Assembly: GCA_017645765.1 (NCBI GenBank) | Contig: JAGCNV010000058.1 | Location: 57,778-121,777, forward strand | Direction: 5' to 3' | DNA length: 64,000 bases | Source of the DNA: a bacterium | GTDB taxonomy: Bacteria > UBP6 > UBA1177 | Shown here: positions 1 through 64,000 of the stretch, in pieces | How positions within the stretch are numbered: the first letter of the stretch is position 1 | How the letters are laid out: every line of letters begins with the position of its first letter | The notes under the pieces: model-generated | Seen by the model: only the letters and a program-made list of their open reading frames with translations | What the model was told of the DNA's origin: nothing | Databases searched by the model: none | Program-made: the position numbers and the translations under genes

Positions 1-402
1 GTAGCAGAAGATTTCTACGGCCTTGCCACTTACTATTACTACGACGCATACTCTTCCGGAAAGGGAGTCGGCAGCGAATCTGTTCCTGATCTGTTTGAAA
101 TCGGTTTCAATACTGAAGTACTTACAACCGGCATAGTCGAACTCTCAGGCGACTACAACAATCTGGGTGATGTTTATGTAGTTCTTTACGAAGACTACGA
201 CGTTGAGAACCAGACACTGGGAAAAACATACTTCCAGGAAAGCGGAACGCTCGATTTCACCGAAGTCAAGGCTGACACTATGGAATCCAAAGGCAACAGT
301 CCGTTCATCAGAGTCGTTGAAATCGACAACGATGTCCTTCCTGTACCCGGCGGAAAATGTTACGAAGTCGAAGACATCAGCTGGAATACAATCAGCAATT
401 AA
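1..402 (+). CDS. C-terminal fragment (5' end outside window) of a hypothetical secreted protein, paralogous to the two downstream lipoproteins
   Basis: Frame 1 is open from the window edge to TAA at 400-402. Translation ...GKTYFQESGTLDFTEV...GGKCYEVEDISWN shares the YFQ(K/E)xGT ... G(A/K)C module with the C-termini of ORFs 571-1665 and 1745-2593. Confidence 0.55.
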   Translation, partial: VAEDFYGLATYYYYDAYSSGKGVGSESVPDLFEIGFNTEVLTTGIVELSGDYNNLGDVYVVLYEDYDVENQTLGKTYFQESGTLDFTEVKADTMESKGNSPFIRVVEIDNDVLPVPGGKCYEVEDISWNTISN

Positions 403-504
403 TCCCCTGCCCTTGATTTTTTCTAGACAAAATTCATAAAATCACCAAAAATTTCCGATTCAAAACTTTATAATAAGCTGTGCCTTTGATCATCTCTGCA
501 AAAT

Positions 505-532
505 TTGATTTAACTCTTTCTTTTACTAAAAT
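505..532 (+). promoter_or_regulatory. Candidate sigma70-like promoter (TTGATT-16 nt-TAAAAT) upstream of the 571 lipoprotein gene
   Basis: -35 TTGATT at 505-510 and -10 TAAAAT at 527-532 with a 16-nt spacer, about 39 nt upstream of the ATG. Confidence 0.3.
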
Positions 533-570
533 ATTGCGCTTTTTGTTTATTAACGTTTTTTGGGAGATAT

Positions 571-1665
571 ATGATGAAAAAGTTTTTTACGATCACACTT
601 GCAGTTATCGCGGCATTCATGCTTACCGCATGCAGCGGAAAAAATCTTGAAGATCTGATCGAGGTTCCGGACACGGATAATACCGCAGATTCTTCCGAGA
701 CATCCACTGATAAGGACGGTGATACAAACAACAATCCGACAGAAACAACGGATACCACTGACACGGCTGACACAACCGATCCTACTGACGAACCAACCGA
801 TCCTACTGACGAACCAACAAATCCGACTGACGAGCCGACAAATCCCACTGACGAGCCGACAAATCCCACTGACGAGCCGACAAATCCCACTGATGAACCT
901 ACTGATCCGACCGAGCCGACAAATCCCACTGACGAACCAACAAATCCAACTGATGAACCAACTGATCCGACAGACGAACCTACGAATCCGACTGATGAAC
1001 CTACGAATCCAACGGACGAGCCGACGAATCCGACTGACGAACCAACAAATCCGACTGACGAACCGACGAATCCCACGGACGAACCGACCGATCCGACTGA
1101 GCCGACTACCGATCCGACTGATGAACCTACGAATCCCACGGATCCAACTACTGAGCCGACTACTGAGCCGACTACTGAGCCGACCGATCCGTTTGCGAGA
1201 TGCATTGAAATCACTCTCAGCAATACCGAGCTCAGCTACTACAAGCACTCACACGGCTCGGAGAAATACGACATATTCAAAGCAACCTACACTCCGAATA
1301 CCGGCTCAGCAACATCAGACACTTTCTATCTGGAATTTCACGGCCTTTCCGAGTATGATTATACAGACACTTTCATTCTTGCAGATATAAACCAGGGAAG
1401 CGACAGAGGACTTTTCTTATCTGTTCACGAAGACGAATACTGCGATTCCTACAGCGGTGACTGCCCTCACGGCAAAACCTACTTCCAGAAAGCTGGAACA
1501 GTTAAGGTCATAAGCGCGGAATTTAATTTCACCACCTCAAAAATAGATTTGCTTTCCGCGAGACTTAACGGCGTAGTGCTTGAAGAAACCGGAAACTCTG
1601 AAAAAGGTGCATGCCTTAAAATCAAGGATGATCCGACGGTTGAATATCATGGGTATTATTATTAA
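571..1665 (+). CDS. Lipoprotein with long Pro/Thr/Asp/Glu-rich (DEPTNPT)n repeat linker and a conserved C-terminal YFQ-GT domain
   Basis: N-terminus MMKKFFTITLAVIAAFMLTACSGK is a signal peptide with a lipobox Cys. About 140 aa of near-perfect heptad repeats follow. The C-terminal ~150 aa is paralogous to ORF 1745-2593 and to the fragment at 1-402. GAGAT(A)TATG-like RBS upstream. Confidence 0.8.
   Translation: MMKKFFTITLAVIAAFMLTACSGKNLEDLIEVPDTDNTADSSETSTDKDGDTNNNPTETTDTTDTADTTDPTDEPTDPTDEPTNPTDEPTNPTDEPTNPTDEPTNPTDEPTDPTEPTNPTDEPTNPTDEPTDPTDEPTNPTDEPTNPTDEPTNPTDEPTNPTDEPTNPTDEPTDPTEPTTDPTDEPTNPTDPTTEPTTEPTTEPTDPFARCIEITLSNTELSYYKHSHGSEKYDIFKATYTPNTGSATSDTFYLEFHGLSEYDYTDTFILADINQGSDRGLFLSVHEDEYCDSYSGDCPHGKTYFQKAGTVKVISAEFNFTTSKIDLLSARLNGVVLEETGNSEKGACLKIKDDPTVEYHGYYY
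760..1195 (+). repeat. In-frame tandem array of ~21-bp units (about 17-20 copies) encoding DEPTNPT/DEPTDPT
   Basis: Visible iteration of gacgagccgacaaatcccact and close variants. It generates long spurious ORFs in the other frames (510-1223-, 550-1248-, 719-1390+). Confidence 0.9.
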
Positions 1666-1744
1666 TCAAAAACCGTCCGTAGTTATAAAAATTTTCTCCA
1701 TTTTCCATACAAACATCAGGTTTTGCCCTGATTAAGAGGTTCTT

Positions 1745-2593
1745 ATGAAAATTCAGACAAAACTCGTATTTTTCATTGTTTTCGGATTGATTTTTGTCTC
1801 TTGCAGCGAAAAAAAGAGCTTTTACTATCCCCCTGACCAGACCGACTATGACAGCAACACGCAGGCAGCCGATAACGACAGCGCAAAAACAAACGATGAG
1901 GACAAAGAATCAGACGAAGACACCATGTCCGATAATGACGACATCATCGATACGGAAATCACCGGCGACGATGACGCGGCAACCGCTCCGGATGAAGACA
2001 TCCCGACCGTTGACAACGACATCGAAACAAATGACGACACTGAAGAACCGATGAACTGCACAGGTTTTTCACTTGATCCTGATGATGAACTTTTGGGTGA
2101 TATTCCGTCAACCATATACCACATAAAAATAGCCGGTAATATCTTGGGAGATCCGGATCACGAAGACATATTCGAGCTGCGGCTCGACCATGCCCGCGTT
2201 GACGGAGATCCTTATGTCGCGGCAGGAACCTACGATCTCGCAGACGGAGACAGCTGGCACAACACAAACTACTGGTCATGCTGGGAATGCGTTTCCGCCA
2301 CTCAGGACCGCAAAACGGATTCGGAAAAATTTTATTTTCAGAAAAGAGGTACACTGACAATAGAATCTGTTGACGAAACATATAATTTTCAGGGAACTCT
2401 TTCCGCCGTTCTCGTCGAATCAAAACTTGACGACTACTGGGTTTCATCCACTGTAGACAACGGCGCCTGTATCGAAATCGAAACATCTTTCAAAGCAACA
2501 ACAGTATGCAGTCTCGGCTGCGAAAATGTTATATGCGGCGAAACGAACGCATGCGGTATACTCTGCGAAACAGGCTGCATCCCGACATTATAA
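1745..2593 (+). CDS. Lipoprotein with acidic (Asp-rich) linker and Cys-rich C-terminal YFQ-GT domain (paralog of 571-1665)
   Basis: MKIQTKLVFFIVFGLIFVSCSEKK lipobox, then a D/E/T-rich linker. The C-terminus ...SEKFYFQKRGTLTIE...DNGACIEIE aligns with ...GKTYFQKAGTVKVI...EKGACLKIK of the upstream gene. AAGAGG RBS upstream. Confidence 0.8.
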   Translation: MKIQTKLVFFIVFGLIFVSCSEKKSFYYPPDQTDYDSNTQAADNDSAKTNDEDKESDEDTMSDNDDIIDTEITGDDDAATAPDEDIPTVDNDIETNDDTEEPMNCTGFSLDPDDELLGDIPSTIYHIKIAGNILGDPDHEDIFELRLDHARVDGDPYVAAGTYDLADGDSWHNTNYWSCWECVSATQDRKTDSEKFYFQKRGTLTIESVDETYNFQGTLSAVLVESKLDDYWVSSTVDNGACIEIETSFKATTVCSLGCENVICGETNACGILCETGCIPTL

Positions 2594-2668
2594 AACCAAG
2601 AAATCTTAATTGACTAAAATTCTCTTTTTTGTATCATCTCCCGCTTTTGATTTTTTTGAGGTCATTTA

Positions 2669-5074
2669 ATGAAAAAATCTATTTATTATGCAATTTTCCT
2701 TTTGTCGTTAGCAGGGCTTGCGCTTGAAAACAGCCTTACACGAATTTTCAGCATAACTATGTGGTATCACTACGCTTTCATGGCAATATCGGTCGCTATG
2801 CTCGGTATGAGTACCGGAGCTGTCAAAGTCTATTTGGCCGATTTTGCTTCCAAAACGGATGAAGAACTGGAAGCGCTTATTTCAAAATACAGCCGGCTTT
2901 TCGCGTTTTCTCTCATTGTTTCTCTGCTGACGCTCCTCTCGATCCCGTTCGTCCCCCGCCCTACAGGCATAGGATACTTTACAACCGCACTCATTTATAC
3001 CGTTGCCGCGGTTCCGTTCTATTTTGAAGGGGTCGCAGTTTCTTTAATTCTCGCCACGAAGTACATAAAACAGGCAAACAGACTTTATGCAGCCGATCTC
3101 GCAGGAGCCGCAGCAGGCTCGATCGCGTTTTTCTCCCTCCTTTCTGTGACCGATGCGGTAAGCGCAATAATTTTCATTTCAAGTTTCGGATTTTTCTCGG
3201 CTTTTGCTGTTTCAAAGAAAAAATCGGATCTCGCTCTGGCAATCTGCATCATTATTTTTTCCGTTTTCAACTACACCGGAAGAATCTTCAAAATCGAATG
3301 GACTAAAGTTGACGAAGGTGTCCTCGAAGCGGCTGTTGAACGTAATATCGAATGGGAAAGCTGGACTCCGTTTTCACGCATAACGGTTGCTCCTATGTTA
3401 AACGACAATGGTTTCGGATGGGGCATTTCAGGCAAAATGATGTCGCAGTTCCAAGATTACAAAGTCGAGCAGAAAAACCTGAAAATAGATTCAGCAGCGG
3501 CAACTGTAATTACGAAAAACACGATGCAGATATCAAATTTGATTCATCTGCGATACGATATCACCAACTTTGCGCACTATCTCTTCCCTCACTCAAAAGT
3601 CGGCGTCATCGGTGTCGGCGGCGGCAGAGATATCCTTTCGGCACTACATTTCGCTCAGGAAGAAGTTTGGGGAATCGAGATAAACGGGCGCATTCTTGAG
3701 GCTCTGACAAAAGTATATTCAAATTATACCTACAACATATCGGCACTTCCGAATGTTCATCTTATCGAAGACGAAGCACGCAATTTCTTTGAGAAAAACG
3801 ATATGCAGTTTGATCTGATTCAGGCAAGTCTCATAGATTCATGGGCTGCAACCGCTTCGGGTGCTTTCGTTCTCACTGAAAACTCGCTCTACACGATTGA
3901 AGCGTGGAAAACTTTCTATTCACGTCTTTCCGATAAAGGCGCGATCACAATGAGCCGCTGGTATTATCCGAAACGCCCAGGAGAACTTCTGCGCCTCGTA
4001 AATCTTGCTTACGAGACACTGCTTGAATCAGGCGTTAAAGAGCCGGCAAAACACATAATTCTTGTTGCTGTTGACTACTTTCCTGCTGAAGTTCCTATAG
4101 AAAAACATTTCGGTTCAGGAACGATCATCCTCTCAAAAAAGCCGTTAAAAAAAGGAATCATCGAAGAAGCCAAAAAACTTGCCGACAACTATGGTTTTGA
4201 AATACTCGTCGCAGGCGGTGAAGAAAAGGATTCCGATTTCAAAAGTATCATAACTCCGGAAAAACGCGAAATTTTCATGGCAAATTACCCGCTGGATCTC
4301 ACACCGCCGACAGATGACAACCCCTTCTTTTTCAATATGCTCAAGCCTTCAGCCGTCATCACGGGAAAAAATGTCGAATCGGAAGGAGTCCTTTCAACGA
4401 ACCTCATGGCGATACACAACCTTCTCTGGCTGATCGCTATAGTCGTTGTTCTCTCGCTTTTCCTCATAATAATCCCGCTGATTTCGAAGATGAAAACCGG
4501 AGTTGCAAAAGCCGTCTTCAACCGCTACACAGCTTATTTTACCGCTTTGGGAATCGGTTTTATGCTGATCGAAATATCGCTCATCCAGAAATTCGCCGTA
4601 TTTCTCGGGCATCCTACATACAGTATTCTTGTCGTTCTTTTCACAATGCTTCTTTTCAGTGGTCTCGGCAGCTTTACAAGCAAAAAACTGCGTGAAAAAG
4701 TCGGCGTCAAAGGGCTGTTTATACTGCTTATTCTGGTCGTTGCAACAGTCGGATCATCAAATATGTTCATTCTTCCTTTATTTAATTCCTGGTCGATAGC
4801 TCCGCGTATAATATACAGTTTCGTGACAATGGCTCTTGCAGGATTTTTCATGGGAATGCCCTTCCCGACCGGTCTTTCGCTGCTCAATAAAAAAGTCAGC
4901 GAATCGGCTCCGTGGTTCTGGGGTGTAAACGGCGCGGCAAGCGTTGTAAGTTCCGTAGTTGCCACGGCAATTTCAATTTTTTACGGCATCTCGGCGACAT
5001 TTTTCACAGGTCTTTTCTGCTACTTCGCAGCTTTTGCAGCTGGTATACTTATAGAAAAAGCGGCAGACAAATAA
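2669..5074 (+). CDS. Polytopic membrane protein with an embedded spermidine/spermine synthase-like (class I SAM-MTase-fold aminopropyltransferase-like) domain
   Basis: 801 aa with multiple hydrophobic helices at the N- and C-termini. The central segment VGVIGVGGGRDILSAL...GIEINGRILEA...LIEDEARNFF...DLIQASLIDSW...AFVLTENSLYT resembles the spermidine synthase (SpeE) fold, with glycine-rich loop and acidic residues. Confidence 0.65.
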   Translation: MKKSIYYAIFLLSLAGLALENSLTRIFSITMWYHYAFMAISVAMLGMSTGAVKVYLADFASKTDEELEALISKYSRLFAFSLIVSLLTLLSIPFVPRPTGIGYFTTALIYTVAAVPFYFEGVAVSLILATKYIKQANRLYAADLAGAAAGSIAFFSLLSVTDAVSAIIFISSFGFFSAFAVSKKKSDLALAICIIIFSVFNYTGRIFKIEWTKVDEGVLEAAVERNIEWESWTPFSRITVAPMLNDNGFGWGISGKMMSQFQDYKVEQKNLKIDSAAATVITKNTMQISNLIHLRYDITNFAHYLFPHSKVGVIGVGGGRDILSALHFAQEEVWGIEINGRILEALTKVYSNYTYNISALPNVHLIEDEARNFFEKNDMQFDLIQASLIDSWAATASGAFVLTENSLYTIEAWKTFYSRLSDKGAITMSRWYYPKRPGELLRLVNLAYETLLESGVKEPAKHIILVAVDYFPAEVPIEKHFGSGTIILSKKPLKKGIIEEAKKLADNYGFEILVAGGEEKDSDFKSIITPEKREIFMANYPLDLTPPTDDNPFFFNMLKPSAVITGKNVESEGVLSTNLMAIHNLLWLIAIVVVLSLFLIIIPLISKMKTGVAKAVFNRYTAYFTALGIGFMLIEISLIQKFAVFLGHPTYSILVVLFTMLLFSGLGSFTSKKLREKVGVKGLFILLILVVATVGSSNMFILPLFNSWSIAPRIIYSFVTMALAGFFMGMPFPTGLSLLNKKVSESAPWFWGVNGAASVVSSVVATAISIFYGISATFFTGLFCYFAAFAAGILIEKAADK

Positions 5075-5137
5075 CACTCTTCGAGACATACGATCGGCAA
5101 AAAATGCCTTAACGAAATATTTATTTACGATCTTTTA

Positions 5138-7762
5138 TTAGATATTCTTCAATAATTCAGAGAACTTGTTGAAATCAACAGCCGGAGCGCCGCCCTGAGC
5201 CATATCGGGTTTTCCGCCGCCTCTGCCTCCGAATTCGGCAAGGATATTTTTGAGGATATTTCCTGCGTGGAACTTGGTTTTTGCAACGCCAGTCGCAGAA
5301 ATTATGACAAGTGCTTTCCCTGCATCATCGCCTACGACCGCAATAACGGCGTTATCGAACTTAGCCTTGAGCGAATCGACGAGTTCAAGCGATTCCGCGC
5401 GGTTTTTGCCAGAATTTATCGCAAAAATCTTGGTTCCGTCCTTTTCGCAGATCGGAGCAAGCGAAGCAGTCTGCATCGCTGCGAGTTTTTTGCCGGCCTC
5501 TTTGAGTTCGCGTGAAAGCTGTTTTGCCGTGTCGATCTGCTTTTCGACTCCTTTGACTACAAGCGATTTCTCGCTGCCCGTCATTTCGGCGATCGATGTT
5601 ATCGTTTCATCGTATTCCTGGAAAAGAGCGAGCGCACCGAGTCCTGTCACAGCCTCAATTCTGCGGACTCCAGCCGCTATTCCTTCTTCTTTCACGATTT
5701 TGAAAAGACCGATGTCACCCGTTGCTCTTACGTGCGTTCCGCCGCAAAGTTCCTTGCTTTCACCCATCGTTACGACACGGACGTTTTCACCGTATTTTTC
5801 GCCGAAAAGTGCCATCGCGCCCTCTTTCTTGGCCTCTTCGATCCCTTTTACGACCGTATTCTGCGGAGAGTTCGCCACGATCATACGGTTTACTTCGGTT
5901 TCAACGCGCTTGAGTTCCTCTTTCGTCACAGCCTGGAAGTGGTTGAAGTCGAAACGGAGCCTGTCGGGGCCGACCAGTGAACCGGCCTGGTTGACGTGCG
6001 TTCCCAAAACCATCTTCAGAGCGCGGTGCAGAAGGTGCGTCGCCGAGTGGTTGCGCCTTGTTGCAGAGCGTCTTTCGTGGTCAAGTTCCTGCTGAACGGT
6101 GTCACCGGTATTCAGAACATCGAGAACTTCGAGTTTGGCGACTTTTACATCGTGAACTTTTATCACATCAAGCACTTTCGCCGCGATCTTGCCGTTTTTC
6201 ATGACTTTTCCGTTATCGGCAAGCTGGCCGCCAGATTCCGCGTAGAAAACTATCGGATCAAAAATTGCGTAGCAGTTTCCATAGCTTACGCTCTCTTTTT
6301 TCGTAAATTCATCGTCAAAAAGAGCGACTATTTTTCCTTCGCACTCTTCCGTGTCGTAGCCTTTGAAAACAGGCTCTTTCATGCCGCCGTCAAGCAGTTC
6401 CTTGACAGCCGAAAGCTTCTGTGAATCCATTTTCGCGCTCCACGAAGCCTTTCCGCGCTGCTTCTGCTCCTGCATCGCCTTTTCGTATTCAGCCTGATTG
6501 AAGGAGAAACCTTTCTCTTCAAGGATCGTTTCGGTGAGGTCTGACGGGAATCCGTAGGTATCGTAAAGTTTGAAAACAAGCTCGCCCGGGAACTCTTTTC
6601 TGCCGTTTGCGAGCATCTCTTTCAAGCCGTCGTCAAGCAGAGCCAGACCTTTGTCCAGAGTCTGTCTGAAACGCGCTTCCTCGTCGCGGACGATGTTGAG
6701 TATAAGTTCCTGTTTTTCGACAAGTTCCGGATAGTGGTTCCCCATGATTCTGATGACTTCGCCGCAGACTTTCCAGAAGAAAAGTTCGTTGAAACCGAGT
6801 TTGTGACCGTGTCTGATCGCTCTGCGCATGATCCTGCGGAGAACGTATCCCCTTCCCTCGTTTGACGGCGTGATCGTGTCTGCGATGAGGAAAGATGTGC
6901 TTCTCGCATGGTCTGCGATAACATTGAGACTTGATCTGAGCTCAGCCGGAACAGTCTTTCCGAGCAGATTTTCGGTGAAACGGATCAGATCCTGGAAAAT
7001 GTCGATATCGTAATTTGAAAGTTTACCGTTGAGTATCGAAGTTATTCTCTCAAGTCCCATTCCGGTGTCAATATTAGGTTTCGGAAGCGGAGTCAGTTTG
7101 CCGCTTTCATCGCGGTTGAACTGCATGAAGACGAGGTTCCAGATCTCGACGAACCTGCCGCAGTCGAAGTCGGGCATTCCGTTGTCGAAGAAGGGTTTTT
7201 CGGCATGGAAACCTTCACCCAAGTCGTAATGGATCTCGCTGCACGGACCGCACGGGCCTGTATCGCCCATCTGCCAGAAGTTGTCGTGCTCGTCAAGACG
7301 GAAAATGTGCTTCGGATCGACGTCTGTATTTTTCAGCCAGAGCTGCTCTGCCTCGTCATCTTCTCTGAAAACCGTGACATAAAGGCGCGATTTGTCGAGT
7401 TTGAAAACTTCCGTGATAAGTTCCCATGCATATTTTATCGCATCTTCCTTGAAGTAGTCGCCGAAAGAGAAGTTTCCGAGCATCTCGAAGAAAGTGTGGT
7501 GTCTTGTCGTGAAACCGACATTCTCAAGGTCGTTGTGCTTTCCGCCCGCTCTGACGCACTTCTGGGCACTGCATGCACGGGTATAGCTTCTTTTTTCAAG
7601 CCCTAAAAACAGCTTTTTGAACTGGTTCATTCCGGCGTTAGCGAAAAGAAGAGTGTTGTCTTCAGCCGGAAGAAGCGGCGAACTTGCAACTTCGGTGTGG
7701 CCTTTAGCTTTGAAGAAATCCAAAAAAGTCCTTCTGACTTTGTCTATCGTCCAGTTTTCCAT
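5138..7762 (-). CDS. alaS: Alanine--tRNA ligase
   Basis: 874-aa protein starting MENWTIDKVRRTFLDFFKAKGH, with class II aaRS motifs and the full-length C-terminal editing and DHHA1-like region. GGAGG RBS 5 nt upstream of ATG 7762; the track ORF extends 7 codons further upstream. Confidence 0.95.
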   Translation of the reverse strand: MENWTIDKVRRTFLDFFKAKGHTEVASSPLLPAEDNTLLFANAGMNQFKKLFLGLEKRSYTRACSAQKCVRAGGKHNDLENVGFTTRHHTFFEMLGNFSFGDYFKEDAIKYAWELITEVFKLDKSRLYVTVFREDDEAEQLWLKNTDVDPKHIFRLDEHDNFWQMGDTGPCGPCSEIHYDLGEGFHAEKPFFDNGMPDFDCGRFVEIWNLVFMQFNRDESGKLTPLPKPNIDTGMGLERITSILNGKLSNYDIDIFQDLIRFTENLLGKTVPAELRSSLNVIADHARSTSFLIADTITPSNEGRGYVLRRIMRRAIRHGHKLGFNELFFWKVCGEVIRIMGNHYPELVEKQELILNIVRDEEARFRQTLDKGLALLDDGLKEMLANGRKEFPGELVFKLYDTYGFPSDLTETILEEKGFSFNQAEYEKAMQEQKQRGKASWSAKMDSQKLSAVKELLDGGMKEPVFKGYDTEECEGKIVALFDDEFTKKESVSYGNCYAIFDPIVFYAESGGQLADNGKVMKNGKIAAKVLDVIKVHDVKVAKLEVLDVLNTGDTVQQELDHERRSATRRNHSATHLLHRALKMVLGTHVNQAGSLVGPDRLRFDFNHFQAVTKEELKRVETEVNRMIVANSPQNTVVKGIEEAKKEGAMALFGEKYGENVRVVTMGESKELCGGTHVRATGDIGLFKIVKEEGIAAGVRRIEAVTGLGALALFQEYDETITSIAEMTGSEKSLVVKGVEKQIDTAKQLSRELKEAGKKLAAMQTASLAPICEKDGTKIFAINSGKNRAESLELVDSLKAKFDNAVIAVVGDDAGKALVIISATGVAKTKFHAGNILKNILAEFGGRGGGKPDMAQGGAPAVDFNKFSELLKNI

Positions 7763-7804
7763 AATTCCCTCCATAAAAAACAAAATCGCGCGATTGTAGT
7801 TTTG

Positions 7805-7832
7805 TTTGTGCTTTTCTCAAGAAAAAATATAA
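7805..7832 (+). promoter_or_regulatory. Candidate sigma70-like promoter (TTGTGC-16-TATAAT) for pepF
   Basis: -35 at 7805-7810 and -10 TATAAT at 7827-7832, about 44 nt upstream of the pepF start. It lies in the divergent alaS/pepF intergenic region. Confidence 0.3.
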
Positions 7833-7875
7833 TGCCCCGCAATTTGTTTATGAACATTTGATTTGGAGGAAAAAA

Positions 7876-9672
7876 ATGCTGAAAAGAAACGAAGTCGACC
7901 CGAAAAACTGCTGGCAGACGAGCCACCTTTACAAAAACGAAGAAGAAGTCGCAAACGAATTCCAGTGCATCGAAAAAGACACTGCCGAAATCGTGAAATT
8001 CGCCGGAAAACTCGGTGAAAAGGAAACTCTTCTCAAAGCTCTCAGAATCTCGAGCGACGCCATGAGAAGAGGCGCGAAACTTCAGTGCTACGCAGACAGA
8101 AACCGTGATGTCGACATGAGCGTCGGCAAATGGCAGGAACTTTCCGGTATGGCGGCTGCGGCTATGACAAAAATGGCGGCTGCAAGCTCTTTCATGGAGC
8201 CTGAACTCCTCTCCTACAGCGAGGAAAAACTTCTCGGCTTCAGAAACGACCCCGATTTCAGTGATTTTTCAAGATATTTCGACGCGATTCTTCTGAACAA
8301 GCCGCACACTCTCTCAGAACCTGAAGAGAAGATCATGGCTGAGTTCGGCGGACTCGCTCTCGGCGAATACGAAACCTACTCCACTTTCGCTTCGGCGGAC
8401 ATGAAGTTCCCCGAAATCGAACTTGAAGGCGAAAAAATGGAAGCAAATATCCAGACTTACGCAAGATTCCGCCAGAGCGACAACCGCGAGACGAGAAAGA
8501 AAATCTTCGACGTTTTCTGGAAGACCTACGACAGCTACAAAAATTCGCTTGCGAAGATGCTCCACTACCAGACAAAATACTACGCGACAGTAGCGAAAAT
8601 CAGAAAATATTCCGACGCTCTCGACAAGGAGATGAAGGAAAACGAGCTTCCGTCGAATTTCTTCTACACTCTGCGTGACAATGTCCGCGCCATCCTGCCT
8701 GCACTTCACGAATATCTGGCACTCAAAAAGGAAGTCCTCAATATTCCCGATCAAGGTTACCACGATATTTACGCAACGATGGTAAAAGGCGGCAACAGCA
8801 GAGTTTACACCTACGAAGATTCCGTAAAACTCGTAAACGAAGCAATGTCCTGCATGACCGACGAATACAGAAAAGCTATTGCAGAAGCGATGGATCCCGC
8901 AAACGGCTGGGTCGACATCTATCCGAACGAAGGCAAAGTCAGCGGCGCATACATGGAAGGCATGGCTTACGACACGCATCCATACGTTCTCCTCAACCAC
9001 ATTGACGACTACAATTCGGCTTCGACGCTCGCTCACGAAATGGGACACGCGATCCATTCCTACTACTCCAACAAGTTCCAGCCTTATGAAAAGTCGCAGT
9101 ACACGATCTTCGTTGCCGAAGTCGCAAGCACATTCAACGAGATCATGCTCATCAACCGCCTTATCGACACGACACAGGACAAGGAAGAGAAAAAATTCCT
9201 CCTCAACCACTTCATCGAAATGGCAAGAGCGACCGTTTTCAGACAGATGCAGTTCGCCGAATTTGAAGACGGGATCTACAAGAAAGTCGAAGCGGGCGAA
9301 GTTCTCACTCCCGAATTCCTCAACGGCATCTACGGTCAGACTTTAAGCAGATACTACGGCGAAGAATACGGCCTCATGAAGATCGACGAACTCTACAAGA
9401 ACGAGTGGGCTTTCGTTCCTCATTTCTACTACAACTACTACGTTTACAAGTATGTCGTCGGCTTTATCGGCGCTCTTTCGCTCGCTGAAGGCGTCAGAAG
9501 CGGCAAAATCCCGGCAGAGCAGTACATCAACGGATTCCTCAAGGCAGGGACCTCGAAACCGCCTATCGAGATCCTTAAGGATGCAGGCGTCGACATGACC
9601 GATATCGCGCCTTACAAAATGTTCGAGAAAGTTTTCGTCGAAAAACTTCAGCAGCTCAAGGAACTGCTTTAA
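7876..9672 (+). CDS. pepF: Oligoendopeptidase F (M3B family metallopeptidase)
   Basis: HEMGHAIH zinc-binding HExxH motif. Length (~598 aa) and overall sequence are typical of PepF. GGAGG RBS at 7864-7868. Confidence 0.9.
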   Translation: MLKRNEVDPKNCWQTSHLYKNEEEVANEFQCIEKDTAEIVKFAGKLGEKETLLKALRISSDAMRRGAKLQCYADRNRDVDMSVGKWQELSGMAAAAMTKMAAASSFMEPELLSYSEEKLLGFRNDPDFSDFSRYFDAILLNKPHTLSEPEEKIMAEFGGLALGEYETYSTFASADMKFPEIELEGEKMEANIQTYARFRQSDNRETRKKIFDVFWKTYDSYKNSLAKMLHYQTKYYATVAKIRKYSDALDKEMKENELPSNFFYTLRDNVRAILPALHEYLALKKEVLNIPDQGYHDIYATMVKGGNSRVYTYEDSVKLVNEAMSCMTDEYRKAIAEAMDPANGWVDIYPNEGKVSGAYMEGMAYDTHPYVLLNHIDDYNSASTLAHEMGHAIHSYYSNKFQPYEKSQYTIFVAEVASTFNEIMLINRLIDTTQDKEEKKFLLNHFIEMARATVFRQMQFAEFEDGIYKKVEAGEVLTPEFLNGIYGQTLSRYYGEEYGLMKIDELYKNEWAFVPHFYYNYYVYKYVVGFIGALSLAEGVRSGKIPAEQYINGFLKAGTSKPPIEILKDAGVDMTDIAPYKMFEKVFVEKLQQLKELL

Positions 9673-9696
9673 AGATCCAATAAAATCAACACATTA

Positions 9697-9745
9697 GGCA
9701 TAGAGACATCATATTATTGGCGTCTCTGCAAACAATTTATTTTTC
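9697..9745. terminator. Weak stem-loop between convergent pepF and the HD-GYP gene (possible bidirectional terminator)
   Basis: AGAGAC ... GTCTCT inverted repeat (6-7 bp stem, ~14-nt loop) followed by a TTTATTTTT run. The stem is short. Confidence 0.2.
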
Positions 9746-11860
9746 TTCCTGATGCAGTTTGGTTCTCTCGTCGTAAAGTTCTTTTGAAATGCGGGTGAAC
9801 GCTTCAACTACAACAGGGTCGAAAGCCTTTCCTGAGCCTTCGGTGATGATTTCCATTGCCTTTTCATAAGGGAACGACTTTTTGTAGACACGCTCGGCGA
9901 CAAGTGCATCAAAAACGTCTGCAACAGCCATAATTCGTGCCGCAAGCGGAATTTCCTCACCTTTGATTTTGGTCGGATAGCCTGTTCCGTCCCACTTTTC
10001 ATGGTGATACTGTGCCATTTCAATAGATTCTTTCAGGTAACCTTCATCCATATCGCTTGCATTTGTCTCAATCTTGGTGAGAATCTTTTTTCCTTCGGTA
10101 GTATGACTCTGCATGATTTTGAACTCCTCGTCGGTAAACCTGCCGGGTTTGTTCAATATCAGGTCTGAAATCGCGATTTTTCCGATATCATGAAGCGGTG
10201 CGGAGCGTTTCAGGACTTTTATGTAGGAATCGGTCAGAATATCTTTGAACTTCCCTTCTTTCCGCAGTTCTTTTGCTATCGCCTCAACGTAAAATGCCGT
10301 CTTTTTGACGTGGTTACCTGTGCTTATGTCGCGCGCTTCGACCATTTCAGCGAAGTTTACGATAATCTCTTCCTGCATATTAGTGATACGTTCGTTCTGT
10401 CTGTGCATCTGTGCAATGAAATTCAACGAATCACCGCCCATTTTCACAAGCGATTTATACAAATTCTCAATTTCGTCAAAAGTCCTGATATTAATGGCTT
10501 TAAGCGCTTCAAGTCCTGCATTTCCGCCCCGTTCCAGATTGAATGCGAACTGCATCGAAGCCATTGCCATGCGGTTGACCGGATATACGATACCGCGGTT
10601 TACGAACTCGAGGATTATGCTCATAATGATGATCGAAAGCCCGAAAAAAACCGAAATTAGTTTAATTACAAATTTCGCTTCGTCTGCGGCAATACTGCCT
10701 ATCGTAATGTCCGCTGCGACATAGGTCGAATCCTTGAGCGGTTTGTAAACAGTGAGAAGAGCTCCGTACTGGTCGTCTGAAATTATAGGTTCTATTTCTT
10801 CACCTTTAAAAAGTTTCGGCAGATACGGAACGAAAGTCGGGTCAAATTCTATAACTTCACCGGGCTGGCTCGCCTCGGCACCGCCTTCTGAATCGAGATC
10901 AAAGACGACATGGCAGCCGTCTTCCATAATTTTATACACATAAAGATACATCGTTTGCGGAAAACTCTCCTTTATCTTGTAGAGATTTTTCTCAATTTCA
11001 GAATATCCTTCCGCAGTTTTCCCTTTTTCAAGAAACTCGTCAAGCCGCTCGGAATCAATTACAACCGAGGCTGCTTTCGTAACACCGTTGGCTATATCGG
11101 TAAACTTGCTCAGCGCAACTTCCCTGTAAAGAAAAAAGCCTGTGCTTGTCGCCAAAGTTCCCAAAAGTATCTCGGCAACAATGACCATAACGACAACTTT
11201 TTTAATAAGAGAGCGTTTTATATTGTTTCGAAGCAGGAGCTGCCTGTATTCTCCGTCTGCATCAGGAAAAAACAGGAAAAGCCGTTGCGCCTTATCCTTC
11301 CACGACCAGGGCATCAGACGAAAAATGGCGATCGAATATACAACAACGATAGTTTTATCCAGGATATCGATAATAATGTCTGCCAGAAGCTGCGACGCGA
11401 ATTTGGAAAAACCGAGATGTTCGTAAATCGCAAGAGAAAACGGTGCCGAAATTCCCTCGCCGAAATCGTATCCGTAAAGAAAATATGTAAGCACAGAACC
11501 AAGACCTCCGCCAATAACGGCAAAAACAAGAATGGCAGCAATTATGCCGCCGATGTGCTTGAAGAAGCCGTTCCTGTGGAAAATCGCCGCCATGCAGCCT
11601 ATCAGAATGCTGATTAAAGCGTAATAAAACGTTGCCGTGTCGGATATTCCGTTGACTGCATTTACACAAAAGCCGACAATAACCGCAGGCATATTCCCGC
11701 CGATCATCGCCGCGACTACAGTGCCGATACTGTCCAGAAAAAGCGGCAGCTTCAATGCAAGCGCGATTTTTGACGGGATAAAGTTGAGCATAAACGCAAG
11801 AAAGATTACGGCAAATGCCATGAAGGCTCTGTTTTTAACAATTGACTTTAAAGTTTTCAT
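9737..11860 (-). CDS. Membrane-anchored HD-GYP domain phosphodiesterase (c-di-GMP signalling) with N-terminal multi-TM and periplasmic sensor region
   Basis: C-terminal HD domain with HDIGK ... HHEKWDGTGYP (HD-GYP signature). The N-terminal ~400 aa contain about 7 hydrophobic helices plus an extracytoplasmic domain. Confidence 0.85.
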   Translation of the reverse strand: MKTLKSIVKNRAFMAFAVIFLAFMLNFIPSKIALALKLPLFLDSIGTVVAAMIGGNMPAVIVGFCVNAVNGISDTATFYYALISILIGCMAAIFHRNGFFKHIGGIIAAILVFAVIGGGLGSVLTYFLYGYDFGEGISAPFSLAIYEHLGFSKFASQLLADIIIDILDKTIVVVYSIAIFRLMPWSWKDKAQRLFLFFPDADGEYRQLLLRNNIKRSLIKKVVVMVIVAEILLGTLATSTGFFLYREVALSKFTDIANGVTKAASVVIDSERLDEFLEKGKTAEGYSEIEKNLYKIKESFPQTMYLYVYKIMEDGCHVVFDLDSEGGAEASQPGEVIEFDPTFVPYLPKLFKGEEIEPIISDDQYGALLTVYKPLKDSTYVAADITIGSIAADEAKFVIKLISVFFGLSIIIMSIILEFVNRGIVYPVNRMAMASMQFAFNLERGGNAGLEALKAINIRTFDEIENLYKSLVKMGGDSLNFIAQMHRQNERITNMQEEIIVNFAEMVEARDISTGNHVKKTAFYVEAIAKELRKEGKFKDILTDSYIKVLKRSAPLHDIGKIAISDLILNKPGRFTDEEFKIMQSHTTEGKKILTKIETNASDMDEGYLKESIEMAQYHHEKWDGTGYPTKIKGEEIPLAARIMAVADVFDALVAERVYKKSFPYEKAMEIITEGSGKAFDPVVVEAFTRISKELYDERTKLHQEEK

Positions 11861-11875
11861 AGATATTCAACCATC

Positions 11876-12613
11876 TTAGATTATTGATAAAATCGACAAA
11901 GCTGAAAGTTCCTTCAAGCCTTCGTCCGTTAAAATTCCTATTACGGAAAAATCATCAGAAAATCCGGTGATCCTTCCATTTTCCCTTTTTATTAAATCCT
12001 GTGAAAACACTATGTTTTTTCCAGTCATCCAGCTTATTTTTTCAGCGTAAACATTAAAAATTTTATTACTTTGCGCAGAAAAGGCGTAATCGATTTTTTC
12101 TATAAGTTTATCCAGAACTTTTTCGCTTGAAACCTCAGCAAACTCTGAAACAGCAGTCGGTTTCCAGACAAAATTCTTTTCACGGTCTTCAGGCATGAAA
12201 ACATTCACGCCAATTCCGCAGACATAAAACCTTTTTCCGCCAAAATCCAAAATTTTTGCAATAATTCCCGATACTTTTCTAAAATCAATCAAAATATCGT
12301 TAGGCCATTTTATTTTCACTTTGTCAGGCTCTTTCACAAAAGAATCTGCCGCAAGAAATGAAGCGACAGCGCATCTCTGCGGAATGAAACCGACATTAAG
12401 TTCGTCAAAAAACGAGAGATAGATGTTCCCGTTGGCAACTGAGACCCACTTTTTCGCGTTTCTGCCGCGCCCAGAAGTCTGCGATTCCGCGACAACAATT
12501 CCTTTGCAGATACCTGATTTTATTAGATCTTCACAAACATCCATAGTTGAAGTCACTTCCTTGAAGCGGTAAATCCTTGCAAATCTGTTTCCTGGGAGAA
12601 AATCTTCCTTCAT
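11876..12613 (-). CDS. birA: Biotin--[acetyl-CoA-carboxylase] ligase (group I BirA, no HTH)
   Basis: ESQTSGRGRNAKKW matches the GRGRxGRxW biotin-binding signature. 245 aa. Confidence 0.85.
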   Translation of the reverse strand: MKEDFLPGNRFARIYRFKEVTSTMDVCEDLIKSGICKGIVVAESQTSGRGRNAKKWVSVANGNIYLSFFDELNVGFIPQRCAVASFLAADSFVKEPDKVKIKWPNDILIDFRKVSGIIAKILDFGGKRFYVCGIGVNVFMPEDREKNFVWKPTAVSEFAEVSSEKVLDKLIEKIDYAFSAQSNKIFNVYAEKISWMTGKNIVFSQDLIKRENGRITGFSDDFSVIGILTDEGLKELSALSILSII

Positions 12614-13804
12614 TTATTTCAACTCAATCAGAAAATCTTTGACTACAGCCATGTGCTGCATACTCGAAGCGCCGGAATCGTTTAGCTGCGCCGGAGAAAA
12701 ATATTCATTAAGTTCGCTCTCTTTCTTTTCGTAAACACGCGTGTCAAAAACGAGTCCGTTTTCAAAAATTTTTGTTTTTTCAGGATCTTTTGAAGAATAA
12801 TAAACAACGGGGATCTGGAATTCGTGCAGCGGATAGTCAGCTAAAACGAAATCATACTGCTTGTTTCTGTTCCTGTTTGTGTTGCAGTTATCTTCTTCAT
12901 CAACAGGATCGGGACCGCTGATATAAAAAGTGTTGTTTTTGCCGAATCCGTTTGATGAAACAGCAGAATCGCCGTTGAAATCGCCGCCTACGACATAGTA
13001 ATATCTGCCGGGATTCGACGATTCGAGTTTTCCGATTTCGTCAACAATAACCTGTGCCGCCTTGACTTGATCCGAAGCGGGATCCGTGTGAAGATGGACA
13101 CTTACCGCAAAAACATCTTTTTCACCGGGAATATCGACGACAGCCCACATCAGGGCGCGGTTATCTATATTCGGATCTTTCCAGTAACCATGCGAAGTTA
13201 TCGGATATTTGCTCACAACACCGTTCGGAATATCATAATCTGCATCATCAACGGCGTAGTAATTTGTTCCGACAATCTTCTGCGCGAAATTTTTGTAGTC
13301 GCTTGAGGTATTGCTGCCATAATTCATCTCCTGAACGAGTGCGATATCGGGCTTCAAAGCCTGAAAAATCCTTATTCCGTGCCCCGGATCGTAAGACTGA
13401 TTGTTCCCGCTCGTTATATTACCGGCAACAATTCTGATCTGAACGGAATCACCGTCAAAATCATCGGTTTCCTCAATTAAATCGGCATCGTCAACAATAT
13501 CAAAATCATCGCCGGTCGAATCCATGTCTTCATCAGTTGAAACATCGAAATCTTCGTCAGACTCAGCATCAGCATCTTCATCAACATAGTCGTAATCTTC
13601 AATAAAATCTGCATCTTCGTACGGCCGGACATCTGTTTCCGAACTATCGTCATTATCCGTTTCAGAATCCGAAATGTCGGCAACTTCGGGTTCCGTATCG
13701 GAATAATCATCGTCAACGGCGACCGTATTTCCGTGGGACATGCATGAAAAAATAAAAAACGCACAGAATAAAGTGCAGACAATTTTATAAATTTTACTTA
13801 CCAT
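12614..13804 (-). CDS. Secreted endonuclease/exonuclease/phosphatase (EEP) family lipoprotein with acidic linker
   Basis: Signal peptide with lipobox (FIFSCMS), then an Asp/Glu-rich region, then an EEP-like core (IRIVAGNITSGNN...ALVQEMNY...). Overlaps the neighbouring ORF by 7 nt, so the start may be slightly internal. Confidence 0.65.
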   Translation of the reverse strand: MVSKIYKIVCTLFCAFFIFSCMSHGNTVAVDDDYSDTEPEVADISDSETDNDDSSETDVRPYEDADFIEDYDYVDEDADAESDEDFDVSTDEDMDSTGDDFDIVDDADLIEETDDFDGDSVQIRIVAGNITSGNNQSYDPGHGIRIFQALKPDIALVQEMNYGSNTSSDYKNFAQKIVGTNYYAVDDADYDIPNGVVSKYPITSHGYWKDPNIDNRALMWAVVDIPGEKDVFAVSVHLHTDPASDQVKAAQVIVDEIGKLESSNPGRYYYVVGGDFNGDSAVSSNGFGKNNTFYISGPDPVDEEDNCNTNRNRNKQYDFVLADYPLHEFQIPVVYYSSKDPEKTKIFENGLVFDTRVYEKKESELNEYFSPAQLNDSGASSMQHMAVVKDFLIELK

Positions 13805-14505
13805 TTTGCCAACCTGTAATTTAAAAGAGAAATTATCACATAAACCAACAACAAAACTCCGGAGGAAACCGCCGAAAGCGGCATCACAAATGCAGGAAAA
13901 ACATTCAGCAGAGCGACAGACGCTGAAAGATAAAGTACTGAAATAATTATCGAAACAACAAAAAAACTCTTTTTTGAAGATTTATTTGACGCAACGATTT
14001 TAAAGACGAAATAAACACCGATAAGCATAAGAAAAATAAACGAGAAAAGCTGGAGTCTGATCTTTGATGCGGCGTACGAAGAGACAATATCCTCGATGTA
14101 CGGATTGGCTTCTGTGATCACGTCTTCCATATTTTTGACTTCACTCCAGTTTTCATAAGGGATCTTCATCGAATAAAGATAAATTTCCTTCACAGGAAGA
14201 GTTTCGTAATGGTTGAAAATCGACGAATCGAATGTCATTCTTTCACTCTGCACGGAAACAGAGCAAACCTTCATTGCAGAAATTTTTTCTTCGACAGGTG
14301 CTTTCTGCGTCGTAATAATTGTTACCGGAAAGCAGGAAACCATGTTTTCAAGATAAACAAAAAGATTTGCCTGCGCGAAAAAAAGGAGAAAAATCGTACA
14401 TAAAAAAAATATTTTTTTGCAGAAAGAGAGACAAAAAAACAGCTTGCCCAAAAAAGCACCTCCTAAAAACCTATGAATTATAGGAAAAAATTTATTAAAG
14501 TCCAA
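13798..14505 (-). CDS. Hypothetical membrane protein
   Basis: 235-aa ORF with several hydrophobic segments and no recognisable motif. Tightly packed in the same orientation as its neighbours. Confidence 0.45.
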   Translation of the reverse strand: MDFNKFFPIIHRFLGGAFLGKLFFCLSFCKKIFFLCTIFLLFFAQANLFVYLENMVSCFPVTIITTQKAPVEEKISAMKVCSVSVQSERMTFDSSIFNHYETLPVKEIYLYSMKIPYENWSEVKNMEDVITEANPYIEDIVSSYAASKIRLQLFSFIFLMLIGVYFVFKIVASNKSSKKSFFVVSIIISVLYLSASVALLNVFPAFVMPLSAVSSGVLLLVYVIISLLNYRLAKW

Positions 14506-14534
14506 TCTTGAAGGAAAGTATTTAAAGGAATTTT

Positions 14535-15659
14535 CTACTTTACGAAATCAACTATTCTCAGGGCCGCTTCCTTGATTTCAGCCGCATCTTTGGCAATACT
14601 TATCCTTATGAAATCATTGCCTTTTTCACTGAAATGAATACCCGGTACCGTTCCGACTTTTCTGCTTTCATACAAATCCATCGCGAATTTGAAGCCGTCA
14701 TCGAATTTTTCAGGAATCTTTGCCCAGACAAAATATCCGCCGTCAATCGGCGGCATATAAAAACCGCTTTTTTGAAGTGCCGAGTGCATAATTTCGAAAG
14801 ATTCCCGCACTTTTCCCCTCAAAAAAGCCAGATAATCCTTGCCGAAACCGTTCTTTTCCAGATATCCGGCAATCGCCGCCTGCAAAACTGAAGGTGTGCA
14901 AAGCCCTGTGTAATCGTGGATTTTTGCAAGATTTTCAATATGTTGTATCGATCCTACGATGTACCCAACACGCCAGCCCGTAATTGAAAGCATCTTTGAA
15001 AACGCCGAAACCACAAAAAGCGTATCGTCAACAAGTTCAAACGGAAGATACGGCTTTTCACCGAAGTATAAATCGCTGTAGACAGCGTCAAAAACAAGGT
15101 TTGCGCCGTATTTTTTGCAGATTTCGTAAAGCCTTGAGATTTCTTCCTTTTTCCAGATTTTTCCAAGCGGATTTCCCGGCGAGCAGAGCAAAACAAGGTT
15201 TACATTTTCACTTTTCACGCGGTTTTCCACCGAATCAAAATCAAAAGTTCCCGATTCATCAGGATATTCGCACAAAAAACTGTCACCGTAGATTTTCGGC
15301 AGATTGGCGTAACTTTCATAAACCGGATCAAAAGACAAAACCGTAAATTTTCCGGCCGTTTTCTGCCGCAGATAAAGATAAATCAACGAAATCGCCTCAG
15401 TTGCACCATTCGTGACGAGAACATTTTCTGCACTCATTCCGCTGTTTCCGCAAAGCCCCGAAGAAATAAGTTCACGCAGTTTCGGGTTTCCGTTTCCCGC
15501 CGGATACTGATGGATCGGAGTCTGTGCCGCTGAAACAAGTTCCGAAATGAGTTCTGCCGGCGGTTCAAAACCGGGAATTCCCTGAGCACAGTTGATACCG
15601 CCGTTCTTTTTTACAAGATTGCTCATAAAACTTATGAGCGAACCGTCAGGTCTTTTCAT
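14535..15659 (-). CDS. Pyridoxal-phosphate-dependent aminotransferase, class I/II fold
   Basis: SAFSKMLSITGWRVGY is the PLP-lysine SxSK...GxR motif region. N-terminus ...NGGINCAQGIPGF. 374 aa. Confidence 0.8.
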   Translation of the reverse strand: MKRPDGSLISFMSNLVKKNGGINCAQGIPGFEPPAELISELVSAAQTPIHQYPAGNGNPKLRELISSGLCGNSGMSAENVLVTNGATEAISLIYLYLRQKTAGKFTVLSFDPVYESYANLPKIYGDSFLCEYPDESGTFDFDSVENRVKSENVNLVLLCSPGNPLGKIWKKEEISRLYEICKKYGANLVFDAVYSDLYFGEKPYLPFELVDDTLFVVSAFSKMLSITGWRVGYIVGSIQHIENLAKIHDYTGLCTPSVLQAAIAGYLEKNGFGKDYLAFLRGKVRESFEIMHSALQKSGFYMPPIDGGYFVWAKIPEKFDDGFKFAMDLYESRKVGTVPGIHFSEKGNDFIRISIAKDAAEIKEAALRIVDFVK

Positions 15660-15662
15660 GAT

Positions 15663-16697
15663 TTAACCGAAAATATATGCAAGAATGAGTGTGGCCGTCG
15701 CCGTAAGCCCTTCGACATGCGTTCTTTCGTAGCCGTGGCTTGCGTTGACACCCTGACCGATAAGCGCGACTCTCGTATCGCTGCATGAGCGCAGAAGTGC
15801 CGAACCGTCCGAACCGTAAAACGGGAAAACATCGGTTTTGTAAGCGATCTTGTTTTTCTCTGCAAGATCAATGAGGGTGTTCGTCAAATCGTAGTTATAA
15901 GGACCGGACGAATCTTTCGCACAGATACTGACACATTTTTCGCTTCCGGCAGTTCCGCCGCCTACGACGCCCATATCGACAACAATGAGATCGTCTCCCT
16001 GCGGAGTCGCCGCGATTCCCTGCCCGGTTTCTTCGGTAACATTAAAGAAAAAAGAAACTCTGCTTTTAAGATTCTTCTCATTTTTCTTAATAATATCAGA
16101 AAGATAAACAAAAATCCCGGCAGAAGCCTTGTCGTCAAGATGACGCGAATTAACATAGCCGTCAACGTATCTGAAACCACAGTCTAACGAAACGAAATCA
16201 CCGACACTTATCAAATCGCTCAGTTTTTCACCTTTTTTCAGTGCGACATCAACTCTGAGCGAGCAGTTATCAAAATCAGGAACCATCTCTTTGAGCTTGG
16301 AATTTACGTGAACAGCCGGATTTTCGGGAAGGAATGTTGAAATATACTCTTTACCTTTGCGGGTGTGGATCGTGCAGATTTCACCGATTATATAAAGTGC
16401 CGGATAACCGCCGACAGTCGCAATTTTTACCCTTTCCGAATCATCGTCTACAGCCGTGACGATCGCACCGAGAGCATCAACATGAGCTGCGAAAAAAGTT
16501 CCCGGTTTGTCCTGTGGACCGAAAGAATAAATCACGGCACCTTTTTTTGTAACGGTGTATGAAATACCTTTTTTCTCAGCGTTTTTAACTAGAAAATCCT
16601 TGACTTTGCCGGTAAAACCGGTTGGAGACGGGATCTTTACGAGTTTTTCTATCGATTCAACGATTTTGTCACCTTTGATCTCACTGAGCAGTTTCAT
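15663..16697 (-). CDS. M42 family metallopeptidase (glutamyl aminopeptidase/FrvX-like)
   Basis: N-terminus MKLLSEIKGDKIVESIEKLVKIPSPTGF is typical of M42/M20-like peptidases. AAHVDALG metal-binding motif. 344 aa. Confidence 0.65.
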   Translation of the reverse strand: MKLLSEIKGDKIVESIEKLVKIPSPTGFTGKVKDFLVKNAEKKGISYTVTKKGAVIYSFGPQDKPGTFFAAHVDALGAIVTAVDDDSERVKIATVGGYPALYIIGEICTIHTRKGKEYISTFLPENPAVHVNSKLKEMVPDFDNCSLRVDVALKKGEKLSDLISVGDFVSLDCGFRYVDGYVNSRHLDDKASAGIFVYLSDIIKKNEKNLKSRVSFFFNVTEETGQGIAATPQGDDLIVVDMGVVGGGTAGSEKCVSICAKDSSGPYNYDLTNTLIDLAEKNKIAYKTDVFPFYGSDGSALLRSCSDTRVALIGQGVNASHGYERTHVEGLTATATLILAYIFG

Positions 16698-17898
16698 TTT
16701 TTCCCTCCGAATTATTTACAATATGCTGCCAGATATAATCTGCCACGATAGCGTTTCCTTTGTCGTTCCAATGAATGTCGTTCTTTATGAAAATAGATGA
16801 AATATCTTCATCGGACATCGCCTCAAAAGTATCAAAAAGCGAAATAAAATCAATATGATATTTGTCAGTATACTCTTTCCAGATATCATACTGTTTACGA
16901 CCGTTTTTATTATGCGCCTGAATCTCCCACGGCCATACTCCGATGTGGAGCTTTATCCCCTTCTCTTCACAAAGTTCACGAATAAGTTCAATATGTTTTT
17001 TAGCCGAAGCAATCCCTTTTTCGCCGTAAAGTTTCATCGCTTCATCGTCAAATGTCCAACGCGGTTTCCAACCGTAAAAATTAGCCAGCCCGCCCCAGAT
17101 CGGTGCGTTTTCATGATACGGATTAATCTGCATCGCAAAATAATCGGTTTTAGTACTTCTGTAAATGTATGAACCCTTAATAAAAAAGTTGTCGAGTTTC
17201 TGCCATTTTAACTCAGACTGAGAAAATTCTTTCGGCACGAAATAGTCGTAAACCACTTCATCAATAATATCGGAAATATCAATAAAAACATAAAGTTCAT
17301 CGATTTCCAAGCCCATTTCGAGAAAGTGTTTGAGTTTGAGGTAATAGATTTTCGGCGAATAACTTATTACTGCCGCGTTAAGAAGTTCGATTCCCTGTTT
17401 TTTAAAACGTTCCGATAAAATTCCCGGCACAGTCTGAGGCCACGGATAACCGACACCTTCCATAAAACTGTCACCCAAAATCATAATGCGCTTTCCGCTT
17501 TTTTTCAGCGGAACTTCACGGTCTGTCTCGTCAACAAAACCGAGAGAGTTTGTATAAACCTGATAGAATGAAACGCCGTCGCTTTTCCAAGAAGTCTTTT
17601 CATTGGCCATAGCCTTAAGACCGTGGTGATAAAAGTTGTCGGAGACTCTAAACGGATCGGCTTTGTTGAAAAGCATCGCTGCAACCGAATCAAAAAGCGC
17701 GATCAAAAAAAGAATAACGATAAAATTTATGCCGACGACCTTGAATGCAGTTCCTTTAAAAAACTTTTTCAGGATTAAAAAAAGCCCCAAAAATAAAAGG
17801 GCGACATAAAAAACAGGCGTTCCAACAACAAACATGGGCTGGATTTTATTCTTTCTAAAAAAAAATACCAGAAAAATCATACGAGACCGGCTTTTCAT
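16681..17898 (-). CDS. Membrane-anchored SGNH/GDSL-type hydrolase (esterase/acyltransferase-like)
   Basis: ILGDSFMEG (block I GDS) and NDIHWNDKG (block V DxxH). N-terminal TM helices. The start is chosen at the internal Met (MKSRSR...) to avoid overlap with the divergent neighbour; the track ORF extends to 17931. Confidence 0.6.
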   Translation of the reverse strand: MKSRSRMIFLVFFFRKNKIQPMFVVGTPVFYVALLFLGLFLILKKFFKGTAFKVVGINFIVILFLIALFDSVAAMLFNKADPFRVSDNFYHHGLKAMANEKTSWKSDGVSFYQVYTNSLGFVDETDREVPLKKSGKRIMILGDSFMEGVGYPWPQTVPGILSERFKKQGIELLNAAVISYSPKIYYLKLKHFLEMGLEIDELYVFIDISDIIDEVVYDYFVPKEFSQSELKWQKLDNFFIKGSYIYRSTKTDYFAMQINPYHENAPIWGGLANFYGWKPRWTFDDEAMKLYGEKGIASAKKHIELIRELCEEKGIKLHIGVWPWEIQAHNKNGRKQYDIWKEYTDKYHIDFISLFDTFEAMSDEDISSIFIKNDIHWNDKGNAIVADYIWQHIVNNSEGKNETAQ

Positions 17899-17998
17899 GG
17901 AAACTTCTGCACCCCACCGATATTTTGACAATAAAATTCAAGAATCCTTTTCATTGCGTATAATCACACGGTTTTTAGATTTTTTGGAAAAGACTGAG

Positions 17999-18754
17999 TT
18001 GAAAAAAAATCATTTTTTAGTAATCGCATTAGCCCTTTCGATTCTGCTTCACGCCTTGGCGTTTGTTTTCGCTCCAGAATTAAAAAGTGAAATAAATCCA
18101 AGTGATTACCTCAAGAAAATCACACGAATCTCGATTTTTCGGGACGACAGTAGCAGCGCACCGGAAAGTCGAAATGTCGAGAAGAAAAGCAGCGCGCCGG
18201 AAAATCGAAATATCGAAAAAAAACGCGCGCCGAAACCTCGAAATCTCGAAATATCGAAATCTCGAAATATCGATGAGAACAACAGCGCGCAAGATAGAAA
18301 TCTCGAAATATCGAAATCTCGAAATATCGATGAGAACAACAGCGCGCAAGATCGAAATCTCGAAATCTCGAAACCTCGAAATATCGACGACAAAAACAGC
18401 GCGCAAGATCGAAATATCGAAATATCGGAATCTCGAAATATCGACGACAAAAACAGCGCCCCGAAAACCGCAGGAGAACTTGCCGTGATTCCAAAGGCCA
18501 AAAACCCAAAAACCCCGCCCTACCCCGAAAGTCTTGAAGACGAAGGAATCGAAGGAAGCGTCACGCTTGAGCTTCTGATTTCGAAAGAAGGAAAAGTTTT
18601 AAAAGCAAAAGTTATAAAAAGTGACCACGAGCTTTTTTCGGAATCGGCTTTGCAGACAGTAAAAAACTACAGATTTTCTCCCGGGAAGCTGAAAGACGGC
18701 TCAGTGGTCGATTCGCTCATCGAATTTGTCATAAAATTTGAAATTTCCCTCTAA
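17999..18754 (+). CDS. TonB C-terminal-domain protein with internal 19-aa tandem repeats
   Basis: N-terminal TM anchor (HFLVIALALSILLHALAFVFAP), a repeat region (RNLEISKSRNIDENNSAQD x ~4), then a TonB_C-like C-terminus (PPYPESL...GIEGSVTLELLISKEGKV...VKNYRFSPGK). The track ORF starts at 17834. The probable start is a TTG near 17999 (MKKNHF...); an ATG at ~17897 is the alternative. Confidence 0.6.
   Translation: MKKNHFLVIALALSILLHALAFVFAPELKSEINPSDYLKKITRISIFRDDSSSAPESRNVEKKSSAPENRNIEKKRAPKPRNLEISKSRNIDENNSAQDRNLEISKSRNIDENNSAQDRNLEISKPRNIDDKNSAQDRNIEISESRNIDDKNSAPKTAGELAVIPKAKNPKTPPYPESLEDEGIEGSVTLELLISKEGKVLKAKVIKSDHELFSESALQTVKNYRFSPGKLKDGSVVDSLIEFVIKFEISL
18150..18470 (+). repeat. 57-bp coding tandem repeats (~4-5 copies) built on an 8-bp periodic TCGAAATN motif
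   Basis: aatctcgaaatatcgaaatctcgaaatatcgatgagaacaacagcgcgcaagat(a/c)gaa iterated. Produces repeat-like ORFs in all frames (18080-18509). Confidence 0.85.
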
Positions 18755-18809
18755 AACAATATAAAGGCGGCTTGTTTTTTCTGCTTTTTTGATTTTTTTG
18801 GAGGATTTT

Positions 18810-21308
18810 ATGGCTAAAACACGAGACGAACTCAAGGATTCGATATTTTTTACCGATACATTGGATGAAAATTCGTCACTTTTCGAGCGCGATCTGCTCG
18901 AAACGCTTGAATACAATCAGGTCAAGGACAAAACAACGGTCAAAGCGAGAGATGTTTACATCGCTCTTGCAACGACGATCAGGCACAAACTCATCCGCAA
19001 CTGGCTGAGAACACAGCACGAATACCGCAGAAACAAGTCAAAAAGAGTTTACTACCTTTCGATGGAATTCCTCATGGGCCGCCTTATGGGAAACACTCTC
19101 ATCAACCTTGACTGCCACGATGAAGTTTCACGTCTCGCCGAAAAACTTGGCTACGACATGGAAGAACTCCGTGACATGGAACCCGACATGGGGCTCGGAA
19201 ACGGCGGTCTCGGCAGACTTGCGGCATGTTTCCTTGATTCTATGGCTACACTCGGACTTCCCGCTTACGGATACGGCATCAGATACGAATACGGAATTTT
19301 CCGTCAGGGCATCGAAAACGGTTATCAGGTCGAAGTTCCCGACAACTGGCTAAAATACACATGTCCGTGGGAAATCTGCCGTCCTGACCTTGAATACAGA
19401 GTCCGTTTCGGCGGCAAAGTCGTCTCCTACCGCGATGACAACGGAGAAGAGAGATACAAGCTCGTCGACACTGAAGACGTTTTCGCTCAGGCTTATGACG
19501 TTCCCGTTCCCGGATATAAAACCGCGACAGTCAACAACCTGCGTCTGTGGCAGGCGAAAAGCACGAACGAATTCGACTTCCACTACTTCAACAGTGGCGA
19601 CTACATGGCGGCGGTAAACGACAAAAACCGCAGTGAAAACATCTCGAAAGTCCTCTACCCCAACGACAATATGCAGCAGGGCAAGGTTCTTCGTCTCAAA
19701 CAGCAGTATTTCTTCGTTTCGGCAACACTTCAGGACATCATCCGCCACTACAAAAAGAACTACGGAACCGAAAAGTTCGACGATTTCCCGTCAAAAGTTG
19801 CGATACAGCTCAACGACACTCATCCTAGCATTGCGATCCCTGAGCTTATGAGAATCCTCATCGACGAGGAGAAACTCGGCTGGAACGAGGCGTGGGAAAT
19901 CACGCGCAACACTTTCGCCTACACGAACCACACGGTTCTCCCTGAAGCTGTCGAAAAGTGGGATGTCGAAATCATGGGACCGCTCCTTCCGAGACAGCTC
20001 CAGATAATCTACGAAATCAACCGCAGATTTATCAACGAGGCGCGCGATTTCCGCAATTTCGACGTGAAACGCATTAAAGATGTCTCGATTTTCGAGGAAT
20101 CAGGCTGCAAATTCGTCCGGATGGCAAATCTTGCAATAATCGGAAGTCACAAAGTGAACGGCGTCAGCGCGCTCCATACAAAAATCCTGAAAGAGAGCAT
20201 GTTCAAGGATTTCGACGAGCTTTATCCAGGCAAAATCGTCAATAAAACCAACGGTATAACTCCGAGAAGATGGCTTGAAAAATCAAACATTCCCCTTGCT
20301 GACCTCATCACTTCAAAAATCGGAAACGGCTGGGTCGCGAACCTCGACGAACTCAGAAAACTTGAAGAATTTGCAGACGACAAAGAATTTCAGGCAGCTT
20401 GGTATGACGCGAAGGCACAGGCAAAAGAAAAGCTTAAAGTTTACGCTCACGACAAACTCGGATTTGATCTCAACACCGATATGATGTTCGACGTTCAGGT
20501 CAAAAGAATGCACGAATACAAGAGACAGCTTCTCAACGTCCTCCATACGATAACGCTTTACAACAGGATAAAGAGCAATCCGAACGGAAACTTCGTCCCG
20601 AGAACAAAGATTTTCGGCGGCAAGGCGGCTCCCGGCTACTACATTTCCAAAATGATAATAAAACTAATAAATTCAGTAGCTTCCGTAGTCAATAACGATC
20701 CACAGGTCAACAAATATCTCAATGTTTTCTTCTTCCCCAACTACTCGGTTTCGATGGCGGAAAAAGTTATTCCGGCAAGCGACCTTTCTGAGCAGATCTC
20801 GACCGCGGGATTCGAAGCTAGCGGCACCGGCAACATGAAATTCATGCTCAACGGCGCTATGACAATCGGCACTCTCGACGGCGCGAATGTCGAAATGCTT
20901 GAGGAAGTCGGCGCAAACAACATTTTCATTTTCGGTCTCAAGGCTAACGAAGTCAGCGAAATGAAGGTAACAGGCTACAATCCGCGTAACTACTACGATT
21001 CCGATCCAGAACTCAGACAGGTTCTCGACATGATCAAAAACGATCACTTCAACTCGGAACCAGGAATATTTTCAAGGCTTTACGATGATCTGGTCAACTA
21101 CGGAGACAACTACATGCTCCTCGCCGACTACCGTTCGTATGTCGATATGCAGGACAAAGTCGAAAAAGTTTATCTTGATAAAACCGCATGGACAAAAATG
21201 TCGATCCTCAATACAGCGAGAAGCGGCAAATTCTCGTCAGACAGAACGATCCGCGAATACGCAGAAGATATCTGGAACATCAAACCGGTAAAAGTAGAAA
21301 TAGACTAA
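18810..21308 (+). CDS. glgP: Glycogen/alpha-glucan phosphorylase
   Basis: EASGTGNMKFMLNGAMTIGTLDGANVEM is the pyridoxal-phosphate site of GT35 phosphorylases. ~832 aa. GGAGG RBS at 18800-18804; the track ORF begins at an upstream TTG. Confidence 0.95.
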   Translation: MAKTRDELKDSIFFTDTLDENSSLFERDLLETLEYNQVKDKTTVKARDVYIALATTIRHKLIRNWLRTQHEYRRNKSKRVYYLSMEFLMGRLMGNTLINLDCHDEVSRLAEKLGYDMEELRDMEPDMGLGNGGLGRLAACFLDSMATLGLPAYGYGIRYEYGIFRQGIENGYQVEVPDNWLKYTCPWEICRPDLEYRVRFGGKVVSYRDDNGEERYKLVDTEDVFAQAYDVPVPGYKTATVNNLRLWQAKSTNEFDFHYFNSGDYMAAVNDKNRSENISKVLYPNDNMQQGKVLRLKQQYFFVSATLQDIIRHYKKNYGTEKFDDFPSKVAIQLNDTHPSIAIPELMRILIDEEKLGWNEAWEITRNTFAYTNHTVLPEAVEKWDVEIMGPLLPRQLQIIYEINRRFINEARDFRNFDVKRIKDVSIFEESGCKFVRMANLAIIGSHKVNGVSALHTKILKESMFKDFDELYPGKIVNKTNGITPRRWLEKSNIPLADLITSKIGNGWVANLDELRKLEEFADDKEFQAAWYDAKAQAKEKLKVYAHDKLGFDLNTDMMFDVQVKRMHEYKRQLLNVLHTITLYNRIKSNPNGNFVPRTKIFGGKAAPGYYISKMIIKLINSVASVVNNDPQVNKYLNVFFFPNYSVSMAEKVIPASDLSEQISTAGFEASGTGNMKFMLNGAMTIGTLDGANVEMLEEVGANNIFIFGLKANEVSEMKVTGYNPRNYYDSDPELRQVLDMIKNDHFNSEPGIFSRLYDDLVNYGDNYMLLADYRSYVDMQDKVEKVYLDKTAWTKMSILNTARSGKFSSDRTIREYAEDIWNIKPVKVEID

Positions 21309-22120
21309 TTCAAAAGTCCTTCAGCCCACTCCGCTTCGTCTGATTTTCCGCGCTTTTTTGCCCCTTCGGAATAGATTTTCACTTTTTTTGCTAGAACTTC
21401 GCGAAGTGCTTTTTCCTGTTCGGAAGAGAGTTTGTCGTTCTTCTTTAACACATTGAAAAGACTAATAATTCTATATTTATCAAGACATGCAGAGTTTGAA
21501 AGCTGGTCTTCGTTTCCGCCGTATTTTATTATGAACGGCTCGTCAATAAGACCGAATTTTTCTTTGATAGACATTCTGAGCCACAGATCGTAGTCTTCGC
21601 ATACCGGAAACGATTCATCAAAGCCGCCGTATTCGAAAAAAAGTGTCTTTTCCATGAGAACACTGCTCGGAGTAACGGCGCACACTTCAAGGCAATTGTA
21701 AAAAATATCGCCGTATGGACGGATGTATTTTTTAGATTTATTTACGAATTTTCCGTTTCTCACCCATGTTTCGTCCGTCTGCGCGATGCGAAGTCCGCTT
21801 TCTTTCATGTAGAAAATCTGCTTTGCGAGTTTTTCTTTTTTCCACTCGTCGTCGCTGTCTAAAAAGGCAATATACTTTCCTTCCGCAAGTTTCGCTCCAA
21901 GATTTCTGGCTGCGCTCACGCCTCTGTTCTCACTTTTTATTACTTTGATTTTATTGGCAAATTCCTGTAAAACCGACTCTGTTTCGTCAGTCGAGCCGTC
22001 ATCGACAACAATACATTCAAAATCCCTGAAACTCTGATTTAAAACCGAATTTACGGCGCGACAAACGACTTTTGCGCGGTTGAAAGTCGGAATTATTACT
22101 GAAACAACAGGATTACTCAT
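21305..22120 (-). CDS. Family 2 glycosyltransferase
   Basis: VSVIIPTFNRAKVV...LNQSFRDFECIVVDDGSTDET is a GT-A fold DxD region. 271 aa. Confidence 0.85.
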   Translation of the reverse strand: MSNPVVSVIIPTFNRAKVVCRAVNSVLNQSFRDFECIVVDDGSTDETESVLQEFANKIKVIKSENRGVSAARNLGAKLAEGKYIAFLDSDDEWKKEKLAKQIFYMKESGLRIAQTDETWVRNGKFVNKSKKYIRPYGDIFYNCLEVCAVTPSSVLMEKTLFFEYGGFDESFPVCEDYDLWLRMSIKEKFGLIDEPFIIKYGGNEDQLSNSACLDKYRIISLFNVLKKNDKLSSEQEKALREVLAKKVKIYSEGAKKRGKSDEAEWAEGLLN

Positions 22121-22184
22121 AAAAATCCTCAGTCAAAAAGCATTTTATTTTAGCCGCAAAGCGGCCGCTGGCAACTTTTATATA

Positions 22185-22212
22185 TTGCCTTTTCAGCAAT
22201 TTCGCCTATAAT
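22185..22212 (+). promoter_or_regulatory. Candidate promoter (TTGCCT-16-TATAAT) for the 22247 lipoprotein gene
   Basis: -35 at 22185-22190 and -10 at 22207-22212. The GC-rich hairpin GCCGCaaaGCGGC(CGC) lies at 22153-22168 just upstream. Confidence 0.3.
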
Positions 22213-22246
22213 TTTATGTTTTATGGTTGCCTTTTTGGAGAAATTT

Positions 22247-23413
22247 ATGAAAAAAAACATCTTATTGCTCTTGATTGCAGTTTTTACGCTTTTCATTTCC
22301 GCATGTGGAGATAACAACGAAGAAGGAATTGCAGCTGGAGATTCCTGTTCTTCTGAGGGATTGGAAATATGTTCCGATGACGGATCTGAACTACTTTTGT
22401 GTCAGGATTCAGCTTGGGTACTGAAAAAACAGTGTAATATTTCCATCGGAAAAAGGTGCAAGCAGAATTCTGCCGGTGTTTTCGGCTGCTTCAGTGAAGG
22501 CAATACTGATAGTGAGGATCATAGTTATCCTGACTCTTCCGACACTAACAATGAAGAACCTGATTCTTCTGACCATAACACCGAAGAACCTGACACAAAC
22601 AACACGTCCGATACAGAAAACGAAACTCCCGACAGCAGCAATACTGATACTTCGGAAGATCCTACCGACACAGACGACTCGGACACCATTCCGCAGACAG
22701 ACTCTGACAACACTAACGATCCTAATGATGAAGCGGCAGACAATGATGCTGACAATGACTCTGACAACGATACCGATACTGATAACAACGATACTGAACC
22801 GCCGTCAGATCAATGTTCTTTAAATTCCGACTGCTCTGACCCTACCCCTTATTGTTCGCGTTCAACTTCACAGTGTATCGCAAACGCCGTTTTCATAACG
22901 GAATATGTCGAGGGAAGCAACGATAATAAAGCAATTGAAATCTACAACGGCTCAAAATCGCCCGTAAATTTAAGCAATTTCACCATTCAGCAGGCAAACA
23001 ACGGCAAAAATTGGGGTAGCGACCCGACAAACTTTATCTTCAATTTTCCGGCAGCATCACTTTCTTCCGGCAAGACTTTTGTATTCTGCAATGTAGCATC
23101 AGATCCCGAACTTGTGGCCAAATGCGACCAGACACCTACAAGTGAAGTTTTTAAATTCAGCGGTGATGACGGCATAGCATTATTTGACGGGAACTCCATT
23201 GTTGATCAGATAGGCATTCAGGGTCAGGGAACCAATGTTAAACCATGGAGTGTCGCCGGTGTTCCAAGTGCAACAGAAGCTCACACTTTAAGAAGGAAAC
23301 TCTCTGTCATCCAGGGCACGACTGACTGGGCTCTTTCCGCCGGAACAACTGAAGAAAACTCTGAGTGGGAAGTGCTCGCAAAAGACACATTCGACGGTTT
23401 AGGCTCAAGATAA
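22247..23413 (+). CDS. Lipoprotein with Asp/Thr-rich acidic linker and C-terminal lamin-tail-domain (LTD)-like beta-sandwich domain
   Basis: MKKNILLLLIAVFTLFISACG lipobox. Long D/N/T/E low-complexity region. C-terminus ITEYVEGSNDNKAIEIYNGSKSPVNLSNFTIQ resembles LTD (PF00932-like) motifs. Confidence 0.6.
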   Translation: MKKNILLLLIAVFTLFISACGDNNEEGIAAGDSCSSEGLEICSDDGSELLLCQDSAWVLKKQCNISIGKRCKQNSAGVFGCFSEGNTDSEDHSYPDSSDTNNEEPDSSDHNTEEPDTNNTSDTENETPDSSNTDTSEDPTDTDDSDTIPQTDSDNTNDPNDEAADNDADNDSDNDTDTDNNDTEPPSDQCSLNSDCSDPTPYCSRSTSQCIANAVFITEYVEGSNDNKAIEIYNGSKSPVNLSNFTIQQANNGKNWGSDPTNFIFNFPAASLSSGKTFVFCNVASDPELVAKCDQTPTSEVFKFSGDDGIALFDGNSIVDQIGIQGQGTNVKPWSVAGVPSATEAHTLRRKLSVIQGTTDWALSAGTTEENSEWEVLAKDTFDGLGSR

Positions 23414-23436
23414 CAATTTATTATCGGGGGGTTGCC

Positions 23437-24885
23437 ATGAAAATCGCTTTTATTGCTTCCGAATGTTACCCGCTTGTTAAAACAGGCGGTCTTGCCGATG
23501 TCGTGGGCTCGCTCTCGCAGGCACTTGCAGAACTCGGTCACGAAGTAGCCGTGATAATCCCCTACTACAAAAAAAACATCTCTTCAAACATTGAGATATC
23601 ACCTTTCTTCGAGACGATGTGCGTCCACATGGGTTCGGGAATAGAAGAATGGTGCTCCGTCAAAACGGCAATGCCCGGCAGAAAAGTCCGCGTTTTCCTA
23701 ATTGAATCGGACAAATATTTCTTCCGCGACGGGCTTTACTGCGACAATTTCAACAACGATTTTCAGGATAACCCCTACCGTTTCGCATTTTTCAGCCGCG
23801 CCGCTCTGCAACTTCTCCGAGACACTGATTTCAGACCTGACGTAATACACGCTCACGACTGGCAGACTGCGGCAGTATGCGCTTACATGAAGACTTGGGA
23901 GTGGGGAGAAAGCGGAATCGATAAAGCGAAATCGGTCCTCACAATCCACAACATCGGATATCAGGGGATCTACAGCGCCGACTGCCTTGACTACTGCGGT
24001 TTTGACTGGAAATTCTTCACGAGCGACATTTTCGAGGACTACGGAAGAGTCAACTTTCTCAAAGGTGGCATTCATTTTGCCGATTTCGTGACGACAGTAA
24101 GCCCGAAATACGCAGAAGAAACGCTCAGCGGCTCGCAGAGTTACGGCCTTGCGCCTTATCTCAGAAGCAAAAACGAAAGATATTTGGGAATACTGAATGG
24201 TGTCGATTATTCAGTGTGGGATCCCAAAACCGACAAAAACATTCCAGAAAACTTCTCAGCCCGCAGTTTCAAAGGAAAAGCTGCATGCAAACGCGAACTG
24301 CAGAAACGTTTTGCTCTTGACGAGAACGAAAACATTCCGGTCATCGGCGTTGTCAGCCGTTTCGCGCACCAGAAAGGGCTCGACATCCTCGCAAAAACTG
24401 TCGGACGCATAGTCGATTCGATGGTTGTCCAGCTTGCGATCATGGGTTCGGGAGAAGCTGAACTTGAAAACTTTTTCAGATGGATCCCAGGCGACAAACA
24501 CGGAAAAATCGGCAGTTTCATAGGTTACAGCGATGAAATGTCCCACCTAGTAGAAGCAGGAAGCGACTTTTTCATAATGCCGTCGCGCTACGAGCCGTGC
24601 GGACTCAATCAGATTTATTCGCTTAAATACGGCACACTGCCCATAGTCCGCAACACAGGCGGCCTTTCCGACACCGTTCAGCAATATTGCGAAACCGACG
24701 GAAGCGGAACCGGCTTCAAATTTGACTATCTCTCCACAGACGCTATTTTCGACACCGTCGGCTGGGCAGTCAGCACCTATTTCGACCGCCCCAAACACAT
24801 CGACAAGATGCGCAAAGCGGCGATGAAATGCGATTTCAGCTGGAAAAATTCGGCAAAGGAATACGAGAAGATCTATACAGCGTGA
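23437..24885 (+). CDS. glgA: Glycogen synthase (ADP-glucose type, GT5)
   Basis: MKIAFIASECYPLVKTGGLADVVGSLSQALAELGHEV is the canonical GlgA N-terminus (KTGGL). 482 aa. GGGGGG RBS upstream. Confidence 0.95.
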   Translation: MKIAFIASECYPLVKTGGLADVVGSLSQALAELGHEVAVIIPYYKKNISSNIEISPFFETMCVHMGSGIEEWCSVKTAMPGRKVRVFLIESDKYFFRDGLYCDNFNNDFQDNPYRFAFFSRAALQLLRDTDFRPDVIHAHDWQTAAVCAYMKTWEWGESGIDKAKSVLTIHNIGYQGIYSADCLDYCGFDWKFFTSDIFEDYGRVNFLKGGIHFADFVTTVSPKYAEETLSGSQSYGLAPYLRSKNERYLGILNGVDYSVWDPKTDKNIPENFSARSFKGKAACKRELQKRFALDENENIPVIGVVSRFAHQKGLDILAKTVGRIVDSMVVQLAIMGSGEAELENFFRWIPGDKHGKIGSFIGYSDEMSHLVEAGSDFFIMPSRYEPCGLNQIYSLKYGTLPIVRNTGGLSDTVQQYCETDGSGTGFKFDYLSTDAIFDTVGWAVSTYFDRPKHIDKMRKAAMKCDFSWKNSAKEYEKIYTA

Positions 24886-24901
24886 CATCTTGGAGGCAAA
24901 A

Positions 24902-25945
24902 ATGAAAAAGCTCCTTTTTATCGGCATTATTTTAATGTCGTTTCTGATTGCGTGCGGCAGTTCAAAGAACGAAAAACAAAATGAAAATCCCGATTCTGAA
25001 GAAACAAACGATTCAGACATTGACACTGTTGAAACCTACGACGGCGACATAACTCCCGACAATCCCGATACGACAGATGATGTTGACAATCCCGGCAACA
25101 CACAACCCGACGATGATCCTGAAGACCCGCCATACGGCGGCTATTGCAATGTAAAAGAATCTTACGGCTCGACTTCATTCACGAGAAATGAAAGTTCTGT
25201 TTTTGACGACTGCGTCACAGGATCAGAACTCTCTTTCGACACTTGCTATTTTGATACGAATGACCTTTTGACAAAGCTGCAGAAAACAACAATAATTTTT
25301 AAAAAAGACTGCAGAGAAAACAATGAACCGGTTTCGTGTCCTGATTTCATCCCTGATTCGATAACTCTTTCCCAGATTTCAGGCTGCGATATTTATCACA
25401 GTTACGGCAACGTCGAATGCTATGATGAATGCCCTAATTTTTATTTCCCGACTGACAACGAAATCTTTAAAACAGTCTCCTTTCACCCGAATGCTGATGA
25501 TCTCACCTATGCTGAACTCTATTCTTACAATGAGGAAAAAGGGCTTTCTTTTTCTATAGACACAGGAGAAAATAGTATTGCTTCTTTTAAATCATCTGAT
25601 TCTTCAGTAACACTTTCGTTTGAACTCTGGGTTGACGGGATATTGGAAGAGATGCCTCACTGCGAAGACAGCGAAGGTAGGAAATATAAAGCCGGTGAAA
25701 AAATTTCTAAAGAATGCTATATAATGGAATGTCACTACAGCAAATGGTATCAGGAAAGTAGCGGCTACCAGTGCGAGAGCTGCGCTGTCGGTCTACAACG
25801 GCAATGGCTCTGCGCGGACGGAGTTAGCCGGGTTGACTGGTGCGAATGCGTTAAAGACAGCGAATCACAATTCGGATCCAGATATAGTTGCATCGAAAGA
25901 GCCGACCTGAACTGCCCGACAGAGACAGAATCACAACCGGAATAA
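24902..25945 (+). CDS. Cys-rich secreted lipoprotein, hypothetical
   Basis: MKKLLFIGIILMSFLIACGSSKNEK lipobox, then an acidic linker. About 30 Cys in the mature part. GGAGG RBS. No recognisable catalytic motif. Confidence 0.6.
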   Translation: MKKLLFIGIILMSFLIACGSSKNEKQNENPDSEETNDSDIDTVETYDGDITPDNPDTTDDVDNPGNTQPDDDPEDPPYGGYCNVKESYGSTSFTRNESSVFDDCVTGSELSFDTCYFDTNDLLTKLQKTTIIFKKDCRENNEPVSCPDFIPDSITLSQISGCDIYHSYGNVECYDECPNFYFPTDNEIFKTVSFHPNADDLTYAELYSYNEEKGLSFSIDTGENSIASFKSSDSSVTLSFELWVDGILEEMPHCEDSEGRKYKAGEKISKECYIMECHYSKWYQESSGYQCESCAVGLQRQWLCADGVSRVDWCECVKDSESQFGSRYSCIERADLNCPTETESQPE

Positions 25946-26044
25946 ACACACGCCATAGTCTGCTTTTGCAGTCGAATTTACTTGAAAATCGCGGTTTTGA
26001 GATTATATTACCGCCCGTTTTGAAAGTTTTTTATGGAGAAAAAC

Positions 26045-27436
26045 ATGGAAAAGGTTCTTGTAAAGTCAATTTTCAGAGAAACTGAAAAGTTTATGGGCAA
26101 AGTTGTCGAGGTTTCTGGCTGGGTCAGAACGATCCGCGCAAGCAACGCTTTCGGATTCATCGAACTCAACGACGGCTCGTTTTTCAAAAATATTCAGATA
26201 GTTTTCGAATCGGATCTTCCGAATTACAAAGAGATCACGAAGCTCGGCACGGGCAGCGCGGTCAGAGTTGAAGGAAAAGTCGTTGAAAGCGCGGGCGACA
26301 AGCAGCCTTTCGAAATCAAGGCCGAAAAAGTCGAAGTGGTCGGCACGAGCGACGAGGATTTTCCGCTTCAGAAAAAGAGACACACCCTTGAATATATGAG
26401 GACGATAGCGCACTTGAGACCGAGAGCGAACATCTACAACGCCGTTTTCAGGATCCGCAGTCTTGTAGCCTTTGCAATACATTCTTTCTTCCAGGAGAGA
26501 GGCTTTGTCTACGTCCACACCCCGATCATCACGGGAAGCGACTGCGAAGGCGCGGGCGAAATGTTTCAGGTCACGACTCTTGACCTCAACAACCTGCCGA
26601 AAAAAGAAGACGGCAGCATAAACTACGGCGAAGACTTCTTCGGAAAGGCGACGAACCTCACCGTTTCAGGCCAGCTTGCAGTTGAAAACTACTGCGCGGC
26701 GTTCAGAAACGTCTACACTTTCGGTCCCACTTTCAGAGCCGAGAACTCCTACACGCAGCGTCACGCAAGCGAGTTCTGGATGATCGAGCCCGAAATCGCT
26801 TTTGCAGACATCCATGACGATATGAAACTTGCCGAGGACATGGTTAAATACATCATTAATTTTGTTCTTGAAAAAGCTCCGGAAGAGATGGAATTCTTCA
26901 ACAATTTTGTTGACAAGACTTTGCTTGAAAGGCTGAATTTCATTAAAGATTCCGATTTCGGCAAAATCACATACACCGAGGCGATAGAGCTTCTTAAAAA
27001 GTCGGGCAAACAGTTCGAATATCCGGTTGACTGGGGCTGCGACCTCCAGACGGAACACGAGAGATATCTCACCGAAGAACTTATCAAAAAACCGGTTTTC
27101 GTCATCGACTATCCGAAAGAAATCAAAGCTTTCTATATGCGTATGAACGAGGACAACAAGACTGTCGCGGCAATGGATCTCCTTGTTCCCGGTGTCGGTG
27201 AAATCATCGGCGGAAGCCAGAGAGAGGAGCGTTACGACAGACTTCTTGCAAGAATCCAGGAACTCGGACTCAAAAAAGAGGATTACTGGTGGTATCTCGA
27301 TCTCCGCAGATTCGGCTCGAACCCGCATGCAGGCTACGGTCTCGGCTTTGAGCGCATGATTATGTACATCACCGGAATGCAGAACATCCGTGATGTCATC
27401 CCCTTCCCGAGAACTCCGAAAAACGCGGAATTCTAA
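26045..27436 (+). CDS. asnS: Asparagine--tRNA ligase
   Basis: N-terminal OB-fold ([21 protein letters not shown]) and class IIb aaRS core ([21 protein letters not shown]...GGSQREER...GLGFERM). ~463 aa. Confidence 0.95.
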
Positions 27437-27530
27437 ACCTGATTTTTTTCTCTGCTCATACAATTAAATTTTTTTTGACTTAAAGGCATTTTTTGTGGAA
27501 ACTGCGCCGTTTTTTTTAAGGAGGTGTTTT

Positions 27531-28922
27531 ATGGCAAAAACTTTAGGTGGTTTCAACAAGGAATTTTGGTTGGTCAACGCCATCCAGTTCTTTGACGGTC
27601 TTTCTTATTTCTCGGTTATCATTATTCTTTCGATGTTCCTCACCGACAACGTAGGTTTCAGCGACTACGAAGCAGGTGCTTGGCAGGGTTACTTCTTCCT
27701 GTTTATCACTGCTTTCATGTTCACGGTCGGCTCGATCTGCGATGTTATCGGCGACAAGAAATCGTTCATTTTCGCGACGATCCTGCTTATGATCAGCCGC
27801 TTGGGAATGGGCGTTTTCCCCGGACTTATGGAAGGAAAAGTTCTCCAGTATTCGATCGGCGGACTTCTTTTCATCATGGCGCTCGGAACTGCAATGCTTG
27901 TAACGATCACAAGTACAGCTCTTCGTCACTTCACGAACAAGGACAACCGCGGTAAGGGTTTCAACCTTTACTATCTTATCATGAACATCGGCGCAATGCT
28001 TGCAGGTGTTGCGGTATGTGACGGTTTCAGAAACGCACTTGGTCCTGTTAAAGGCAACCTCGCGATCTTCACGTTCGGTTTCGTAATGAGTGCAGTATGC
28101 TTCCTCTGCGCTTTCCTCATCAATGAAGACAATATGGAAGAAAAAGACGAAGACGACGGCAGCGGCGAAGTCAAAACCCCGCTCAAGATCTTCGCGGAAG
28201 TATGGAAGGAAACAGCTTTCCAGAAACTCGTTCTCTTCCTCTGCCTCACTCTCGGCGTACGTCTTGTTTTCACACACCAGACAATGGTTATGCCGAAGTA
28301 TTACCTTAGAACGATGTTTGCTGATTTCCAGCTCGGCGCAGTAAACTCGCTCAACCCGCTCATCATTACAGTCGGCCTTGCCCTCACGATGAATTTCATC
28401 GGAAAGTTCAATATCGTCAAACTTCTGGTCGTAGGTATGACACTTTCCGCCCTTTCGCTTCTTTTCCTTGCTTTCCCGGGCGAATGGTTCCTTGCGATCC
28501 CAGGAATCAACAACCTTGACCAGGCTTACAGATTCGTAATCATCGCGCAGATCCTCGTTTTCGCAGTCGGTGAACTTATTTTCTCGCCCAGATTCACGGA
28601 ATATGTCGCATCTGTCGCTCCGAAAGATAAAGTTGCTTCCTACATGGGTCTTTCGGCTCTTCCGATGTTCATTGCAAGACCTATCAACGGCTTCGTCAGC
28701 GGACTTCTTATCGCAAGTCTCTGCTACGACGGTGTCAAGGCTAAGATCGAAACAGGAAACATCGAATACCTCGAAAGCCCTGAATTTATGTGGATGATCT
28801 ACTTCGCTCTGGCTATCATCAGCCCGATTGCGGTAGTCGCACTCAAGAGAACGCTCACACAGGACAACACTGAAGCTGCTCCTGCAGAAGCGCCGAAAGA
28901 AGAAGCAAAGGCAGAGGCATAA
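27531..28922 (+). CDS. MFS-type membrane transporter (12 predicted TM helices), substrate unknown
   Basis: AGGAGG RBS, then MAKTLGG.... Hydrophobic periodicity typical of the major facilitator superfamily. Ala/Glu/Lys-rich C-terminal tail. The long antisense ORF 27543-28934 is Cys/Arg-rich nonsense. Confidence 0.7.
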   Translation: MAKTLGGFNKEFWLVNAIQFFDGLSYFSVIIILSMFLTDNVGFSDYEAGAWQGYFFLFITAFMFTVGSICDVIGDKKSFIFATILLMISRLGMGVFPGLMEGKVLQYSIGGLLFIMALGTAMLVTITSTALRHFTNKDNRGKGFNLYYLIMNIGAMLAGVAVCDGFRNALGPVKGNLAIFTFGFVMSAVCFLCAFLINEDNMEEKDEDDGSGEVKTPLKIFAEVWKETAFQKLVLFLCLTLGVRLVFTHQTMVMPKYYLRTMFADFQLGAVNSLNPLIITVGLALTMNFIGKFNIVKLLVVGMTLSALSLLFLAFPGEWFLAIPGINNLDQAYRFVIIAQILVFAVGELIFSPRFTEYVASVAPKDKVASYMGLSALPMFIARPINGFVSGLLIASLCYDGVKAKIETGNIEYLESPEFMWMIYFALAIISPIAVVALKRTLTQDNTEAAPAEAPKEEAKAEA

Positions 28923-28932
28923 GGAGGGAATC

Positions 28933-29763
28933 ATGGCTAAAAAGAATGTAAACTACAAAGCAATACTCAAAGACGGTCTTATCCTTATGATCGCAGGTCT
29001 CGTTTTCGCTTTTGTCGTAAAACTCGGCTTTGACCAGCTCCGCGGCGATGTCGAGGAAAGCCCGCTTGTATCCCCGATAATTCAGGACAACATTGACAAG
29101 ATGAAAGAAATCATCGGCAAGGATGCAAAAGCTGTCAACCAGCAGGACGAACAGAAAAGAACTCCGCTTATGTGGGTAGCTTACCTCAACTACGGTGACA
29201 GAGAACTTATTACAAAGAAATCGACTTCAAAGAAAGAAAACGGAACAGAAGTCGAGAAACCGAGTCTTGAAGAAAAAAGACTTGAAATGACGAAACTTCT
29301 TCTTGAAAACGGTGCTGATGTAAAAGCAGTTGACGAAGATAACTGGACTGCCCTTCTCTGGGCTTCATGGACAGGAATGCCGACAGTTGTTGACGCTCTC
29401 GTAAAAGCAGGCAGTGATGTAAACGCACTTGATGCAAAGAAACAGTCTCCGCTCATGGTTGCTGCTCAGAGAGGAAACGAGAAAGTCGTTGAGATCCTCA
29501 TCAACGCAGGCGCTGATGCAACTCTGAAGAATGCTGACGGCAAAAGCGCAGAAGATCTTGCTAACGAATACATGGCTCAGTTCTCAGGCAGAAAAGAGAA
29601 CTACGAAGCAACTCTCAAAGCTCTCAAAACTCCGGCAAAAAAAGAAGCTGCTCCTGCCGAAGTCAAAGAAGAACCCAAAGCTGAAGACGCTGCTGCGGAA
29701 GCACCGGCTGCTGAAGAAGCAAAACCTGCAGAAGAAGTCAAAGAAGAACCCAAAGCTGAATAA
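28933..29763 (+). CDS. Membrane-anchored ankyrin-repeat protein
   Basis: N-terminal TM helix, then >=3 ankyrin repeats (TPLMWVAYLN..., LLENGADVKAVDEDNWTALLWAS..., ALVKAGSDVNALDAKKQSPLMVAAQRGNEKVVEILINAGADA). AEEAKP-rich tail. Confidence 0.85.
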   Translation: MAKKNVNYKAILKDGLILMIAGLVFAFVVKLGFDQLRGDVEESPLVSPIIQDNIDKMKEIIGKDAKAVNQQDEQKRTPLMWVAYLNYGDRELITKKSTSKKENGTEVEKPSLEEKRLEMTKLLLENGADVKAVDEDNWTALLWASWTGMPTVVDALVKAGSDVNALDAKKQSPLMVAAQRGNEKVVEILINAGADATLKNADGKSAEDLANEYMAQFSGRKENYEATLKALKTPAKKEAAPAEVKEEPKAEDAAAEAPAAEEAKPAEEVKEEPKAE

Positions 29764-29816
29764 TTTCGAATATATCGTTACGGCGTGACGTCGTTGCGTC
29801 GTTACGTTTTTTTTGA

Positions 29817-30704
29817 TTAAAGTTTGATTTTCATATCAAGGCACTGGCTTCTGTAGAGGTCAGAAACCATCATTGCGACTTCGTCCGGAAGGACTGCAGC
29901 GACCTTTCTCAAGTTGTGGTCGGTGAGCCATTTTCTGAAGACTTCCTTTGATTTGTCGGGAATGAAACGTGCGCTGTCGCTCGTGAAAGTCTCGTCAACA
30001 AGCGAAAGAACGCCGTCGATAAAGCCGTATTCGACCTTTCCGTCTGCGATCTCGAAACCGAAATTTTCAAGCGCGTAGTCACGGCAGAGTTTGAAAAGTC
30101 TGATCGTCGTGTCCTTTACCTGCTGCGCTGTTTCCTTTGATCCGATGAGGGTCACCATCTGGTCGAAAGTGATCTTGTCGTCGGTTTCAGATTTTTCGGT
30201 CGGAGTGAAGATCGGTCCGTTTTTGATGAGCGAGCCTTCCGCGAAGTCGTCAGCTTCGATTTTGTCCCAGATCCAGGTGTTGTTTTTGAGTGCAGAAACT
30301 GCCGAACCGAAGATCCTGAAGCGGCATACAGCCTCGACCGGAAGGACTTCCGCGTGTTTGCCTAGCATTACCCTGCCCTTGAGCCACGGAAGATCAAGCA
30401 GTCTTTTTTCACCGGTAATTTCAGCGATTTCTTCAAGATCGTCGCTGACAAAATGTGTGCTGAAACCGTGCTCTTTGATGAACTTGAACCAGAAAGCCGA
30501 CTGCTGCGTGAGATAGATTCCTTTCGACGGAACGCCGGTCTTCATAACGACGTCGAACGCGCTTATTCTGTCGGTCGCAACTATCAGAAGATAATCGCCG
30601 AGTTCGTAAACTTCGCGGACTTTACCCTTTTTGAAAAGCTTCAAAAAAGGAATTTCCGATTCCATCAAAACATCTTTTCCTGCAACTTTCTCAATTCTAA
30701 GCAT
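29817..30704 (-). CDS. purC: Phosphoribosylaminoimidazole-succinocarboxamide (SAICAR) synthase, long form
   Basis: LLIVATDRISAFDVVM and GKVREVYELGD motifs. 295 aa. Confidence 0.9.
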   Translation of the reverse strand: MLRIEKVAGKDVLMESEIPFLKLFKKGKVREVYELGDYLLIVATDRISAFDVVMKTGVPSKGIYLTQQSAFWFKFIKEHGFSTHFVSDDLEEIAEITGEKRLLDLPWLKGRVMLGKHAEVLPVEAVCRFRIFGSAVSALKNNTWIWDKIEADDFAEGSLIKNGPIFTPTEKSETDDKITFDQMVTLIGSKETAQQVKDTTIRLFKLCRDYALENFGFEIADGKVEYGFIDGVLSLVDETFTSDSARFIPDKSKEVFRKWLTDHNLRKVAAVLPDEVAMMVSDLYRSQCLDMKIKL

Positions 30705-30778
30705 TTTTTATCCTCCTAAAAAATCATTAAAAAACAACCGCGCGATTCTAATTGTTATTGCAAATTCTGCAAACAAAA

Positions 30779-32722
30779 TCAGCTTTCTTTTGATTTTTTC
30801 CACTCTTCATATTCTTTCATGAGTGCAGCCATAAGAGCCGTTTTATCGCCGCCTGTATTGAAACGAAGCTTCTCGTGCAGTCTGACGAATGCAGAAAGAT
30901 CAATATTTTCGCCCAATTTTTCTCTGTTTTTTTCTATCCAGCGGCGCAGAGTTTCGCTCTCTTCACGCGTCAAACCGTTTTCGGCATAATAGTCAAGCAT
31001 CTGATAAAGCGGAGAATTGAGCCCTGCCGCTTCAAAAAGAGGCTTTATTTCATCAGAAAGAGACTTCTTCACTCGCCTTTTGCGCAGATAAACCCTGACC
31101 ATCAGAAAAATCGTGAGGATCGAAGCGGCAGCAATAAGAATCCTGTTAAATTCGGCACTTTTTTTCCTTCTGTAATTCTCATATTTCATCTTTACCCACG
31201 CCATGAAGTCACTCACAGGTTCAAAAAACGATTTTTCCATAGAATCGGCTTCTTTCCACTGCGGCGGCGTTGTATCAATATTGATCCATCTGTCACCGAT
31301 ATAGGCTGTAACCCATGCGTGGGCATCGCGTTTTCTAGCAATAATGGCATTTTCAAAGCTGTCGTACTCGTCAAGCATATATCCCGTACGGTATCTCGCC
31401 GCAATTCCGGCACTCCTCAGCATCAGCACTGTTGCAGTTGCGAAATATTCGCAGTGTCCTTCTCTTGTATTGTTCAGAAAATCGGCAAGATAAGAACCCG
31501 CGACTCTGTTTTTAAGTTCAAGCGTATAATTGAAAGTAGCAAAAAAGCGCTCGATATTTTCAAGAGTTTCTTCAGGTGTCGCACCTGTCAGCCCGTTATT
31601 TCGCATAACATCATCAATTACAGCCCGTTCTTCTTTCGGAACAAAAAAATCGGATCTGCGCGGAAGCGGCTCGAAACTCTCTTCCGGATCATAAGATATC
31701 ACAAATTCAAGAAGTTCAGGTCCTTCTTCAACATATATCGCCCCCAGAACACTCTTTTCTATTCCGGCGACATCAAGCTCTGTTGCCCGTTTAGCTCCAT
31801 TCGGAAGCGGCAGCACACCCTCACCTTTGTTTTTGTTCATCCAAATCGAGATTTTCGACCTCTTTTTCCCGTCGCCTTCCCCGAAAAACTGCCACTCCAT
31901 ATCGTTCACAGGAAAAATCGAATCAGTTTTTTTCGGTCTGGAATACCATGTGTTATTAACTATCACATTATAATCCGACTGCTTCATATAAAGAGGAATC
32001 GACGGCTCTTCGGGATAAACTCTGAACACGATTTCACCCGAAAGTTTCATTTTTCCGAGTTCTCCCATCGAAGTCGAAGTTCTGAAAGGATCTGCACTCA
32101 GCGACTCATACCAGTCGTTATACCATTCCATCATTTTTCTGCCTATAAGCCAGTGACCGGCAACGACCGTAACGCCGATAAAAACCGTAATAAAAACAGT
32201 CACAAAGCAGAACTTCAGATAACGCTTCAAAGATTTTGGATCCCTCACCCTCCCCGAAAGGACAACGAATATTATCAGCATAAACAAAGCGATGAACCAC
32301 ACGCTTTTTATATTTGCTGCGGCAGTCGCAAAAAGTATCGCAAGAATGTATAGAGTTCGGATATCGACCGGCGCGTGAGAATGAGTCCTCTTTCCCCATT
32401 TCGTGCCGATTATTACCTTATCGGAAGTGCTGAAAAGCTGTGCGAAAAGAAGCGGCATGAAAATTATAGGCACAGTCGTAATAAATCCTAAAAAAATCAT
32501 CCTCGGCTCGTTTTCGACATAGGAATAAAAAAGGAGAATGAACATCACGAGCGAGCTTAAATCGGAAATCCGGATAAAATCTTTTTTCTGCAGATCAAAC
32601 CGCGTTTTTATGATATTGGAAGCCTCAAAAATAATGGCAGCAACTATTGAAAAGACTTCCCAGCCTGTGCAAAAACCCCAGAAAATCGTTGAAAAACCTA
32701 TGAAAAGCGGCGGAAATCTCAA
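30779..32722 (-). CDS. Transglutaminase-like (TgpA-type) membrane protein
   Basis: N-terminal multi-TM region. Transglutaminase core Cys-His-Asp context EGHCEYFATATVLMLRSAGIAARYRTGYM...DAHAWVTAYIGDRWINIDTTP. C-terminal TM plus cytoplasmic tail. Confidence 0.8.
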   Translation of the reverse strand: MRFPPLFIGFSTIFWGFCTGWEVFSIVAAIIFEASNIIKTRFDLQKKDFIRISDLSSLVMFILLFYSYVENEPRMIFLGFITTVPIIFMPLLFAQLFSTSDKVIIGTKWGKRTHSHAPVDIRTLYILAILFATAAANIKSVWFIALFMLIIFVVLSGRVRDPKSLKRYLKFCFVTVFITVFIGVTVVAGHWLIGRKMMEWYNDWYESLSADPFRTSTSMGELGKMKLSGEIVFRVYPEEPSIPLYMKQSDYNVIVNNTWYSRPKKTDSIFPVNDMEWQFFGEGDGKKRSKISIWMNKNKGEGVLPLPNGAKRATELDVAGIEKSVLGAIYVEEGPELLEFVISYDPEESFEPLPRRSDFFVPKEERAVIDDVMRNNGLTGATPEETLENIERFFATFNYTLELKNRVAGSYLADFLNNTREGHCEYFATATVLMLRSAGIAARYRTGYMLDEYDSFENAIIARKRDAHAWVTAYIGDRWINIDTTPPQWKEADSMEKSFFEPVSDFMAWVKMKYENYRRKKSAEFNRILIAAASILTIFLMVRVYLRKRRVKKSLSDEIKPLFEAAGLNSPLYQMLDYYAENGLTREESETLRRWIEKNREKLGENIDLSAFVRLHEKLRFNTGGDKTALMAALMKEYEEWKKSKES

Positions 32723-32837
32723 AAATCACCTCGAAACAAACCGTGGGATTATACTTATTTTGAAAATTTCTGAAATGAAATCCGCTTCCGCCGCACCAAA
32801 AAGAAAGAAGTTTAGTCTTCAAAATTAAGTTGACAAA

Positions 32838-32905
32838 TAACTCTGCAATTTGGCGGATTTTTACTCGGTAATTTGGCGAAATTTCATTCGGTGTTTTGGC
32901 AGATT
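32838..32905 (+). repeat. Three tandem 23-bp direct repeats (AATTTGGCGnATTTTnAyTCGGT) downstream of the DUF4143 ATPase gene
   Basis: aatttggcggatttttactcggt / aatttggcgaaatttcattcggt / gttttggcagattccagagatt. Confidence 0.8.
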
Positions 32906-32944
32906 CCAGAGATTAATTTACATAAGAATTTTAGTTGTAGACCT

Positions 32945-34222
32945 CTAATCTTTAAGACAACCTATCGGAACGATATAAACATCATCTTCGCGCTTGTAAG
33001 CAAAACTGCCTTTTCCGACCAAAACCATCATAAAAGAGGGCGATGGCATTTTGTCAGTATCAATTCTGTTTCTAAGAGCTTTAAGTGTCTGCGCTCCGTG
33101 TTCTATTGCATCTTCGCCTCCGAGTTTGATTTCGACAAGCCCGTATCTGCCGTCACGCAGATGAATGACCGCGTCGCATTCCAAACCCGATTTGTCGCGG
33201 TAATGATAAACTTGTCCGTTCAGTGAATCGGCATAGACACGCAAATCCCTGACGCACAAGGTTTCAAAAATAAATCCGAAAGTGTTGAGGTCATTTATCA
33301 AATCATTCGGCCCGAGTCCGAGAGACGCAACAGCTATTGAGGGATCTGTAAAATAACGGGTATCAGAAGTGCGGACAGCGGTTTTTGACCTTAAATTGGG
33401 ATTCCATGCCGGCATATCTTCAATAACAAAAATCTTTTTCAGTGCGTTGATGTATGAAACGACAGTGTCAACATCCAATTTGTCGGAATCGTTGACCAGC
33501 ATATCCTGCCGGATTGCCTCATTTGATGCCTGAGTTCCCTGACATCTGGCGTAAGATTTTAAAAGTCTTTTCGTCCTTTCAGGCTCACGTCTTATATTAT
33601 CAACTCTTGAAACATCAATGTTTTCAACTGCTTGCATATAGTTATATGCGTGCTCAAGAGCTATATCGCCATCAAGTTCAAGCGTTGTAGGCCAGCCGCC
33701 GCGGCATGCGAGATATGCGATTTGTTCAATATCGTTTATGTTGTTTTTTCCTGAAATTTCGGTTGTTTGCGAGAAAAGATCTTCTAAACTGACCGAACCG
33801 TCCGATTCACCCGATTCAAAAAGACTCATTGTCCGCATTTTCAACCATGTGACTCTTCCTGTTCCAGAATGAAAAATCTTCTCTCTGTCAGCGGGGACAG
33901 CCGAACCGGTTAATATAAACTGCCCCACTTTGTTTCTGTGATCGACCTCAAACCTTACCGCGTCCCAGATTGAAGGCGCAATCTGCCATTCGTCCAGCAG
34001 CCTAGGAGTTTCTCCTTCAAGTAAAAGACTCGGTTTAAGCTGAGACAGCCTGATATTTTGAGCCATTTCATCTGGATTTGCTATATAAAGCACACTTTTG
34101 GAAGCATGTTCAGCCGAAGTGGTTTTTCCGCACAGTTTAGGTCCTTCAATTAAAATTGCCCCTATCCCTTTCAGTTTTTTTTCAATCAATTTGTCAACGA
34201 TACGATTTCTGTATTTACTCAT
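32945..34222 (-). CDS. AAA-family ATP-binding protein with DUF4143-type C-terminal domain
   Basis: Walker A in IEGPKLCGKTTSAEH. Overall architecture (AAA_14-like N-terminus, ~425 aa) is typical of the widespread 'ATP-binding protein, DUF4143' family. GGAGGTGG RBS; start taken at the third codon (MSKYRN). Confidence 0.75.
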   Translation of the reverse strand: MSKYRNRIVDKLIEKKLKGIGAILIEGPKLCGKTTSAEHASKSVLYIANPDEMAQNIRLSQLKPSLLLEGETPRLLDEWQIAPSIWDAVRFEVDHRNKVGQFILTGSAVPADREKIFHSGTGRVTWLKMRTMSLFESGESDGSVSLEDLFSQTTEISGKNNINDIEQIAYLACRGGWPTTLELDGDIALEHAYNYMQAVENIDVSRVDNIRREPERTKRLLKSYARCQGTQASNEAIRQDMLVNDSDKLDVDTVVSYINALKKIFVIEDMPAWNPNLRSKTAVRTSDTRYFTDPSIAVASLGLGPNDLINDLNTFGFIFETLCVRDLRVYADSLNGQVYHYRDKSGLECDAVIHLRDGRYGLVEIKLGGEDAIEHGAQTLKALRNRIDTDKMPSPSFMMVLVGKGSFAYKREDDVYIVPIGCLKD

Positions 34223-34250
34223 AAGCATCCACCTCCAATGCGCAGAATAG

Positions 34251-34372
34251 TGCCAATTCGGTAAATTGTCAATTTTTCATTCGGTAATTTGGCGAAATTC
34301 TATTCGGCGATTTGGTGTATTTTTATTATATAATTTGGCGGATTTTCACTTTATATTTTGGCGCGTTTTTAT
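34251..34372 (+). repeat. Five tandem 23-bp direct repeats of the same AATTTGGCG family, immediately upstream of (5' to) the ATPase gene
   Basis: aaattgtcaatttttcattcggt / aatttggcgaaattctattcggc / gatttggtgtatttttattatat / aatttggcggattttcactttat / attttggcgcgtttttatttttt. Same orientation as the array at 32838-32905, with which it shares the 17-mer cggtaatttggcgaaat. Confidence 0.8.
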
Positions 34373-34376
34373 TTTT

Positions 34377-34859
34377 TCAGTCTTTTACCCACTCTTCAAC
34401 CAAATCGGTCGTCATCGTGCCGGTGTGAACTTTCTTTATCACGCCGTCCTTAACGAGAAGTGTTGTCGGGAGAACTGAAATATAGAGATCTTCAAAAAAT
34501 TCATCCTGAGCAATGACACTTTTGAAATCCGGTGAAACTTCACGGTAGACTTCGTATTTGAAGACAGGTTTTATCACGCCGTAAACCTGATGTTTTGCTG
34601 CAACTTTATTGAGTTCCGGCATTTCAGAAATGCACGCTCCGCACCACGTTGCCCAGATGTTAAGAATGACCTCGCCTTTTGATAGATCCAGAGAGGTTCT
34701 CCGGCCGGTCTGAGGATCAACACCTGAAATTTCGCGGAGTTCGCGCCCCGGAAGGAATATAGACGCGCCGAAATACGAAAACACATTGAACAGAAGGACA
34801 ACTATAACAAGTGAAAAAATGATAATGTGAAAAATTTTGCTGCTCTTTTTTTCTTCCAT
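34377..34859 (-). CDS. TlpA/ResA-like membrane-anchored thiol:disulfide oxidoreductase (thioredoxin fold)
   Basis: WCGAC active-site motif (NIWATWCGACISEMPEL). N-terminal TM anchor. 160 aa. Start overlaps the stop of the upstream glycosyltransferase gene. Confidence 0.8.
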   Translation of the reverse strand: MEEKKSSKIFHIIIFSLVIVVLLFNVFSYFGASIFLPGRELREISGVDPQTGRRTSLDLSKGEVILNIWATWCGACISEMPELNKVAAKHQVYGVIKPVFKYEVYREVSPDFKSVIAQDEFFEDLYISVLPTTLLVKDGVIKKVHTGTMTTDLVEEWVKD

Positions 34860-37087
34860 TACTTTATATTTACGTTGAAAGTTCCCAAAATAAAGCGTTT
34901 CTGACCGTCGTTGAAAGATTCCTTATCGACATCCATTCGCGTATTTTCTTCGTAAAATCCGGTATATATCTTGACTCCGCCGCCTGGATGCGCTTTAGGC
35001 ACATCTACTTTAAAAGTGTCTTTTAGAATCATTCCGGGAGTCCATTTCGTTGTCGGCAGATAGCCCTGCTGCGGATAGTCGTCAAGCTTGAACGAGTGCG
35101 GAAGCGCGCCACTGTAAACGTCGAAGTGGAAGAAAACTTTCCAGTTCTTATCCATCTCTTTCAAAACTTTGTAGTAAAGCGTGAGTTCGATCTCTTCACC
35201 CGGATCGAAACGCTGCTTGTTGATGTCGTAACCGATGATTTCAATGGTTTTTCCGCCCAAAGTTCCGTTGATTTTCTTGATGTTTTTCGGGATCTGCGAC
35301 TCTTCGAGGAGATTTTTCCTCCATTTGTCGGAAAGATCGGCGTTTTTATCCTGCATTGAAGCGGTAAACATCTCGATTTCCATGTATGTGTCGACAGCAT
35401 CGTCAGCAACTTTCCTTATCGGAATGCCCGGTTTGTCGAGAAGCGCCGCGCGAAGTTCTGAAACTTTGTCCTTTTTAGTCGTTATAAAAACTGTATTATT
35501 GGGATTTTTTTCAATAAGTTGTTGAATTTGCTCGGCTTTCGTGTAGCGGTGAAGTTGTTCGTCAAGACCGAGATAAAAATACATTGACCTGTTTTTCCAG
35601 TTGTGGAAATCGACCATTTTATCCCCAGGCTTTTTCATTTCGAAATATTTTTCAACAAGGTGCTTCGGTGTGAAAACTTCAAGCATATTCGGCACCCAGA
35701 CAAAATTTATATATCCTGACCAGACGACTGCGACAAGTGTAAAAGCGGCTGCTGAAATCTCGAAAAGGATCTTTTTGTCAGGTTTGACTGCCGGAAGAAT
35801 GATAAAAAACGCCATCAGCGGAACAAAAACCATAAGCATCGGAACCGGATCGAAAACACGCCCGAACCAGGTCTGGACGTGGTGAGTCGTTATGAGATAA
35901 ATCATGTCTGCATAGTTGAAACCAGTTCCTATATCCTTCCCTATCAGAATCAGAAAAAACGCCGAAACAACGCCGATAACGGTATAAACTTTCGAGAGTT
36001 TCTCGCTTCTCAAAAGATCGACGAACCCTTCAGCAAGAATCATCACCATGAAAGGAACTACCGGAAAAACGTAGTGCGGAAACTTTGTCGCAGCAAGGGT
36101 GAAGAAAAGGAAAAGAAAGAAAAACGTGAGGACTGTAAAAGCCAGGTCTTTGTTTTTTCTGACTTTTCCAGCCGCTGAAAAAAGTGCTGGAATCAGGAAC
36201 GCGATCCACGGGAAAGCACCGAGCGAAAGCTGCCAGATGTAAAATTCAAACGGACCGTCGGGCTTGTCGATCTTTCCTTCAAGCCTGCCGAAGTGATGCT
36301 CCATGAAAAATTCTTTATAAAACGGCTCTCCGTGCTTTATACCCATGTAGAGATACCACGGAAGCGAAACGACAAGGAAAATCGCAAGTCCTTCGAAAGG
36401 TCTGAGAGAAAAAATAAAATCGGTCACATCCTTTGCAACTGCCTTGAATCCTTTGGAATAATCAAGAGTTGCGATCATCCAGAGAATCATTGCCGCAATC
36501 GGGAAACATATAGCGAGCAACCCTTTCGTGAGCATTCCGAGCCCCATGAAAAGATAGGAAAGACGGATCAGTTTTTTGTCTTTGTCGCGCTGCCCGATGT
36601 AGAGAAAACCGATTGAACCGGTCAAAAACGTCACAAAAGTTATATCCCACATGAACTGCCGCGTGATCATGTAAGTATAAGGCGTGAAAACCGCGACAAA
36701 CGCAGCAACAAGGGCTTTCAGCGGGTCTTTAAGAATTTTCTCGGCGATAAAATGAATAAGAAGAACGAAAAATATGCCGTTTATAGCGAAAGGAAGCCTG
36801 AGTGCGAGCTCTGTCGGACCGAAAATCTTCATAAAAGGAAAAACCATCCAGAAACAGAAAATCGGCTTCGACCAGAAGTTGTGCTTTCCAAGATATATCG
36901 GATCAAGGAACCAGTCCCAGGAATTATTCGCCATCATCTCCATCGCGACTCTGCCGTAATGAGGCTCCCACTGCCCCAGAACCGGATAGCTTCCGAGAAG
37001 AGGCAGAAAGAAAAGTGCCGAAAGAATAGCTAAAAAAATGCGCGGATGATCAAGAATCACCGCCTGAAGTCCTTCTTTTTTATCCAT
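34859..37087 (-). CDS. GT39/GT83-like (PMT/ArnT-type) integral-membrane glycosyltransferase with ~300-aa C-terminal extracytoplasmic domain
   Basis: N-terminal ~450 aa polytopic region with the ArnT/PMT-like first-loop signature (...GQWEPHYGRVAMEMMANNSWDWFLDPIYLGKHNFWSKPIF...). AAGGAG RBS 6 nt before ATG 37087 (MDKKEGL...); the track ORF extends 36 codons upstream. Confidence 0.7.
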   Translation of the reverse strand: MDKKEGLQAVILDHPRIFLAILSALFFLPLLGSYPVLGQWEPHYGRVAMEMMANNSWDWFLDPIYLGKHNFWSKPIFCFWMVFPFMKIFGPTELALRLPFAINGIFFVLLIHFIAEKILKDPLKALVAAFVAVFTPYTYMITRQFMWDITFVTFLTGSIGFLYIGQRDKDKKLIRLSYLFMGLGMLTKGLLAICFPIAAMILWMIATLDYSKGFKAVAKDVTDFIFSLRPFEGLAIFLVVSLPWYLYMGIKHGEPFYKEFFMEHHFGRLEGKIDKPDGPFEFYIWQLSLGAFPWIAFLIPALFSAAGKVRKNKDLAFTVLTFFFLFLFFTLAATKFPHYVFPVVPFMVMILAEGFVDLLRSEKLSKVYTVIGVVSAFFLILIGKDIGTGFNYADMIYLITTHHVQTWFGRVFDPVPMLMVFVPLMAFFIILPAVKPDKKILFEISAAAFTLVAVVWSGYINFVWVPNMLEVFTPKHLVEKYFEMKKPGDKMVDFHNWKNRSMYFYLGLDEQLHRYTKAEQIQQLIEKNPNNTVFITTKKDKVSELRAALLDKPGIPIRKVADDAVDTYMEIEMFTASMQDKNADLSDKWRKNLLEESQIPKNIKKINGTLGGKTIEIIGYDINKQRFDPGEEIELTLYYKVLKEMDKNWKVFFHFDVYSGALPHSFKLDDYPQQGYLPTTKWTPGMILKDTFKVDVPKAHPGGGVKIYTGFYEENTRMDVDKESFNDGQKRFILGTFNVNIK

Positions 37088-37253
37088 AAAAAACTCCTTA
37101 AAAACAACAAAGCCGCAAATTATAAGGTATAGAAAGTGCAAGTCAAAAAAACACAATTTCGTCAGTTTGAGCGTAGCTAAAAATCTGCGAGTCAATTTAT
37201 TGATTTAAATATTTTTTCATGTATAAGCAAACGAATTTATCTGATATTTAAAA

Positions 37254-37922
37254 ATGAATGTCTGTTTAATTTGCGGAAACATAACGGAAAATCAAAATTT
37301 TTTATGCAAGGAATGTGCAAAATTTGCACTTTTCTGCGAAAGAAGATGTCCTAAATGCGGGAATTTCACGCTGACTCCGGATGAGCCGGAATGTTTTTCG
37401 TGCAAAGGAAAAAAGCTGCACTTTGACAAAATTTTTTCACTTTTTATCTACAGCGGAAGCATTTCAAAACTGATTTCGGAAATGAAATACGGCAAAGTCA
37501 GAAGCATCGCCGAAATTTTAGGGAGATACCTTGCCGAAAACGCACATTTCGAACTTATTGAAGGACGCACCGTCATCTTTCCGCCGATGAGATTTCTGGA
37601 TAAACTTCTCCGATCTTTTAATCAGGCTGAGATATTCGCAGACAAAGTCGCAAAAAGGCATGGTTTGAAATTTGACCCGAAATTATTGAAAAAGATCCGC
37701 AGGACCAGACATCAGGCGGGGCTTGACTACGAAGAAAGAACGGAAAATCTGAAAGATGCTTTCGCCATCACCCGAAGCGTGAAAGGAGAAAAATTTCTGA
37801 TCGTGGACGATGTCTGCACGACAGCATCAACTATTGAAGAAATCGCGAAACTTTTGAACAAAAACGGGGCGAAAAGCGTGAACGGGCTCACACTTGCAAG
37901 GAGAACCCCCTACTTCGGATGA
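37254..37922 (+). CDS. ComF/GntX-family phosphoribosyltransferase-domain protein
   Basis: N-terminal 4-Cys zinc ribbon (CLICGN...CKEC...CPKCGN...CFSC). C-terminal PRTase motif FLIVDDVCTTASTIEE. Confidence 0.8.
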   Translation: MNVCLICGNITENQNFLCKECAKFALFCERRCPKCGNFTLTPDEPECFSCKGKKLHFDKIFSLFIYSGSISKLISEMKYGKVRSIAEILGRYLAENAHFELIEGRTVIFPPMRFLDKLLRSFNQAEIFADKVAKRHGLKFDPKLLKKIRRTRHQAGLDYEERTENLKDAFAITRSVKGEKFLIVDDVCTTASTIEEIAKLLNKNGAKSVNGLTLARRTPYFG

Positions 37923-38858
37923 TTAGATAAACAGCATCGAGCAGCCGTTGGATTTTTTGCTTTCTTCTTTGCTTTCAGCTTCAGAATCGGTTGCAGGTGC
38001 CTCGGAATCGTCACCGTCGACCGGAACTTCAGTATCAGCTGAATCGTCAGCCGGAGCATCGGTGTTTGCAGTGTCAGTATCTTCATCGGAACCGGTATCA
38101 GAGACATCGGTATCACCTTCGTCAGGATCTGGGGAAATGGGATCATCGCCGTCTTCGGACGGATTTTCATCATCACCGTCTGAATGAGCATAGAGACCGC
38201 ATTCGTCACAGCATTCTTTGTTTTCGCAGCTTTCTGCCGTTTCAATACACTCGAAATAGCCTTTGTAGTTTTCTTCGCGGATATCGTCTCTAGAACAGCA
38301 GATTGTGAGCATCTGCGCATTTATATCCTCTCCGGAGGGAATATCGAGAACCGCCTCAAGTTCCTCGTCGTTAAGCGGTTCAAAACAGGAATTTGCAAAG
38401 GTTTTTACATACGAAAGGCAGATATTGAGAACTTCTTCGTCAGTGCAGACTATTCTCGGAGTCGCGAGCTCGGTACCGCATTCTTCGACAAGCGTGCTGT
38501 CGCAGACACCCTCTTCGAAAGTTGCAGTTCCGAACCTTCTTCTGTCGAAGCCATAGCACCAGCATTCATAGTCGCCGCTCTGTTCCAGAACACATTCTCC
38601 GGCTTCGTTTTTGCATTTGAATCCTGCATTTTTACAAATTTCATTGGCCTCCGCTTTGCATTCGTCCTCTGTCGGGAGAGCCGATGCAGATGTTTCGCTG
38701 GAAGAGCTTGTATCGTCATTGCAGTAGCATTCTTTGGATAATGAACCAGCAGAGAGAGTGTAAGTACATCCCCCTTTTTCAGCTTCACAAGTTAAAGTTT
38801 CCGCAAAAAGTGTTGTTGCAGCTGCAAGCATTGCAACCAAAACAAGTAATTTTTTCAT
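37923..38858 (-). CDS. Secreted Cys-rich protein with highly acidic C-terminal tail, hypothetical
   Basis: GGAGG RBS, then MKKLLVLVAMLAAATTLFAE signal peptide. >25 Cys. C-terminal ~80 aa is D/E/S/T-rich. Confidence 0.55.
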   Translation of the reverse strand: MKKLLVLVAMLAAATTLFAETLTCEAEKGGCTYTLSAGSLSKECYCNDDTSSSSETSASALPTEDECKAEANEICKNAGFKCKNEAGECVLEQSGDYECWCYGFDRRRFGTATFEEGVCDSTLVEECGTELATPRIVCTDEEVLNICLSYVKTFANSCFEPLNDEELEAVLDIPSGEDINAQMLTICCSRDDIREENYKGYFECIETAESCENKECCDECGLYAHSDGDDENPSEDGDDPISPDPDEGDTDVSDTGSDEDTDTANTDAPADDSADTEVPVDGDDSEAPATDSEAESKEESKKSNGCSMLFI

Positions 38859-39019
38859 TTCAGCCTCCATAAGTTAAAAAAACAAAAACAAATAGCATAT
38901 ATTTAGTTGCACAAAATAGCGATTTTTCTGACTCAAAAATTCAAAAAAAAAAAAATCTGATTTTATTAAAGAATTTTTACAATATTGTTATTTATAGAAG
39001 CCACAGAGAACCGCCGATA

Positions 39020-39106
39020 TTATTTCACCTTTTCCGCCGCTTCGAGAACCGCTTTCGCAAGCTGGTCGGCGCATGAAGTTCCTTTGGATCCAGGCTTGCC
39101 TTCCCA
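39020..39106 (-). pseudogene. Remnant duplicate of the 3' end (last ~21 codons) of the TSCPD-domain gene at 42016-42276
   Basis: 39026-39088 is ~90% identical to 42013-42078. It reads in frame (-) as WEGKPGSKGTSCADQLAKAVLEAAEKVK* versus authentic ...GFKGTSCADQLAKAVLEAAEKVRK*. An in-frame stop lies immediately upstream and there is no start codon. Confidence 0.7.
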
Positions 39107-39158
39107 TTAGTTTTCCTTATAATTTTTCGTTTGTTTTAGTTTTTTTCAGAGGTGATAC

Positions 39159-40418
39159 ATGAAAAAAATTTGTTTTATTCTCATCATCTTTTCACTGTTT
39201 GTTTTTGCCGGCTGCGGTGATTCAAAAAAGGAAAACAGGAACGAAACTCCCGATTCGGAAGCAGCTGCGGCTGACGAGGATGATGCAGACGACGATACTA
39301 CCGACGAAGACATCTCTGATGATGATTCTGAAACCGATGAGGAAGAACCAGATCCCGAGAAAAAAAGAGGAACTCTCGGCGGCAGATGTTATCAGAACGG
39401 GACCTGCAATACCGGACTTGTCTGTGATACTGACAACGACATCTGCATAAAGAAAAAAGAGGAACCGGCTGATGACGAGCCTGATGACGACCTGTATGAA
39501 AGCGAACATCTTGAAACTCCGAAAAATCTCAATTTGGGCAAAATATGCACGAATCAGGACAAATGTTACAATGAAAAAGAGGAAATCCCGTGTCCTGCGC
39601 CGGGTAAAGATTTTTACGGTCAGGATGCTCAGTACAAGGACAAATGCGCCAAACAAAAATTTCAGTTCAGGGTAATTTCCGGAGAACAAGTCGTTGAGGA
39701 TGTCAACACCGGATTTAAATGGAGAAAGGTGCCGATGCACAAAACATACAGCCTGGGAGGCGCCATGAAACACTGCGACAATATCAGTTTTGCAGATGAC
39801 AGATGGGATCTGCCGACCCCGCAGCAGCTTCTCACTATCATTGACAACGGCAGGGATCATCCGGCTTTGAACACAGAGTTTTTCCCTGAAATGCCTGACA
39901 GTGACGATTCCTACTTGTGGACAGGTAATTTTTGTTATTTCAACTTCAGTTTCTATTGGACTGCCGGAATTCATGACGGTGAAATCATGCACATGAATGA
40001 CGAAACGACCCAATATTTTATGTGTATGAAAGGGAAAAGTTTCCCGGCACCTTCTTTCACAACTTCCGTTGTAAACGAAGATGAAATAGTAAAGGATAGT
40101 GTTTCAGGGCTCACATGGCAGAAAAATTATGAAAACAATTTAACATGGAAGGAAGCTCTTGCCTACTGCGAAAATCTTGAGTATGCAGGTTTTGACGACT
40201 GGAGACTACCCAATAAAAACGAACTTGCGACGCTTATCAACTATGAAGCAGAAGCTCCAGCTTCCGATTTCCCGGATATAGCAGGACGTTATTTCTGGAC
40301 ATCTTCTTCGTATGTCAGTGATCCTGCCTATGCATGGGCTCACTATTTCTATGACGGTTCGATATGGCGTGTCAAAAAAACAGATGATGACTTTCTTGTT
40401 CTCTGTGTAAGGAACTGA
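39159..40418 (+). CDS. Lipoprotein with two DUF1566 / 'Fibrobacter succinogenes major paralogous'-type domains
   Basis: MKKICFILIIFSLFVFAGCG lipobox and an acidic linker. Motifs ...DDRWDLPTPQQLLTI... and ...LTWKEALAYCENLEYAGFDDWRLPNKNELATLIN... (W..A..YC..L...G..DWRLP...EL). Confidence 0.75.
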   Translation: MKKICFILIIFSLFVFAGCGDSKKENRNETPDSEAAAADEDDADDDTTDEDISDDDSETDEEEPDPEKKRGTLGGRCYQNGTCNTGLVCDTDNDICIKKKEEPADDEPDDDLYESEHLETPKNLNLGKICTNQDKCYNEKEEIPCPAPGKDFYGQDAQYKDKCAKQKFQFRVISGEQVVEDVNTGFKWRKVPMHKTYSLGGAMKHCDNISFADDRWDLPTPQQLLTIIDNGRDHPALNTEFFPEMPDSDDSYLWTGNFCYFNFSFYWTAGIHDGEIMHMNDETTQYFMCMKGKSFPAPSFTTSVVNEDEIVKDSVSGLTWQKNYENNLTWKEALAYCENLEYAGFDDWRLPNKNELATLINYEAEAPASDFPDIAGRYFWTSSSYVSDPAYAWAHYFYDGSIWRVKKTDDDFLVLCVRN

Positions 40419-40420
40419 GA

Positions 40421-42019
40421 TTAATTTTCCGGCTTCCAGTCAAATCCCCACGGCTTTTTCGGATTTTCCGGATTCGGTGTGTAATCAATCAACGGACATT
40501 TGTCGGGATAAAAATCACAGTAACATTCAAGATCCCGGACAACCAGATCTTCGATGGTAAGAAAAACCAGTTTGTTCTGATAAATAAAACCGTCATTTTT
40601 CTTTATTTTGAGATCGAAAGGTTCGTCAAAACAAACAAGTTTTTTATCAGAAAAACGTAAAATGCAGTAGTCGTATATGTCAGAATTATAATTTTCAGGA
40701 TCTTCAGGATCGGAAGTTCCCCTTTTCACAGCCATATATTTTCCTTCCTCATCGATAGTGTGAAACAATGTCCATGAACTGCCGAGGTTGTAAAGTTCGG
40801 AATAGTTTATGTCGTTTGTATCTGAAATATCTGCCGCAAATATACGGCAGTTTCCGTCTTCGCTTTTGCAGTTGCGGTAAACTATTGTGTTTTTATCTTT
40901 GAAAACCGGCTCAGTACCTTCTGCAACCTGAAAACAGCTTGAATCTCCGATTTCAAGATCGCATAAATGAATTCTACCTTTGCGGTCTTCATAAACAAGC
41001 AGATTGTCATTAAGCCACGGATATTCGACCCTGCGTGGATTGCCGTAGAGTTCTTCCCTTTGGTACTGGAGTTCTTTCCAGTTGTCCCATTCTCCTATTT
41101 TGGTATAGAAGAGTCTTAAATCGTATGAATCGTCCTCAAAGTAAAGGCTTGCAAAAAGATAACTTTCGCTGGCACGGACATCAACAATCATTGTCGGATC
41201 ATGTTCCAGCTTAAGTGCAAAACCATAAGTATCAGTCTCTTTGTCGTAATAGTACAGGTAGAAATAATCCTGACCGAAATAAGGGCTGGTTTCATCAATA
41301 GTTGAACTGACGCGGTCATCGTAAGTTGCAATAAAATGATATTTTTTATTCTGCCATCCGTCCATATAGGCTCTGCCGTATCTTTCGACTTTGCGGCTGT
41401 TCAGATCATAAATGTATGTTCCTCCGCTCTGCCATGAGGAATAGTCGTGCAAACTATACACCACCTTGCCTTCGAACAGGTTGAACGCCAGAGAACCGCT
41501 GTAGTTGCCGTACCAGTATCCGGGTGTAAGCACAGCATCGCACTGAAAAGATCCGACACCGTCCTCTTTGTCTTTCGGAACCTTTTTGGAATCAGCAGGG
41601 ATGATGATCGGTTCAAAAGGATAGTTCTCTGCACATAAATCAAAAGGCAGAGGCTCACACTGCAAACCGCACCTTTCCGACCACAGAATTTTTACATTTT
41701 CAGGATCCTTCGATGGTGTCGGAGCATCGCCGTAATAATAGTATGCGACATTGTAATTCGCTTCGCCGTAAGTTTCAAAATAGGGATTTTCTGAATGATC
41801 TTCCGCATCTTCGTCAGTGATTCCGGCATCTTCGACAGAATCCTCTTCTTCAAAGTCTGCATCTTCGAAATCTGTATCTTCATCAACAGTTTCGGTATCA
41901 TCGGGATCAAGATCAGCATCAGGAACAATGTCGGAATCGTTTTCCGCTTTGCTGCCGGATGAACATGAAACAAACAAGGCAAACATTAAGAAGATGCTGA
42001 TTGTTAGAATTCTTTTCAT
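40421..42019 (-). CDS. Hypothetical lipoprotein with acidic linker; aromatic-rich (Tyr/Trp/Asp) body, possibly a beta-propeller
   Basis: MKRILTISIFLMFALFVSCSSG lipobox. The start ATGA overlaps the stop of the TSCPD gene. 532 aa with no known motif. Confidence 0.65.
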   Translation of the reverse strand: MKRILTISIFLMFALFVSCSSGSKAENDSDIVPDADLDPDDTETVDEDTDFEDADFEEEDSVEDAGITDEDAEDHSENPYFETYGEANYNVAYYYYGDAPTPSKDPENVKILWSERCGLQCEPLPFDLCAENYPFEPIIIPADSKKVPKDKEDGVGSFQCDAVLTPGYWYGNYSGSLAFNLFEGKVVYSLHDYSSWQSGGTYIYDLNSRKVERYGRAYMDGWQNKKYHFIATYDDRVSSTIDETSPYFGQDYFYLYYYDKETDTYGFALKLEHDPTMIVDVRASESYLFASLYFEDDSYDLRLFYTKIGEWDNWKELQYQREELYGNPRRVEYPWLNDNLLVYEDRKGRIHLCDLEIGDSSCFQVAEGTEPVFKDKNTIVYRNCKSEDGNCRIFAADISDTNDINYSELYNLGSSWTLFHTIDEEGKYMAVKRGTSDPEDPENYNSDIYDYCILRFSDKKLVCFDEPFDLKIKKNDGFIYQNKLVFLTIEDLVVRDLECYCDFYPDKCPLIDYTPNPENPKKPWGFDWKPEN

Positions 42020-42276
42020 TTTCTCACCTTTTCAGCCGCTTCGAGGACCGCTTTCGCTAGCTGGTCGGCGCATGAAGTTCCTTTGAATCCGCATTCGTTG
42101 CCGAGAAGTTTTGCCGCGATCTGGTCAGCCGTCCAGCCGTCAACAAGTTTGGAAACGGCTTTCAGGTTTCCGTTGCAGCCGCCGATGAATTTGATGTTCG
42201 TGACGACTTTGTTTTCGTCGATGTCGAAAAGGATCATTTCTGAGCATGTCCCGCTCGTTTCATACTGATACTGCAT
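42016..42276 (-). CDS. Small TSCPD-domain protein
   Basis: 86 aa with ...KFIGGCNGNLKA...GNECGFKGTSCADQLAKA..., the TSC(P/A)D signature and Cys pattern of stand-alone TSCPD (PF12637-like) proteins. Confidence 0.65.
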   Translation of the reverse strand: MQYQYETSGTCSEMILFDIDENKVVTNIKFIGGCNGNLKAVSKLVDGWTADQIAAKLLGNECGFKGTSCADQLAKAVLEAAEKVRK

Positions 42277-42286
42277 TTTTCCTCAA

Positions 42287-43678
42287 TTAAATTATATAGT
42301 TGGAAAGTTTTTCGTTTTCGCGTGCCGACTTATACCATTTGTTGACATAAGCCTTGTCTATTTTGATTTTCGTGCCGCTTTTTTCGGAAGCATTGAACGA
42401 AATATCCTCAAGCAGGATCTCCATAACAGACTGCAGGCGTCTCGCGCCGATATCCTGCGTCGTGCTGTTCTCTTCAAATGCGATTGCGGCGATTTCCTCT
42501 ATTCCCGACGGAGTGAAATTGAGAGTGACATTTTCCGATTTCATAAGCTCAGCATACTGCACGGGAAGAGAGTTTTCAGTTTCGGAAAGAATGCGGACGA
42601 AATCTTTTTTCGTAAGAGATCTGAGCTGTGCCTTGATCGGGAAACGCCCCTGAAGTTCGGGGATCAGATCTTCAGGAGAATTCATGTGGAATGCTCCGGC
42701 CGCAATGAAAAGTATGTGATCTGTACGTACAGGTCCATACTTTGTATTGACAATACACCCCTCAACTATTGGTAAAATATCACGCTGAACGCCTTCACGC
42801 GAAACATCCGGTCCGTTCGCAGAGCCGCTTGCGATGATCTTGTCGATCTCGTCGATGAAAATAATTCCGTCTTCTTCTACCCATTCAAGAGCCTCTCGGA
42901 CGATCTTCTCGTGGTCAAGCAGCTTTTCCGCCTCAGTCTGGAGAATGTATTCGAAAGCCTCTGAAACAGGCATCGTCTTCTCTTTTTTCCCTTTATGCTG
43001 AGGCGCATTAGGCGGAAAAATGTTGCTCATCATGTCCTTTATCATCGAGTCGATCTCCTCGATCCCGCCCGAGCCGCTGATAACTTCGAAAACCGGGATC
43101 GGAGCGCTCGGCTTTATCGGAACACTCACTTTTTTGTCGTCAAGCTTACCGTTTTCAAGCTTGTCCGCCATTTTTTTACGGTAGTCGCTCTGCCTTTTGT
43201 ATTTTTCTTCGTAATCGGCATCGTCTTTGGGAAGTTTTTCAGGGTTCGGAACGTTGAGCAGATCGAGAATTTTGTCGACCGCGACACTTTCAGCCTTTTT
43301 GTAGACGATCTCGGTTTCGATTCTTTTTTTCTCGTTGACTGCGTGTTTTACGAGGTCTTTGATCATCGATTCTACATCCCTGCCGACATATCCGACTTCG
43401 GTGAATTTCGTCGCCTCGACCTTGAGGAACGGTGCGTTCGAGATCTCGGCAAGCCTTCTTGCTATCTCGGTTTTGCCGACCCCGGTCGGTCCCGACATCA
43501 GGATATTTCTCGGAGTTATCTCTTTACGCAGAAAATCATCCTCTATTTTCGAGCGTCTCCAGCGGTTTCTGAGTGCGACGGCCACCGCCTTTTTCGCCTC
43601 ATCCTGCCCGATTATGAAGCGGTTGAGCTCTTCGACGACACGCTTGGGAGTCAATTCTTCGACTGAATATTTGCTCAT
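42287..43678 (-). CDS. hslU: ATP-dependent protease ATPase subunit HslU
   Basis: [21 protein letters not shown] ... [19 protein letters not shown] Walker A. 463 aa. The inserted I-domain is present. Confidence 0.95.
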
Positions 43679-44223
43679 TTCTTTTCTCCGTTAAGCTTGA
43701 TTTCTTCAAAAGTGAAATTCGAATTTGTGTAGATGCAGATGTCCGACGCTATTTTGAGCGAACGCAGAGCGACTTCGTGAGCCGCAAGTTTCGTGTTTTC
43801 GCTGAGTGCGACCGCCGCTGCGTATGCGTAGTTTCCGCCAGAACCGATCGCGATGATATTCTTTTCAGGTTCGAGAACGTCTCCGCTTCCAGAAATCAGA
43901 AGGGTCTCTTCGCTGTCGGCAACAAGAAGAAGCGCTTCGAGTTTACCTAAAACTCTGTCCTTTCTCCACGCCTTGCTGAGCTCGACCGCCGATTTTTTCA
44001 GCTGGTAGTTATATTTTTTAAGTTTTTCCTCAAAAATCTCGAAAAGTGTCACCGCGTCGGCTGTTGAACCTGCGAAACCGGCAACAATGCGCCCTTCCGC
44101 AAGTCTTCTCACTTTGCGGGCATTCCCTTTGAGAACGGTGTTGCCGAAAGTCACCTGCCCGTCGCCTGCGATGATTACCGAAGACTTGTCCCTGACGCAG
44201 ATAATGGTTGTTCCTTCAAACAT
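43675..44223 (-). CDS. hslV: ATP-dependent protease subunit HslV
   Basis: [41 protein letters not shown] with the N-terminal Thr nucleophile. 182 aa. Overlaps hslU by 4 nt. Confidence 0.95.
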
Positions 44224-44240
44224 ATAAACCTCCGAATTTA

Positions 44241-45137
44241 TTAATGATTTCTTTCACATTTATCATCAGGCTCAACATGGACCATAACATCGATGACATC
44301 GTGGTTTTTGAAAAGTTCGTCTTCGACTTTGTGCCCTATCGCATGCCCTTCGCGGACTGTTATGTCCGGATCGACCTGAATATGAAGATCGACCTGTATT
44401 CCGCTTCCGTATTTTCTCGTTCTGCACTTGTGAATGCTTTTTACCCCTTCGACGCTCTTTGCCGCGCACTCGATAGCCTCGCACTCGTGCTTGTCCGCGC
44501 CCGCATCGGTGAGTTCAAGAACCGAAGACCATGAAATTTTGAACGCAGTCCAGACGATAAAGAGCGAAACCACAATCGCGCCGATATTGTCGATATAAGG
44601 ATAAGCAGGGAATTTCATTGAAATTATTACCGCGAGAGCAGCCGGGACCGAGCTTATAGCGTCACTTCTGTGATGCCATGCGTTTGCAACTACAGCCAAC
44701 GATTTCAGCTTTTTTCCGAAATAGTGGGTATAGTGATAGAGAATTTCTTTTACAAGAATTGAAACTATTGCGGCGGCGAATGCGATCCATGACGGAGCTT
44801 CGTCGGGCTCTTCAAAAGTCACAACCGCGTTATGCCCGATCCCGTAAGCGACGAAGAAAAGCGCGAGTCCGATGATCACCGTGATAAAAGTCTCTATTCT
44901 TTTATGGCCGTGAGGATGGCTTTCGTCAGGCGGCGCGCTCCAGAATGATGAACCGACGATTACGGCGATATCCGTTACCGAGTCGCTCAGACTGTGGATA
45001 CCGTCGGCTATGACTGTCTGGCTGTTTCCGAAATATCCGGCAACGATCTTGAAAACCGTCAGAAAAAAGTTGGCTAAAAGTCCGACAGCAGTGACGCTTT
45101 TTATCTTTTTTTCGGTTGAACAGTCGTTATTGTTCAT
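44241..45137 (-). CDS. Cation diffusion facilitator (CDF) family metal efflux transporter
   Basis: [15 protein letters not shown] ... HGHKRIETF and 6 TM helices plus a C-terminal cytoplasmic domain, typical of CzcD/FieF-type transporters. Confidence 0.9.
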
Positions 45138-45640
45138 ATTTTCTCGCAGTAATAGACAAAAATTTTCTGCTGCCCTTCTTTCAAAGTCCCTTTGCAGTAA
45201 ACAGCGTTTTCTTTTGAAGAAAAGTTCAATGAATACATGGTGTTGCCGTGATTAGCAAGTTCAAAGACAGCATTTGTCACCTTATTTTTTGCAACTTCGA
45301 AAGGCTCTTTGACGACCGCCTTCCCGTCTTCTACCGAACAGTTGAGAAGAATCGGAGCTTTAAGGATATTTTTGGATTTTTCCTCTTTTTCTATCTCCTT
45401 TTTTTCCTCTTCGGCAGCGTCGTTTTCCGGAAAAATTGCGAAATCGTGCTTCAAAATACCGGCAACGTTTTCTTTAACATCTTCCAATGTTTCAATATCA
45501 TTTTTTTCGGCGTAATCGCCCGCTATATTTGCAAAATAAAGGATCGCTCCGAACAGGACAAGAGCGAAAGCTCCCCACAGAAAGTGTTTGCGCCTTACAG
45601 ACAAGTAATTGTTATTATTGCCATTTTCCCGCATTTTCAC
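45134..45640 (-). CDS. Hypothetical membrane-anchored protein
   Basis: 168 aa with one N-terminal TM helix and a Glu/Lys-rich segment. Start/stop overlaps with its neighbours indicate operon membership. Confidence 0.45.
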   Translation of the reverse strand: MKMRENGNNNNYLSVRRKHFLWGAFALVLFGAILYFANIAGDYAEKNDIETLEDVKENVAGILKHDFAIFPENDAAEEEKKEIEKEEKSKNILKAPILLNCSVEDGKAVVKEPFEVAKNKVTNAVFELANHGNTMYSLNFSSKENAVYCKGTLKEGQQKIFVYYCEKI

Positions 45641-45657
45641 CTGTCGGACAAAAACGT

Positions 45658-46014
45658 TTATTTAGAATCGAGCTGCGAAATAAACTCTTTTATAATTTTT
45701 CTGTCTTCGTCACTCAGATCGATAAATTTTATCCCCATTCCCGGAATCGAAGAATCAATTTCGGTAAAAATCGAGTATTTGTCGTCACTTCTGGCGACTA
45801 CGCCTTTCACCTTGATCTCTTTTTCGGTTCCGGGAAGCGTGAATGAAAGTTTGAAAACCTGTCCCGGCTCCCAGAGCAGCGAAGATTTTACAAAAATACC
45901 GCCCTCGCTGAGATTGGCGGTGTCGAATTTGATGCTGATGTCGTCAGTATCTTCCGAAAGAGAGATTTTGAGCGAAATCGGAGCTCTGCCGAAAACTCTT
46001 TGTTTCTTTTCCAT
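45658..46014 (-). CDS. Stand-alone PilZ-domain protein (putative c-di-GMP receptor)
   Basis: QRVFGRAP (RxxxR-like) near the N-terminus and NLSEGGIFV (D/NxSxxG) are the two PilZ motifs. 118 aa. Confidence 0.7.
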   Translation of the reverse strand: MEKKQRVFGRAPISLKISLSEDTDDISIKFDTANLSEGGIFVKSSLLWEPGQVFKLSFTLPGTEKEIKVKGVVARSDDKYSIFTEIDSSIPGMGIKFIDLSDEDRKIIKEFISQLDSK

Positions 46015-46022
46015 AAAAACCT

Positions 46023-46370
46023 CTAATGAACGGGCTTGTTGTGAGAATCGACAAAAACGATTTTCGGTTCGGGAATCTTCTCACCTTCCGAAACATACCT
46101 GTGCGAAGCGATGATCACAAGATCGTTCTTCTTTACAAGATGAGCCGCCGCGCCGTTGATGCAGATGCAGCCTGAGCCCGCCTCGCCTTCGATGACATAA
46201 GTCTCAAGCCTTGCACCGTTCGTAACATCCCAGATGTCAACAAATTCAAACGGCTGCAAATCTGCAACCGCCATCAATTTTCTGTCTATCGTGATACTTC
46301 CCTGATAGTTTATATCGGCTCCGGTAACGACCGCGCGATGAATTTTCGATTTCAAAAACTTGCCGAACAT
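46023..46370 (-). CDS. panD: Aspartate 1-decarboxylase
   Basis: [29 protein letters not shown] with the Gly-Ser self-cleavage site. 116 aa from the internal Met. GAGGA RBS. Confidence 0.9.
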
Positions 46371-46504
46371 TGCATCCTCAAACATACACAGCAAAAAACG
46401 GCTGTATATATAGTAATTCAATTAAAGTTGTCAATCCGATTTTCTGTTTTTTATTTTAATTTTAAATATAATATTCTGTTTTTTGTGAATCGAAGAGGTT
46501 CAAA

Positions 46505-48064
46505 ATGACAAAAATCGTGCCGTTTTCCACCGTTTTCAGCACTAAATTTTCATTTTTTCTTCTCTTTTTCGCGGCAGTTTTTCTTTTTTCAAGCTGCGGC
46601 AGCAGCACAAAAATAGAACCTGTTTCAAATACCGATGAAGATTCGACCGATGCTGACTTCGACATGGATGAAGAAGAAGACTGGGAAGAAGATGAAGAAA
46701 TGGAAGACGAGGAAGATTTGGACAGTGATGACACCGACGACAGCGAAACTTCAACAGAAGAAAAACCCGCTCGGCAACCTACACGCGAAGAGTGTATTAA
46801 CGCCGGAGGAACATGGGATGAAGAAGAGAGCAGACATTGTTACAGAGACAAAGACTGCGACGAAAAACCGGAAAACGCCAAATGGAGCGGCTGGTATAAT
46901 GATACATACCGGCAGTATTACGAAAACGGTGAATGGAGCGAACCTCCTGTAACAGAATACAACGACGACAAACAATTCGATGAATGTGATTTCGTTTGCC
47001 GGAAAAATTATTCATGGGACGGAACGGAATGCAAAGATCTGTGCGATCCCGATCCCTGCGCTGCAGTTGAGCATTCAGACGATATCTGCATCACAACTCC
47101 CGGCCTTTACTCCTGCGGTTGCGCCGACGGATACAGATGGAATGACGGAGAGTGCGTAGAAATCACTTCAAAACTGAGTTTGGGCAACATCTGCACCTGC
47201 CAGTCGGAATGCTATAAAGATATTTTAGAAACTAACGCAGAGTGCACTGCCGAAGGAAAGGAACTTTTCGGGCAGGATGCCGTCTATGCCGCAGCGGGAC
47301 GCTGCATCCGACAGAAATATTCGATCAAAGAAACCGGCATCGAAAATGAAGATATCATACTTGACAACAATTTGAAACTTGAATGGCAGCGTACCCTTTC
47401 AGGAGAAAAATACGATTGGGAAACTGCCGTAAATTATTGTAAAAACCTTGAATACGGAGGATATACCGACTGGAGGGCTCCGACTCCTAAAGAACTTTTA
47501 AGCATTCTTGGAGGACGCTGCGACAGGGAAACCCCGGACTTCTATTTCAAAGACAGCGGACTTTTCTTAACCTCAAAACTTTACGCAGGCAATTCAAACC
47601 AAGTCTGGTTAGGTGAAAACAGCTTCGGCAACATGTCATATTTTTCGCGTAACCTCGCTATCATCAGCGTCCGCTGCGTCAGAGGTGAAACGATTCCGGA
47701 AGACACTTTTACGGTCTCGGTTGTAAACGGTGACGAGATCGTAACAGATTCAGCCACAGGTCTCGTCTGGCAAAAAGAGGATGTTTCCGGTAAAAGATGG
47801 AGAGAAGCTCTCGAATACTGTGAAAACCTGACTTATGCAGGATACTCCGACTGGAGGCTTCCCAACATAAACGAACTTGCTTCCCTTGCAAATTATGACA
47901 AATACAGCCCTGCTTCCGATTTTCCAGGCATATCCCAAGAAAATTACTGGTCATCCACAACTGATATTCCCATGATTGTTTCGGCATTGAATATATTTTT
48001 CCATACTGCCGAATTGAATTATGCATCCAAAGATACTTTCTATTATGTCAAATGCGTCAGATAG
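46505..48064 (+). CDS. Lipoprotein with acidic linker, Cys-rich region and two DUF1566 / Fib_succ_major-type domains
   Basis: Signal peptide plus ...FLFSSCGSS lipobox, then a D/E-rich linker. Motifs ...WETAVNYCKNLEYGGYTDWRAPTPKELLSI... and ...RWREALEYCENLTYAGYSDWRLPNINELASLAN.... Confidence 0.75.
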   Translation: MTKIVPFSTVFSTKFSFFLLFFAAVFLFSSCGSSTKIEPVSNTDEDSTDADFDMDEEEDWEEDEEMEDEEDLDSDDTDDSETSTEEKPARQPTREECINAGGTWDEEESRHCYRDKDCDEKPENAKWSGWYNDTYRQYYENGEWSEPPVTEYNDDKQFDECDFVCRKNYSWDGTECKDLCDPDPCAAVEHSDDICITTPGLYSCGCADGYRWNDGECVEITSKLSLGNICTCQSECYKDILETNAECTAEGKELFGQDAVYAAAGRCIRQKYSIKETGIENEDIILDNNLKLEWQRTLSGEKYDWETAVNYCKNLEYGGYTDWRAPTPKELLSILGGRCDRETPDFYFKDSGLFLTSKLYAGNSNQVWLGENSFGNMSYFSRNLAIISVRCVRGETIPEDTFTVSVVNGDEIVTDSATGLVWQKEDVSGKRWREALEYCENLTYAGYSDWRLPNINELASLANYDKYSPASDFPGISQENYWSSTTDIPMIVSALNIFFHTAELNYASKDTFYYVKCVR

Positions 48065-48072
48065 GAGGAAAG

Positions 48073-50205
48073 ATGAAAAAAATTTTTATTCTCATTCTCG
48101 TTTTTCTATTTTTGTCATGCAGTAACAGCACAAAACACACTGCAGACAATGATTCCTATGTCGAAAATCATGATGCCGATGATATCGGATTTTCTGACGA
48201 AAACGATACGGAAACTGTCAATGAAGATATTGAAAACACCGAAAGATGCTATACCTGGACGGATGATGTTCCCGAAAATACAGACGATGAATATCCGAAA
48301 AATGACGATAATGAATATGAACCTCTTCAAGGAATATGCCTCGAAGAACCTTGCAAAAATGTTGAAAACGCGACAGGCAAGTGCCTTACGAAAGGTGAAA
48401 ACGGCGACTATGTCTGCGTCTGCAAAGAAAATCATGTCTGGTTTCCCGATAAAAAAAGCTGTGAACCGATAAGCTCTTTCAAAGGTTTGTCGTGCACCGG
48501 TCAGACAAAATGCTACGACAACGAAAAAGAGATCCCATGCCCCGAAGAGGGCGAACCTTTCTTCGGTCAGGATGCAAATTATGCCGAAAACGGATCGTGC
48601 CTTCCCCAGAATTTCACAATAAAACACTACGAATCCGGCACGACAGTTATTGACAACAATTCCAAACTTGAATGGACACGGCAGGTCTATGCAGTACAAA
48701 ACCATTACGTCAGGATTGTTGGAGGATATTACGACTGGAGAACACCGACTTTTCAGGATTACAACTCGATAATTGACAGCGGAACTTTTGCTCCGACCAT
48801 AAACGAGGCATACTTTCCCAACACTCCTTTAGACATTTTCGTTACAGAATCTTACGAGTATTTGAATCATACAGGACCTCAGGAGGGCTACTATTACTAT
48901 GTTATAAAAGGAATGAACTTCAAAACAGGACTCTCAGAATACAACACTTATGAATATGGAATCGGTATTCCGGAAACATTTAACTTCAGAAGTGTCCGAG
49001 ACCTGCCTGAAAAACCTGAATCCTGCGGAGTTAAACTGCAGGATGACGAATACAAACTCGTAAATCTTCTTCCGCAGAAACTTCTGCTTATCAGAACACC
49101 TGAAGAAGGCAAGAACTGGGAAGAAGCTCTTGCATACTGCGAAAACCTGACTTACGCTGGTATATCAGACTGGAGACTGCCCAACAGAAACGAAGCCTAC
49201 TTCAGCATATCTAAATTACGCAGTCAATATGAATCCCTTTTATGCTGGTCATCTACGACATATCCGGGAAACCCAACTCAAGCACTTTTCTACTCTGCCC
49301 CCGACTACATATTCACAGCCGGCAAAATCACAGGAAAAGCAAACGCAAACTGCTGCGTAGCCTTTGATCCGTGTCCTGAAGGTAAAATGTGGACCGGAGA
49401 AAAATGCACTTCATCCGAAGGTATCGCATTTAAAGATGACGAATGCGGATGCATTGAAGGATATACTTGGGAAGATTCGCATTGTGCAAAAACATGCAGC
49501 GACGATTTATGCAAAGACAAACCCCATTCAACAGGACTCTGTCTGCAAACGATTGACGACGGTGAATCTCAGAAAGTTAAGTGCCAGTGCGAAGAAAACT
49601 ATTTTCTGAACGAAAATTTCGAGTGCATAAACCCGTGCGACGCCGATCCGTGTTCAGGCAAGGAAGAATACGACGGAAGCTGCGTTCCGACAGGACTTAC
49701 CACTTTCACATGCGGCTGCAGTACAGGCTACTATCCCAAATCAAACAACTGTATTCCGGTAAAATATAATGACTGTTACACCGAGTATAATGATGATGCC
49801 TGCATCAACGATGTTAGCAATATAATGTGGTCTTCAATATCCGACGGCATTTTAACATGGAAAGATGCAAAAAAACATTGTGACGATCTTGAAGAAGCAG
49901 GATATAACGACTGGAGACTTCCTAAGGTCGAAGAACTCTGGACTTTTGCGAGATCGTGCAACAGTATTCCTAAAGAATCCTGCGAAGCCAGCGAAAAAAA
50001 CTGCTGCCTTTCCGAAGAATGCATCGCACAGTGTAAATGTAAGATTTATCGGGAACCCAACCCTGTTGACTATTTATGGTCATCATCCTTCAAAATAGAC
50101 GATCCCCAAAAAGTCATAATCTTTTACAAATATTACGCTATTCTGCAATTCTTCGACATAAAAACAGATGCCGCCAAGGTCAAATGCGTAAGGAATATTG
50201 AGTGA
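48073..50205 (+). CDS. Large lipoprotein with DUF1566 / Fib_succ_major-type domains and EGF-like Cys-rich modules
   Basis: AGGAGG RBS, then MKKIFILILVFLFLSCSNS lipobox. Three DUF1566-like motifs (...NWEEALAYCENLTYAGISDWRLPNRNEAYF...; ...LTWKDAKKHCDDLEEAGYNDWRLPKVEELW...). Four EGF-like units (CGCIEGYTWEDSHC, CQCEENYFLNENFEC, CGCSTGYYPKSNNC). The track ORF start overlaps the upstream gene. Confidence 0.75.
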   Translation: MKKIFILILVFLFLSCSNSTKHTADNDSYVENHDADDIGFSDENDTETVNEDIENTERCYTWTDDVPENTDDEYPKNDDNEYEPLQGICLEEPCKNVENATGKCLTKGENGDYVCVCKENHVWFPDKKSCEPISSFKGLSCTGQTKCYDNEKEIPCPEEGEPFFGQDANYAENGSCLPQNFTIKHYESGTTVIDNNSKLEWTRQVYAVQNHYVRIVGGYYDWRTPTFQDYNSIIDSGTFAPTINEAYFPNTPLDIFVTESYEYLNHTGPQEGYYYYVIKGMNFKTGLSEYNTYEYGIGIPETFNFRSVRDLPEKPESCGVKLQDDEYKLVNLLPQKLLLIRTPEEGKNWEEALAYCENLTYAGISDWRLPNRNEAYFSISKLRSQYESLLCWSSTTYPGNPTQALFYSAPDYIFTAGKITGKANANCCVAFDPCPEGKMWTGEKCTSSEGIAFKDDECGCIEGYTWEDSHCAKTCSDDLCKDKPHSTGLCLQTIDDGESQKVKCQCEENYFLNENFECINPCDADPCSGKEEYDGSCVPTGLTTFTCGCSTGYYPKSNNCIPVKYNDCYTEYNDDACINDVSNIMWSSISDGILTWKDAKKHCDDLEEAGYNDWRLPKVEELWTFARSCNSIPKESCEASEKNCCLSEECIAQCKCKIYREPNPVDYLWSSSFKIDDPQKVIIFYKYYAILQFFDIKTDAAKVKCVRNIE

Positions 50206-50208
50206 AAT

Positions 50209-52584
50209 TTACCCGAACAAAACTTTGAAAACGTCGCTGTATTCCTTGACAAAAACAACGTCTATACCCGATTTTATCTCGTCTTCGATGCTTTCATAAA
50301 GGGCTCTGTTCTGCTCGGGAATAAGGACTTTGGTCACTTCGTTGCGTTTCGCGGCGAGAAGTTTTTCCTTGAGACCGCCGATGGGAAGGACTTCGCCGGT
50401 GAGGCTGATCTCTCCTGTCATAGCTATTTTAGGATCTATTGCCTTACCTGAAAACAGGCTGAGAAGAGCCGAAGTTATCGCGATCCCGGCACTCGGGCCG
50501 TCTTTCGGTGTCGCTCCTGCCGGAAAGTGGATGTGGATATCCTTGTCGCTTATCGTGAAATCGCCGCCAAGCCCGAATTTAGCCGCGTTGCTGCGGATGA
50601 ATGAAAGTGCGATGCGAGCCGATTCCTGCATGACTTCGCCCAGTTTTCCGGTGAGAAGGAGGTTCCCGCTTCCTTTCATCGAGTTCGCTTCGATTTTGAG
50701 TGTCGCGCCGCCAAACTGTGTCCATGCAAGGCCGGTGATGACTCCTACCCTCTTTTCCTCATCGAAATCGTGCTCAGAAAACGGCGGAAGTTTCAGATAC
50801 TGCTCTACAACTTTCGGGGTGATCTTCTTAGCGAAATCCTTTTTCTGCACTTTGAGAGTGACGGTTTTGCGACAGATCGAGCCGATGCACCTTTCAAGGT
50901 TTCTGACACCAGCTTCACGGGTGTATCTTCTCGAAATGAAAAGAAGCGCCTCTTTCGTGAACTGGATCTCTTTCGGTGCGAGACCGTTGTTTTCAAGCTG
51001 ACGAGGAATGAGATATTTCTTAGCGATTTCAATACGTTCAAGGTCTGTATAGCCCGAAAGATGAATTATTTCCATTCTGTCTTTCAAAGGTTCAGGAATG
51101 GTGTCCTCCCAGTTTGCAGTCGCAATGAAAAAGACTTTGCTGAGGTCAAACGGAAGGCCGATGTAGTTGTCTAAAAACGAGAAATTCTGCTCCGGATCAA
51201 GCACTTCAAGCAGTGCCGACGAAGGATCGCCGCGGAAATCCTTGCCAAGCTTGTCGATCTCGTCAAGCATGAAAACGGGGTTATTCGATTTGCAGGTCGT
51301 AAGCCCTTTCAGGATCTTTCCCTGCATCGCGCCGACATAAGTCCGCCTGTGACCGCGGATCTCTGCCTCATCGTGCAAGCCGCCGAGACTCAAGCGGTAG
51401 AATTTGCGCTTCAAAGCGCGCGCAATCGACTTTCCGAGCGAGGTTTTGCCCACTCCGGGAGGCCCTACAAAGCAGAGGATCGGAGATTTCGAATTCTGGT
51501 CGCCCTTTATCTGACGCACTGCAAGAAATTCCAGGATCCTTTCTTTGACATCTTCAAGCCCGTAGTGATCGGCCTGGAGCACTTTTTCGGCCTCGTTTAT
51601 ATCCTTGTTGTCCTCTGTCGAATCCTTCCACGGCAAATCAAAAACAGAGTCGATCCACGATGAAAGCATCGATGAATCCTGCGAAAAAGGACTCATGCTC
51701 TTAAGCCTGTCGACCTGTTTTCTGACTTCTGTCGCAGCGTATTCAGGCAGAATGTTCTGAGCCAATTTTTTCTCGTAATCCTGAATACTTGCCGAAAACG
51801 GATCGCTTTCTCCAAGCTCGCTCTGGATCTGCTTTATCTGCTCGCGCAGGATCATGTCTTTCTGCCCCTTGTCGAGCCGCGCCATCGTCTTGCGCTTGAT
51901 ATCGTTTTTCACCTGCATGAAAGCAAGTGCGTCCTCAAGCGCCTTATGCACTAAATTCAGCTTTTTTAGCGGCGAATTTTCTTCCAGAACTTTCTGAAGT
52001 TCTTCGGTATTCCGAATGAAATTTGAAGCAACAAACTCAGCTAACCTTGCAGGATCGCTGATATTTTTCAAATCTTTAAGAACCGCAGGAGGAAAGGCGT
52101 TAAGCGAGCCTATCGCGTTGAAAAGCTCCCGCGTGTCAATAACGGCAGTGCGGAGAAGCTGCTCGTCCTTCGCCTCGAGGAAGTTATTTTCTTCAACGAC
52201 CTCGACTCTCGCGAAACTCATGTCAAAAACAGGATTGAAAAGAACCCCTTTTATTGCAACTTTCTTCAAACCTTTCAGCAGAATGTTGCCGCGTCCGTTA
52301 CCTTCGGTATTTTCTCTCACAACCGCAGCAACTGTTCCGATTGAGTAGACATTTTCCATACTTACGATTCTAGGAAGCAGACTTTTGTCTTCCCCGTGAT
52401 GCTTTTCAGCAACCACAACAATATAATTTCCGGTCGATTCCGCCGCACGCAGCAGATTCGCGAAAATCTTCTCGTTCGGAGCCGCGATCCCCATCAGCAT
52501 GAACGGAAAAAGCACACCTTCCTTGATCACGAAAACGGGTAAAGTCGCAGGAATTTCAGTCATCATAAAATTTTCAGAACTCAT
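50209..52584 (-). CDS. lon: ATP-dependent Lon protease (endopeptidase La)
   Basis: N-terminal LON domain, Walker A GPPGVGKTSLGKSIARAL, and proteolytic Ser in PKDGPSAGIAITSALLS. GAGGTG RBS before ATG 52584. Confidence 0.95.
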   Translation of the reverse strand: MSSENFMMTEIPATLPVFVIKEGVLFPFMLMGIAAPNEKIFANLLRAAESTGNYIVVVAEKHHGEDKSLLPRIVSMENVYSIGTVAAVVRENTEGNGRGNILLKGLKKVAIKGVLFNPVFDMSFARVEVVEENNFLEAKDEQLLRTAVIDTRELFNAIGSLNAFPPAVLKDLKNISDPARLAEFVASNFIRNTEELQKVLEENSPLKKLNLVHKALEDALAFMQVKNDIKRKTMARLDKGQKDMILREQIKQIQSELGESDPFSASIQDYEKKLAQNILPEYAATEVRKQVDRLKSMSPFSQDSSMLSSWIDSVFDLPWKDSTEDNKDINEAEKVLQADHYGLEDVKERILEFLAVRQIKGDQNSKSPILCFVGPPGVGKTSLGKSIARALKRKFYRLSLGGLHDEAEIRGHRRTYVGAMQGKILKGLTTCKSNNPVFMLDEIDKLGKDFRGDPSSALLEVLDPEQNFSFLDNYIGLPFDLSKVFFIATANWEDTIPEPLKDRMEIIHLSGYTDLERIEIAKKYLIPRQLENNGLAPKEIQFTKEALLFISRRYTREAGVRNLERCIGSICRKTVTLKVQKKDFAKKITPKVVEQYLKLPPFSEHDFDEEKRVGVITGLAWTQFGGATLKIEANSMKGSGNLLLTGKLGEVMQESARIALSFIRSNAAKFGLGGDFTISDKDIHIHFPAGATPKDGPSAGIAITSALLSLFSGKAIDPKIAMTGEISLTGEVLPIGGLKEKLLAAKRNEVTKVLIPEQNRALYESIEDEIKSGIDVVFVKEYSDVFKVLFG

Positions 52585-52727
52585 TTTCACCTCGCTGGCA
52601 CAATAAAACGGCAAAGTAAATAAGCGCGGTTTTGAGAAAGTCAACCTCGGGCACGATTTTTTTGAACATCTTGAATTTTCGTAAAGTTATGTTAAAAAGC
52701 AAGCCTTGTCTGCTTAAGGAGGAATTC

Positions 52728-53579
52728 ATGGCGGAAAAAACGGGAATCGTTATGGAAGGCGGCGCAATGCGCGGAATGTTCACAACCGGCGTGCTCGATG
52801 TTCTTATGGAAAACAACATTACTTTTGACGGTGCGATCGGAGTATCAGCCGGTGCGACTTTCGGCTGCAATCTGAAGTCGAAACAGATCGGAAGAGCGAT
52901 ACGCTATAATCTGAAATATGCCGGTGACAAGCGCTACTGCAGCTTTCATTCGCTTTTCACTTCGGGCGATCTTTACAATGTCGATTTCTGCTACAATCAG
53001 ATTCCGAACAAACTCGATCTGTTTGACTACGAAACCTACATCAACAATCCGATGGAGTTTTATGTCGTTGTCACCGATGCAGACACCGGAACCACACATT
53101 ACAAAAAATTAGTCGACTGCCGCGAAGAAGATACTCTCTGGATGAGAGCTTCAGCCTCGATGCCCGGTGTTTCAAGACCTGTTGAAATAGAAGGAAAAAA
53201 ATATATTGACGGCGGCTCGACCGATTCGATCCCGCTCGAATACTTCGAAAGTATCGGCTTTACAAAAAATGTTGTAGTCCTCACCCAGCCACGCGATTTT
53301 ACAAAACAGCCGATAAAACTTCTGCCGCTGATGAAAATCCTGCTCCGCAAATATCCTGCACTCATAAAGGCTCTGACCGTCCGCCACGAAGTCTACAACG
53401 AACAGAGACGCTATATTTTTTCACGCGAAAAAGATGGCGCGGCATTTATCATCTGCCCCGAAAAACCGCTCGGAATCAAAAGAACAGAAAAGGACAAAAG
53501 CGAACTCAAGCGAGTTTACGAAGAAGGACGCGCAGTTGCAATGAAATACCTTGAGGAAATCAAAAAATTCTTGTCGTGA
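52728..53579 (+). CDS. Patatin-like phospholipase
   Basis: AAGGAGG RBS. MEGGAMRGMFTTGVLD (GGxxRG oxyanion hole), GVSAG nucleophile elbow and DGG catalytic Asp motif (YIDGGSTDSIPL). Confidence 0.8.
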   Translation: MAEKTGIVMEGGAMRGMFTTGVLDVLMENNITFDGAIGVSAGATFGCNLKSKQIGRAIRYNLKYAGDKRYCSFHSLFTSGDLYNVDFCYNQIPNKLDLFDYETYINNPMEFYVVVTDADTGTTHYKKLVDCREEDTLWMRASASMPGVSRPVEIEGKKYIDGGSTDSIPLEYFESIGFTKNVVVLTQPRDFTKQPIKLLPLMKILLRKYPALIKALTVRHEVYNEQRRYIFSREKDGAAFIICPEKPLGIKRTEKDKSELKRVYEEGRAVAMKYLEEIKKFLS

Positions 53580-53599
53580 CGACGAAACGACGTGACGAC

Positions 53600-53700
53600 G
53601 TGATGTTGATTCGCGCCGTCGAAATTTCGATATTTCGAGACTTCGATATTTCGATACTATTCTGCGGAGCAAATCGATACTTCGAAATTTCGACACAATT
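53600..53700. repeat. Imperfect palindrome / 8-bp periodic TTCGANAT repeat in the convergent intergenic region
   Basis: gtcgaaatttcgatatttcgagacttcgatatttcgatac ... atcgatacttcgaaatttcgac. The 13-nt arms GTCGAAATTTCGA / TCGAAATTTCGAC are inverted copies. Same octamer periodicity as the coding repeats at 18150-18470. Confidence 0.7.
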
Positions 53701-53713
53701 TTCCGGCGCGAAA

Positions 53714-54619
53714 TCACTCTATGTCTTTGACCGGCAGAAAGCCCTGCCCGTAAATTTCGTTTGTCTGGAAAATTATGATGAAAGCCTGCGGATCGATCGA
53801 TTTGATGTATTCCTTGAGAAATGCCGATTCGCGTCTGCTGACCGCCGTGAAGATGATTTTGCGCTCGTCATCCTTGAACATTCCGCGCCCGTGAATCATC
53901 GTTCCGCCGCGGCGCATCTGGTTAAGCAGCTTCTCCTTGACCTCGTCGTACTTGTTTGAAATGATGAAAATTCCTTTGTAGTACGAAGTTCCCTCAAGGA
54001 TTACGTCAAGCACTTTCGCTGTCGTAAACTGCGCGACTATCGCGTAAACTATCATTTTGAAAAACTCGGTCGTTTCTGGATTTTTGATATGGATAGACAA
54101 AGCACCGAGCGAAAGAAAAATTATGTTTGTGAAAAGAACGACTTTTCCTGTCGAGAATTTGAATTTCACGTGGAAAAGCTGGGCGATGATGTCAGTACCT
54201 CCGGTTGTCGCCTTCGCCTTGAAAATCGAAGCAACACCTGCTCCGACCAATGTTCCGCCGATGATGCAGCTCAAAAAAATGTCGTCTGTCAGCGTCACAT
54301 CGTGCCAGAAATAGTTCATTCCGTCGTTGAAAAGCGAAAGAAGCGTCATCCCGAGAATTGTTTTGTAGCCGAAACGGTTGCCAAGAACCTTCATTCCAAG
54401 CAGGATAAGCGGGATATTCATGATTATCGTGAGAAGACCGACCGGAATACCGACCAGGTGATAGAAAACACTGCTGAGACCCATGAGTCCGCCAGGAATT
54501 ATTTTATAAGGAATAAGAAAAAAGTTGTAGCCGAAAGCGGCGATCAGCGCTCCCTGAATGATCAAATATAAACTTTTGAACCACTCTTTCGAAAAGAGTT
54601 TGTCTGCATAAAGAAGCAT
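53714..54619 (-). CDS. YitT-family (DUF161/DUF2179) membrane protein
   Basis: ...IQGALIAAFGYNFFLIPYKIIPGGLMGLSSVFYHL... is typical of YitT family integral membrane proteins. 301 aa. Confidence 0.75.
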   Translation of the reverse strand: MLLYADKLFSKEWFKSLYLIIQGALIAAFGYNFFLIPYKIIPGGLMGLSSVFYHLVGIPVGLLTIIMNIPLILLGMKVLGNRFGYKTILGMTLLSLFNDGMNYFWHDVTLTDDIFLSCIIGGTLVGAGVASIFKAKATTGGTDIIAQLFHVKFKFSTGKVVLFTNIIFLSLGALSIHIKNPETTEFFKMIVYAIVAQFTTAKVLDVILEGTSYYKGIFIISNKYDEVKEKLLNQMRRGGTMIHGRGMFKDDERKIIFTAVSRRESAFLKEYIKSIDPQAFIIIFQTNEIYGQGFLPVKDIE

Positions 54620-54624
54620 TAAAA

Positions 54625-55596
54625 CTACTCCTGATCAGCGTTGTTTCTGACATACCAGCGGTAAACTTTTTCGATTCCGTCGGTGAGAGATGTGCGGGGT
54701 TTCCAGCCGAAACTTTTTATTTTGGAAATGTCGAGAAGTTTCTGCGGCGTTCCGTCCGGCTTTGAGGTATCCCAAACGATATCTCCGTCGTAACCGACAA
54801 TATCTTTAATGATAAACGCGAGCTCGTAAATAGTGAGATCGGTGCCTGTTCCGATGTTGATGTGAGTGTTGCGGATCTCATTCATTCCTTTGGTCAAATC
54901 TGAAAATGAGACTTCTTCCATGATTTTGACGACTGCTTCGGCCAAATCACCGCTGTAAAGGAACTCTCTGCGCGGCTTGCCTGTTCCCCAAAGCTCGACG
55001 AAATCGCGTCCCTGCACTTTCGCCTCGTGGAATTTTCTTATCATACTCGGCAGAACATGGCCGTTCTCGATGTCGAAAGTGTCGTTTTCGCCGTAAAGAT
55101 TGGTCGGCATGACTGAAATGAAGTCGGTTCCGTACTGAATATTGTAGGATTCGCACATTTTGAGCCCTGCGATTTTGGCGATCGCGTAAGGCTCGTTCGT
55201 ATATTCGAGTTCGCTCGTGAGAAGCGCGTTTTCACTCATCGGCTGCGGAGCGAACTTCGGATAGATGCAGCTGGAACCGAGGAAAAGAAGTTTTTTCACG
55301 CCGAACTTGTATGAATTGTGGATCACGTTCGATTCGATCATAAGGTTGTTGTAGATCATGTCAGCGCGGAAACTGTTGTTCGCACCTATTCCGCCGACAC
55401 GCGCCGCCGCAAGAAAAACGTATTCCGGTCTGCTTTCGGCGAAAAACTTTTCCGTTTCAACCTGATTTGTAAGGTCAAGCTCCGAAGAAGTCTTCATAAT
55501 AAGATTGTTGTAACCTTTTGACTTAAGCTCACGGACAAGCGCGCTGCCGACAAGCCCTTTGTGACCTGCAACGAAAATCAAAGAATTTTTTTCCAT
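54625..55596 (-). CDS. fcl: GDP-L-fucose synthase (GDP-4-keto-6-deoxy-D-mannose 3,5-epimerase/4-reductase)
   Basis: IFVAGHKGLVGSAL (NAD-binding GxxGxxG) and SSCIYP...YAIAK (SxnYxxxK). Length ~323 aa; strong similarity to Fcl/WcaG. GGGAG RBS. Confidence 0.85.
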   Translation of the reverse strand: MEKNSLIFVAGHKGLVGSALVRELKSKGYNNLIMKTSSELDLTNQVETEKFFAESRPEYVFLAAARVGGIGANNSFRADMIYNNLMIESNVIHNSYKFGVKKLLFLGSSCIYPKFAPQPMSENALLTSELEYTNEPYAIAKIAGLKMCESYNIQYGTDFISVMPTNLYGENDTFDIENGHVLPSMIRKFHEAKVQGRDFVELWGTGKPRREFLYSGDLAEAVVKIMEEVSFSDLTKGMNEIRNTHINIGTGTDLTIYELAFIIKDIVGYDGDIVWDTSKPDGTPQKLLDISKIKSFGWKPRTSLTDGIEKVYRWYVRNNADQE

Positions 55597-55650
55597 AAGA
55601 CACTCCCAAAACAAAAAACCGGGGCAATATAACACCTTTAATTAAATAAG

Positions 55651-55723
55651 TCGAGATTAAGAGATCTCGGAAATCAGACCGCAGCCATCGGGATTCCGAT
55701 ATTCCTTAATTTCAGGATATCGG
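55651..55723. promoter_or_regulatory. Two palindromic operator-like elements in the divergent fcl / lipoprotein-triplet control region
   Basis: TCGAGATtaagagATCTCGG (55651-55670) and TCCGATATtcc-ttaatttca-ggATATCGG (55695-55723). Confidence 0.35.
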
Positions 55724-55752
55724 CAGGATATGGCAACAAGTAAAAAAAGCAT

Positions 55753-55780
55753 TTGATTTTTTTTCGTTTCTGCTTAAAAT
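55753..55780 (+). promoter_or_regulatory. Candidate promoter (TTGATT-16-TAAAAT) for the first gene of the lipoprotein triplet
   Basis: -35 at 55753-55758 and -10 at 55775-55780, about 35 nt before the ATG at 55815. Confidence 0.3.
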
Positions 55781-55814
55781 TTCTTGTTTTATTGTGTTGA
55801 TTTTGGAGTTTTAC

Positions 55815-57557
55815 ATGAAAAGATGTTATTTTTTTCCAATTTTGGCAATCCTAATTCTTTTTGTTTCATGCGCAAGTGAAGATGACGAAAACGAAAGCGG
55901 CAATCAAGTTAATGAAGCATGTTCTTCAAATATTGACTGCCCGATAGGCTATGTCTGCGACAAGGAAAAGAAAATCTGCACAGACAAACCGGAAAACGGT
56001 GGAGACGATGGCAGCGATAACGGCGATAACGGCGACAGCGACACCGGCAATAACGGTGAAAACGGTGATACAGACAGTACCACTCCCGGCAAACAGGACG
56101 GAGACGACGATCCGATAACAGGAAACTGCACTCCGGGTAAAAAGCAGACATGCGAGTATCAGGGCGATCCGGCCACTGAAAACGTAGGTCCGTGCAAAGC
56201 CGGAATCAGAACCTGCAAAGATGACGGAACCTGGGGTCACTGTGAAGGCGAAGTCCTTCCGGTAAACGAGATCGGAAGCGAACTCTGCGGCAACGGAATC
56301 GATGACGACTGCAACGGTGTCGTTGACGACGGAACCGACATCGACGGCGACGGCTACGGTGCATGCAAGGACTGCTGCGAAATTGCTGACGATTGCAACG
56401 GCTACGACCCGGCAACAATAAACCCGGCCGGTGCCGAAATTTCAGACAACGGAGTAGACGACAACTGCAACGGTCAAATTGACGAAGATCCTTCCTGCGA
56501 CGGCTCCGACGAACCGCTCCAGCTTAACGATTACCCTGGCAACGCGATAAAACTCGCCCACGCGATGGGAATCTGCGGTGACCAGCTTGTTTCTGCCGAA
56601 ATTTCACTCGCAGGACCTGCCGCAACCGAATCAATTGCTGATGAGCAGTGCATAAGTATCAGCGGCAGCGGAAACAAAATTTCCAGACAAAGTCTTCCTA
56701 TGCCGTATTACACCAGCGATTACCAGACTTTTGCCGCAACTACAAAGTTCGGCAACAATATCACACCGAAAGAAGGCTCTAAAATAGCCATTCTGTCCAC
56801 TGGAGACTGGGATAATCCGACACAGGAATTCAAATGTGCCAAACTCTCTTCCGGCGACATGAAAACAGCCAGCAAAGTCCCTGAAGACTGGATGAACATG
56901 ATGCCGGGCTGCACTATTCCAAGATCACCTTCATGCGGAGGAACAGTTGTTGAAGACGGTCTCACAAACCAGTGCGCAGGAAAAGAACTTCCGACGGTTC
57001 AGGATCCTATAATGCTCACACTAAAAATCAAAGTGCCGATGAATGCGCGAGCTTTCCAGTTCAACATTTTCTTCCTCTCGGCTGAATATCCTGGAACCGT
57101 ATGTGCAGACGGAGCCTTCAACGACTTTTTCTTCGCTCTTCTTGATTCGGAACACAATACAAAATATCCGGACGATGAATACCAGAATCCTTACGATAAA
57201 AACCTTGGAAAAGATGCGAAAGGCAACTTTGTAGGTATCGATCTCGCTCCTCAAGGGCTTTTCACAGTCTGCAACGCGAGCGACAGTTCAAACGAATATG
57301 CTTCGTTCTGCACTGAAGGTGCAACACTTCTTCAGGGAACAGGCTTTGACGGCATGAGTGCAGGCAGCGGCGGCACCGGCTGGCTCACGACACGCGGAAA
57401 TGTCGTTCCCGGCGAAACAATAACCTTGAGACTTGCGATTTTCGAACAAGGAACTGTCTGGACTTACGGTTCCGACCATTCATACGATTCGACGGTTCTT
57501 CTCGACGGTTTCAAGTGGCTTCCGAACCCTGCAAAAGCGGGAACCAGTCAATACTAA
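55815..57557 (+). CDS. Lipoprotein, member 1 of a tandem triplet: Gly/Asp/Asn-rich linker, Cys-rich MopE-like putative metal-binding module, conserved C-terminal domain ending GTSQY
   Basis: GGAG RBS, then MKRCYFFPILAILILFVSCASEDD lipobox. Cys-rich core ...CTPGKKQTCEYQGDPATENVGPCKAGIRTCKDDGTWGHCEGEVLPVNEIGSELCGNGIDDDCNGVVDDGTDIDGDGYGACKDCCE... (CDG/DDDC-N-G-xxDD repeats). Confidence 0.7.
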   Translation: MKRCYFFPILAILILFVSCASEDDENESGNQVNEACSSNIDCPIGYVCDKEKKICTDKPENGGDDGSDNGDNGDSDTGNNGENGDTDSTTPGKQDGDDDPITGNCTPGKKQTCEYQGDPATENVGPCKAGIRTCKDDGTWGHCEGEVLPVNEIGSELCGNGIDDDCNGVVDDGTDIDGDGYGACKDCCEIADDCNGYDPATINPAGAEISDNGVDDNCNGQIDEDPSCDGSDEPLQLNDYPGNAIKLAHAMGICGDQLVSAEISLAGPAATESIADEQCISISGSGNKISRQSLPMPYYTSDYQTFAATTKFGNNITPKEGSKIAILSTGDWDNPTQEFKCAKLSSGDMKTASKVPEDWMNMMPGCTIPRSPSCGGTVVEDGLTNQCAGKELPTVQDPIMLTLKIKVPMNARAFQFNIFFLSAEYPGTVCADGAFNDFFFALLDSEHNTKYPDDEYQNPYDKNLGKDAKGNFVGIDLAPQGLFTVCNASDSSNEYASFCTEGATLLQGTGFDGMSAGSGGTGWLTTRGNVVPGETITLRLAIFEQGTVWTYGSDHSYDSTVLLDGFKWLPNPAKAGTSQY

Positions 57558-57595
57558 GAATAAATCTTCAAAAACAAAATCACTAACAAATTCCC

Positions 57596-57624
57596 TTGAT
57601 TATTTTCTCTCACCAAATTATAAT
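57596..57624 (+). promoter_or_regulatory. Candidate promoter (TTGATT-17-TATAAT) for the second triplet gene
   Basis: -35 at 57596-57601 and -10 at 57619-57624. The gene starts at 57657 after a GGAGG RBS. Confidence 0.3.
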
Positions 57625-57656
57625 AACACAATTTTGTTTTCCGATTGGAGGATGCT

Positions 57657-59213
57657 ATGAAGTTTTTTAAATTTGTTTTAATGTTCATGATTTCAGTATT
57701 TTGCTTCGTTTCGTGTGCCGGTGAAGAAGAAGACGGTGGAGACACTTCTTCCGGCGTCGGACAAAGTTGTCAATCGAACATTGACTGCCCTATCGGTCTT
57801 ACTTGCAATACTGAAAAAAATATCTGCACCGACGGCTCGGGCAGCGGTGGTAACGACGGAGACGGCGGCGACACTGATACCGGCAGCAACGGTGACGGCG
57901 GCGACACCGATACCGACAGTACCACTCCGGGCAAACAGGACGGAGACGACGATCCGATAACAGGTCCGTGCACTCCGGGTAAAAAGCAGACATGTGAGTA
58001 TCAGGGCGATCCTGCCACAGAAAATGTCGGTCCGTGCAGAGCTGCCACAAGAACCTGCAATGAAGACGGAACATGGGGAAAATGCACAGGCGAAATCCTT
58101 CCTGTAAACGAGACCGGCGACGAACTCTGCGCTGACAACATAGACAACGACTGCAACGGTGTCATTGACGACGGAACAGATTTCGACGGTGACGGTGTCG
58201 GTTCATGTTTTGACTGCTGCGAAACGACCGATGTCTGCCCTTTCCCGAAAGAAGCTTGGGATAAAAACAGTCCGTCAGACCTTTGCGAATACGAGGTAAT
58301 TGAAACTGAATGCGAATCGGGTATCTCAGAATCTTCCACAGATCCCTACGATTACGCAAAAGCAATAGGGATCTGCAAAACGACGACGGCAAATTCCAAC
58401 GAATGGGGACTTATCAGTGCGAAAATAACGGCTCCGGACGGCTCGTTCCAAGTCCATGCAAACAGCAGCGGTCTTGTTTCGAAATTCGGAAATGTTATAA
58501 CTCCGAAAGCGGGCAAATACATGCTGGCTTTGACTTCAGGAAAAATAAGAAACAATAAGTTCGAAGAATACGAACCGACTGATGCCTTGTGGGGTGGCAA
58601 CGGCATCACAAGCGGCGCCCCATCCGACTGGACGGCTAAACACGGCGGAAAATTCCCTTCTGCCGAATCCTGCACGGCAGGTTCTGGAACAACAGGTGAT
58701 GTAAACGATGCCGTAATGTTCGATATGGAGATAAGAGCTCCCAAAACAGCGAAATCGTTCAGTTTTAACATCTATTTCTTTACAATCGAATATCCAGTCT
58801 ATATTTGTTCAAGTTTCAACGACTTCTTCATTGCACTTCTTGACTCAAATCATACAAGCAATGACCCTGACTTCCAGAATCCGGATGACAAAAACCTCGC
58901 CATGGATGCGAACGGCAACCCTGTCGGCGTAAATCTTGCACCATCAGGGCTTTTCACTCAATGCCAACCTGCTACCAGTTATCCTGCTACTCAAGAATCT
59001 TGTATCGGTACGGAAGACCTTCAAGGAACCGGTTTTGAATCAAGTGGTGGAACAGGCTGGCTCAGGACTCGCGGAAATGTTATTCCTGGCGAAACGATAA
59101 GGCTCCGCCTTGCAATCTGGGATCTTGCCGACCACCAATTGGATTCCCTTGTTCTTATCGACAACTTCGAATGGGATGCCCAAGAATATACACCAGGAAC
59201 AGGACAGTACTAA
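57657..59213 (+). CDS. Lipoprotein, member 2 of the tandem triplet (MopE-like Cys-rich module plus conserved C-terminal domain ending PGTGQY)
   Basis: MKFFKFVLMFMISVFCFVSCAGEEEDG lipobox. A ~120-bp stretch (57925-58050) is nearly identical to 56080-56200 of member 1. The C-terminal ~200 aa aligns with members 1 and 3. Confidence 0.75.
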   Translation: MKFFKFVLMFMISVFCFVSCAGEEEDGGDTSSGVGQSCQSNIDCPIGLTCNTEKNICTDGSGSGGNDGDGGDTDTGSNGDGGDTDTDSTTPGKQDGDDDPITGPCTPGKKQTCEYQGDPATENVGPCRAATRTCNEDGTWGKCTGEILPVNETGDELCADNIDNDCNGVIDDGTDFDGDGVGSCFDCCETTDVCPFPKEAWDKNSPSDLCEYEVIETECESGISESSTDPYDYAKAIGICKTTTANSNEWGLISAKITAPDGSFQVHANSSGLVSKFGNVITPKAGKYMLALTSGKIRNNKFEEYEPTDALWGGNGITSGAPSDWTAKHGGKFPSAESCTAGSGTTGDVNDAVMFDMEIRAPKTAKSFSFNIYFFTIEYPVYICSSFNDFFIALLDSNHTSNDPDFQNPDDKNLAMDANGNPVGVNLAPSGLFTQCQPATSYPATQESCIGTEDLQGTGFESSGGTGWLRTRGNVIPGETIRLRLAIWDLADHQLDSLVLIDNFEWDAQEYTPGTGQY

Positions 59214-59299
59214 CTGCTCTTTTTTATTTTTCCTAACACCTTTCTTGCTTCTTTCCTCACGAGAACTACAATAAGTCTGTTTTTATGCTGGAGGAGATT

Positions 59300-60856
59300 A
59301 TGAAATTACTGAAATTTGCCTTGATTTTTTTGATTTTTACATTCGCTCTTGTTTCATGCAGTTCTGACGAAAAAGGCGAAAACGACACTTCTTCCGATGT
59401 CGGACAAAGCTGCGAATCAACTCTTGACTGCCGCGCAGGTCTTAAGTGCGATCCCGAAAAGAAAATTTGTACTGAAACTCATAACAAAGATAATGAAAAA
59501 GATGACAGTGATTCAGGTTCATCTGAAAAAAACGATTCAGACCATTCCGACAATGATGCCGCAGACACCGAAAATCCGGAAAACCCCGATGACAACGACC
59601 CGATAACGGGTGTGTGCACTCCAGGCGAAACACAAAAATGCGAATATCAGGGACTTCCGGAAACAGAAGATGTCGGTCCGTGCAAAGCCGGAATAAGCAC
59701 CTGCAAAGAGAATGGAAAATGGGGAAAATGCGAAGACGAAGTTCTCCCTGTAAATGAATCCGGCAGCGAACTCTGCGCTGACGGTATAGACAACGACTGC
59801 AACGGTGTAGTTGACGACGGAACAGATTTCGACGGTGACGGTATCGGAGCGTGCGGGGACTGCTGTGAAACAAAGGAAGTCTGCCCTTTCCCGAAAGAAG
59901 CATGGGATGCGGAAAATCCGGAACAACTTTGTGAATATGAAGAAATTATTTACGATTGCGACTCGGAAATCCAGCAGGATTCAACTGATCCCTACGATTA
60001 CGCAAAAGCTATCGGCATCTGCCAGACTACGACCGAAGATTCCAACGAATGGGGCCTTATCAGTGCGAAAATATCGACTCCGACAGGCAATTCCTCAGAT
60101 GTTCATGACAAAAGCAACGCTCTTCTATCAGCCCTCGGCAATCTCATCAGGCCGAAAGAAGGCAAACTTATGCTCGGGTTGAGCTCCGGTCAGGTCACTG
60201 ATCCTTTCACAGGTTATACCACTTTGGGTAATTATTCAGGCGCTCCGGCAGACTGGCTTGAAGCAAATGATGGAAAATTTCCGGCGGCTCCTGCATGCGA
60301 AGAAGGTCATTCAGGGACCCAGGGCGGTGTCCGCAATGCAGTTATGCTTACTATGAAGATAAAAGCTCCTAAATCCGCAAGATCGTTCCGCTTCAACATC
60401 TACTTTCTGACAGAAGAATATCCTATGTGGATATGCTCACAGTACAACGACTTTTTTATTGCACTCCTTGATTCAGAATACACAAGCAGCGATCCTACCC
60501 TTCAGAATCCGACCGATAAAAATCTCGCAATGGACGCTAGCGGCAATCCTGTCGGTATAAATTTAGCTCCAGCCGGACTTTTCACTCAGTGCAAAAACTA
60601 TAACGGAAACAATGCTCAGAACTACCACGTCGAAGTGACATCATGCACAGGAACGGATGAACTTAAGAAAACAGGTTTTGAATCACACGGCGGTACAGGC
60701 TGGCTAACGACACGCGGAAATGTTGTCGGCGGTGAAATCATAACTTTGAGACTTGCCATCTGGGATCTGAATGACGCACAGTACGATTCGCTTGTTCTTA
60801 TCGATAACTTCAGGTGGGATATTGCGGAACACACTCCCGGAACCGGACAATACTAA
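59300..60856 (+). CDS. Lipoprotein, member 3 of the tandem triplet
   Basis: GGAGGAG RBS, then MKLLKFALIFLIFTFALVSCSSDEKG lipobox. Same domain order as members 1 and 2 (...CTPGETQKCEYQGLPETEDVGPCKAGISTCKENGKWGKCEDEVLPVNESGSELCADGIDNDCNGVVDDGTDFDGDGIGACGDCCE...LAIWDLNDAQYDSLVLIDNFRWD...PGTGQY). Confidence 0.75.
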   Translation: MKLLKFALIFLIFTFALVSCSSDEKGENDTSSDVGQSCESTLDCRAGLKCDPEKKICTETHNKDNEKDDSDSGSSEKNDSDHSDNDAADTENPENPDDNDPITGVCTPGETQKCEYQGLPETEDVGPCKAGISTCKENGKWGKCEDEVLPVNESGSELCADGIDNDCNGVVDDGTDFDGDGIGACGDCCETKEVCPFPKEAWDAENPEQLCEYEEIIYDCDSEIQQDSTDPYDYAKAIGICQTTTEDSNEWGLISAKISTPTGNSSDVHDKSNALLSALGNLIRPKEGKLMLGLSSGQVTDPFTGYTTLGNYSGAPADWLEANDGKFPAAPACEEGHSGTQGGVRNAVMLTMKIKAPKSARSFRFNIYFLTEEYPMWICSQYNDFFIALLDSEYTSSDPTLQNPTDKNLAMDASGNPVGINLAPAGLFTQCKNYNGNNAQNYHVEVTSCTGTDELKKTGFESHGGTGWLTTRGNVVGGEIITLRLAIWDLNDAQYDSLVLIDNFRWDIAEHTPGTGQY

Positions 60857-60977
60857 AAATAGTGTTGAAAAATCATAAAAAAATTGCGTTTTTAACAAAA
60901 ATAAATAAATTTTCATTCCGTGTTGGTTTTTTATGTGTGTTTTTACTTTTTGTGTCACTCAATTTTTGGAGGATCTT

Positions 60978-61217
60978 ATGAAAGAATTTGTTGAATTCAT
61001 TGCAAAAAAGCTTGTTGACGTTCCAGAAGCGGTTGAAGTCAGCTACATCGAAGGAAAAAATACCGCTATCATCGAACTCAGAGTCGCTCCTGAAGATGTC
61101 GGCAAAGTCATCGGCAAAAGCGGCAGAACTGCAAACGCTCTCCGTACGCTTATCAGCGCAGTTGCAAGCCGGCAGAATCAGAAAGTCGTTTTGGAAATCA
61201 TCGAAGAGAACAAATAA
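60978..61217 (+). CDS. KH-domain RNA-binding protein (KhpA/YlqC, UPF0109 family)
   Basis: ...VAPEDVGKVIGKSGRTANALRTLI... contains the GxxG KH loop. ~79 aa. GGAGG RBS. Confidence 0.8.
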   Translation: MKEFVEFIAKKLVDVPEAVEVSYIEGKNTAIIELRVAPEDVGKVIGKSGRTANALRTLISAVASRQNQKVVLEIIEENK

Positions 61218-62881
61218 TGTCCCCAAAAAGAAAAGTGCACGCATCAGAACTTGCTGCGGGCAGAAACAGCAATTCCCACTGGCGTTATCTCTTTCTCCTT
61301 ATTGTCGTAGGCGGATTTTTCCTTTATTTCATGATAAAATGGTCTAGCGACAAGGAATACGACCGTTTCGCCGCGGCAAAACAATATTCTGAATATTACA
61401 AGGATTTTTTTGTGGAACAGCCTCTTACCTACACGGTTTTTGAAGAAAGCAAACTTGTGATAAGGGCTACGAATCTCGGTTCGGAATTCTGGAACAAAGA
61501 GTTTTACGCAATGATCCGGCAGTCCGAAAACGAAGTCAACGAGATGCTGAATGTCGCCAAGCTCATAAACGAGACTCACTCGGAAACAGGCGAAACTTTG
61601 AAGGAAGAACAGAATCTTTCGTCGTTTCCCGCTCTTTACGGGCTTATCGAAACCGGCAAAAAAATGTCGGAAATTTCCTACTACAACATCGCCTCTGGTG
61701 AAATTTCGGAATTTTGGGAAAGACAGTATCGAAATTATAAAAAGAAATCAACTGCTTACGCAAAAGCAGAAGTCGTTCTCAACTATCTTTTCGATAACCC
61801 GATGCTCTCTCCCACCGAGATTCAGAACAGGAAAAAACTTCTCGATAATCTGACGAAGGAGAAAACCGATTCCGCCTCTTCGGTTGACGATCTTGCAAAT
61901 CAGATCTACAAACTGGCAGACAAAACTTTCACAAAAATGCTGAAAGAGGCTCTCTCGAAACCTTCTTCGATATCTGAAAACGAGAAAAAAGCGCTTCTGC
62001 TCAACATTTTAGCTCACGTCAAAATCCATTCGACGATCGACGAAGCTCCGAAATTCGAAAATGCGAAAGCGTTTGTTCCGTACGCAGATCCGAATAAAAT
62101 CGAGCTCAACGACGAGAAAAAAAGTGTAAAAATTCTGAGCCCGAACATCAGCATCGACGTCAACTTTTTCAGAGAAGCCCTTTTCATGAAACAGCTTCAT
62201 GAAAAACTGCCGAAAGTAAAATTCAACTATCTCATCTATTTCGGCGACCGCCACGGAATGTGGAAACTTCCGAAAGAATATGTCCGCTGGTCAGTTTCGA
62301 TCGACGATCCTTTCTCTGTAACCGACAAGATCCGCGGCGCGATAAAACTGATGCCTGAAGAGGGTTACTTCGTCATCACGCGGCGCAACGAGAACGTGAT
62401 CATGGTCAAAATGGAGGAATTGAGCGAAAAAATAAGAAAAGACCTCGATTCCATCAAGGAATACGACGCGAAAAACGCTTATCTTATACAGCTTAAAAAG
62501 GATTATCCCGACAAAACCTACTTCTTTGACCCGATCAAGAAGACAATGTTCCGCAAATACGATACTCCGGTGGACTGGCGTACAGCTGAACAAGTCAGCG
62601 AAAACCTTGCAGCTTTCGTTATCGACGAGGAAGATCCTGTCAGGGCAAGAATGCTCTCCTACTCTCTTTTTATTTCGGATAACGCACGGATCGCAGACCA
62701 CGAAAAAGGGTTTGCAGATACGATTTTTGCAGTCCTTAAAAACGATTCGACCGTCTTCGTTCCCGAAAAGCACAAAGAGCTTTTCATGACTCCGGAAGAT
62801 GTGAAAGAGGCTAAAATCAAAGCCGATTACAAGGCGCGCGGCCTCAATCCTGACGGAACAGTCCCCGAAAAAAAGAAATGA
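61217..62881 (+). CDS. Hypothetical membrane-anchored protein (554 aa)
   Basis: Start overlaps the stop of the KH-protein gene (ATAATG). One N-terminal TM helix (WRYLFLLIVVGGFFLYFMI). Lys/Glu-rich. No recognisable motif. Confidence 0.55.
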   Translation: MSPKRKVHASELAAGRNSNSHWRYLFLLIVVGGFFLYFMIKWSSDKEYDRFAAAKQYSEYYKDFFVEQPLTYTVFEESKLVIRATNLGSEFWNKEFYAMIRQSENEVNEMLNVAKLINETHSETGETLKEEQNLSSFPALYGLIETGKKMSEISYYNIASGEISEFWERQYRNYKKKSTAYAKAEVVLNYLFDNPMLSPTEIQNRKKLLDNLTKEKTDSASSVDDLANQIYKLADKTFTKMLKEALSKPSSISENEKKALLLNILAHVKIHSTIDEAPKFENAKAFVPYADPNKIELNDEKKSVKILSPNISIDVNFFREALFMKQLHEKLPKVKFNYLIYFGDRHGMWKLPKEYVRWSVSIDDPFSVTDKIRGAIKLMPEEGYFVITRRNENVIMVKMEELSEKIRKDLDSIKEYDAKNAYLIQLKKDYPDKTYFFDPIKKTMFRKYDTPVDWRTAEQVSENLAAFVIDEEDPVRARMLSYSLFISDNARIADHEKGFADTIFAVLKNDSTVFVPEKHKELFMTPEDVKEAKIKADYKARGLNPDGTVPEKKK

Positions 62882-64000
62882 ACGATTCCGCTTACATTCC
62901 TCTCTATTCGGTGCTCAGGCCCGAAACTTTCGATGAAGTCGTAGGTCAGCAGAACGTAATCAAGTTATTGAAATCATTCCTTAAATCAGGTTTTTTGCCG
63001 TCGATGGTCTTTTACGGCCCTCCCGGAACCGGCAAAACCACGGTGGCGCGCATCGCAGCGGGACTTTACGGAGCAAAACTCTACAAATTTTCAGCAGTAA
63101 CCGACAGTTCCGCAGACATAAAGAAGATACTTTACAAAGACAGAGAATCGGTTTTCGTCGACAAGCAGATCGTCTTTATCGACGAGATACACCGCTTCAA
63201 CAAGGCGCAGCAGGATATTTTTCTGCCGATGATCGAAAATGAAGGTGTGATTTTTATAGGCGCAACTACCGAAAATCCGTCGTTTTATGTCAACAACGCC
63301 CTGCTTTCACGCGCCAGAAGCGTCCGTTTTTCAAAAATCTCAGTTTCAGACATAATCACGGTACTGCACCGTGCGGTCGATTATCTCAAAGCTGAAATCG
63401 ATGAAGAACTCCTTGAAATCATTGCGAAAGAGGCATCAGGAGACGTGAGGATCGCAGTTTCCATCATGGAAAGCGCGTTTCACCTGAGCGGAGGCAGCAA
63501 AATCACGCGGGGAAACGTGATGGAACTTGTCGAAAACCCGAACCAGTACGATAAAACGGGAGATTTTCACTACCGCACGATATCGGCTTTCATCAAAAGT
63601 CTCCGCGGCAGTGACCCCGACGCAGCGCTTTACTACCTCGTCAAAATGATAGAATCGGGCGACAACCCGCTTTTCCTGCTGCGGAGAATGATAATTTTTG
63701 CTTCTGAAGATGTCGGGAACGCCGATCCGAGAGCTCTTGAGCTCGCAGTCGCGGCACTTCACGCCTTTCAGGCTGTTGGATATCCTGAAGGAAAGATAAT
63801 TTTAGCCCACATCGTGAACTATCTGGCGACCGCTCCCAAAAGCAACGCAAGTTATCTGGGACTTCACGCCGCAGAAGATTATTTCAAGGAAAATCCGACA
63901 CTTGAGATCCCGAAGCACCTCATCAACGACTCTTCTTTCGCTCCAGGAGAGGAGAAAGGAGACTACAAATATCCGCATGACTACGAAAACCACTGGGTCG
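62878..64000 (+). CDS. rarA: Replication-associated recombination protein A (MgsA/RarA AAA+ ATPase), 3' end outside window
   Basis: MVFYGPPGTGKTTVARIAAG Walker A, IVFIDEIHRFNKAQQD Walker B / sensor region, and MgsA_C-like region. Start overlaps the stop of the preceding gene (AAATGA). Confidence 0.9.
   Translation, partial: MNDSAYIPLYSVLRPETFDEVVGQQNVIKLLKSFLKSGFLPSMVFYGPPGTGKTTVARIAAGLYGAKLYKFSAVTDSSADIKKILYKDRESVFVDKQIVFIDEIHRFNKAQQDIFLPMIENEGVIFIGATTENPSFYVNNALLSRARSVRFSKISVSDIITVLHRAVDYLKAEIDEELLEIIAKEASGDVRIAVSIMESAFHLSGGSKITRGNVMELVENPNQYDKTGDFHYRTISAFIKSLRGSDPDAALYYLVKMIESGDNPLFLLRRMIIFASEDVGNADPRALELAVAALHAFQAVGYPEGKIILAHIVNYLATAPKSNASYLGLHAAEDYFKENPTLEIPKHLINDSSFAPGEEKGDYKYPHDYENHWV

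Follow-up and report, generated by a model that had tools for sequence, protein, structure and literature searches.

The window, the whole 64-kb stretch of DNA that was analysed, contains an ATPase-nuclease gene with an array of 23-bp direct repeats on either side, termed here array U (upstream of the gene) and array D (downstream). The features of the locus, which all lie on the minus strand, are as follows:

30779..32722, minus strand: transglutaminase-like gene, right flank of a cargo-swapping hotspot; relatives with an empty site share its own TATAAT box and ribosome-binding site
32782..32818, minus strand: right border of the hotspot, AGACTAAACTTCTTTCTTTTTGGTGCGGCGGAAGCGG on the gene strand, supported by a 93-nt blastn match (92%) to locus L151
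32809..32836, minus strand: degenerate promoter-like remnant after array D (TTGTCA, 16-bp spacer, TAAACT)
32819..34376, minus strand: lineage-specific cargo of ~1.56 kb, comprising array U, promoter, gene, a 43-nt spacer, array D and the promoter remnant
32833..32901, minus strand: array D, three 23-bp units (D1 to D3) in the same orientation as array U (Tandem Repeats Finder and repeat search)
32945..34222, minus strand: ATPase gene (425 aa), with an AAA_14 domain, a central helix-turn-helix-like region and a C-terminal PD-(D/E)XK nuclease (DUF4143)
34244..34272, minus strand: σ70-like promoter of the ATPase gene (TTGACA at 34272-34267, 17-bp spacer, TATTCT at 34249-34244; 10 of 12 positions match), overlapping unit U5
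34249..34363, minus strand: array U, five head-to-tail 23-bp units from U1 (distal) to U5 (proximal) (Tandem Repeats Finder and repeat search)
34377..34859, minus strand: TlpA-like thioredoxin-fold gene, left flank of the hotspot, a position supported by synteny

A preliminary description of this DNA placed TlpA-like and GT39 genes on one side of the ATPase gene and a transglutaminase-like gene on the other, and proposed that the ATPase gene interrupts an otherwise contiguous gene order. The neighbours are confirmed, and orthologous sites that lack the ATPase were found in relatives with transglutaminases 89% and 92% identical to that of the window. The limits of the cargo were set by comparison with such empty sites (L101/L102 and L110-L113) and with sites that carry other cargos (L103, L148, L149 and L151). 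As the right border is common to loci with unrelated cargo, it lies outside the ATPase cassette. Similarly, the window, L148 and L151 all have the hotspot bracketed by a direct repeat of 7-9 bp, AGACTRA; its presence whatever the cargo makes it a feature of the hotspot rather than of the cassette. Elsewhere the hotspot holds a WYL-regulator locus and other ATPase-nuclease genes, contents that are suggestive of a defence context.

The likely start codon of the ATPase gene is the ATG at 34222, with GGAGGTG as its ribosome-binding site, and the 425-aa product read from this codon is that on record. Pfam assigns residues 24-138 to AAA_14 (PF13173, E 3.6e-12) and the C-terminal region, which contains a PD-(D/E)XK nuclease core, to DUF4143 (E 6.8e-32). 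The Walker A motif GPKLCGKT is invariant in both alignments of the family (A1 and A2). In a predicted structure with a mean pLDDT of 58.8 the central region displays a helix-turn-helix-like fold, the adjoining ‘wing' scores below 50 and the N-terminal ATPase domain is not resolved. The N-terminal domain stayed poor because a profile search aimed at distant homologues yielded no protein less than 61% identical. Residues 200-300 match no helix-turn-helix family in Pfam, and neither single-sequence nor profile searches found a relative in the PDB. The full-length protein matches the PADLOC model PDLC04790 for PDC-S01 (E 2.5e-56, residues 1-423 against positions 8-417 of the 422 in the profile). 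PDC-S01 is reported to rank fourth in abundance among prokaryotic defence candidates, one survey counting roughly 39,000 loci, and to be the commonest single defence locus of rumen genomes. Neither a function nor a mechanism has been validated for the family (PMC12988326, PMC13356809), and experimental confirmation of protection against phage is described as pending (PMC12988326). The literature searched mentions no array of repeats upstream of PDC-S01 genes, nor a DNA-binding domain or autoregulation in this family.

The two arrays are as the preliminary description reported, with five units upstream and three downstream in the same orientation, at coordinates close to those it gave. On the minus (gene) strand U1 to U5 (34363-34249) read CGCCAAAATATAAAGTGAAAATC, CGCCAAATTATATAATAAAAATA, CACCAAATCGCCGAATAGAATTT, CGCCAAATTACCGAATGAAAAAT and TGACAATTTACCGAATTGGCACT, while D1 to D3 (32901-32833) read TGCCAAAACACCGAATGAAATTT, CGCCAAATTACCGAGTAAAAATC and CGCCAAATTGCAGAGTTATTTGT. 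Tandem Repeats Finder detected a period of 23 at 34256-34363 and at 32840-32900 (2.7 copies), and in the repeat search every copy in both arrays fell into one 23-bp register, with an offset of 1416 bp between U and D. The 17-mer said to be shared by the arrays, CGGTAATTTGGCGAAAT, occurs in both (32866-32882 and 34282-34298). Allowing up to two mismatches, AATTTGGCGNATTT matches the window 16 times, compared with 5.75 ± 2.5 times in shuffled sequence, where none of 100 shuffles reached 16; all matches with no or one mismatch are within arrays U and D. The 23-mer, whose possible dispersal had been raised, is not scattered through the 64-kb window, which contains no further copy of the unit outside the two arrays. 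Both half-sites of the unit (defined below) are intact in D1 and D2, and D3 is degenerate. In U5 the −35 box replaces the first half-site, and ACCGAAT, containing the second, is kept within the promoter spacer.

The upstream array across the gene family

Homologous loci in a genome collection carry an array upstream of the gene in 76 of 80 cases. By the same measure an array was detected in only one of 80 shuffled upstream sequences, in at most five of 80 loci at each of the other periods from 19 to 27 bp, and in two of 80 downstream sequences, namely that of the window and one poly-A artefact. The best upstream period was 23 bp in 74 of 79 homologous loci, which together span six or more phyla (Bacillota, Bacteroidota, Spirochaetota, Lentisphaerota/Verrucomicrobiota, Actinomycetota and Pseudomonadota). 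A wider set gave a similar picture, with an array at 98 of 103 loci that ended a median of 57 bp before the start codon. The period also prevails in loci on viral contigs at 41-64% protein identity (best period in 28 of 30), and is seen in annotated plasmid records at 60%, 40%, 30% and 28% identity; it was not seen in a Thermus homologue at 25% identity. The unit sequence diverges while the 23-bp period persists to about 28-30% protein identity.

Arrays in the family comprise two to eight units, usually three or four, with the consensus cGCCAAat-nn-CCGAA-n-AAAAwtt. Each unit contains a pair of half-sites, GCCAA and CCGAA in the clade of the window, which are spaced about 8-9 bp apart and followed by an A-tract. 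The position of the array relative to the promoter is also fixed: among 32 homologous loci where a promoter could be recognised, the distance from the start of the last core to the start of the −35 box is exactly 19 bp in 21 and 17-21 bp in 27. In Bacteroidota the same array is followed by a TAnnTTTG-like sequence (for example TATCTTTGC), which we take to be the promoter type of these organisms. The only constant neighbour of the array is the ATPase gene, the adjacent genes differing in every lineage examined. As an element that abuts the promoter, the upstream array is conserved in this ATPase gene family, and array, promoter and gene are inherited and horizontally transferred as one piece. 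Other genes of the family do carry repeats, but these are located upstream only and do not flank the gene.

Probable recognition of the array by the gene product

The unit sequence varies with the protein, most clearly at residue 252, which is positioned at the start of the predicted recognition helix. Asp at this position accompanies a CCGAA second half-site in 30 of 36 loci, Glu accompanies TCGGA in 19 of 21, and Lys accompanies AGGAA in six of nine. The pairing of acidic residues with C-rich sites and of lysine with G-rich sites is chemically sensible. In a tree-aware test for co-change, residue 252 ranks first of all columns, and residues 246, 239, 250 and 241 are also among the top 13. 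Of the 16 changes at residue 252, eight coincide with one of the 20 branches on which the motif class switches (p = 1.6e-4), a value that becomes ∼0.05 once corrected for some 330 columns and that long branches, which can inflate co-changes, may flatter.

These data suggest that the upstream array is probably read by the ATPase-nuclease itself; we infer binding from co-inheritance, covariation and a mediocre structure model. In the mechanism we propose, the array would act as an iteron-like, cis-acting operator or assembly site of the PDC-S01 family. The central helix-turn-helix would read the array, with residue 252 contacting the second half-site, and the protein may bind head-to-tail along the units, perhaps in a manner coupled to AAA+ oligomerisation. 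Through such binding the gene product would control its own transcription. The array overlaps the promoter of the gene for its presumed binder, as expected of an autoregulatory operator, the −35 box being inside U5. With respect to the sign of regulation we lean towards repression because a half-site sits inside the promoter spacer in the clade of the window, although a site ending at about −42 fits activators equally well. Overall, we have moderate confidence in an account in which array U is a conserved operator or assembly site read by the gene product and array D, discussed below, is the decayed module of a second copy.

As a cis element that accompanies its gene from one phylum to another, the array provides the first concrete molecular handle on the PDC-S01 family. 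It implies a cognate target sequence in DNA, a residue predicted to read that DNA and a circuit of autoregulation that is likewise predicted. In practical terms, cloning PDC-S01 genes with about 150 bp of ‘native promoter' brings the operator along, and the array could serve as an annotation signature for members of the family and their promoters.

A more specific proposal, which we regard as doubtful, is that the 23-bp array is a nucleation track for a polymerising AAA+/helix-turn-helix/nuclease protein, with one protomer or dimer per 23 bp. Were this so, the subfamily-specific period (23 bp, or about 34 bp in a subfamily of 452-456 aa), held below 30% identity, would reflect filament geometry, and a filament on cognate DNA would be part of how PDC-S01 works, for example by keeping the nuclease inactive on ‘self' DNA until infection. 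Alternatively, a filament might promote recombination next to arrays, which would explain both the mobility of the single gene across phyla and the stacking of cassettes in the window and at locus L028.

Origin of the downstream array

Array D has no counterpart at any other locus examined. When a position-weight matrix was run over 500 bp of downstream sequence in both orientations at 68 loci, only the window contained a strong unit (20.9 bits; the other loci scored at most 13 in the forward and 16 in the reverse orientation), and none of the 80 loci in the genome collection has two or more GCCAA cores 23 bp apart downstream of the gene. Array D is absent from the empty sites, and the sister cassettes L160/L161 and L107 are without it. 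It is, however, colinear, unit by unit, with the module found upstream of the gene in L160/L161, whose cassette ORFs display 87-96% nucleotide identity: 48 of the first 55 positions are identical (87%, alignment A4), and beyond array D the TGTCAA of the promoter-like remnant lines up with TGACAA, the −35 unit in the L161 module. L151, in the same hotspot, carries a solitary relic unit with the same 15-mer, and at L028, where one DUF4143 gene is followed by another, the array behind the first is simply the upstream array of the second. Only about 18 nt separate array D from the right border, and this interval contains no coding trace of a second ATPase.

We read array D as the vestigial upstream module (array and −35 box) of a lost second copy of a sister cassette; its orientation, the same as that of U, and its place at the distal edge of the cargo follow from this origin. 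Array D may be what remains of a tandem duplication followed by deletion, or of serial insertion. Among the options offered in the preliminary description, a duplicated promoter-proximal autoregulatory array comes closest to the evidence, with the qualification that the two copies are not equivalent, U being conserved and promoter-abutting and D a decayed copy of the module. The history of the window locus would then be an ordinary one, in which the array-promoter-gene module landed in the tlpA-transglutaminase cargo-swapping hotspot of this genome and a leftover promoter module was retained beside it.

We consider it unlikely that array D is functional here, either as a second operator that loops the ATPase gene or as an element that couples the transglutaminase operon to the ATPase. 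Consistent with such a role, the half-sites of D1 and D2 are as well kept as in any U unit, the array is situated about 110 bp before the start of the transglutaminase gene with the promoter-like TTGTCA-16-TAAACT after it, and its sequence is identical across nine independent metagenome contigs. These contigs are essentially clonal, however, and their identity says little about selection. Furthermore, array D is conserved at no other locus, D3 and the −35 unit have decayed, and the transglutaminase gene retains its native promoter and ribosome-binding site downstream of the array, as it does at the empty sites.

Alternative readings and known systems

The upstream array could instead be a host-read promoter architecture, such as an UP-element-like sequence, bent A-tract DNA or the site of a ubiquitous host transcription factor. 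Every unit ends in an A-tract, the array is directly upstream of the −35 box and the core tCGCCA resembles TTGACA at four of six positions. Most of the information in the units, however, resides in the GC-rich half-sites, and A-tract bending, which requires 10.5 or 21 bp, would be out of phase at a 23-bp period. The same array is retained in hosts with different promoter types, and the motif classes track the protein rather than the host phylum and co-vary with residue 252. A host-read element is therefore quite improbable.

The preliminary description also suggested a small mobile or selfish cassette with an array at each end; in such a scheme the ends would be recognised by the ATPase-nuclease or by a recombinase acting in trans. 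The ATPase gene is indeed an insertion with known empty sites, it has spread across phyla at 60-77% identity, and in three contexts the shared DNA starts at the first array unit and ends within about 10 nt of the stop codon. Nevertheless, no other locus tested has a downstream unit above background in either orientation, the sister cassettes lacking array D included, and the arrays are direct rather than inverted repeats. The single-gene cargo includes no transposase or integrase gene, and the right-hand border is shared with unrelated cargos. An inverted core-like sequence at the right end of the insert, TTTTTGGTGCGGCGG, was considered as a terminal inverted repeat and rejected, as the segment is also found in L148 and L151 with unrelated cargo. 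Tests of the cargo for terminal inverted repeats or end arrays at both ends, and for a transposase or integrase together with a target-site duplication, were negative. The proposal is unsupported by these comparisons; it is largely refuted, and we judge it very unlikely.

Just as remote is the view that the array is a contingency locus, in which slippage alters the number of units and thereby phase-varies a costly defence gene. Unit number does differ between loci (two to eight), and arrays next to near-identical ORFs (96% nucleotide identity) differ in unit content. The nine contigs of the window strain, however, reveal no variation in copy number, and across Sharpea contigs the array matches exactly or almost so, these contigs differing instead in unrelated DNA further upstream. 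In addition, units within one array are 60-90% identical, making them poor substrates for slippage, and half-site conservation combined with residue covariation is indicative of protein recognition.

The arrays were separately compared with other repeat classes. A CRISPR array was rejected because the units are contiguous, with no spacers, and a REP-like dispersed repeat because close matches in the 64-kb window occur only at the two arrays and the array is tied to the gene across genomes. No Rfam family reached threshold in the window. RNA from the gene strand of the array folds no better than shuffled sequence (z = −0.74), which led to rejection of an RNA reading, and the z of −2.48 for the opposite strand is as expected for G/U-rich repeats.

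The closest formal resemblance is to the iteron arrays that accompany Rep genes in theta-replicating plasmids such as R6K, pPS10, RK2, F and P1. These comprise three to seven head-to-tail direct repeats with a period of ∼22-23 bp and an A/T-rich part, beside the gene for a winged-helix-type protein. Array U shares the head-to-tail arrangement, the A/T-rich part and the location beside the gene of a presumed binder, and its five units with a 23-bp period are comparable with the iteron pattern of 17-22-bp direct repeats spaced at about 22 bp. It differs in that the window locus has no Rep_3/RepA-type initiator, origin context or plasmid, the adjacent gene encodes an AAA+ ATPase fused to a PD-(D/E)XK nuclease, and the array abuts the promoter in a fixed register. 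The suggestion in the preliminary description of an iteron-type binding array was accordingly right as to form, with direct repeats at about two helical turns beside the gene for a putative DNA-binding protein, and wrong as to replication or partition. That the arrays are replication-origin iterons or a partition centromere is scarcely credible: although their form fits and some homologues are plasmid-borne, the locus encodes no Rep or Par domain and is a single-gene insertion in chromosomal synteny, and the plasmid-borne homologues are carried as cargo on large plasmids, including one with a typed replicon of its own.

Operator arrays that double as centromeres, exemplified by ParR/parC of R1 and the heptad arrays bound by the omega protein of pSM19035, consist of many short direct repeats placed before or over the promoter of the operon for their binder, and mediate cooperative, polymer-like binding and autoregulation. 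The likeness to array U lies in direct repeats by the promoter of a presumed-binder gene. The units in these systems are 11 bp or 7 bp and are bound by small ribbon-helix-helix proteins, in contrast to the 23-bp bipartite unit of the window, which is accompanied by no partition ATPase partner. The sites for TnsB in Tn7 and MuA in Mu are likewise clusters of several ∼22-bp binding repeats, and the Tn7 machinery pairs a PD-(D/E)XK nuclease (TnsA) with an AAA+ ATPase (TnsC), a combination also found in the ATPase-nuclease. The Tn7 and Mu sites, however, are inverted at the two ends and require a DDE transposase, whereas the family studied here has one array per gene, upstream only, and no transposase. 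Among known systems the window gene is a member, by a match over its full length, of PADLOC's PDC-S01, the DUF4143/COG1373 group of AAA+ ATPases with a PD-(D/E)XK nuclease.

The two arrays around the ATPase gene

Arrays of 23-bp direct repeats had been described on both sides of the DUF4143 ATPase gene, and Tandem Repeats Finder (period 23 at 32840-32900 and 34256-34363), in combination with a register check, showed that both are real and positioned as described. A repeat search of the window placed all copies in a single 23-bp register, the arrays lying 1416 bp apart. With up to two mismatches allowed, the window has 16 occurrences of the motif compared with 5.75 ± 2.5 in shuffled sequence, and all the close matches are inside the two arrays. 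The features of the locus are as follows, the units being numbered from distal (U1) to proximal (U5) upstream of the gene.

32945-34222, minus strand: ATPase gene, encoding a 425-aa AAA_14 and DUF4143 protein, placed by PADLOC in the phage-defence candidate class PDC-S01
34363-34249, gene strand (minus): array U, five units (U1-U5) preceding the gene
32901-32833, gene strand (minus): array D, three units (D1-D3) after the gene
Within U5: sigma-70-like promoter, TTGACA-17 bp-TATTCT

Two other repeats were observed in the window. The dense 8-bp (CGAAATCT) and 57-bp tandem repeat at 18152-18459 lies in a plus-strand ORF (17834-18754) and is a low-complexity coding stretch, not an intergenic array, while 779-1184 contains a 21-bp repeat of ∼17 copies (ATCCGACTGACGAACCGACAA) followed by 12-bp repeats.

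The upstream array across the gene family

In Sharpea, Succinivibrio and two unclassified rumen bacteria, the homologues have 23-bp units upstream of them, three to five in number and arranged head to tail, that share a (C/T)GCCAA core. The main comparison comprised 80 loci, 60-77% identical, on contigs from one genome per species, spanning Bacillota, Bacteroidota, Spirochaetota, Lentisphaerota/Verrucomicrobiota, Actinomycetota and Negativicutes. By unbiased autocorrelation, the best period upstream was 23 bp at 74 of 79 loci, and downstream of the gene the same locus set had no favoured period. When an array was defined by neighbouring 23-mers at least 65% identical, 76 of the 80 upstream regions qualified at period 23 (67 with three or more units), compared with at most five at any other period from 19 to 27 and one after shuffling; downstream, only two did so at period 23, one being the window and the other a poly-A artefact. 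In a wider set the array was present at 98 of 103 loci, with 2-8 units (mode 3) ending a median of 57 bp before the start codon. Of 30 loci on viral contigs, with 41-64% identity, 28 still had 23 bp as the best period, even though their units are very unlike in sequence (for example, TACCGCAAAAACACAAAGTAAA and GAAANTTGTAAAGCAAAANGCCT). Plasmid records contain 23-bp arrays beside homologues from Bacteroides ovatus (60% protein identity), Collinsella (40%), Prosthecochloris (30%) and Lentilactobacillus (28%), and weakly from Actinomyces; the Thermus homologue (25%) has no 23-bp array, and none of the annotated plasmid records with homologues has its repeats annotated. These data mark the upstream array as characteristic of the gene family, with a period that outlasts the unit sequence.

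With one vote per locus the unit consensus is cGCCAAat-nn-CCGAA-n-AAAAwtt, with information highest at positions 2-6 and 11-15 and an A-tract after these. Some spirochaete loci have another GCCAAAT as second half-site, 8 bp past the first, and the unit therefore consists of two direct half-sites. A sigma-70 promoter could be recognised at 32 loci. Counted from the start of the last core, the −35 box begins exactly 19 bp downstream at 21 of these and 17-21 bp downstream at 27; thus the last unit abuts the −35 box, and the centre of its second half-site falls near −42. The clade of the window has an additional, partial unit that places ACCGAAT within the promoter spacer. Bacteroidota loci retain the array, followed by a TAnnTTTG-like sequence (for example, TATCTTTGC) that we regard as a promoter type of their own.

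A 452-456-aa DUF4143 subfamily seems to have three upstream direct repeats at ∼33-34-bp spacing (comparison loci L028, 4270-5756, TACTTTGCGCATAGCTG; L149, 1470-1570, AAAATCTTGATTTGGTG; L155; L156), and the array period is tentatively subfamily-specific. L028 carries both subfamilies in tandem, each with a separate array. Within the first 120 bp past the ATPase stop, L047 has a (GAGTTAG)n run and then its reverse complement, and L071 has hairpin-like AAACAGCCTGTTTT units at 22-bp spacing; both differ from the upstream arrays of the same loci.

The genes around the array change in every lineage examined, the ATPase gene alone being its constant partner. The AlphaFold2 model of the protein is mediocre (mean pLDDT 58.8, ATPase domain unresolved) and usable at residues 140-425, where helices at 214-226, 234-242 and 251-264 are followed by short strands and then a PD-(D/E)XK fold. 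When loci were grouped by second half-site and set against the protein alignment, residues 234-255 held 9 of the 20 most informative columns. Residue 252 gave the clearest pattern: Asp with CCGAA (30 of 36 loci), Glu with TCGGA (19/21) and Lys with AGGAA (6/9). A Fitch co-change test, for which the tree was made without the region of residue 252, placed this residue first of all columns: the motif class changes on 20 branches, and 8 of the residue's 16 changes fall on these (p = 1.6e-4, corrected ∼0.05); residues 246, 239, 250 and 241 were also within the top 13. This evidence, indirect and coherent, suggests that the predicted helix-turn-helix of the protein itself reads the array. Most economically, cooperative head-to-tail binding on the array would autoregulate the promoter, with either sign.

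The downstream array and its insertion site

Array D is unique to this lineage. In a downstream scan of 68 loci with a matrix made from each locus's own units, the only strong match was in the window (20.9 bits), compared with at most 13 (forward) or 16 (reverse) elsewhere. The closest cassettes, L161 (ORF 95.9% identical in nucleotide sequence) and L160 (87%), have a different genomic setting. Their upstream module and D are colinear through every unit, the TG(A/T)CAA −35 unit among them, and agree at 48 of the first 55 positions (counted by hand on the alignment). D is closer to this module than to U. L151 retains a lone unit whose 15-mer is identical to that of D1, and in L028 the array that follows one DUF4143 gene is the one preceding the next such gene. 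From these alignments we conclude that D is probably the array and −35 box, now decayed, from a second sister cassette that has lost its ORF. Arrays are indeed present on both sides; the bracketing itself would be a local historical accident. If U binds, D1 and D2 are sufficiently intact to do likewise, so D may possibly retain residual function.

The gap between tlpA and the transglutaminase-like gene (window 32782-34376; L101, L103, L110, L148, L149 and L151) is a variable-cargo hotspot. The site is empty in relatives with transglutaminases 89% and 92% identical, tlpA being followed after ∼60 bp by the transglutaminase gene. The cargo is a PF09820 and PDDEXK_9 ATPase-nuclease in L103, a WYL/WCX regulator and four unknown ORFs in L148, a different DUF4143 gene (456 aa) with a MYG1-like gene in L149 and an unknown 340-aa ORF in L151. 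Regardless of content, it is flanked by a 7-9-bp direct repeat, AGACTRA, from the tlpA 3′ end. The right-end 37 nt of the window's insert are common to L148 and L151, and so are part of the hotspot, not of the cassette.

Elsewhere, a Sharpea azabuensis contig (GCA_902760635.1; L011, 1-120) ends just upstream of the array in a group II intron domain V-like sequence (CCGTATACGAGATCCGTACGTACGG), the probable reason for the many contig breaks upstream of the ATPase gene; Sharpea contigs L010 and L013 have an ABC-transporter gene in its place. In Succinivibrio (L016, 1892-3268) an IS110-family transposase gene lies on the opposite strand ∼700 bp upstream of the array. A distant homologue in Actinomyces oris (NZ_CP116225.1) adjoins a type I-U cas3 gene, compatible with a defence-island setting.

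Relation to known systems

PDC-S01, which pairs a DUF4143/AAA_14 ATPase with a PD-(D/E)XK nuclease, is described in recent surveys as the fourth most common prokaryotic defence candidate, with validation pending, and the commonest single locus in rumen genomes (PMC12988326, PMC13356809). DUF4143 was assigned to the PD-(D/E)XK superfamily in 2012. The literature searched is silent on any repeats, DNA-binding domain or autoregulation of the DUF4143/PDC-S01 family. The array does not qualify as a replication origin, nor the arrays as transposon ends, CRISPR or, within the 64-kb window, REP elements. The upstream array is a cis element, deeply conserved and hitherto undescribed, of a gene family that is both very abundant and uncharacterised, and in form it is like plasmid iterons and the repeat operators of the ParR/omega type.

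Follow-up and report, generated by a model that had tools for sequence, protein, structure and literature searches.

How two lipoprotein genes came to be bracketed by two copies of the end of a neighboring gene is the question raised by this locus. In the window (the whole stretch of DNA that was analyzed, 64,000 nt in length), the conserved block panD-pilZ-x-CDF-hslV-hslU-TSCPD ends with TSCPD, which serves as the conserved flank to the left of the site, and a second copy of the TSCPD 3' end lies beyond the two lipoprotein genes (Table 1). A repeat search returned a single direct repeat of 73 nt, ungapped and 92% identical between its copies (67/73), with a start-to-start spacing of 2,999 nt. 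The duplication described in the first-pass annotation is real, whereas its coordinates were slightly short and its register was wrong, position 39026 having been paired with 42013 where the true offset is +2999. On formal alignment, the similarity is not due to chance: a degenerate 66-nt pattern matched only the two repeat copies in the 64-kb window and had no match in 100 shuffles. At least 12 independent ENA, JGI, and NCBI contigs show the same structure. Chance similarity or an assembly artifact, in favor of which there is nothing besides the general risk of metagenome assemblies, can be regarded as refuted by the shuffles and by this recurrence.

Table 1. Features of the variable site and its flanks, in window coordinates
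Feature	Position	Strand	Description
comF-like phosphoribosyltransferase gene	37254..37922	+	Right conserved flank of the variable site
Second optional cassette	37923..39018	-	Gene for a Cys-rich secreted protein (37923-38870) and its 148-nt upstream spacer (38871-39018)
Copy A, displaced start-less TSCPD remnant	39019..39091	-	Last 23 codons and TAA stop
Leader of the DUF1566 gene, 67 nt, belonging to the cassette	39092..39158	+	Left edge is a novel junction
Cargo gene 1, predicted lipoprotein of 419 aa	39159..40418	+	Signal peptide with FAGC lipobox, acidic linker, two Lcl_C/DUF1566 domains
Cargo gene 2, predicted lipoprotein of 532 aa	40421..42019	-	Signal peptide MKRILTISIFLMFALFVSC, acidic disordered linker, C-terminal beta-propeller
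Copy B, working 3' end of TSCPD	42018..42090	-	Last 24 codons, ending ...EKVRK, TGA
Intact TSCPD gene	42016..42276	-	Pfam TSCPD 1.5e-24; TIGR03905 3e-29; contains copy B
hslU	42287-43678	-	Conserved backbone
hslV	43675-44223	-	Conserved backbone

The repeat has sharp edges at both ends in a MAFFT alignment. Beyond the inner boundary of copy A there was no similarity: in local alignment with TSCPD codons 1 to 62, the 67 nt on the upstream side of this copy scored no better than shuffled sequences (439/2,000 and 380/2,000 shuffles reached the observed score). A longer, decayed second TSCPD gene extending past the inner junction was rejected, as both local and anchored alignments were no better than shuffles. 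Copy A reads in the TSCPD frame as GSKGTSCADQLAKAVLEAAEKVK followed by the stop and has no start codon, as originally described. Its outer side runs into the intergenic spacer and the Cys-rich gene, a layout that is the same in the genomes with an empty site, and it differs from the functional TSCPD ends of those genomes at 0 to 4 of 62 nt (4/62 for the window and L002; 0/62 for L123 and L088).

Exactly two open reading frames lie between the copies, in agreement with the first-pass annotation; they are convergent and cover 2,859 of the 2,926 unique bases (98%). The first matched Lcl_C (PF07603, 7.4e-44) over two stretches, and its domains look lectin- or adhesin-like from their sequence; it also had weak NCBIfam matches to the Leptospira adhesin Lsa25 and to the FimD tip adhesin, both far under cutoff. 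The leader of this gene contains a sigma-70-like element (TTGCCT-16-TATAAT, 39096-39123), which at 10/12 matching positions is the best in a region where the number of such sites is not above that in shuffles. The leader is kept in all cassette-bearing loci and has no homology to TSCPD. The second gene begins within the authentic TSCPD stop, its ATG overlapping the TGA as ATGA, which bears out the reported fusion of the two, and L001, L087, and L082 all keep its start and signal peptide. Its product had no Pfam or NCBIfam family match and belongs to a small, uncharacterized family of 105 clusters, all annotated as hypothetical. An AlphaFold2 model of this protein has pLDDT values mostly of 70 to 94 over approximately residues 155 to 525, with a few blocks at 50 to 67, and a Foldseek comparison with the PDB returned WD40 proteins and oligogalacturonate lyase propellers at target-normalized TM-scores of at most 0.58. 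The cargo would consist of surface-exposed binding proteins that vary between strains.

The first-pass annotation had seen in this anatomy the classic scar of site-specific integration (attL/attR) or of duplication and insertion. Integrative elements that occupy gene 3' ends, such as the ssrA islands of Dehalococcoides (PMC3146451), have decayed derivatives, the CIMEs, which by definition keep attL and attR without integration genes (PMC5704250). The segment would then be a decayed, CIME-like islet, its repeats attL and attR and its own integrase lost, and its integration and excision would depend on the integrase of a related element whose target is the TSCPD 3' end, acting in trans. In common with these systems, the locus has direct repeats of the target 3' end, a target gene restored by the incoming copy, and precise empty sites. 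However, no integrase, excisionase, or relaxase was found in or near approximately 40 related loci, and none of these loci had a recombinase gene within approximately 7 kb; the absence of a surviving integrase had been correctly noted. Nor was there an integrase-bearing element using this site among the related loci (with flanks of approximately 7 kb), plasmids, phages, and viral contigs: blastn matches to the cassette DNA were absent from plasmids and phages, as were matches to the TSCPD 3' block, the repeat core, from viral contigs. A search of the segment for integrase or relaxase remnants found none, and its two longest antisense open reading frames had no NCBIfam match. With 98% of the segment occupied by two intact cargo genes, there is no debris of decay and no room for a recombinase or its remnant, so that the proposal of a degraded island lacks support; no larger parent element was found either, and all of the 2.9 kb is cargo.

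Other kinds of mobile DNA were rejected on similar searches. A transposon or insertion sequence does not fit, since no transposase was detected with Pfam or NCBIfam and the duplication, at 73 nt and diverged, is not a short target-site duplication. Terminal inverted repeats were absent; the sole end-to-end inverted repeat (39181-39204 and 41968-41991, 75% complementary) corresponds to the coding regions of the two signal peptides. The lack of an attC-type hairpin speaks against an integron gene cassette: on folding, neither strand of either copy beat shuffles (z from -1.5 to +0.5), and the repeat showed no hairpin or attC-like structure. The window contains no tRNA, tmRNA, or known RNA family that could be the integration target.

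Relatives were located, and backbone divergence was measured, by means of hslU and hslV. The site lies between TSCPD and comF in the window, L001, L002, L081, L084, L087 to L093, L097 to L102, L104, and L120 to L122, with the comF stop adjoining whatever sits on its right. Between these flanks, on backbones that are 90 to 96% identical, four contents occur: no insert at all, the Cys-rich gene alone, the lipoprotein pair alone, or both cassettes together. The empty site that the first-pass annotation had suggested looking for (hslU, TSCPD, spacer, Cys-rich gene, and comF, without the segment) was found in L002 and in L088 to L093; in L002, whose HslU is 97% identical, a single 73-nt stretch (11590-11662) aligns to both window copies. 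Relative to close relatives, the 2.9-kb segment is an insertion. In L097 to L102, the arrangement is minimal, with the TSCPD stop abutting the comF stop. The layout proposed as ancestral, hslVU-TSCPD followed by the Cys-rich gene, does exist in close relatives, but further back the ancestor probably had TSCPD directly against comF, the Cys-rich gene itself being a second optional cassette. The window type and the empty-site genomes have that cassette, which is missing where TSCPD or the lipoprotein cassette abuts comF; the product of the Cys-rich gene had no Pfam or NCBIfam family match and is only 37% identical between L104 and the window, compared with 88% for the adjoining comF. L001 holds the lipoprotein cassette alone, next to comF, and its decayed remnant (AAAAGCAAT...TTGGAAAATGA) abuts the comF stop as TSCPD does in the minimal arrangement. 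Both cassettes are present in the window, L081, L084, L087, and L104, and probably in L123, whose contig ends in the spacer. In the L082 type, the cassette and remnant adjoin an aminotransferase gene, a context for which no empty site was found. The gap between the TSCPD stop and comF is a variable site, occupied by alternative whole-gene cassettes among closely related rumen bacteria.

All of the relatives are metagenome assemblies or metagenome-assembled genomes, so part of the apparent mosaicism could reflect strain-chimeric assembly; apart from the cassette-only arrangement, which is seen in L001 alone, each was found in several assemblies independently. A metagenome scan with the lipoprotein alignment recovered at least nine loci, and its homologs at 46 to 54% identity are not near TSCPD or hslU and so are uninformative on this site. 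TSCPD length (86 versus 85 aa) failed as a marker of filled and empty sites because the minimal arrangement also encodes 86 aa; the difference lies in the stop codon, TAA or TGA.

The inner junction (GGCAAGCY/GGATYC, the slash marking the join) is shared by the window and all 12 of the other cassette-bearing loci whose remnant is well preserved, among them L081 to L087, L103, L104, and L123 (the remnant of L001 is too decayed), and it is the same in three different downstream contexts. One shared inner junction points to a single founding event. Homology is lost sharply at 39091/39092, and any microhomology there amounts to at most GGA (approximately 3 nt), a pattern compatible with an illegitimate join and with a Campbell-type origin alike. 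The remnant could mark a one-off illegitimate join of two alleles (homology-facilitated illegitimate recombination), the added piece being 1.2 kb of TSCPD remnant, spacer, and Cys-rich gene brought from a donor of the empty-site type into a genome with the cassette beside comF. Compared with L001, the window does have an extra 1.19 kb (37923 to approximately 39111) that spans exactly from comF to the DUF1566 leader, homology stops at the junction, and recombination of this kind pairs one homologous with one illegitimate end (PMC3240628). However, L001 itself keeps a decayed TSCPD-end remnant against comF, and the L082 type has the remnant beside an unrelated gene, so the duplicate belongs to the lipoprotein cassette and not to the Cys-rich segment. 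We consider this capture of the Cys-rich segment quite unlikely.

Divergence at synonymous sites indicates that the cassette and its backbone have had different histories. Backbone dS is 0.9 to 1.3 between the window and L087, 1.0 to 1.2 between L087 and L104, and 0.25 to 0.41 between the window and L082, whereas dS of the lipoprotein gene in the same pairs is 0.25, 0.11, and 0.02, respectively (values near 1 are close to saturation). The pattern is the opposite for L087 and L001, with 0.44 to 0.68 in the backbone and 1.09 in the lipoprotein gene, and L123 is a mosaic within the cassette. These values bear on a history of a single ancient insertion and vertical inheritance, in which all empty sites are secondary deletions between the 73-nt repeats and nothing moved horizontally. 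In its favor, precise deletion can occur between direct repeats of 73 nt that are 85 to 97% identical, the junction arose only once, and some TSCPD proteins form pairs that are identical but for a ...RK or ...K end (P0005/P0010, P0008/P0021, and P0009/P0020, the last of which gives no copy A because its filled contigs end within the cassette). Against this, cassette dS is 4 to 10 times below backbone dS between lineages and above it in L087 versus L001, and the remnants are undecayed and equal to current functional alleles. In addition, L118 and L120 already differ from a point 15 nt upstream of the repeat, in a stretch that repeat-mediated deletion would have left identical. Purely vertical descent is largely refuted by the discordant dS already and is very improbable.

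The endpoints of the exchanged tracts vary on both sides of the cassette. To the left, they fall in hslU (L104), approximately 15 nt before the repeat (L118 versus L120), or mid-TSCPD (window versus L082); to the right, they fall in the middle of the DUF1566 gene (window versus L082), at the junction (L087 and L123), or at the 5' end of the Cys-rich gene (L104). The near-isogenic filled and empty pair L118 and L120 has 5 differences in approximately 1,600 nt, followed by 14 within the final 93 nt. Copy B moves together with the cassette: the 5' part of TSCPD in L087 and L118 is of the local lineage type, and the 73-nt block and lipoprotein gene are of the cassette type. Simple recombination between the repeats of L087 or L118 does not yield sequences that fit the empty-site alleles of L088 or L120.

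Both copies change ancestry at, or close to, the left repeat edge in L087 and L123. A fixed-site recombinase would produce such a switch too, as would a single Campbell crossover.

A CIME-like origin would account for this switch, as with a fixed crossover site, and for the same junction in three downstream contexts, but in L104, L118, and the window versus L082, the donor tracts begin outside, or well away from, the repeat. Tract ends that differ on both sides of the cassette are the signature of homologous, not site-specific, recombination. Together with the absence of any integrase in this locus or the approximately 40 related loci, these endpoints leave the integrase scar without support, and we judge a decayed integrative element to be unlikely.

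The alternative named in the first-pass annotation, a recombination-mediated gain of a cassette, fits the data best. We consider it somewhat probable that the segment is an islet resembling a minimal mobile element, which arose in one founding event and was then spread and lost by homologous recombination via the flanks and the TSCPD 3' repeat. One end of the cassette is its own version of the final 73 nt of TSCPD, which the ATGA fuses to the lipoprotein start. On entry by recombination in or around the 73-nt homology, the incoming copy would complete TSCPD as copy B, and the resident 3' end would be displaced to the far side as the dead remnant, copy A, still joined to its former downstream sequence. 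Spread and loss may proceed by RecA-type recombination of imported DNA, and since a comF homolog adjoins the site, natural transformation is a plausible route of uptake. Where the downstream context differs, the 73-nt repeat would be the only right-hand homology arm. Some repeat-mediated losses probably occur too.

The founding event may have been the insertion of a circular fragment by a Campbell-type crossover or else some other single illegitimate join. In Campbell-type single-crossover ("ends-in") integration, circular DNA with chromosomal homology inserts such that the homology is duplicated as direct repeats around the insert: the resident upstream sequence runs into one copy, the second copy runs into the resident downstream sequence, and recombination between the repeats can reverse the event. 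It is known mainly from laboratory suicide plasmids. The cassette has exactly the same anatomy, although the circular intermediate is postulated here and the arm, at 73 nt, is short. Homology-facilitated illegitimate recombination (PMC3240628) could make the novel, homology-free junction between the DUF1566 leader and TSCPD codon 63, but this would apply to the founding join only and not to the recurrence of the same junction in diverged backbones. A bolder possibility, which we hold to be doubtful, is that the cassette is a self-sufficient, integrase-free mobile unit that enters any related genome by a single RecA crossover, whatever lies downstream, and exits via the same repeats. Such a "homology-armed" cassette, bringing a replacement for the final 24 codons of a gene in a conserved housekeeping block, would never inactivate its target and would mimic att-site biology without a recombinase.

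The closest known counterparts of the preferred islet are the minimal mobile elements of Neisseria (Saunders and Snyder 2002; Snyder et al. 2007), as outlined in PMC3082526. In both, two conserved flanks (here TSCPD and comF) enclose whole-gene cassettes that differ between strains, mobility genes are absent, incorporation is inferred to proceed via homologous recombination in the flanks, and the cargo consists of surface-protein genes. In contrast to the Neisseria elements, the cassette at this site brings a 73-nt replacement of the 3' end of the flanking gene and leaves a remnant, so that the insertion is bracketed by direct repeats and fits an unrelated downstream flank, as in the L082 type; in addition, the hosts here are uncultured.

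The islet is a tidy yet fairly ordinary accessory-gene locus of an uncultured rumen bacterium and not a new type of system. Its value is as a clean natural case of the gain, loss, and transfer of small surface-protein gene sets across species-level lineages of gut bacteria with no dedicated mobility gene involved, and it indicates that att-like direct repeats of a gene 3' end are not by themselves proof of an integrase. For rumen microbiology, the site marks a strain-variable pair of predicted surface lipoproteins, one with a beta-propeller and one lectin-like, that likely affects adhesion or recognition by phage or host.

The sole long direct repeat of the region consists of 73 nt that align without gaps at 67 of 73 positions, at an offset of 2,999 nt. 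The similarity between the copies stops sharply at both ends of the alignment, and the 67 nt past the inner end are no more like the rest of the TSCPD gene than shuffled sequence is. A degenerate 66-nt pattern matched the 64-kb window only twice, at the two repeat copies, and matched none of 100 shuffles; chance similarity or an artefact is excluded. Copy B comprises the 24 codons with which the intact TSCPD gene closes; its product ends in ...EKVRK and its TGA shares the sequence ATGA with the start of the 532-aa open reading frame. Copy A translates as GSKGTSCADQLAKAVLEAAEKVK followed by TAA and lacks a start codon. The 2,926 bases of unique DNA between the copies contain two convergent open reading frames and a 67-nt leader. 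The first-pass annotation, which described a start-less, in-frame copy of the gene end bracketing exactly two genes, was therefore right about the structure, although its coordinates fell short by a few bases and it paired the copies 12 nt out of register.

Features of the cassette and its surroundings (window coordinates)
Feature	Position	Strand	Details
Gene for Cys-rich protein	37923-38870		
Spacer	38871-39018		
Copy A (TSCPD-end remnant)	39019-39091		
Leader	39092-39158		
Sigma-70-like promoter	39096-39123		TTGCCT-16-TATAAT; just inside the junction, upstream of the DUF1566 gene
Lcl_C/DUF1566 lipoprotein gene	39159-40418	+	419 aa; two Lcl_C/DUF1566 domains, 7.4e-44 (Pfam)
Predicted beta-propeller lipoprotein gene	40421-42019	-	532 aa
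Intact TSCPD gene	42016-42276	-	Pfam TSCPD 1.5e-24; TIGR03905 3e-29
Copy B	42018-42090		
Second variable site	46505-50205		upstream of panD

A genome scan with HslU identified only two close relatives, all others being at most ~61% and mostly 44-53% identical. The rumen MAG RUG11946 (L002; HslU 97%) contains hslU, a gene for an 85-aa TSCPD protein ending in ...EKVK before a TAA stop, the spacer, the Cys-rich gene, and comF. In blastn, window positions 34381-39091 matched 16320-11590 of L002 and positions 42018-53499 matched 11662-3; because these blocks overlap in L002, a single 73-nt stretch there matches both window copies, and the empty site that had been predicted is present in clean form. 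The goat MAG RGIG2292 (L001; HslU 95%) contains TSCPD, the lipoprotein gene, which again overlaps it as ATGA, and the DUF1566 gene, with comF only 84 nt further on and the Cys-rich gene absent. A protein search retrieved 46 close TSCPD variants. Their contigs, to which L001 and L002 were added from the genome scan, were sorted into five arrangements, all of which stand behind a conserved panD-pilZ-x-CDF-hslV-hslU-TSCPD block.

Arrangements downstream of TSCPD in the window and related loci
Type	Order after TSCPD	Loci
T0	TSCPD stop adjoins comF stop	L097-L102
T1	spacer, Cys-rich gene, comF	L002, L088-L093, L120-L122
T2	cassette, then comF	L001
T3	cassette, remnant, spacer, Cys-rich gene, comF	window, L081, L084, L087, L104; L123 partly (its contig stops after 17 nt of spacer)
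T4	cassette, remnant, genes for an aminotransferase and a C25 peptidase	L082, L083, L085, L086, L103

The backbones of L087 (T3), L088 (T1), and L097 (T0) are 94-96% identical to one another. Further lineages (L112 and L114-L116) have a guanylate cyclase gene or unknown genes after TSCPD, and these differences mark the TSCPD stop codon as the edge of the conserved block. The relatives are all metagenome contigs or MAGs, so that strain-chimeric assembly could blur individual breakpoints; every arrangement recurs in several independent assemblies (ENA, JGI, and NCBI) except T2, which was seen only in L001.

The inner junction, where the remnant meets the leader (...GGCAAGCY/GGATYCAAAGG), is shared: 12 of 12 other loci with well-preserved remnants (L081-L087, L103, L104, and L123) have the same remnant start and the same 67-nt leader, and a remnant is present in every filled locus whose contig extends that far. 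The 84-nt spacer of L001 aligns to the leader and then holds a decayed remnant that keeps AAAAGCAAT and TTGGAAAATGA, both pieces of the TSCPD end of L001 itself, and that adjoins the comF stop in exactly the manner of the T0 TSCPD gene. In the 21 kb searched, that strand has the 9-mer GGAAAATGA only in this remnant and at the real TSCPD end. The novel inner junction has a single origin. Since even the cassette-only L001 carries a remnant, the duplicate belongs to the lipoprotein cassette; the alternative that the Cys-rich segment was the added piece is contradicted both by this remnant and by T4. The outer side of the remnant runs on as TSCPD does in the corresponding empty arrangement, namely, into the T1 spacer in T3 and into comF in L001. 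No empty form of the T4 (aminotransferase) context was found among the related loci; it is predicted to have a TSCPD gene ending in ...ENYRK and TGA, with CAACGGTCG... directly after it. The well-preserved remnants are not decayed but correspond to functional TSCPD ends of empty-site genomes, with 0 of 62 differences between copy A of L123 and L088 and 1 of 62 between L085 and L002; copy A of L087 differs from the TSCPD end of L001 at 3 of 62 positions.

In the T4 locus L082 (10264-14261), a 62-nt remnant is followed by TTACAGAAAATGA and by aminotransferase, C25 peptidase, and 801-aa protein genes. The window homologue of the last (77.7% identity to 4391-5068) lies ~34 kb away, and the breakpoint relative to the window (2669-5074, 39030) falls exactly at the stop codon of the remnant, which implies that genomes otherwise close to each other differ by a large rearrangement or by ~34 kb. 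Stop codons also differ between the TSCPD genes: those without the cassette end in TAA or TAG (AAAAAATAA; L097 7259-7261), the empty-site type reading AAATAA with one codon fewer (L002 11659-11661), whereas all cassette-bearing genes end in AGAAAATGA or GGAAAATGA (window 42016-42018), so that one A-to-G change in the stop codon also makes the ATG of the lipoprotein gene.

Synonymous divergence is discordant between the cassette and its backbone, with the reservation that dS values close to 1 near saturation. Between the window and L087, dS was 0.90-1.33 for the backbone (CDF, hslV, hslU, and comF), 0.25 for the lipoprotein gene, and 0.56 for the DUF1566 gene; the backbone and lipoprotein gene values were 1.0-1.2 and 0.11 for L087 versus L104, and 0.25-0.41 and 0.02 for the window versus L082. 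The pattern is reversed in L087 versus L001, where the cassette diverged more (backbone, 0.44-0.68; lipoprotein gene, 1.09). The window and L082 share a ~2.7-kb tract of 96-100% identity from mid-TSCPD to mid-DUF1566, and L123 is a mosaic in which the lipoprotein gene belongs to the L001 class and the leader and the 5' half of the DUF1566 gene belong to the window class. Constraint cannot produce discordance in both directions; the cassette and parts of it have moved horizontally, in every case at this locus. The dS pattern runs counter to purely vertical inheritance with losses mediated by the repeat, though losses of that kind probably take place in some cases.

The endpoints of the exchanged tracts vary. 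On the left, they lie inside hslU, ~500 nt before TSCPD (L104), in mid-TSCPD (window versus L082), or ~15 nt before the repeat (L118); on the right, they lie in mid-DUF1566 (window versus L082 and the internal mosaic of L123), at the inner junction (L087 and L123), or ~46 nt inside the Cys-rich gene (L104). The filled L118 and the empty L120 differ at 5 positions in ~1,600 nt of hslU-TSCPD, none of them in the last 700 nt, and then at 14 in the last 93 nt. Such variable endpoints and mosaicism are what would be left by homologous recombination of imported DNA. Of the att-like insertion proposed in the first-pass annotation, the insertion at a real empty site and the recombination-mediated gain are upheld, but the integrase or degraded island finds no evidence: the tables of related loci list no recombinase, transposase, or relaxase, and the cassette DNA matched no plasmid or phage. 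The TSCPD 3' block matched no viral contig, the 73-nt repeat showed no folding in a hairpin test, and no tRNA or known RNA family was found within the window. A CIME-like element, which keeps attL and attR but has lost its integration genes (as defined in PMC5704250), could be served by an integrase in trans and would explain why both copies change ancestry at the block's left edge in L087 and L123. We consider it unlikely, since searches of the related loci, plasmids, phages, and viral contigs found neither such an integrase nor a parent element and several tracts begin well outside the repeat. The cassette is best read as a small accessory islet of a known sort that homologous recombination passes between genomes and that has an att-like footprint. 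Its special feature is that it brings a replacement 3' end for the left flanking gene, TSCPD, while the displaced resident end survives as copy A. In an unrelated downstream context, the 73 nt carried by the cassette would be the only right-hand homology. Either a circular fragment inserted in the Campbell manner or one illegitimate joining event would account for the founding join. Natural competence is hinted at only by the comF-like gene next to the site.

Each of the two cargo products has a lipoprotein signal peptide at its start (...FVFAGC and ...ALFVSC) and, after it, an acidic linker of low complexity. In NCBIfam, the 419-aa protein faintly resembles, below cutoff, the adhesin Lsa25 of Leptospira and an adhesin of fimbrial tips. 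Neither Pfam nor NCBIfam has a family for the 532-aa protein, and its own family is small (105 clusters, every one "hypothetical"). Its AlphaFold2 model, based on 28 homologues, is disordered to about residue 150 and confident over residues ~155-525 (pLDDT mostly 70-94), which are predicted to form a beta-propeller; Foldseek matched the model to WD40 proteins and oligogalacturonate lyase propellers at target-normalized TM-scores of at most 0.58. The two products look like binding proteins exposed on the cell surface. Gene callers place the start of the beta-propeller lipoprotein gene 30 nt further downstream, giving 521 aa (window 41990-42019; L081 7291). The ATG overlapping the TSCPD stop yields a canonical signal peptide that is kept in L001, L087, and L082, so the public annotation is probably 11 residues short. 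In L108 (3-1903), a distant homologue of this gene (48% identity) comes after the 3' end of a further copy, which shares 87.5% identity with the window protein over its last 24 residues, suggesting tandem paralogues in other organisms.

Other variable features lie nearby. The second variable site, at the opposite end of the conserved block, contains two Lcl_C/DUF1566 paralogues in the window and, in the relatives compared (L082 979-2778, L088 1-2843, L100 420-2801, L114 1-2753, and L112 208-2574), a CotH gene, an MmeI-type restriction-modification gene, a UvrD helicase, GAPDH with an MFS transporter, or an AAA/HTH set. The secreted Cys-rich protein has no known family in Pfam or NCBIfam and evolves very fast (37% identity between the window and L104, versus 88% for the adjacent comF); its short Gly-Cys and hydrophobic tail (...NGCSMLFI) might be a C-terminal sorting signal. 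In L117 (5101-7278), a filled-type TSCPD gene follows an hslU preceded by genes unrelated to the block, for a glycoside hydrolase fragment and RNase T, rather than by hslV, and the contig ends 17 nt past TSCPD. A further rearrangement may lie behind this, or the assembly may have broken at the polymorphic site. In a more distant lineage (L094-L096, 7001-7261), the TSCPD protein (87% identical, starting MKYQYATRG...) is unlinked to hslVU, and in two of the three contigs an Lcl_C lipoprotein gene lies directly upstream, so that TSCPD and Lcl_C genes are adjacent in a second, independent layout.

The cassette serves as a teaching case and as a pointer to the strain-variable surface proteins of an uncultured rumen lineage.

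Follow-up and report, generated by a model that had tools for sequence, protein, structure and literature searches.

No function has been assigned to the choice-of-anchor L family and no structure solved; its domain is widespread, with 1994 cluster representatives detected at E ≤ 0.001 (50% identity clusters), Myxococcota included. A literature search returned no mention of the family; the 'choice-of-anchor' papers that it found concern other lettered families. The SGBPs of Bacteroidota PULs are attached to the cell surface by a lipid anchor and carry a beta-sandwich binding domain at their distal end. Concerted evolution by segmental gene conversion is a general phenomenon in tandem surface-protein paralogs. 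The PF11617 motif is abundant in the secreted proteins of Myxococcota and is distinct from the copper site that the MopE* structure defines, in which the Cu(I) ligands are His132, His203 and kynurenine-130, an oxidised Trp (PMC3423442). The first 46 residues of MopE* are absent from the crystal, and IMAC experiments point to a contribution of the N-terminal 24 residues, which adjoin the motif, to weak Cu(II) binding (PMC3423442).

Here, three tandem genes, designated A, B and C, were analysed in a 64,000-nucleotide stretch of DNA (the window). The encoded proteins all match the HMM of the choice-of-anchor L family, but their predicted anchor is an N-terminal lipobox instead of a C-terminal sorting signal, and their genes form a recombining tandem array. 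They likewise resemble SGBPs in their predicted lipid anchor and distal beta-sandwich domain; however, the lineage is different, the domains are unrelated in sequence, and the neighbourhood of A, B and C lacks SusC/SusD genes and glycoside hydrolases and consists of housekeeping genes (Lon, fcl and KhpA). We interpret the three proteins as tandem lipid-anchored binding proteins, either adhesins or lectins, that are exposed on the cell surface or face the periplasm in an uncultured diderm bacterium of the rumen, and we assign this inferred function a probability of about 0.5. The N-terminal lipobox Cys would tether each protein to a membrane, and the acidic linker and disulfide-rich module, with its invariant DxDxDG-type acidic loop, would form a stalk presenting the C-terminal choice-of-anchor L head. 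This head is a predicted beta-jelly-roll of the kind by which CBMs, MAM domains and gingipain adhesin domains bind glycans or proteins. Non-reciprocal recombination between A and B would repeatedly homogenise the stalk, and unequal recombination would shift the copy number (2 to 4) among related genomes.

An earlier note on this DNA had described a tandem set of three paralogous genes for putative lipoproteins, which was recovered as three open reading frames on the forward strand: gene A (55815–57557, 580 aa), gene B (57657–59213, 518 aa, with one MopE-like motif) and gene C (59300–60856, 518 aa, built like B). The products are identical to the NCBI proteins MBO7127131.1, MBO7127132.1 and MBO7127133.1, respectively, and B and C are annotated by PGAP as 'choice-of-anchor L domain-containing protein'. 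The observation is thus real and only moderately new, as the family and the exact proteins are already named in NCBI. A three-way protein alignment bore out the common architecture proposed for the triplet: the lipobox is followed by a small module with four Cys, then by a disordered acidic linker and a Cys/Asp-rich module, and the last ~290 aa form a C-terminal domain that ends in GTSQY or GTGQY. In A, the lipobox FVSC (Cys19) is followed by the 4-Cys mini-module, the acidic linker, a Cys/Asp-rich module with two motifs and the choice-of-anchor L domain. Protein identity is 47–51% between A and the other two proteins and ~61% between B and C; the divergence lies mainly in the N-terminal half and in the loops of the head. 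The linker is rich in G, D, N, S and T and is 40–50 residues long. A tandem 33-nt duplication in the B linker (57849–57914, forward strand; GNDGDGGDTDT/GSNGDGGDTDT; repeat family D8, 85% identity) shows one way in which the linker alters its length. The AF2 model of B (pLDDT 79.9) is disordered at linker residues 61–93 and confident in the Cys module and the C-terminal domain. Comparison of orthologs gave dN/dS values of 0.17–0.20, indicating purifying selection.

By inspection, a basic and then a hydrophobic segment precede the ends of the signal peptides, which read FVSC in A and B and LVSC in C. Measured against the pattern [LVI][ASTVI][GAS]C, the lipobox of C is canonical and those of A and B carry a non-canonical Phe at −3. 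The lipobox Cys is invariant among 66 homologs, and the proteins are predicted from these sequence features to be lipidated and surface-exposed. The Phe at −3 in A and B was counted as a point against lipid anchoring. The many disulfides, which in a rumen anaerobe would require an oxidising compartment, were counted against the surface-binding reading.

The C-terminal domain, which had been regarded as uncharacterised, belongs to a named family, choice-of-anchor L, and the accompanying guess of a 'choice-of-anchor' family was right. All three proteins exceed the NF038133 cutoff of 27 bits. The domain spans 56532–57554 in A (27.5 bits, borderline), 58329–59210 in B (residues ~225–518, 53.4 bits) and 59972–60853 in C (56.9 bits), all on the forward strand; PF26766 (Choice_anch_L) is precomputed in Pfam for essentially all homologs, including P0082, which is protein A. 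The family cannot be called well characterised, because choice-of-anchor L is without known function. The head of A is the most diverged and contains specific insertions that form extra Cys-containing loops, and the quoted C-terminal motifs hold in part: A reads LAIFEQ and LLDGFKW, and C reads VVGGE. The domain occupies the extreme C-terminus in A, B and C and likewise in most relatives. Long relatives combine it with other modules of extracellular recognition, namely Lcl_C, EGF together with C-type lectin, and Laminin_G_3, and the MopE motif usually lies directly upstream of it, a pairing that recurs in distant relatives. One relative is labelled 'Spirochaetales', but a spirochaete origin of the window was rejected on the basis of AlaRS: above 57% identity its relatives are all MAGs recorded as '[bacterium]', it shares ~50% identity with various named phyla, and spirochaetes are missing from its top matches. 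The three paralogs and their orthologs in several rumen MAGs offer a tractable entry to this large family.

The model of the B head is a predicted beta-jelly-roll, and its best Foldseek matches were CBM61, CBM27, LAST-MAM and gingipain adhesin domains; the SGBP-B structures 7k44 and 7kwc were among the weak matches. The modelled fold and the predicted extracellular, stalk-presented position are like those of CBM61, CBM27, CBM4, MAM and gingipain 'cleaved adhesin' domains; neither sequence family nor close superposition placed the head among the CBM, MAM or gingipain-adhesin sandwich modules. A profile of the 66 homologs searched against the PDB gave chance matches only (SlyA and DHDPS, E 0.4–0.7).

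The DNA patch shared by A and B, previously described as nearly identical, is real and is 91% identical: A 56080–56200 and B 57922–58042 match at 110 of 121 positions, with an offset of 1842 and a longest exact run of 35 nt. Identity is 73% in the neighbouring 200 nt and 59% between A and B gene-wide, and the patch is significant against the neighbouring rate (binomial P = 6e-7). A permutation test on the informative sites of the three paralogs detected an A=B tract at A 56043–56167 (p < 5e-5). The gene-conversion tract was delimited at 56067–56190 in A, where it covers the linker end and the first part of the Cys-rich module, and at 57909–58032 in B, with 113 of 124 nt identical (both on the forward strand). 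Across three genomes, the patch is 91%, 97% and 89% identical between A and B within a genome and 80–84% identical between orthologs; in the C-terminal domain, the orthologs cluster at 77–88% and A and B share ~60%. The dS check agreed, with patch values of 0.13–0.46 within genomes and 0.8–1.8 between orthologs, each estimate being noisy over a tract of ~38 codons. The within-genome excess of identity and the significant clustering of discordant sites confirm A–B gene conversion, and two sister genomes independently display the same pattern. The description of the conversion as active or recent was overstated: in this genome it is not recent, because dS between A and B is 0.38 in the patch (1.70 gene-wide).

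As in concerted evolution elsewhere, homogenisation inside each genome is limited to a short tract, and the remainder of the genes follows orthology. What is converted here is the conserved stalk and not a variable antigenic cassette, and silent donor cassettes were not observed. The window yielded no tRNA or Rfam matches. The syntenic locus carries two copies in the related genome L002, three in the window, four in L001, and three together with a fragment in L061. The locus serves as a small and clean case of segmental concerted evolution plus copy-number change, and it does not overturn current understanding.

The Cys/Asp-rich module of A (residues ~105–233; 56127–56513, forward strand) contains an EGF-like or sushi-like part with five Cys; this is followed by C-x-N-G-I-D-D-D-C-N-G, then by a DIDGDG loop and DCCE, and then by a second MopE-type motif. 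The repeated C-x-(D/N)-G-(I/V)-D-(D/N)-D-C-N-G-x-(I/V)-D motif that the earlier note had quoted occurs twice in A, and in B and C it is present as a single copy. The HMM search supported its assignment to PF11617 in A, where two stretches match (37.2 bits against a gathering threshold of 27); C falls below the threshold (21.3 bits) and B has no match at E ≤ 1, yet the motif residues of B and C are aligned and conserved in the three-way alignment. Among the homologs, 36 of 66 match PF11617 at E ≤ 0.1. The name of this family, 'Cu-binding_MopE', its score in A and the weak Cu(II) binding linked to the N-terminal 24 residues of MopE* by IMAC (PMC3423442) would favour copper acquisition of the MopE/CorA kind, with the Cys-rich module binding the metal. 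Nevertheless, similarity to MopE* is confined to residues 6–44 (E 0.18), leaving out His132, His203 and Trp130, and the domain that holds the Cu(I) site has no counterpart here. A copper role is therefore unsupported, because the match of the motif is limited to the disordered MopE* N-terminus and leaves out the His/His/kynurenine site, and the copper protein was rejected as a candidate. The housekeeping neighbours and the absence of a methane-oxidation context for this rumen anaerobe also speak against copper acquisition, which we consider highly improbable; the 'Cu-binding_MopE' annotation should not be read as proof of copper binding. Residues invariant in the module comprise Cys, Asp, Gly, Pro, Trp and Tyr; neither His nor Met is conserved, and the D(I/F)DGDG loop is invariant at D81, D83, D85 and G86 (numbering of the module fragment). 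This combination points to calcium instead of copper, and the module is probably stabilised by Ca2+. A Foldseek search with the AF2 model of the A module (pLDDT 86.7) gave no PDB structural match at E ≤ 0.001, and the MopE* entry 2VOV was not among the matches. A sushi/CCP-like or class-B GPCR ectodomain fold was also considered for this module; the best Foldseek match had an E of 0.56 with low probability, and no assignment was made.

The head could instead be a catalytic jelly-roll, such as a glycoside hydrolase or polysaccharide lyase, so that the proteins would be surface-tethered enzymes whose substrates are rumen polymers of plant or host origin. Its invariant polar residues (D324-W325, D389, S397, N408, D411, N413, T466, W468, N474, E479, D492 and D502) would also fit an active site, or one common ligand in place of a diversified specificity. 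Against catalysis, no enzyme family of Pfam or NCBIfam was matched even at E ≤ 1, GH16 and PL7 included; the GH16 ExDxxE and PL7 signatures were not visible in the alignment; the best Foldseek matches are non-catalytic; and in long relatives the domain is joined to modules of adhesion or lectin type, not to other enzyme accessories. We accordingly regard the enzyme reading as unlikely. Structural or envelope-organising lipoproteins, or surface-variation antigens without a specific ligand, whose array diversity might for example evade phage or protozoan grazers, would be consistent with the variable copy number and mosaic recombination at a fixed chromosomal locus, the nonsense mutation in one ortholog and the highly variable linker lengths. 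We think this distinctly unlikely, given that the head evolves under purifying and not diversifying selection (dN/dS 0.1–0.23), that orthologs of every paralog are retained across genomes and that the core of the head is conserved over ~2000 clusters, Myxococcota among them. With tandem binding proteins as the preferred interpretation, the divergence of the heads suggests different ligands, and binding would be their role in place of catalysis. On a broader and more tentative level, the MopE-type module plus choice-of-anchor L, neither of which has a solved structure, may possibly constitute a widespread supradomain and a new Ca2+-dependent glycan/protein-recognition or enzyme family, represented here by a recombining tandem array in which gene conversion would maintain a shared stalk and the heads would diverge towards different ligands.

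Each gene had been credited with its own ribosome-binding site and sigma70-like promoter. Each of the three ATG start codons (55815, 57657 and 59300) follows a GGAG or GGAGG at a distance of 6–8 nt, and promoter-like hexamers precede each gene; separate promoters were not demonstrated, as the promoter scan found 7 sites against 6.0 ± 2.1 in shuffled sequence, which is no excess. No intrinsic terminator was found between the genes. The candidate sites, all on the forward strand, are TTGATT-16-TAAAAT before A (55753–55780; conserved in L002 and, in part, in L001 and L061), TTGATT-17-TATAAT before B (57596–57624; 10/12 matches) and a weaker TTGCTT-16-TACAAT before C (59245–59272), which was read by eye and fell under the scan threshold. 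The two palindromic operators proposed upstream of A exist as inverted repeats, and the label 'operator' is unsupported, as only the second repeat is conserved. The first (55652–55669) is not conserved in relatives. The second, an imperfect repeat in the divergent intergenic region (CCGATATTCCT...AGGATATCGG; 55696–55723, no strand assigned), is missing from L002; L001 and L061 retain it with a single compensatory change from A–T to G–C.

Three tandem paralogous genes on the + strand, A (55815-57557, 580 aa), B (57657-59213, 518 aa) and C (59300-60856, 518 aa), were recovered as ORFs for predicted lipoproteins; the ORFs, alignment and shared layout agreed essentially with the triplet described in an earlier note on this sequence. 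The start ATG of each gene lies 6-8 nt 3′ of GGAG or GGAGG, in line with the proposed GGAGG-type ribosome-binding sites. The full-length proteins are 51% (A-B), 47% (A-C) and 61% (B-C) identical. In the three-way alignment, all carry an N-terminal signal peptide ending (F/L)VSC and share a 4-Cys mini-module (C-x-S-x-x-D-C-x-x-G-x-x-C-x5-C), followed by an acidic G/D/N/S/T-rich linker and a Cys/Asp-rich module (together, the stalk) and by a conserved C-terminal domain of ~290 aa (the head) with last residues GT(G/S)QY. The motif C-x-(D/N)-G-(I/V)-D-(D/N)-D-C-N-G-x-(V/I)-D-(D/E), proposed as repeated in all three, is repeated in A (two copies) but single in B and C. Linker length varies widely among homologs, and the B linker contains a 33-nt tandem duplication (57849-57914; GNDGDGGDTDT / GSNGDGGDTDT, 85% identity).

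The head had been described as an uncharacterised C-terminal domain. NCBIfam NF038133 (choice-of-anchor L domain, cutoff 27 bits) matches A, B and C at 27.5, 53.4 and 56.9 bits, and PF26766 'Choice_anch_L' is present in the precomputed Pfam annotation of homologs; our local Pfam scan missed PF26766 because the model is newer than the Pfam copy scanned. The identical NCBI entries are MBO7127131.1 for A ('putative metal-binding motif-containing protein') and MBO7127132.1 and MBO7127133.1 for B and C ('choice-of-anchor L domain-containing protein'). A literature search on choice-of-anchor L found no paper mentioning the family; the domain thus has a name but no characterised function. A, B and C are ordinary members of already named and annotated domain families without known function. 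What is newly documented here is the concerted evolution and copy-number dynamics of the triplet, together with a recurrent supradomain of MopE motif and choice-of-anchor L without a solved structure.

Codon-aligned nucleotide identity over whole genes is 59% (A-B), 56% (A-C) and 68% (B-C). In a patch covering the linker end and the start of the Cys-rich module, A 56067-56190 and B 57909-58032 are identical at 113 of 124 positions (91%; longest exact run 35 nt), against 59% gene-wide and 73% in the 200 nt beyond the patch (binomial P = 6e-7). Elsewhere B and C are the most similar pair, yet in this region their identity drops to 45-70%. A permutation test on 678 three-way informative sites located a cluster of A=B sites at A 56043-56167, with a score that none of 20,000 permutations reached. 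Within-genome A-B patch identity is 91% in the window, 97% in L001 (the syntenic locus of yak rumen MAG RGIG10122) and 89% in the related locus L002, whereas orthologs are 80-84% identical there; in the head domain, A orthologs are 77-88% identical versus ~60% for A-B. Genome-specific residues are common to A and B (CEYQG in the window, CPYQG in L001, CGYQG in L002). Judged from these sequence comparisons, segmental conversion has occurred repeatedly and produced concerted evolution. The conversion proposed earlier is thus upheld, but not its recency: patch dS within genomes is 0.38, 0.13 and 0.46 (window, L001 and L002) compared with 0.8-1.8 between orthologs, and the event in the window is not very recent.

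The syntenic site holds two copies in L002, three in the window, three plus a 316-aa fragment in L061 and four in L001; two tandem copies occur in other surroundings in a more distant lineage (L062). Orthologs compared over whole genes show dN/dS of 0.17-0.20, which indicates that selection maintains the genes. The L061 fragment (13747-14697 of JGI contig Ga0265298_10000024) is a truncated choice-of-anchor L gene after A, B and C, and the fourth L001 copy, D, is full-length with a long GNSGDN-type repeat as linker. In the A ortholog of L001 (6165-7907), an in-frame TAG (YEM*GDEV) stands at the position of a CAG (Gln) codon in L002 and L061, pointing either to a pseudogene specific to this strain or to an error in the assembly.

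On balance, with a probability of about 0.5, A, B and C are best read as a family of surface binding proteins with a lipid anchor, in which a flexible acidic linker and disulfide-rich stalk would present a jelly-roll head. The Cys-rich module had been likened to the putative metal-binding motif of MopE-type copper proteins. PF11617 ('Cu-binding_MopE', putative metal-binding motif) is above threshold in A (37.2 bits), but sub-threshold in C (21.3 bits) and without a match at E <= 1 in B; 36/66 family members match at E <= 0.1. In a phmmer search of the A module against all PDB sequences, the sole match was MopE* (2VOV; E 0.18), and it spans only MopE* residues 6-44. In MopE*, Cu(I) is bound with high affinity by His132, His203 and kynurenine-130; the first 46 residues cannot be seen in the crystal or have been cleaved off, and for the first 24 only weak Cu(II) binding was inferred, from IMAC (PMC3423442). 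The shared motif therefore differs from the copper site defined by structure. The residues invariant in the module across 40 aligned A-type homologs are Cys, Asp, Gly, Pro, Trp, Tyr and one Glu, and neither His nor Met is conserved; the link to copper is one of name, and MopE-like copper acquisition is very improbable. The invariant residues include a D-x-D-x-D-G loop (D81, D83, D85, G86), which by analogy with such loops generally we take to suggest a putative Ca2+ site, and the stalk would probably be Ca2+-stabilised. The isolated module was modelled with AF2 at pLDDT 86.7, and Foldseek found no significant PDB neighbour (best E 0.56).

For the head, AF2 modelling of B on an alignment of 66 sequences (mean pLDDT 79.9) gave a high-confidence, beta-rich C-terminal domain and a disordered linker (residues 61-93). 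Foldseek returned nothing at E <= 0.001, the best matches above it being CBM61, CBM27, LAST-MAM and gingipain adhesin domains, and a profile search against PDB sequences gave no meaningful match for the family. With phmmer, the B domain matched 1994 cluster representatives in the full library at E <= 0.001 (934 at E <= 1e-10); in most relatives among the matches listed, the head extends to the protein C-terminus. In long relatives it is joined to Lcl_C, EGF repeats and C-type lectin, Laminin_G_3 or FGE-sulfatase-like domains, with the MopE motif directly upstream in 4/8 examined, and Myxococcota MAGs contain relatives with the full architecture (L003, 34% identity over residues 105-515). These partner domains and the predicted fold favour the head as a putative extracellular recognition module. 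Many polar residues are invariant in the head and would also suit a catalytic role; a surface-tethered jelly-roll enzyme is judged unlikely relative to binding proteins. Conversion homogenises the A and B stalks. The heads have diverged, most strongly over their N-terminal half, where paralogs have 40-63% nucleotide identity. A surface-variation or structural role without specific ligand appears slightly less probable still than an enzyme. Adjacent, slightly overlapping + strand genes (46505-48064 and 48052-50205) are predicted to code for two more lipoproteins (FSSC, FLSC), both of which combine an acidic linker with EGF-like Cys-rich modules and Lcl_C (DUF1566) domains. Lcl_C and a choice-of-anchor L domain are fused in P0121, a metagenomic protein of 1587 aa, suggesting that both surface-protein families share a working setting.

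Promoter-like hexamer pairs precede A (55753-55780), B (57596-57624; 10/12 matches) and, more weakly, C (59245-59272). A sigma70-like promoter for each gene, as previously suggested, is thus matched by a candidate site in every case, but a scan showed no excess of such sites over shuffled sequence (7 vs 6.0 +/- 2.1). No intrinsic terminators were found between the genes. Both repeats previously called palindromic operators are present, but the palindrome at 55652-55669 lacks conservation in the compared loci. L001 and L061 keep the inverted repeat at 55696-55723, with a single compensatory change, and L002 lacks it; the operator label is speculation.

The locus lies in a housekeeping region with genes for AlaRS, oligopeptidase F, glycogen phosphorylase and synthase, an AsnRS/AspRS-type synthetase, TonB, an HslU-like ATPase, Lon, patatin, YitT, a GDP-fucose-synthase-like epimerase, KhpA and a conserved 554-aa protein; the TonB gene suggests a diderm host. 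The nearest genomes are rumen MAGs, RGIG10122 and RUG11946 ('uncultured Spirochaetales'). AlaRS (5138-7783, - strand) has only '[bacterium]' MAG relatives down to 57% identity and below that ~50% to many phyla, with no spirochaetes near the top of the matches. From these identities the lineage was treated as a deep-branching rumen bacterium, and the 'Spirochaetales' label looks doubtful. Three + strand ORFs at 571-5074 (364, 282 and 801 aa) lack a Pfam match at E <= 1e-5. The 554-aa protein (61217-62881, + strand), without a Pfam match, has an N-terminal transmembrane segment, lies immediately downstream of KhpA and is syntenic in L001, L002 and L061. A lamin-tail domain (LTD, PF00932) protein is encoded at 22223-23413 (+ strand), between a GT2 glycosyltransferase and glycogen synthase and near glycogen phosphorylase.
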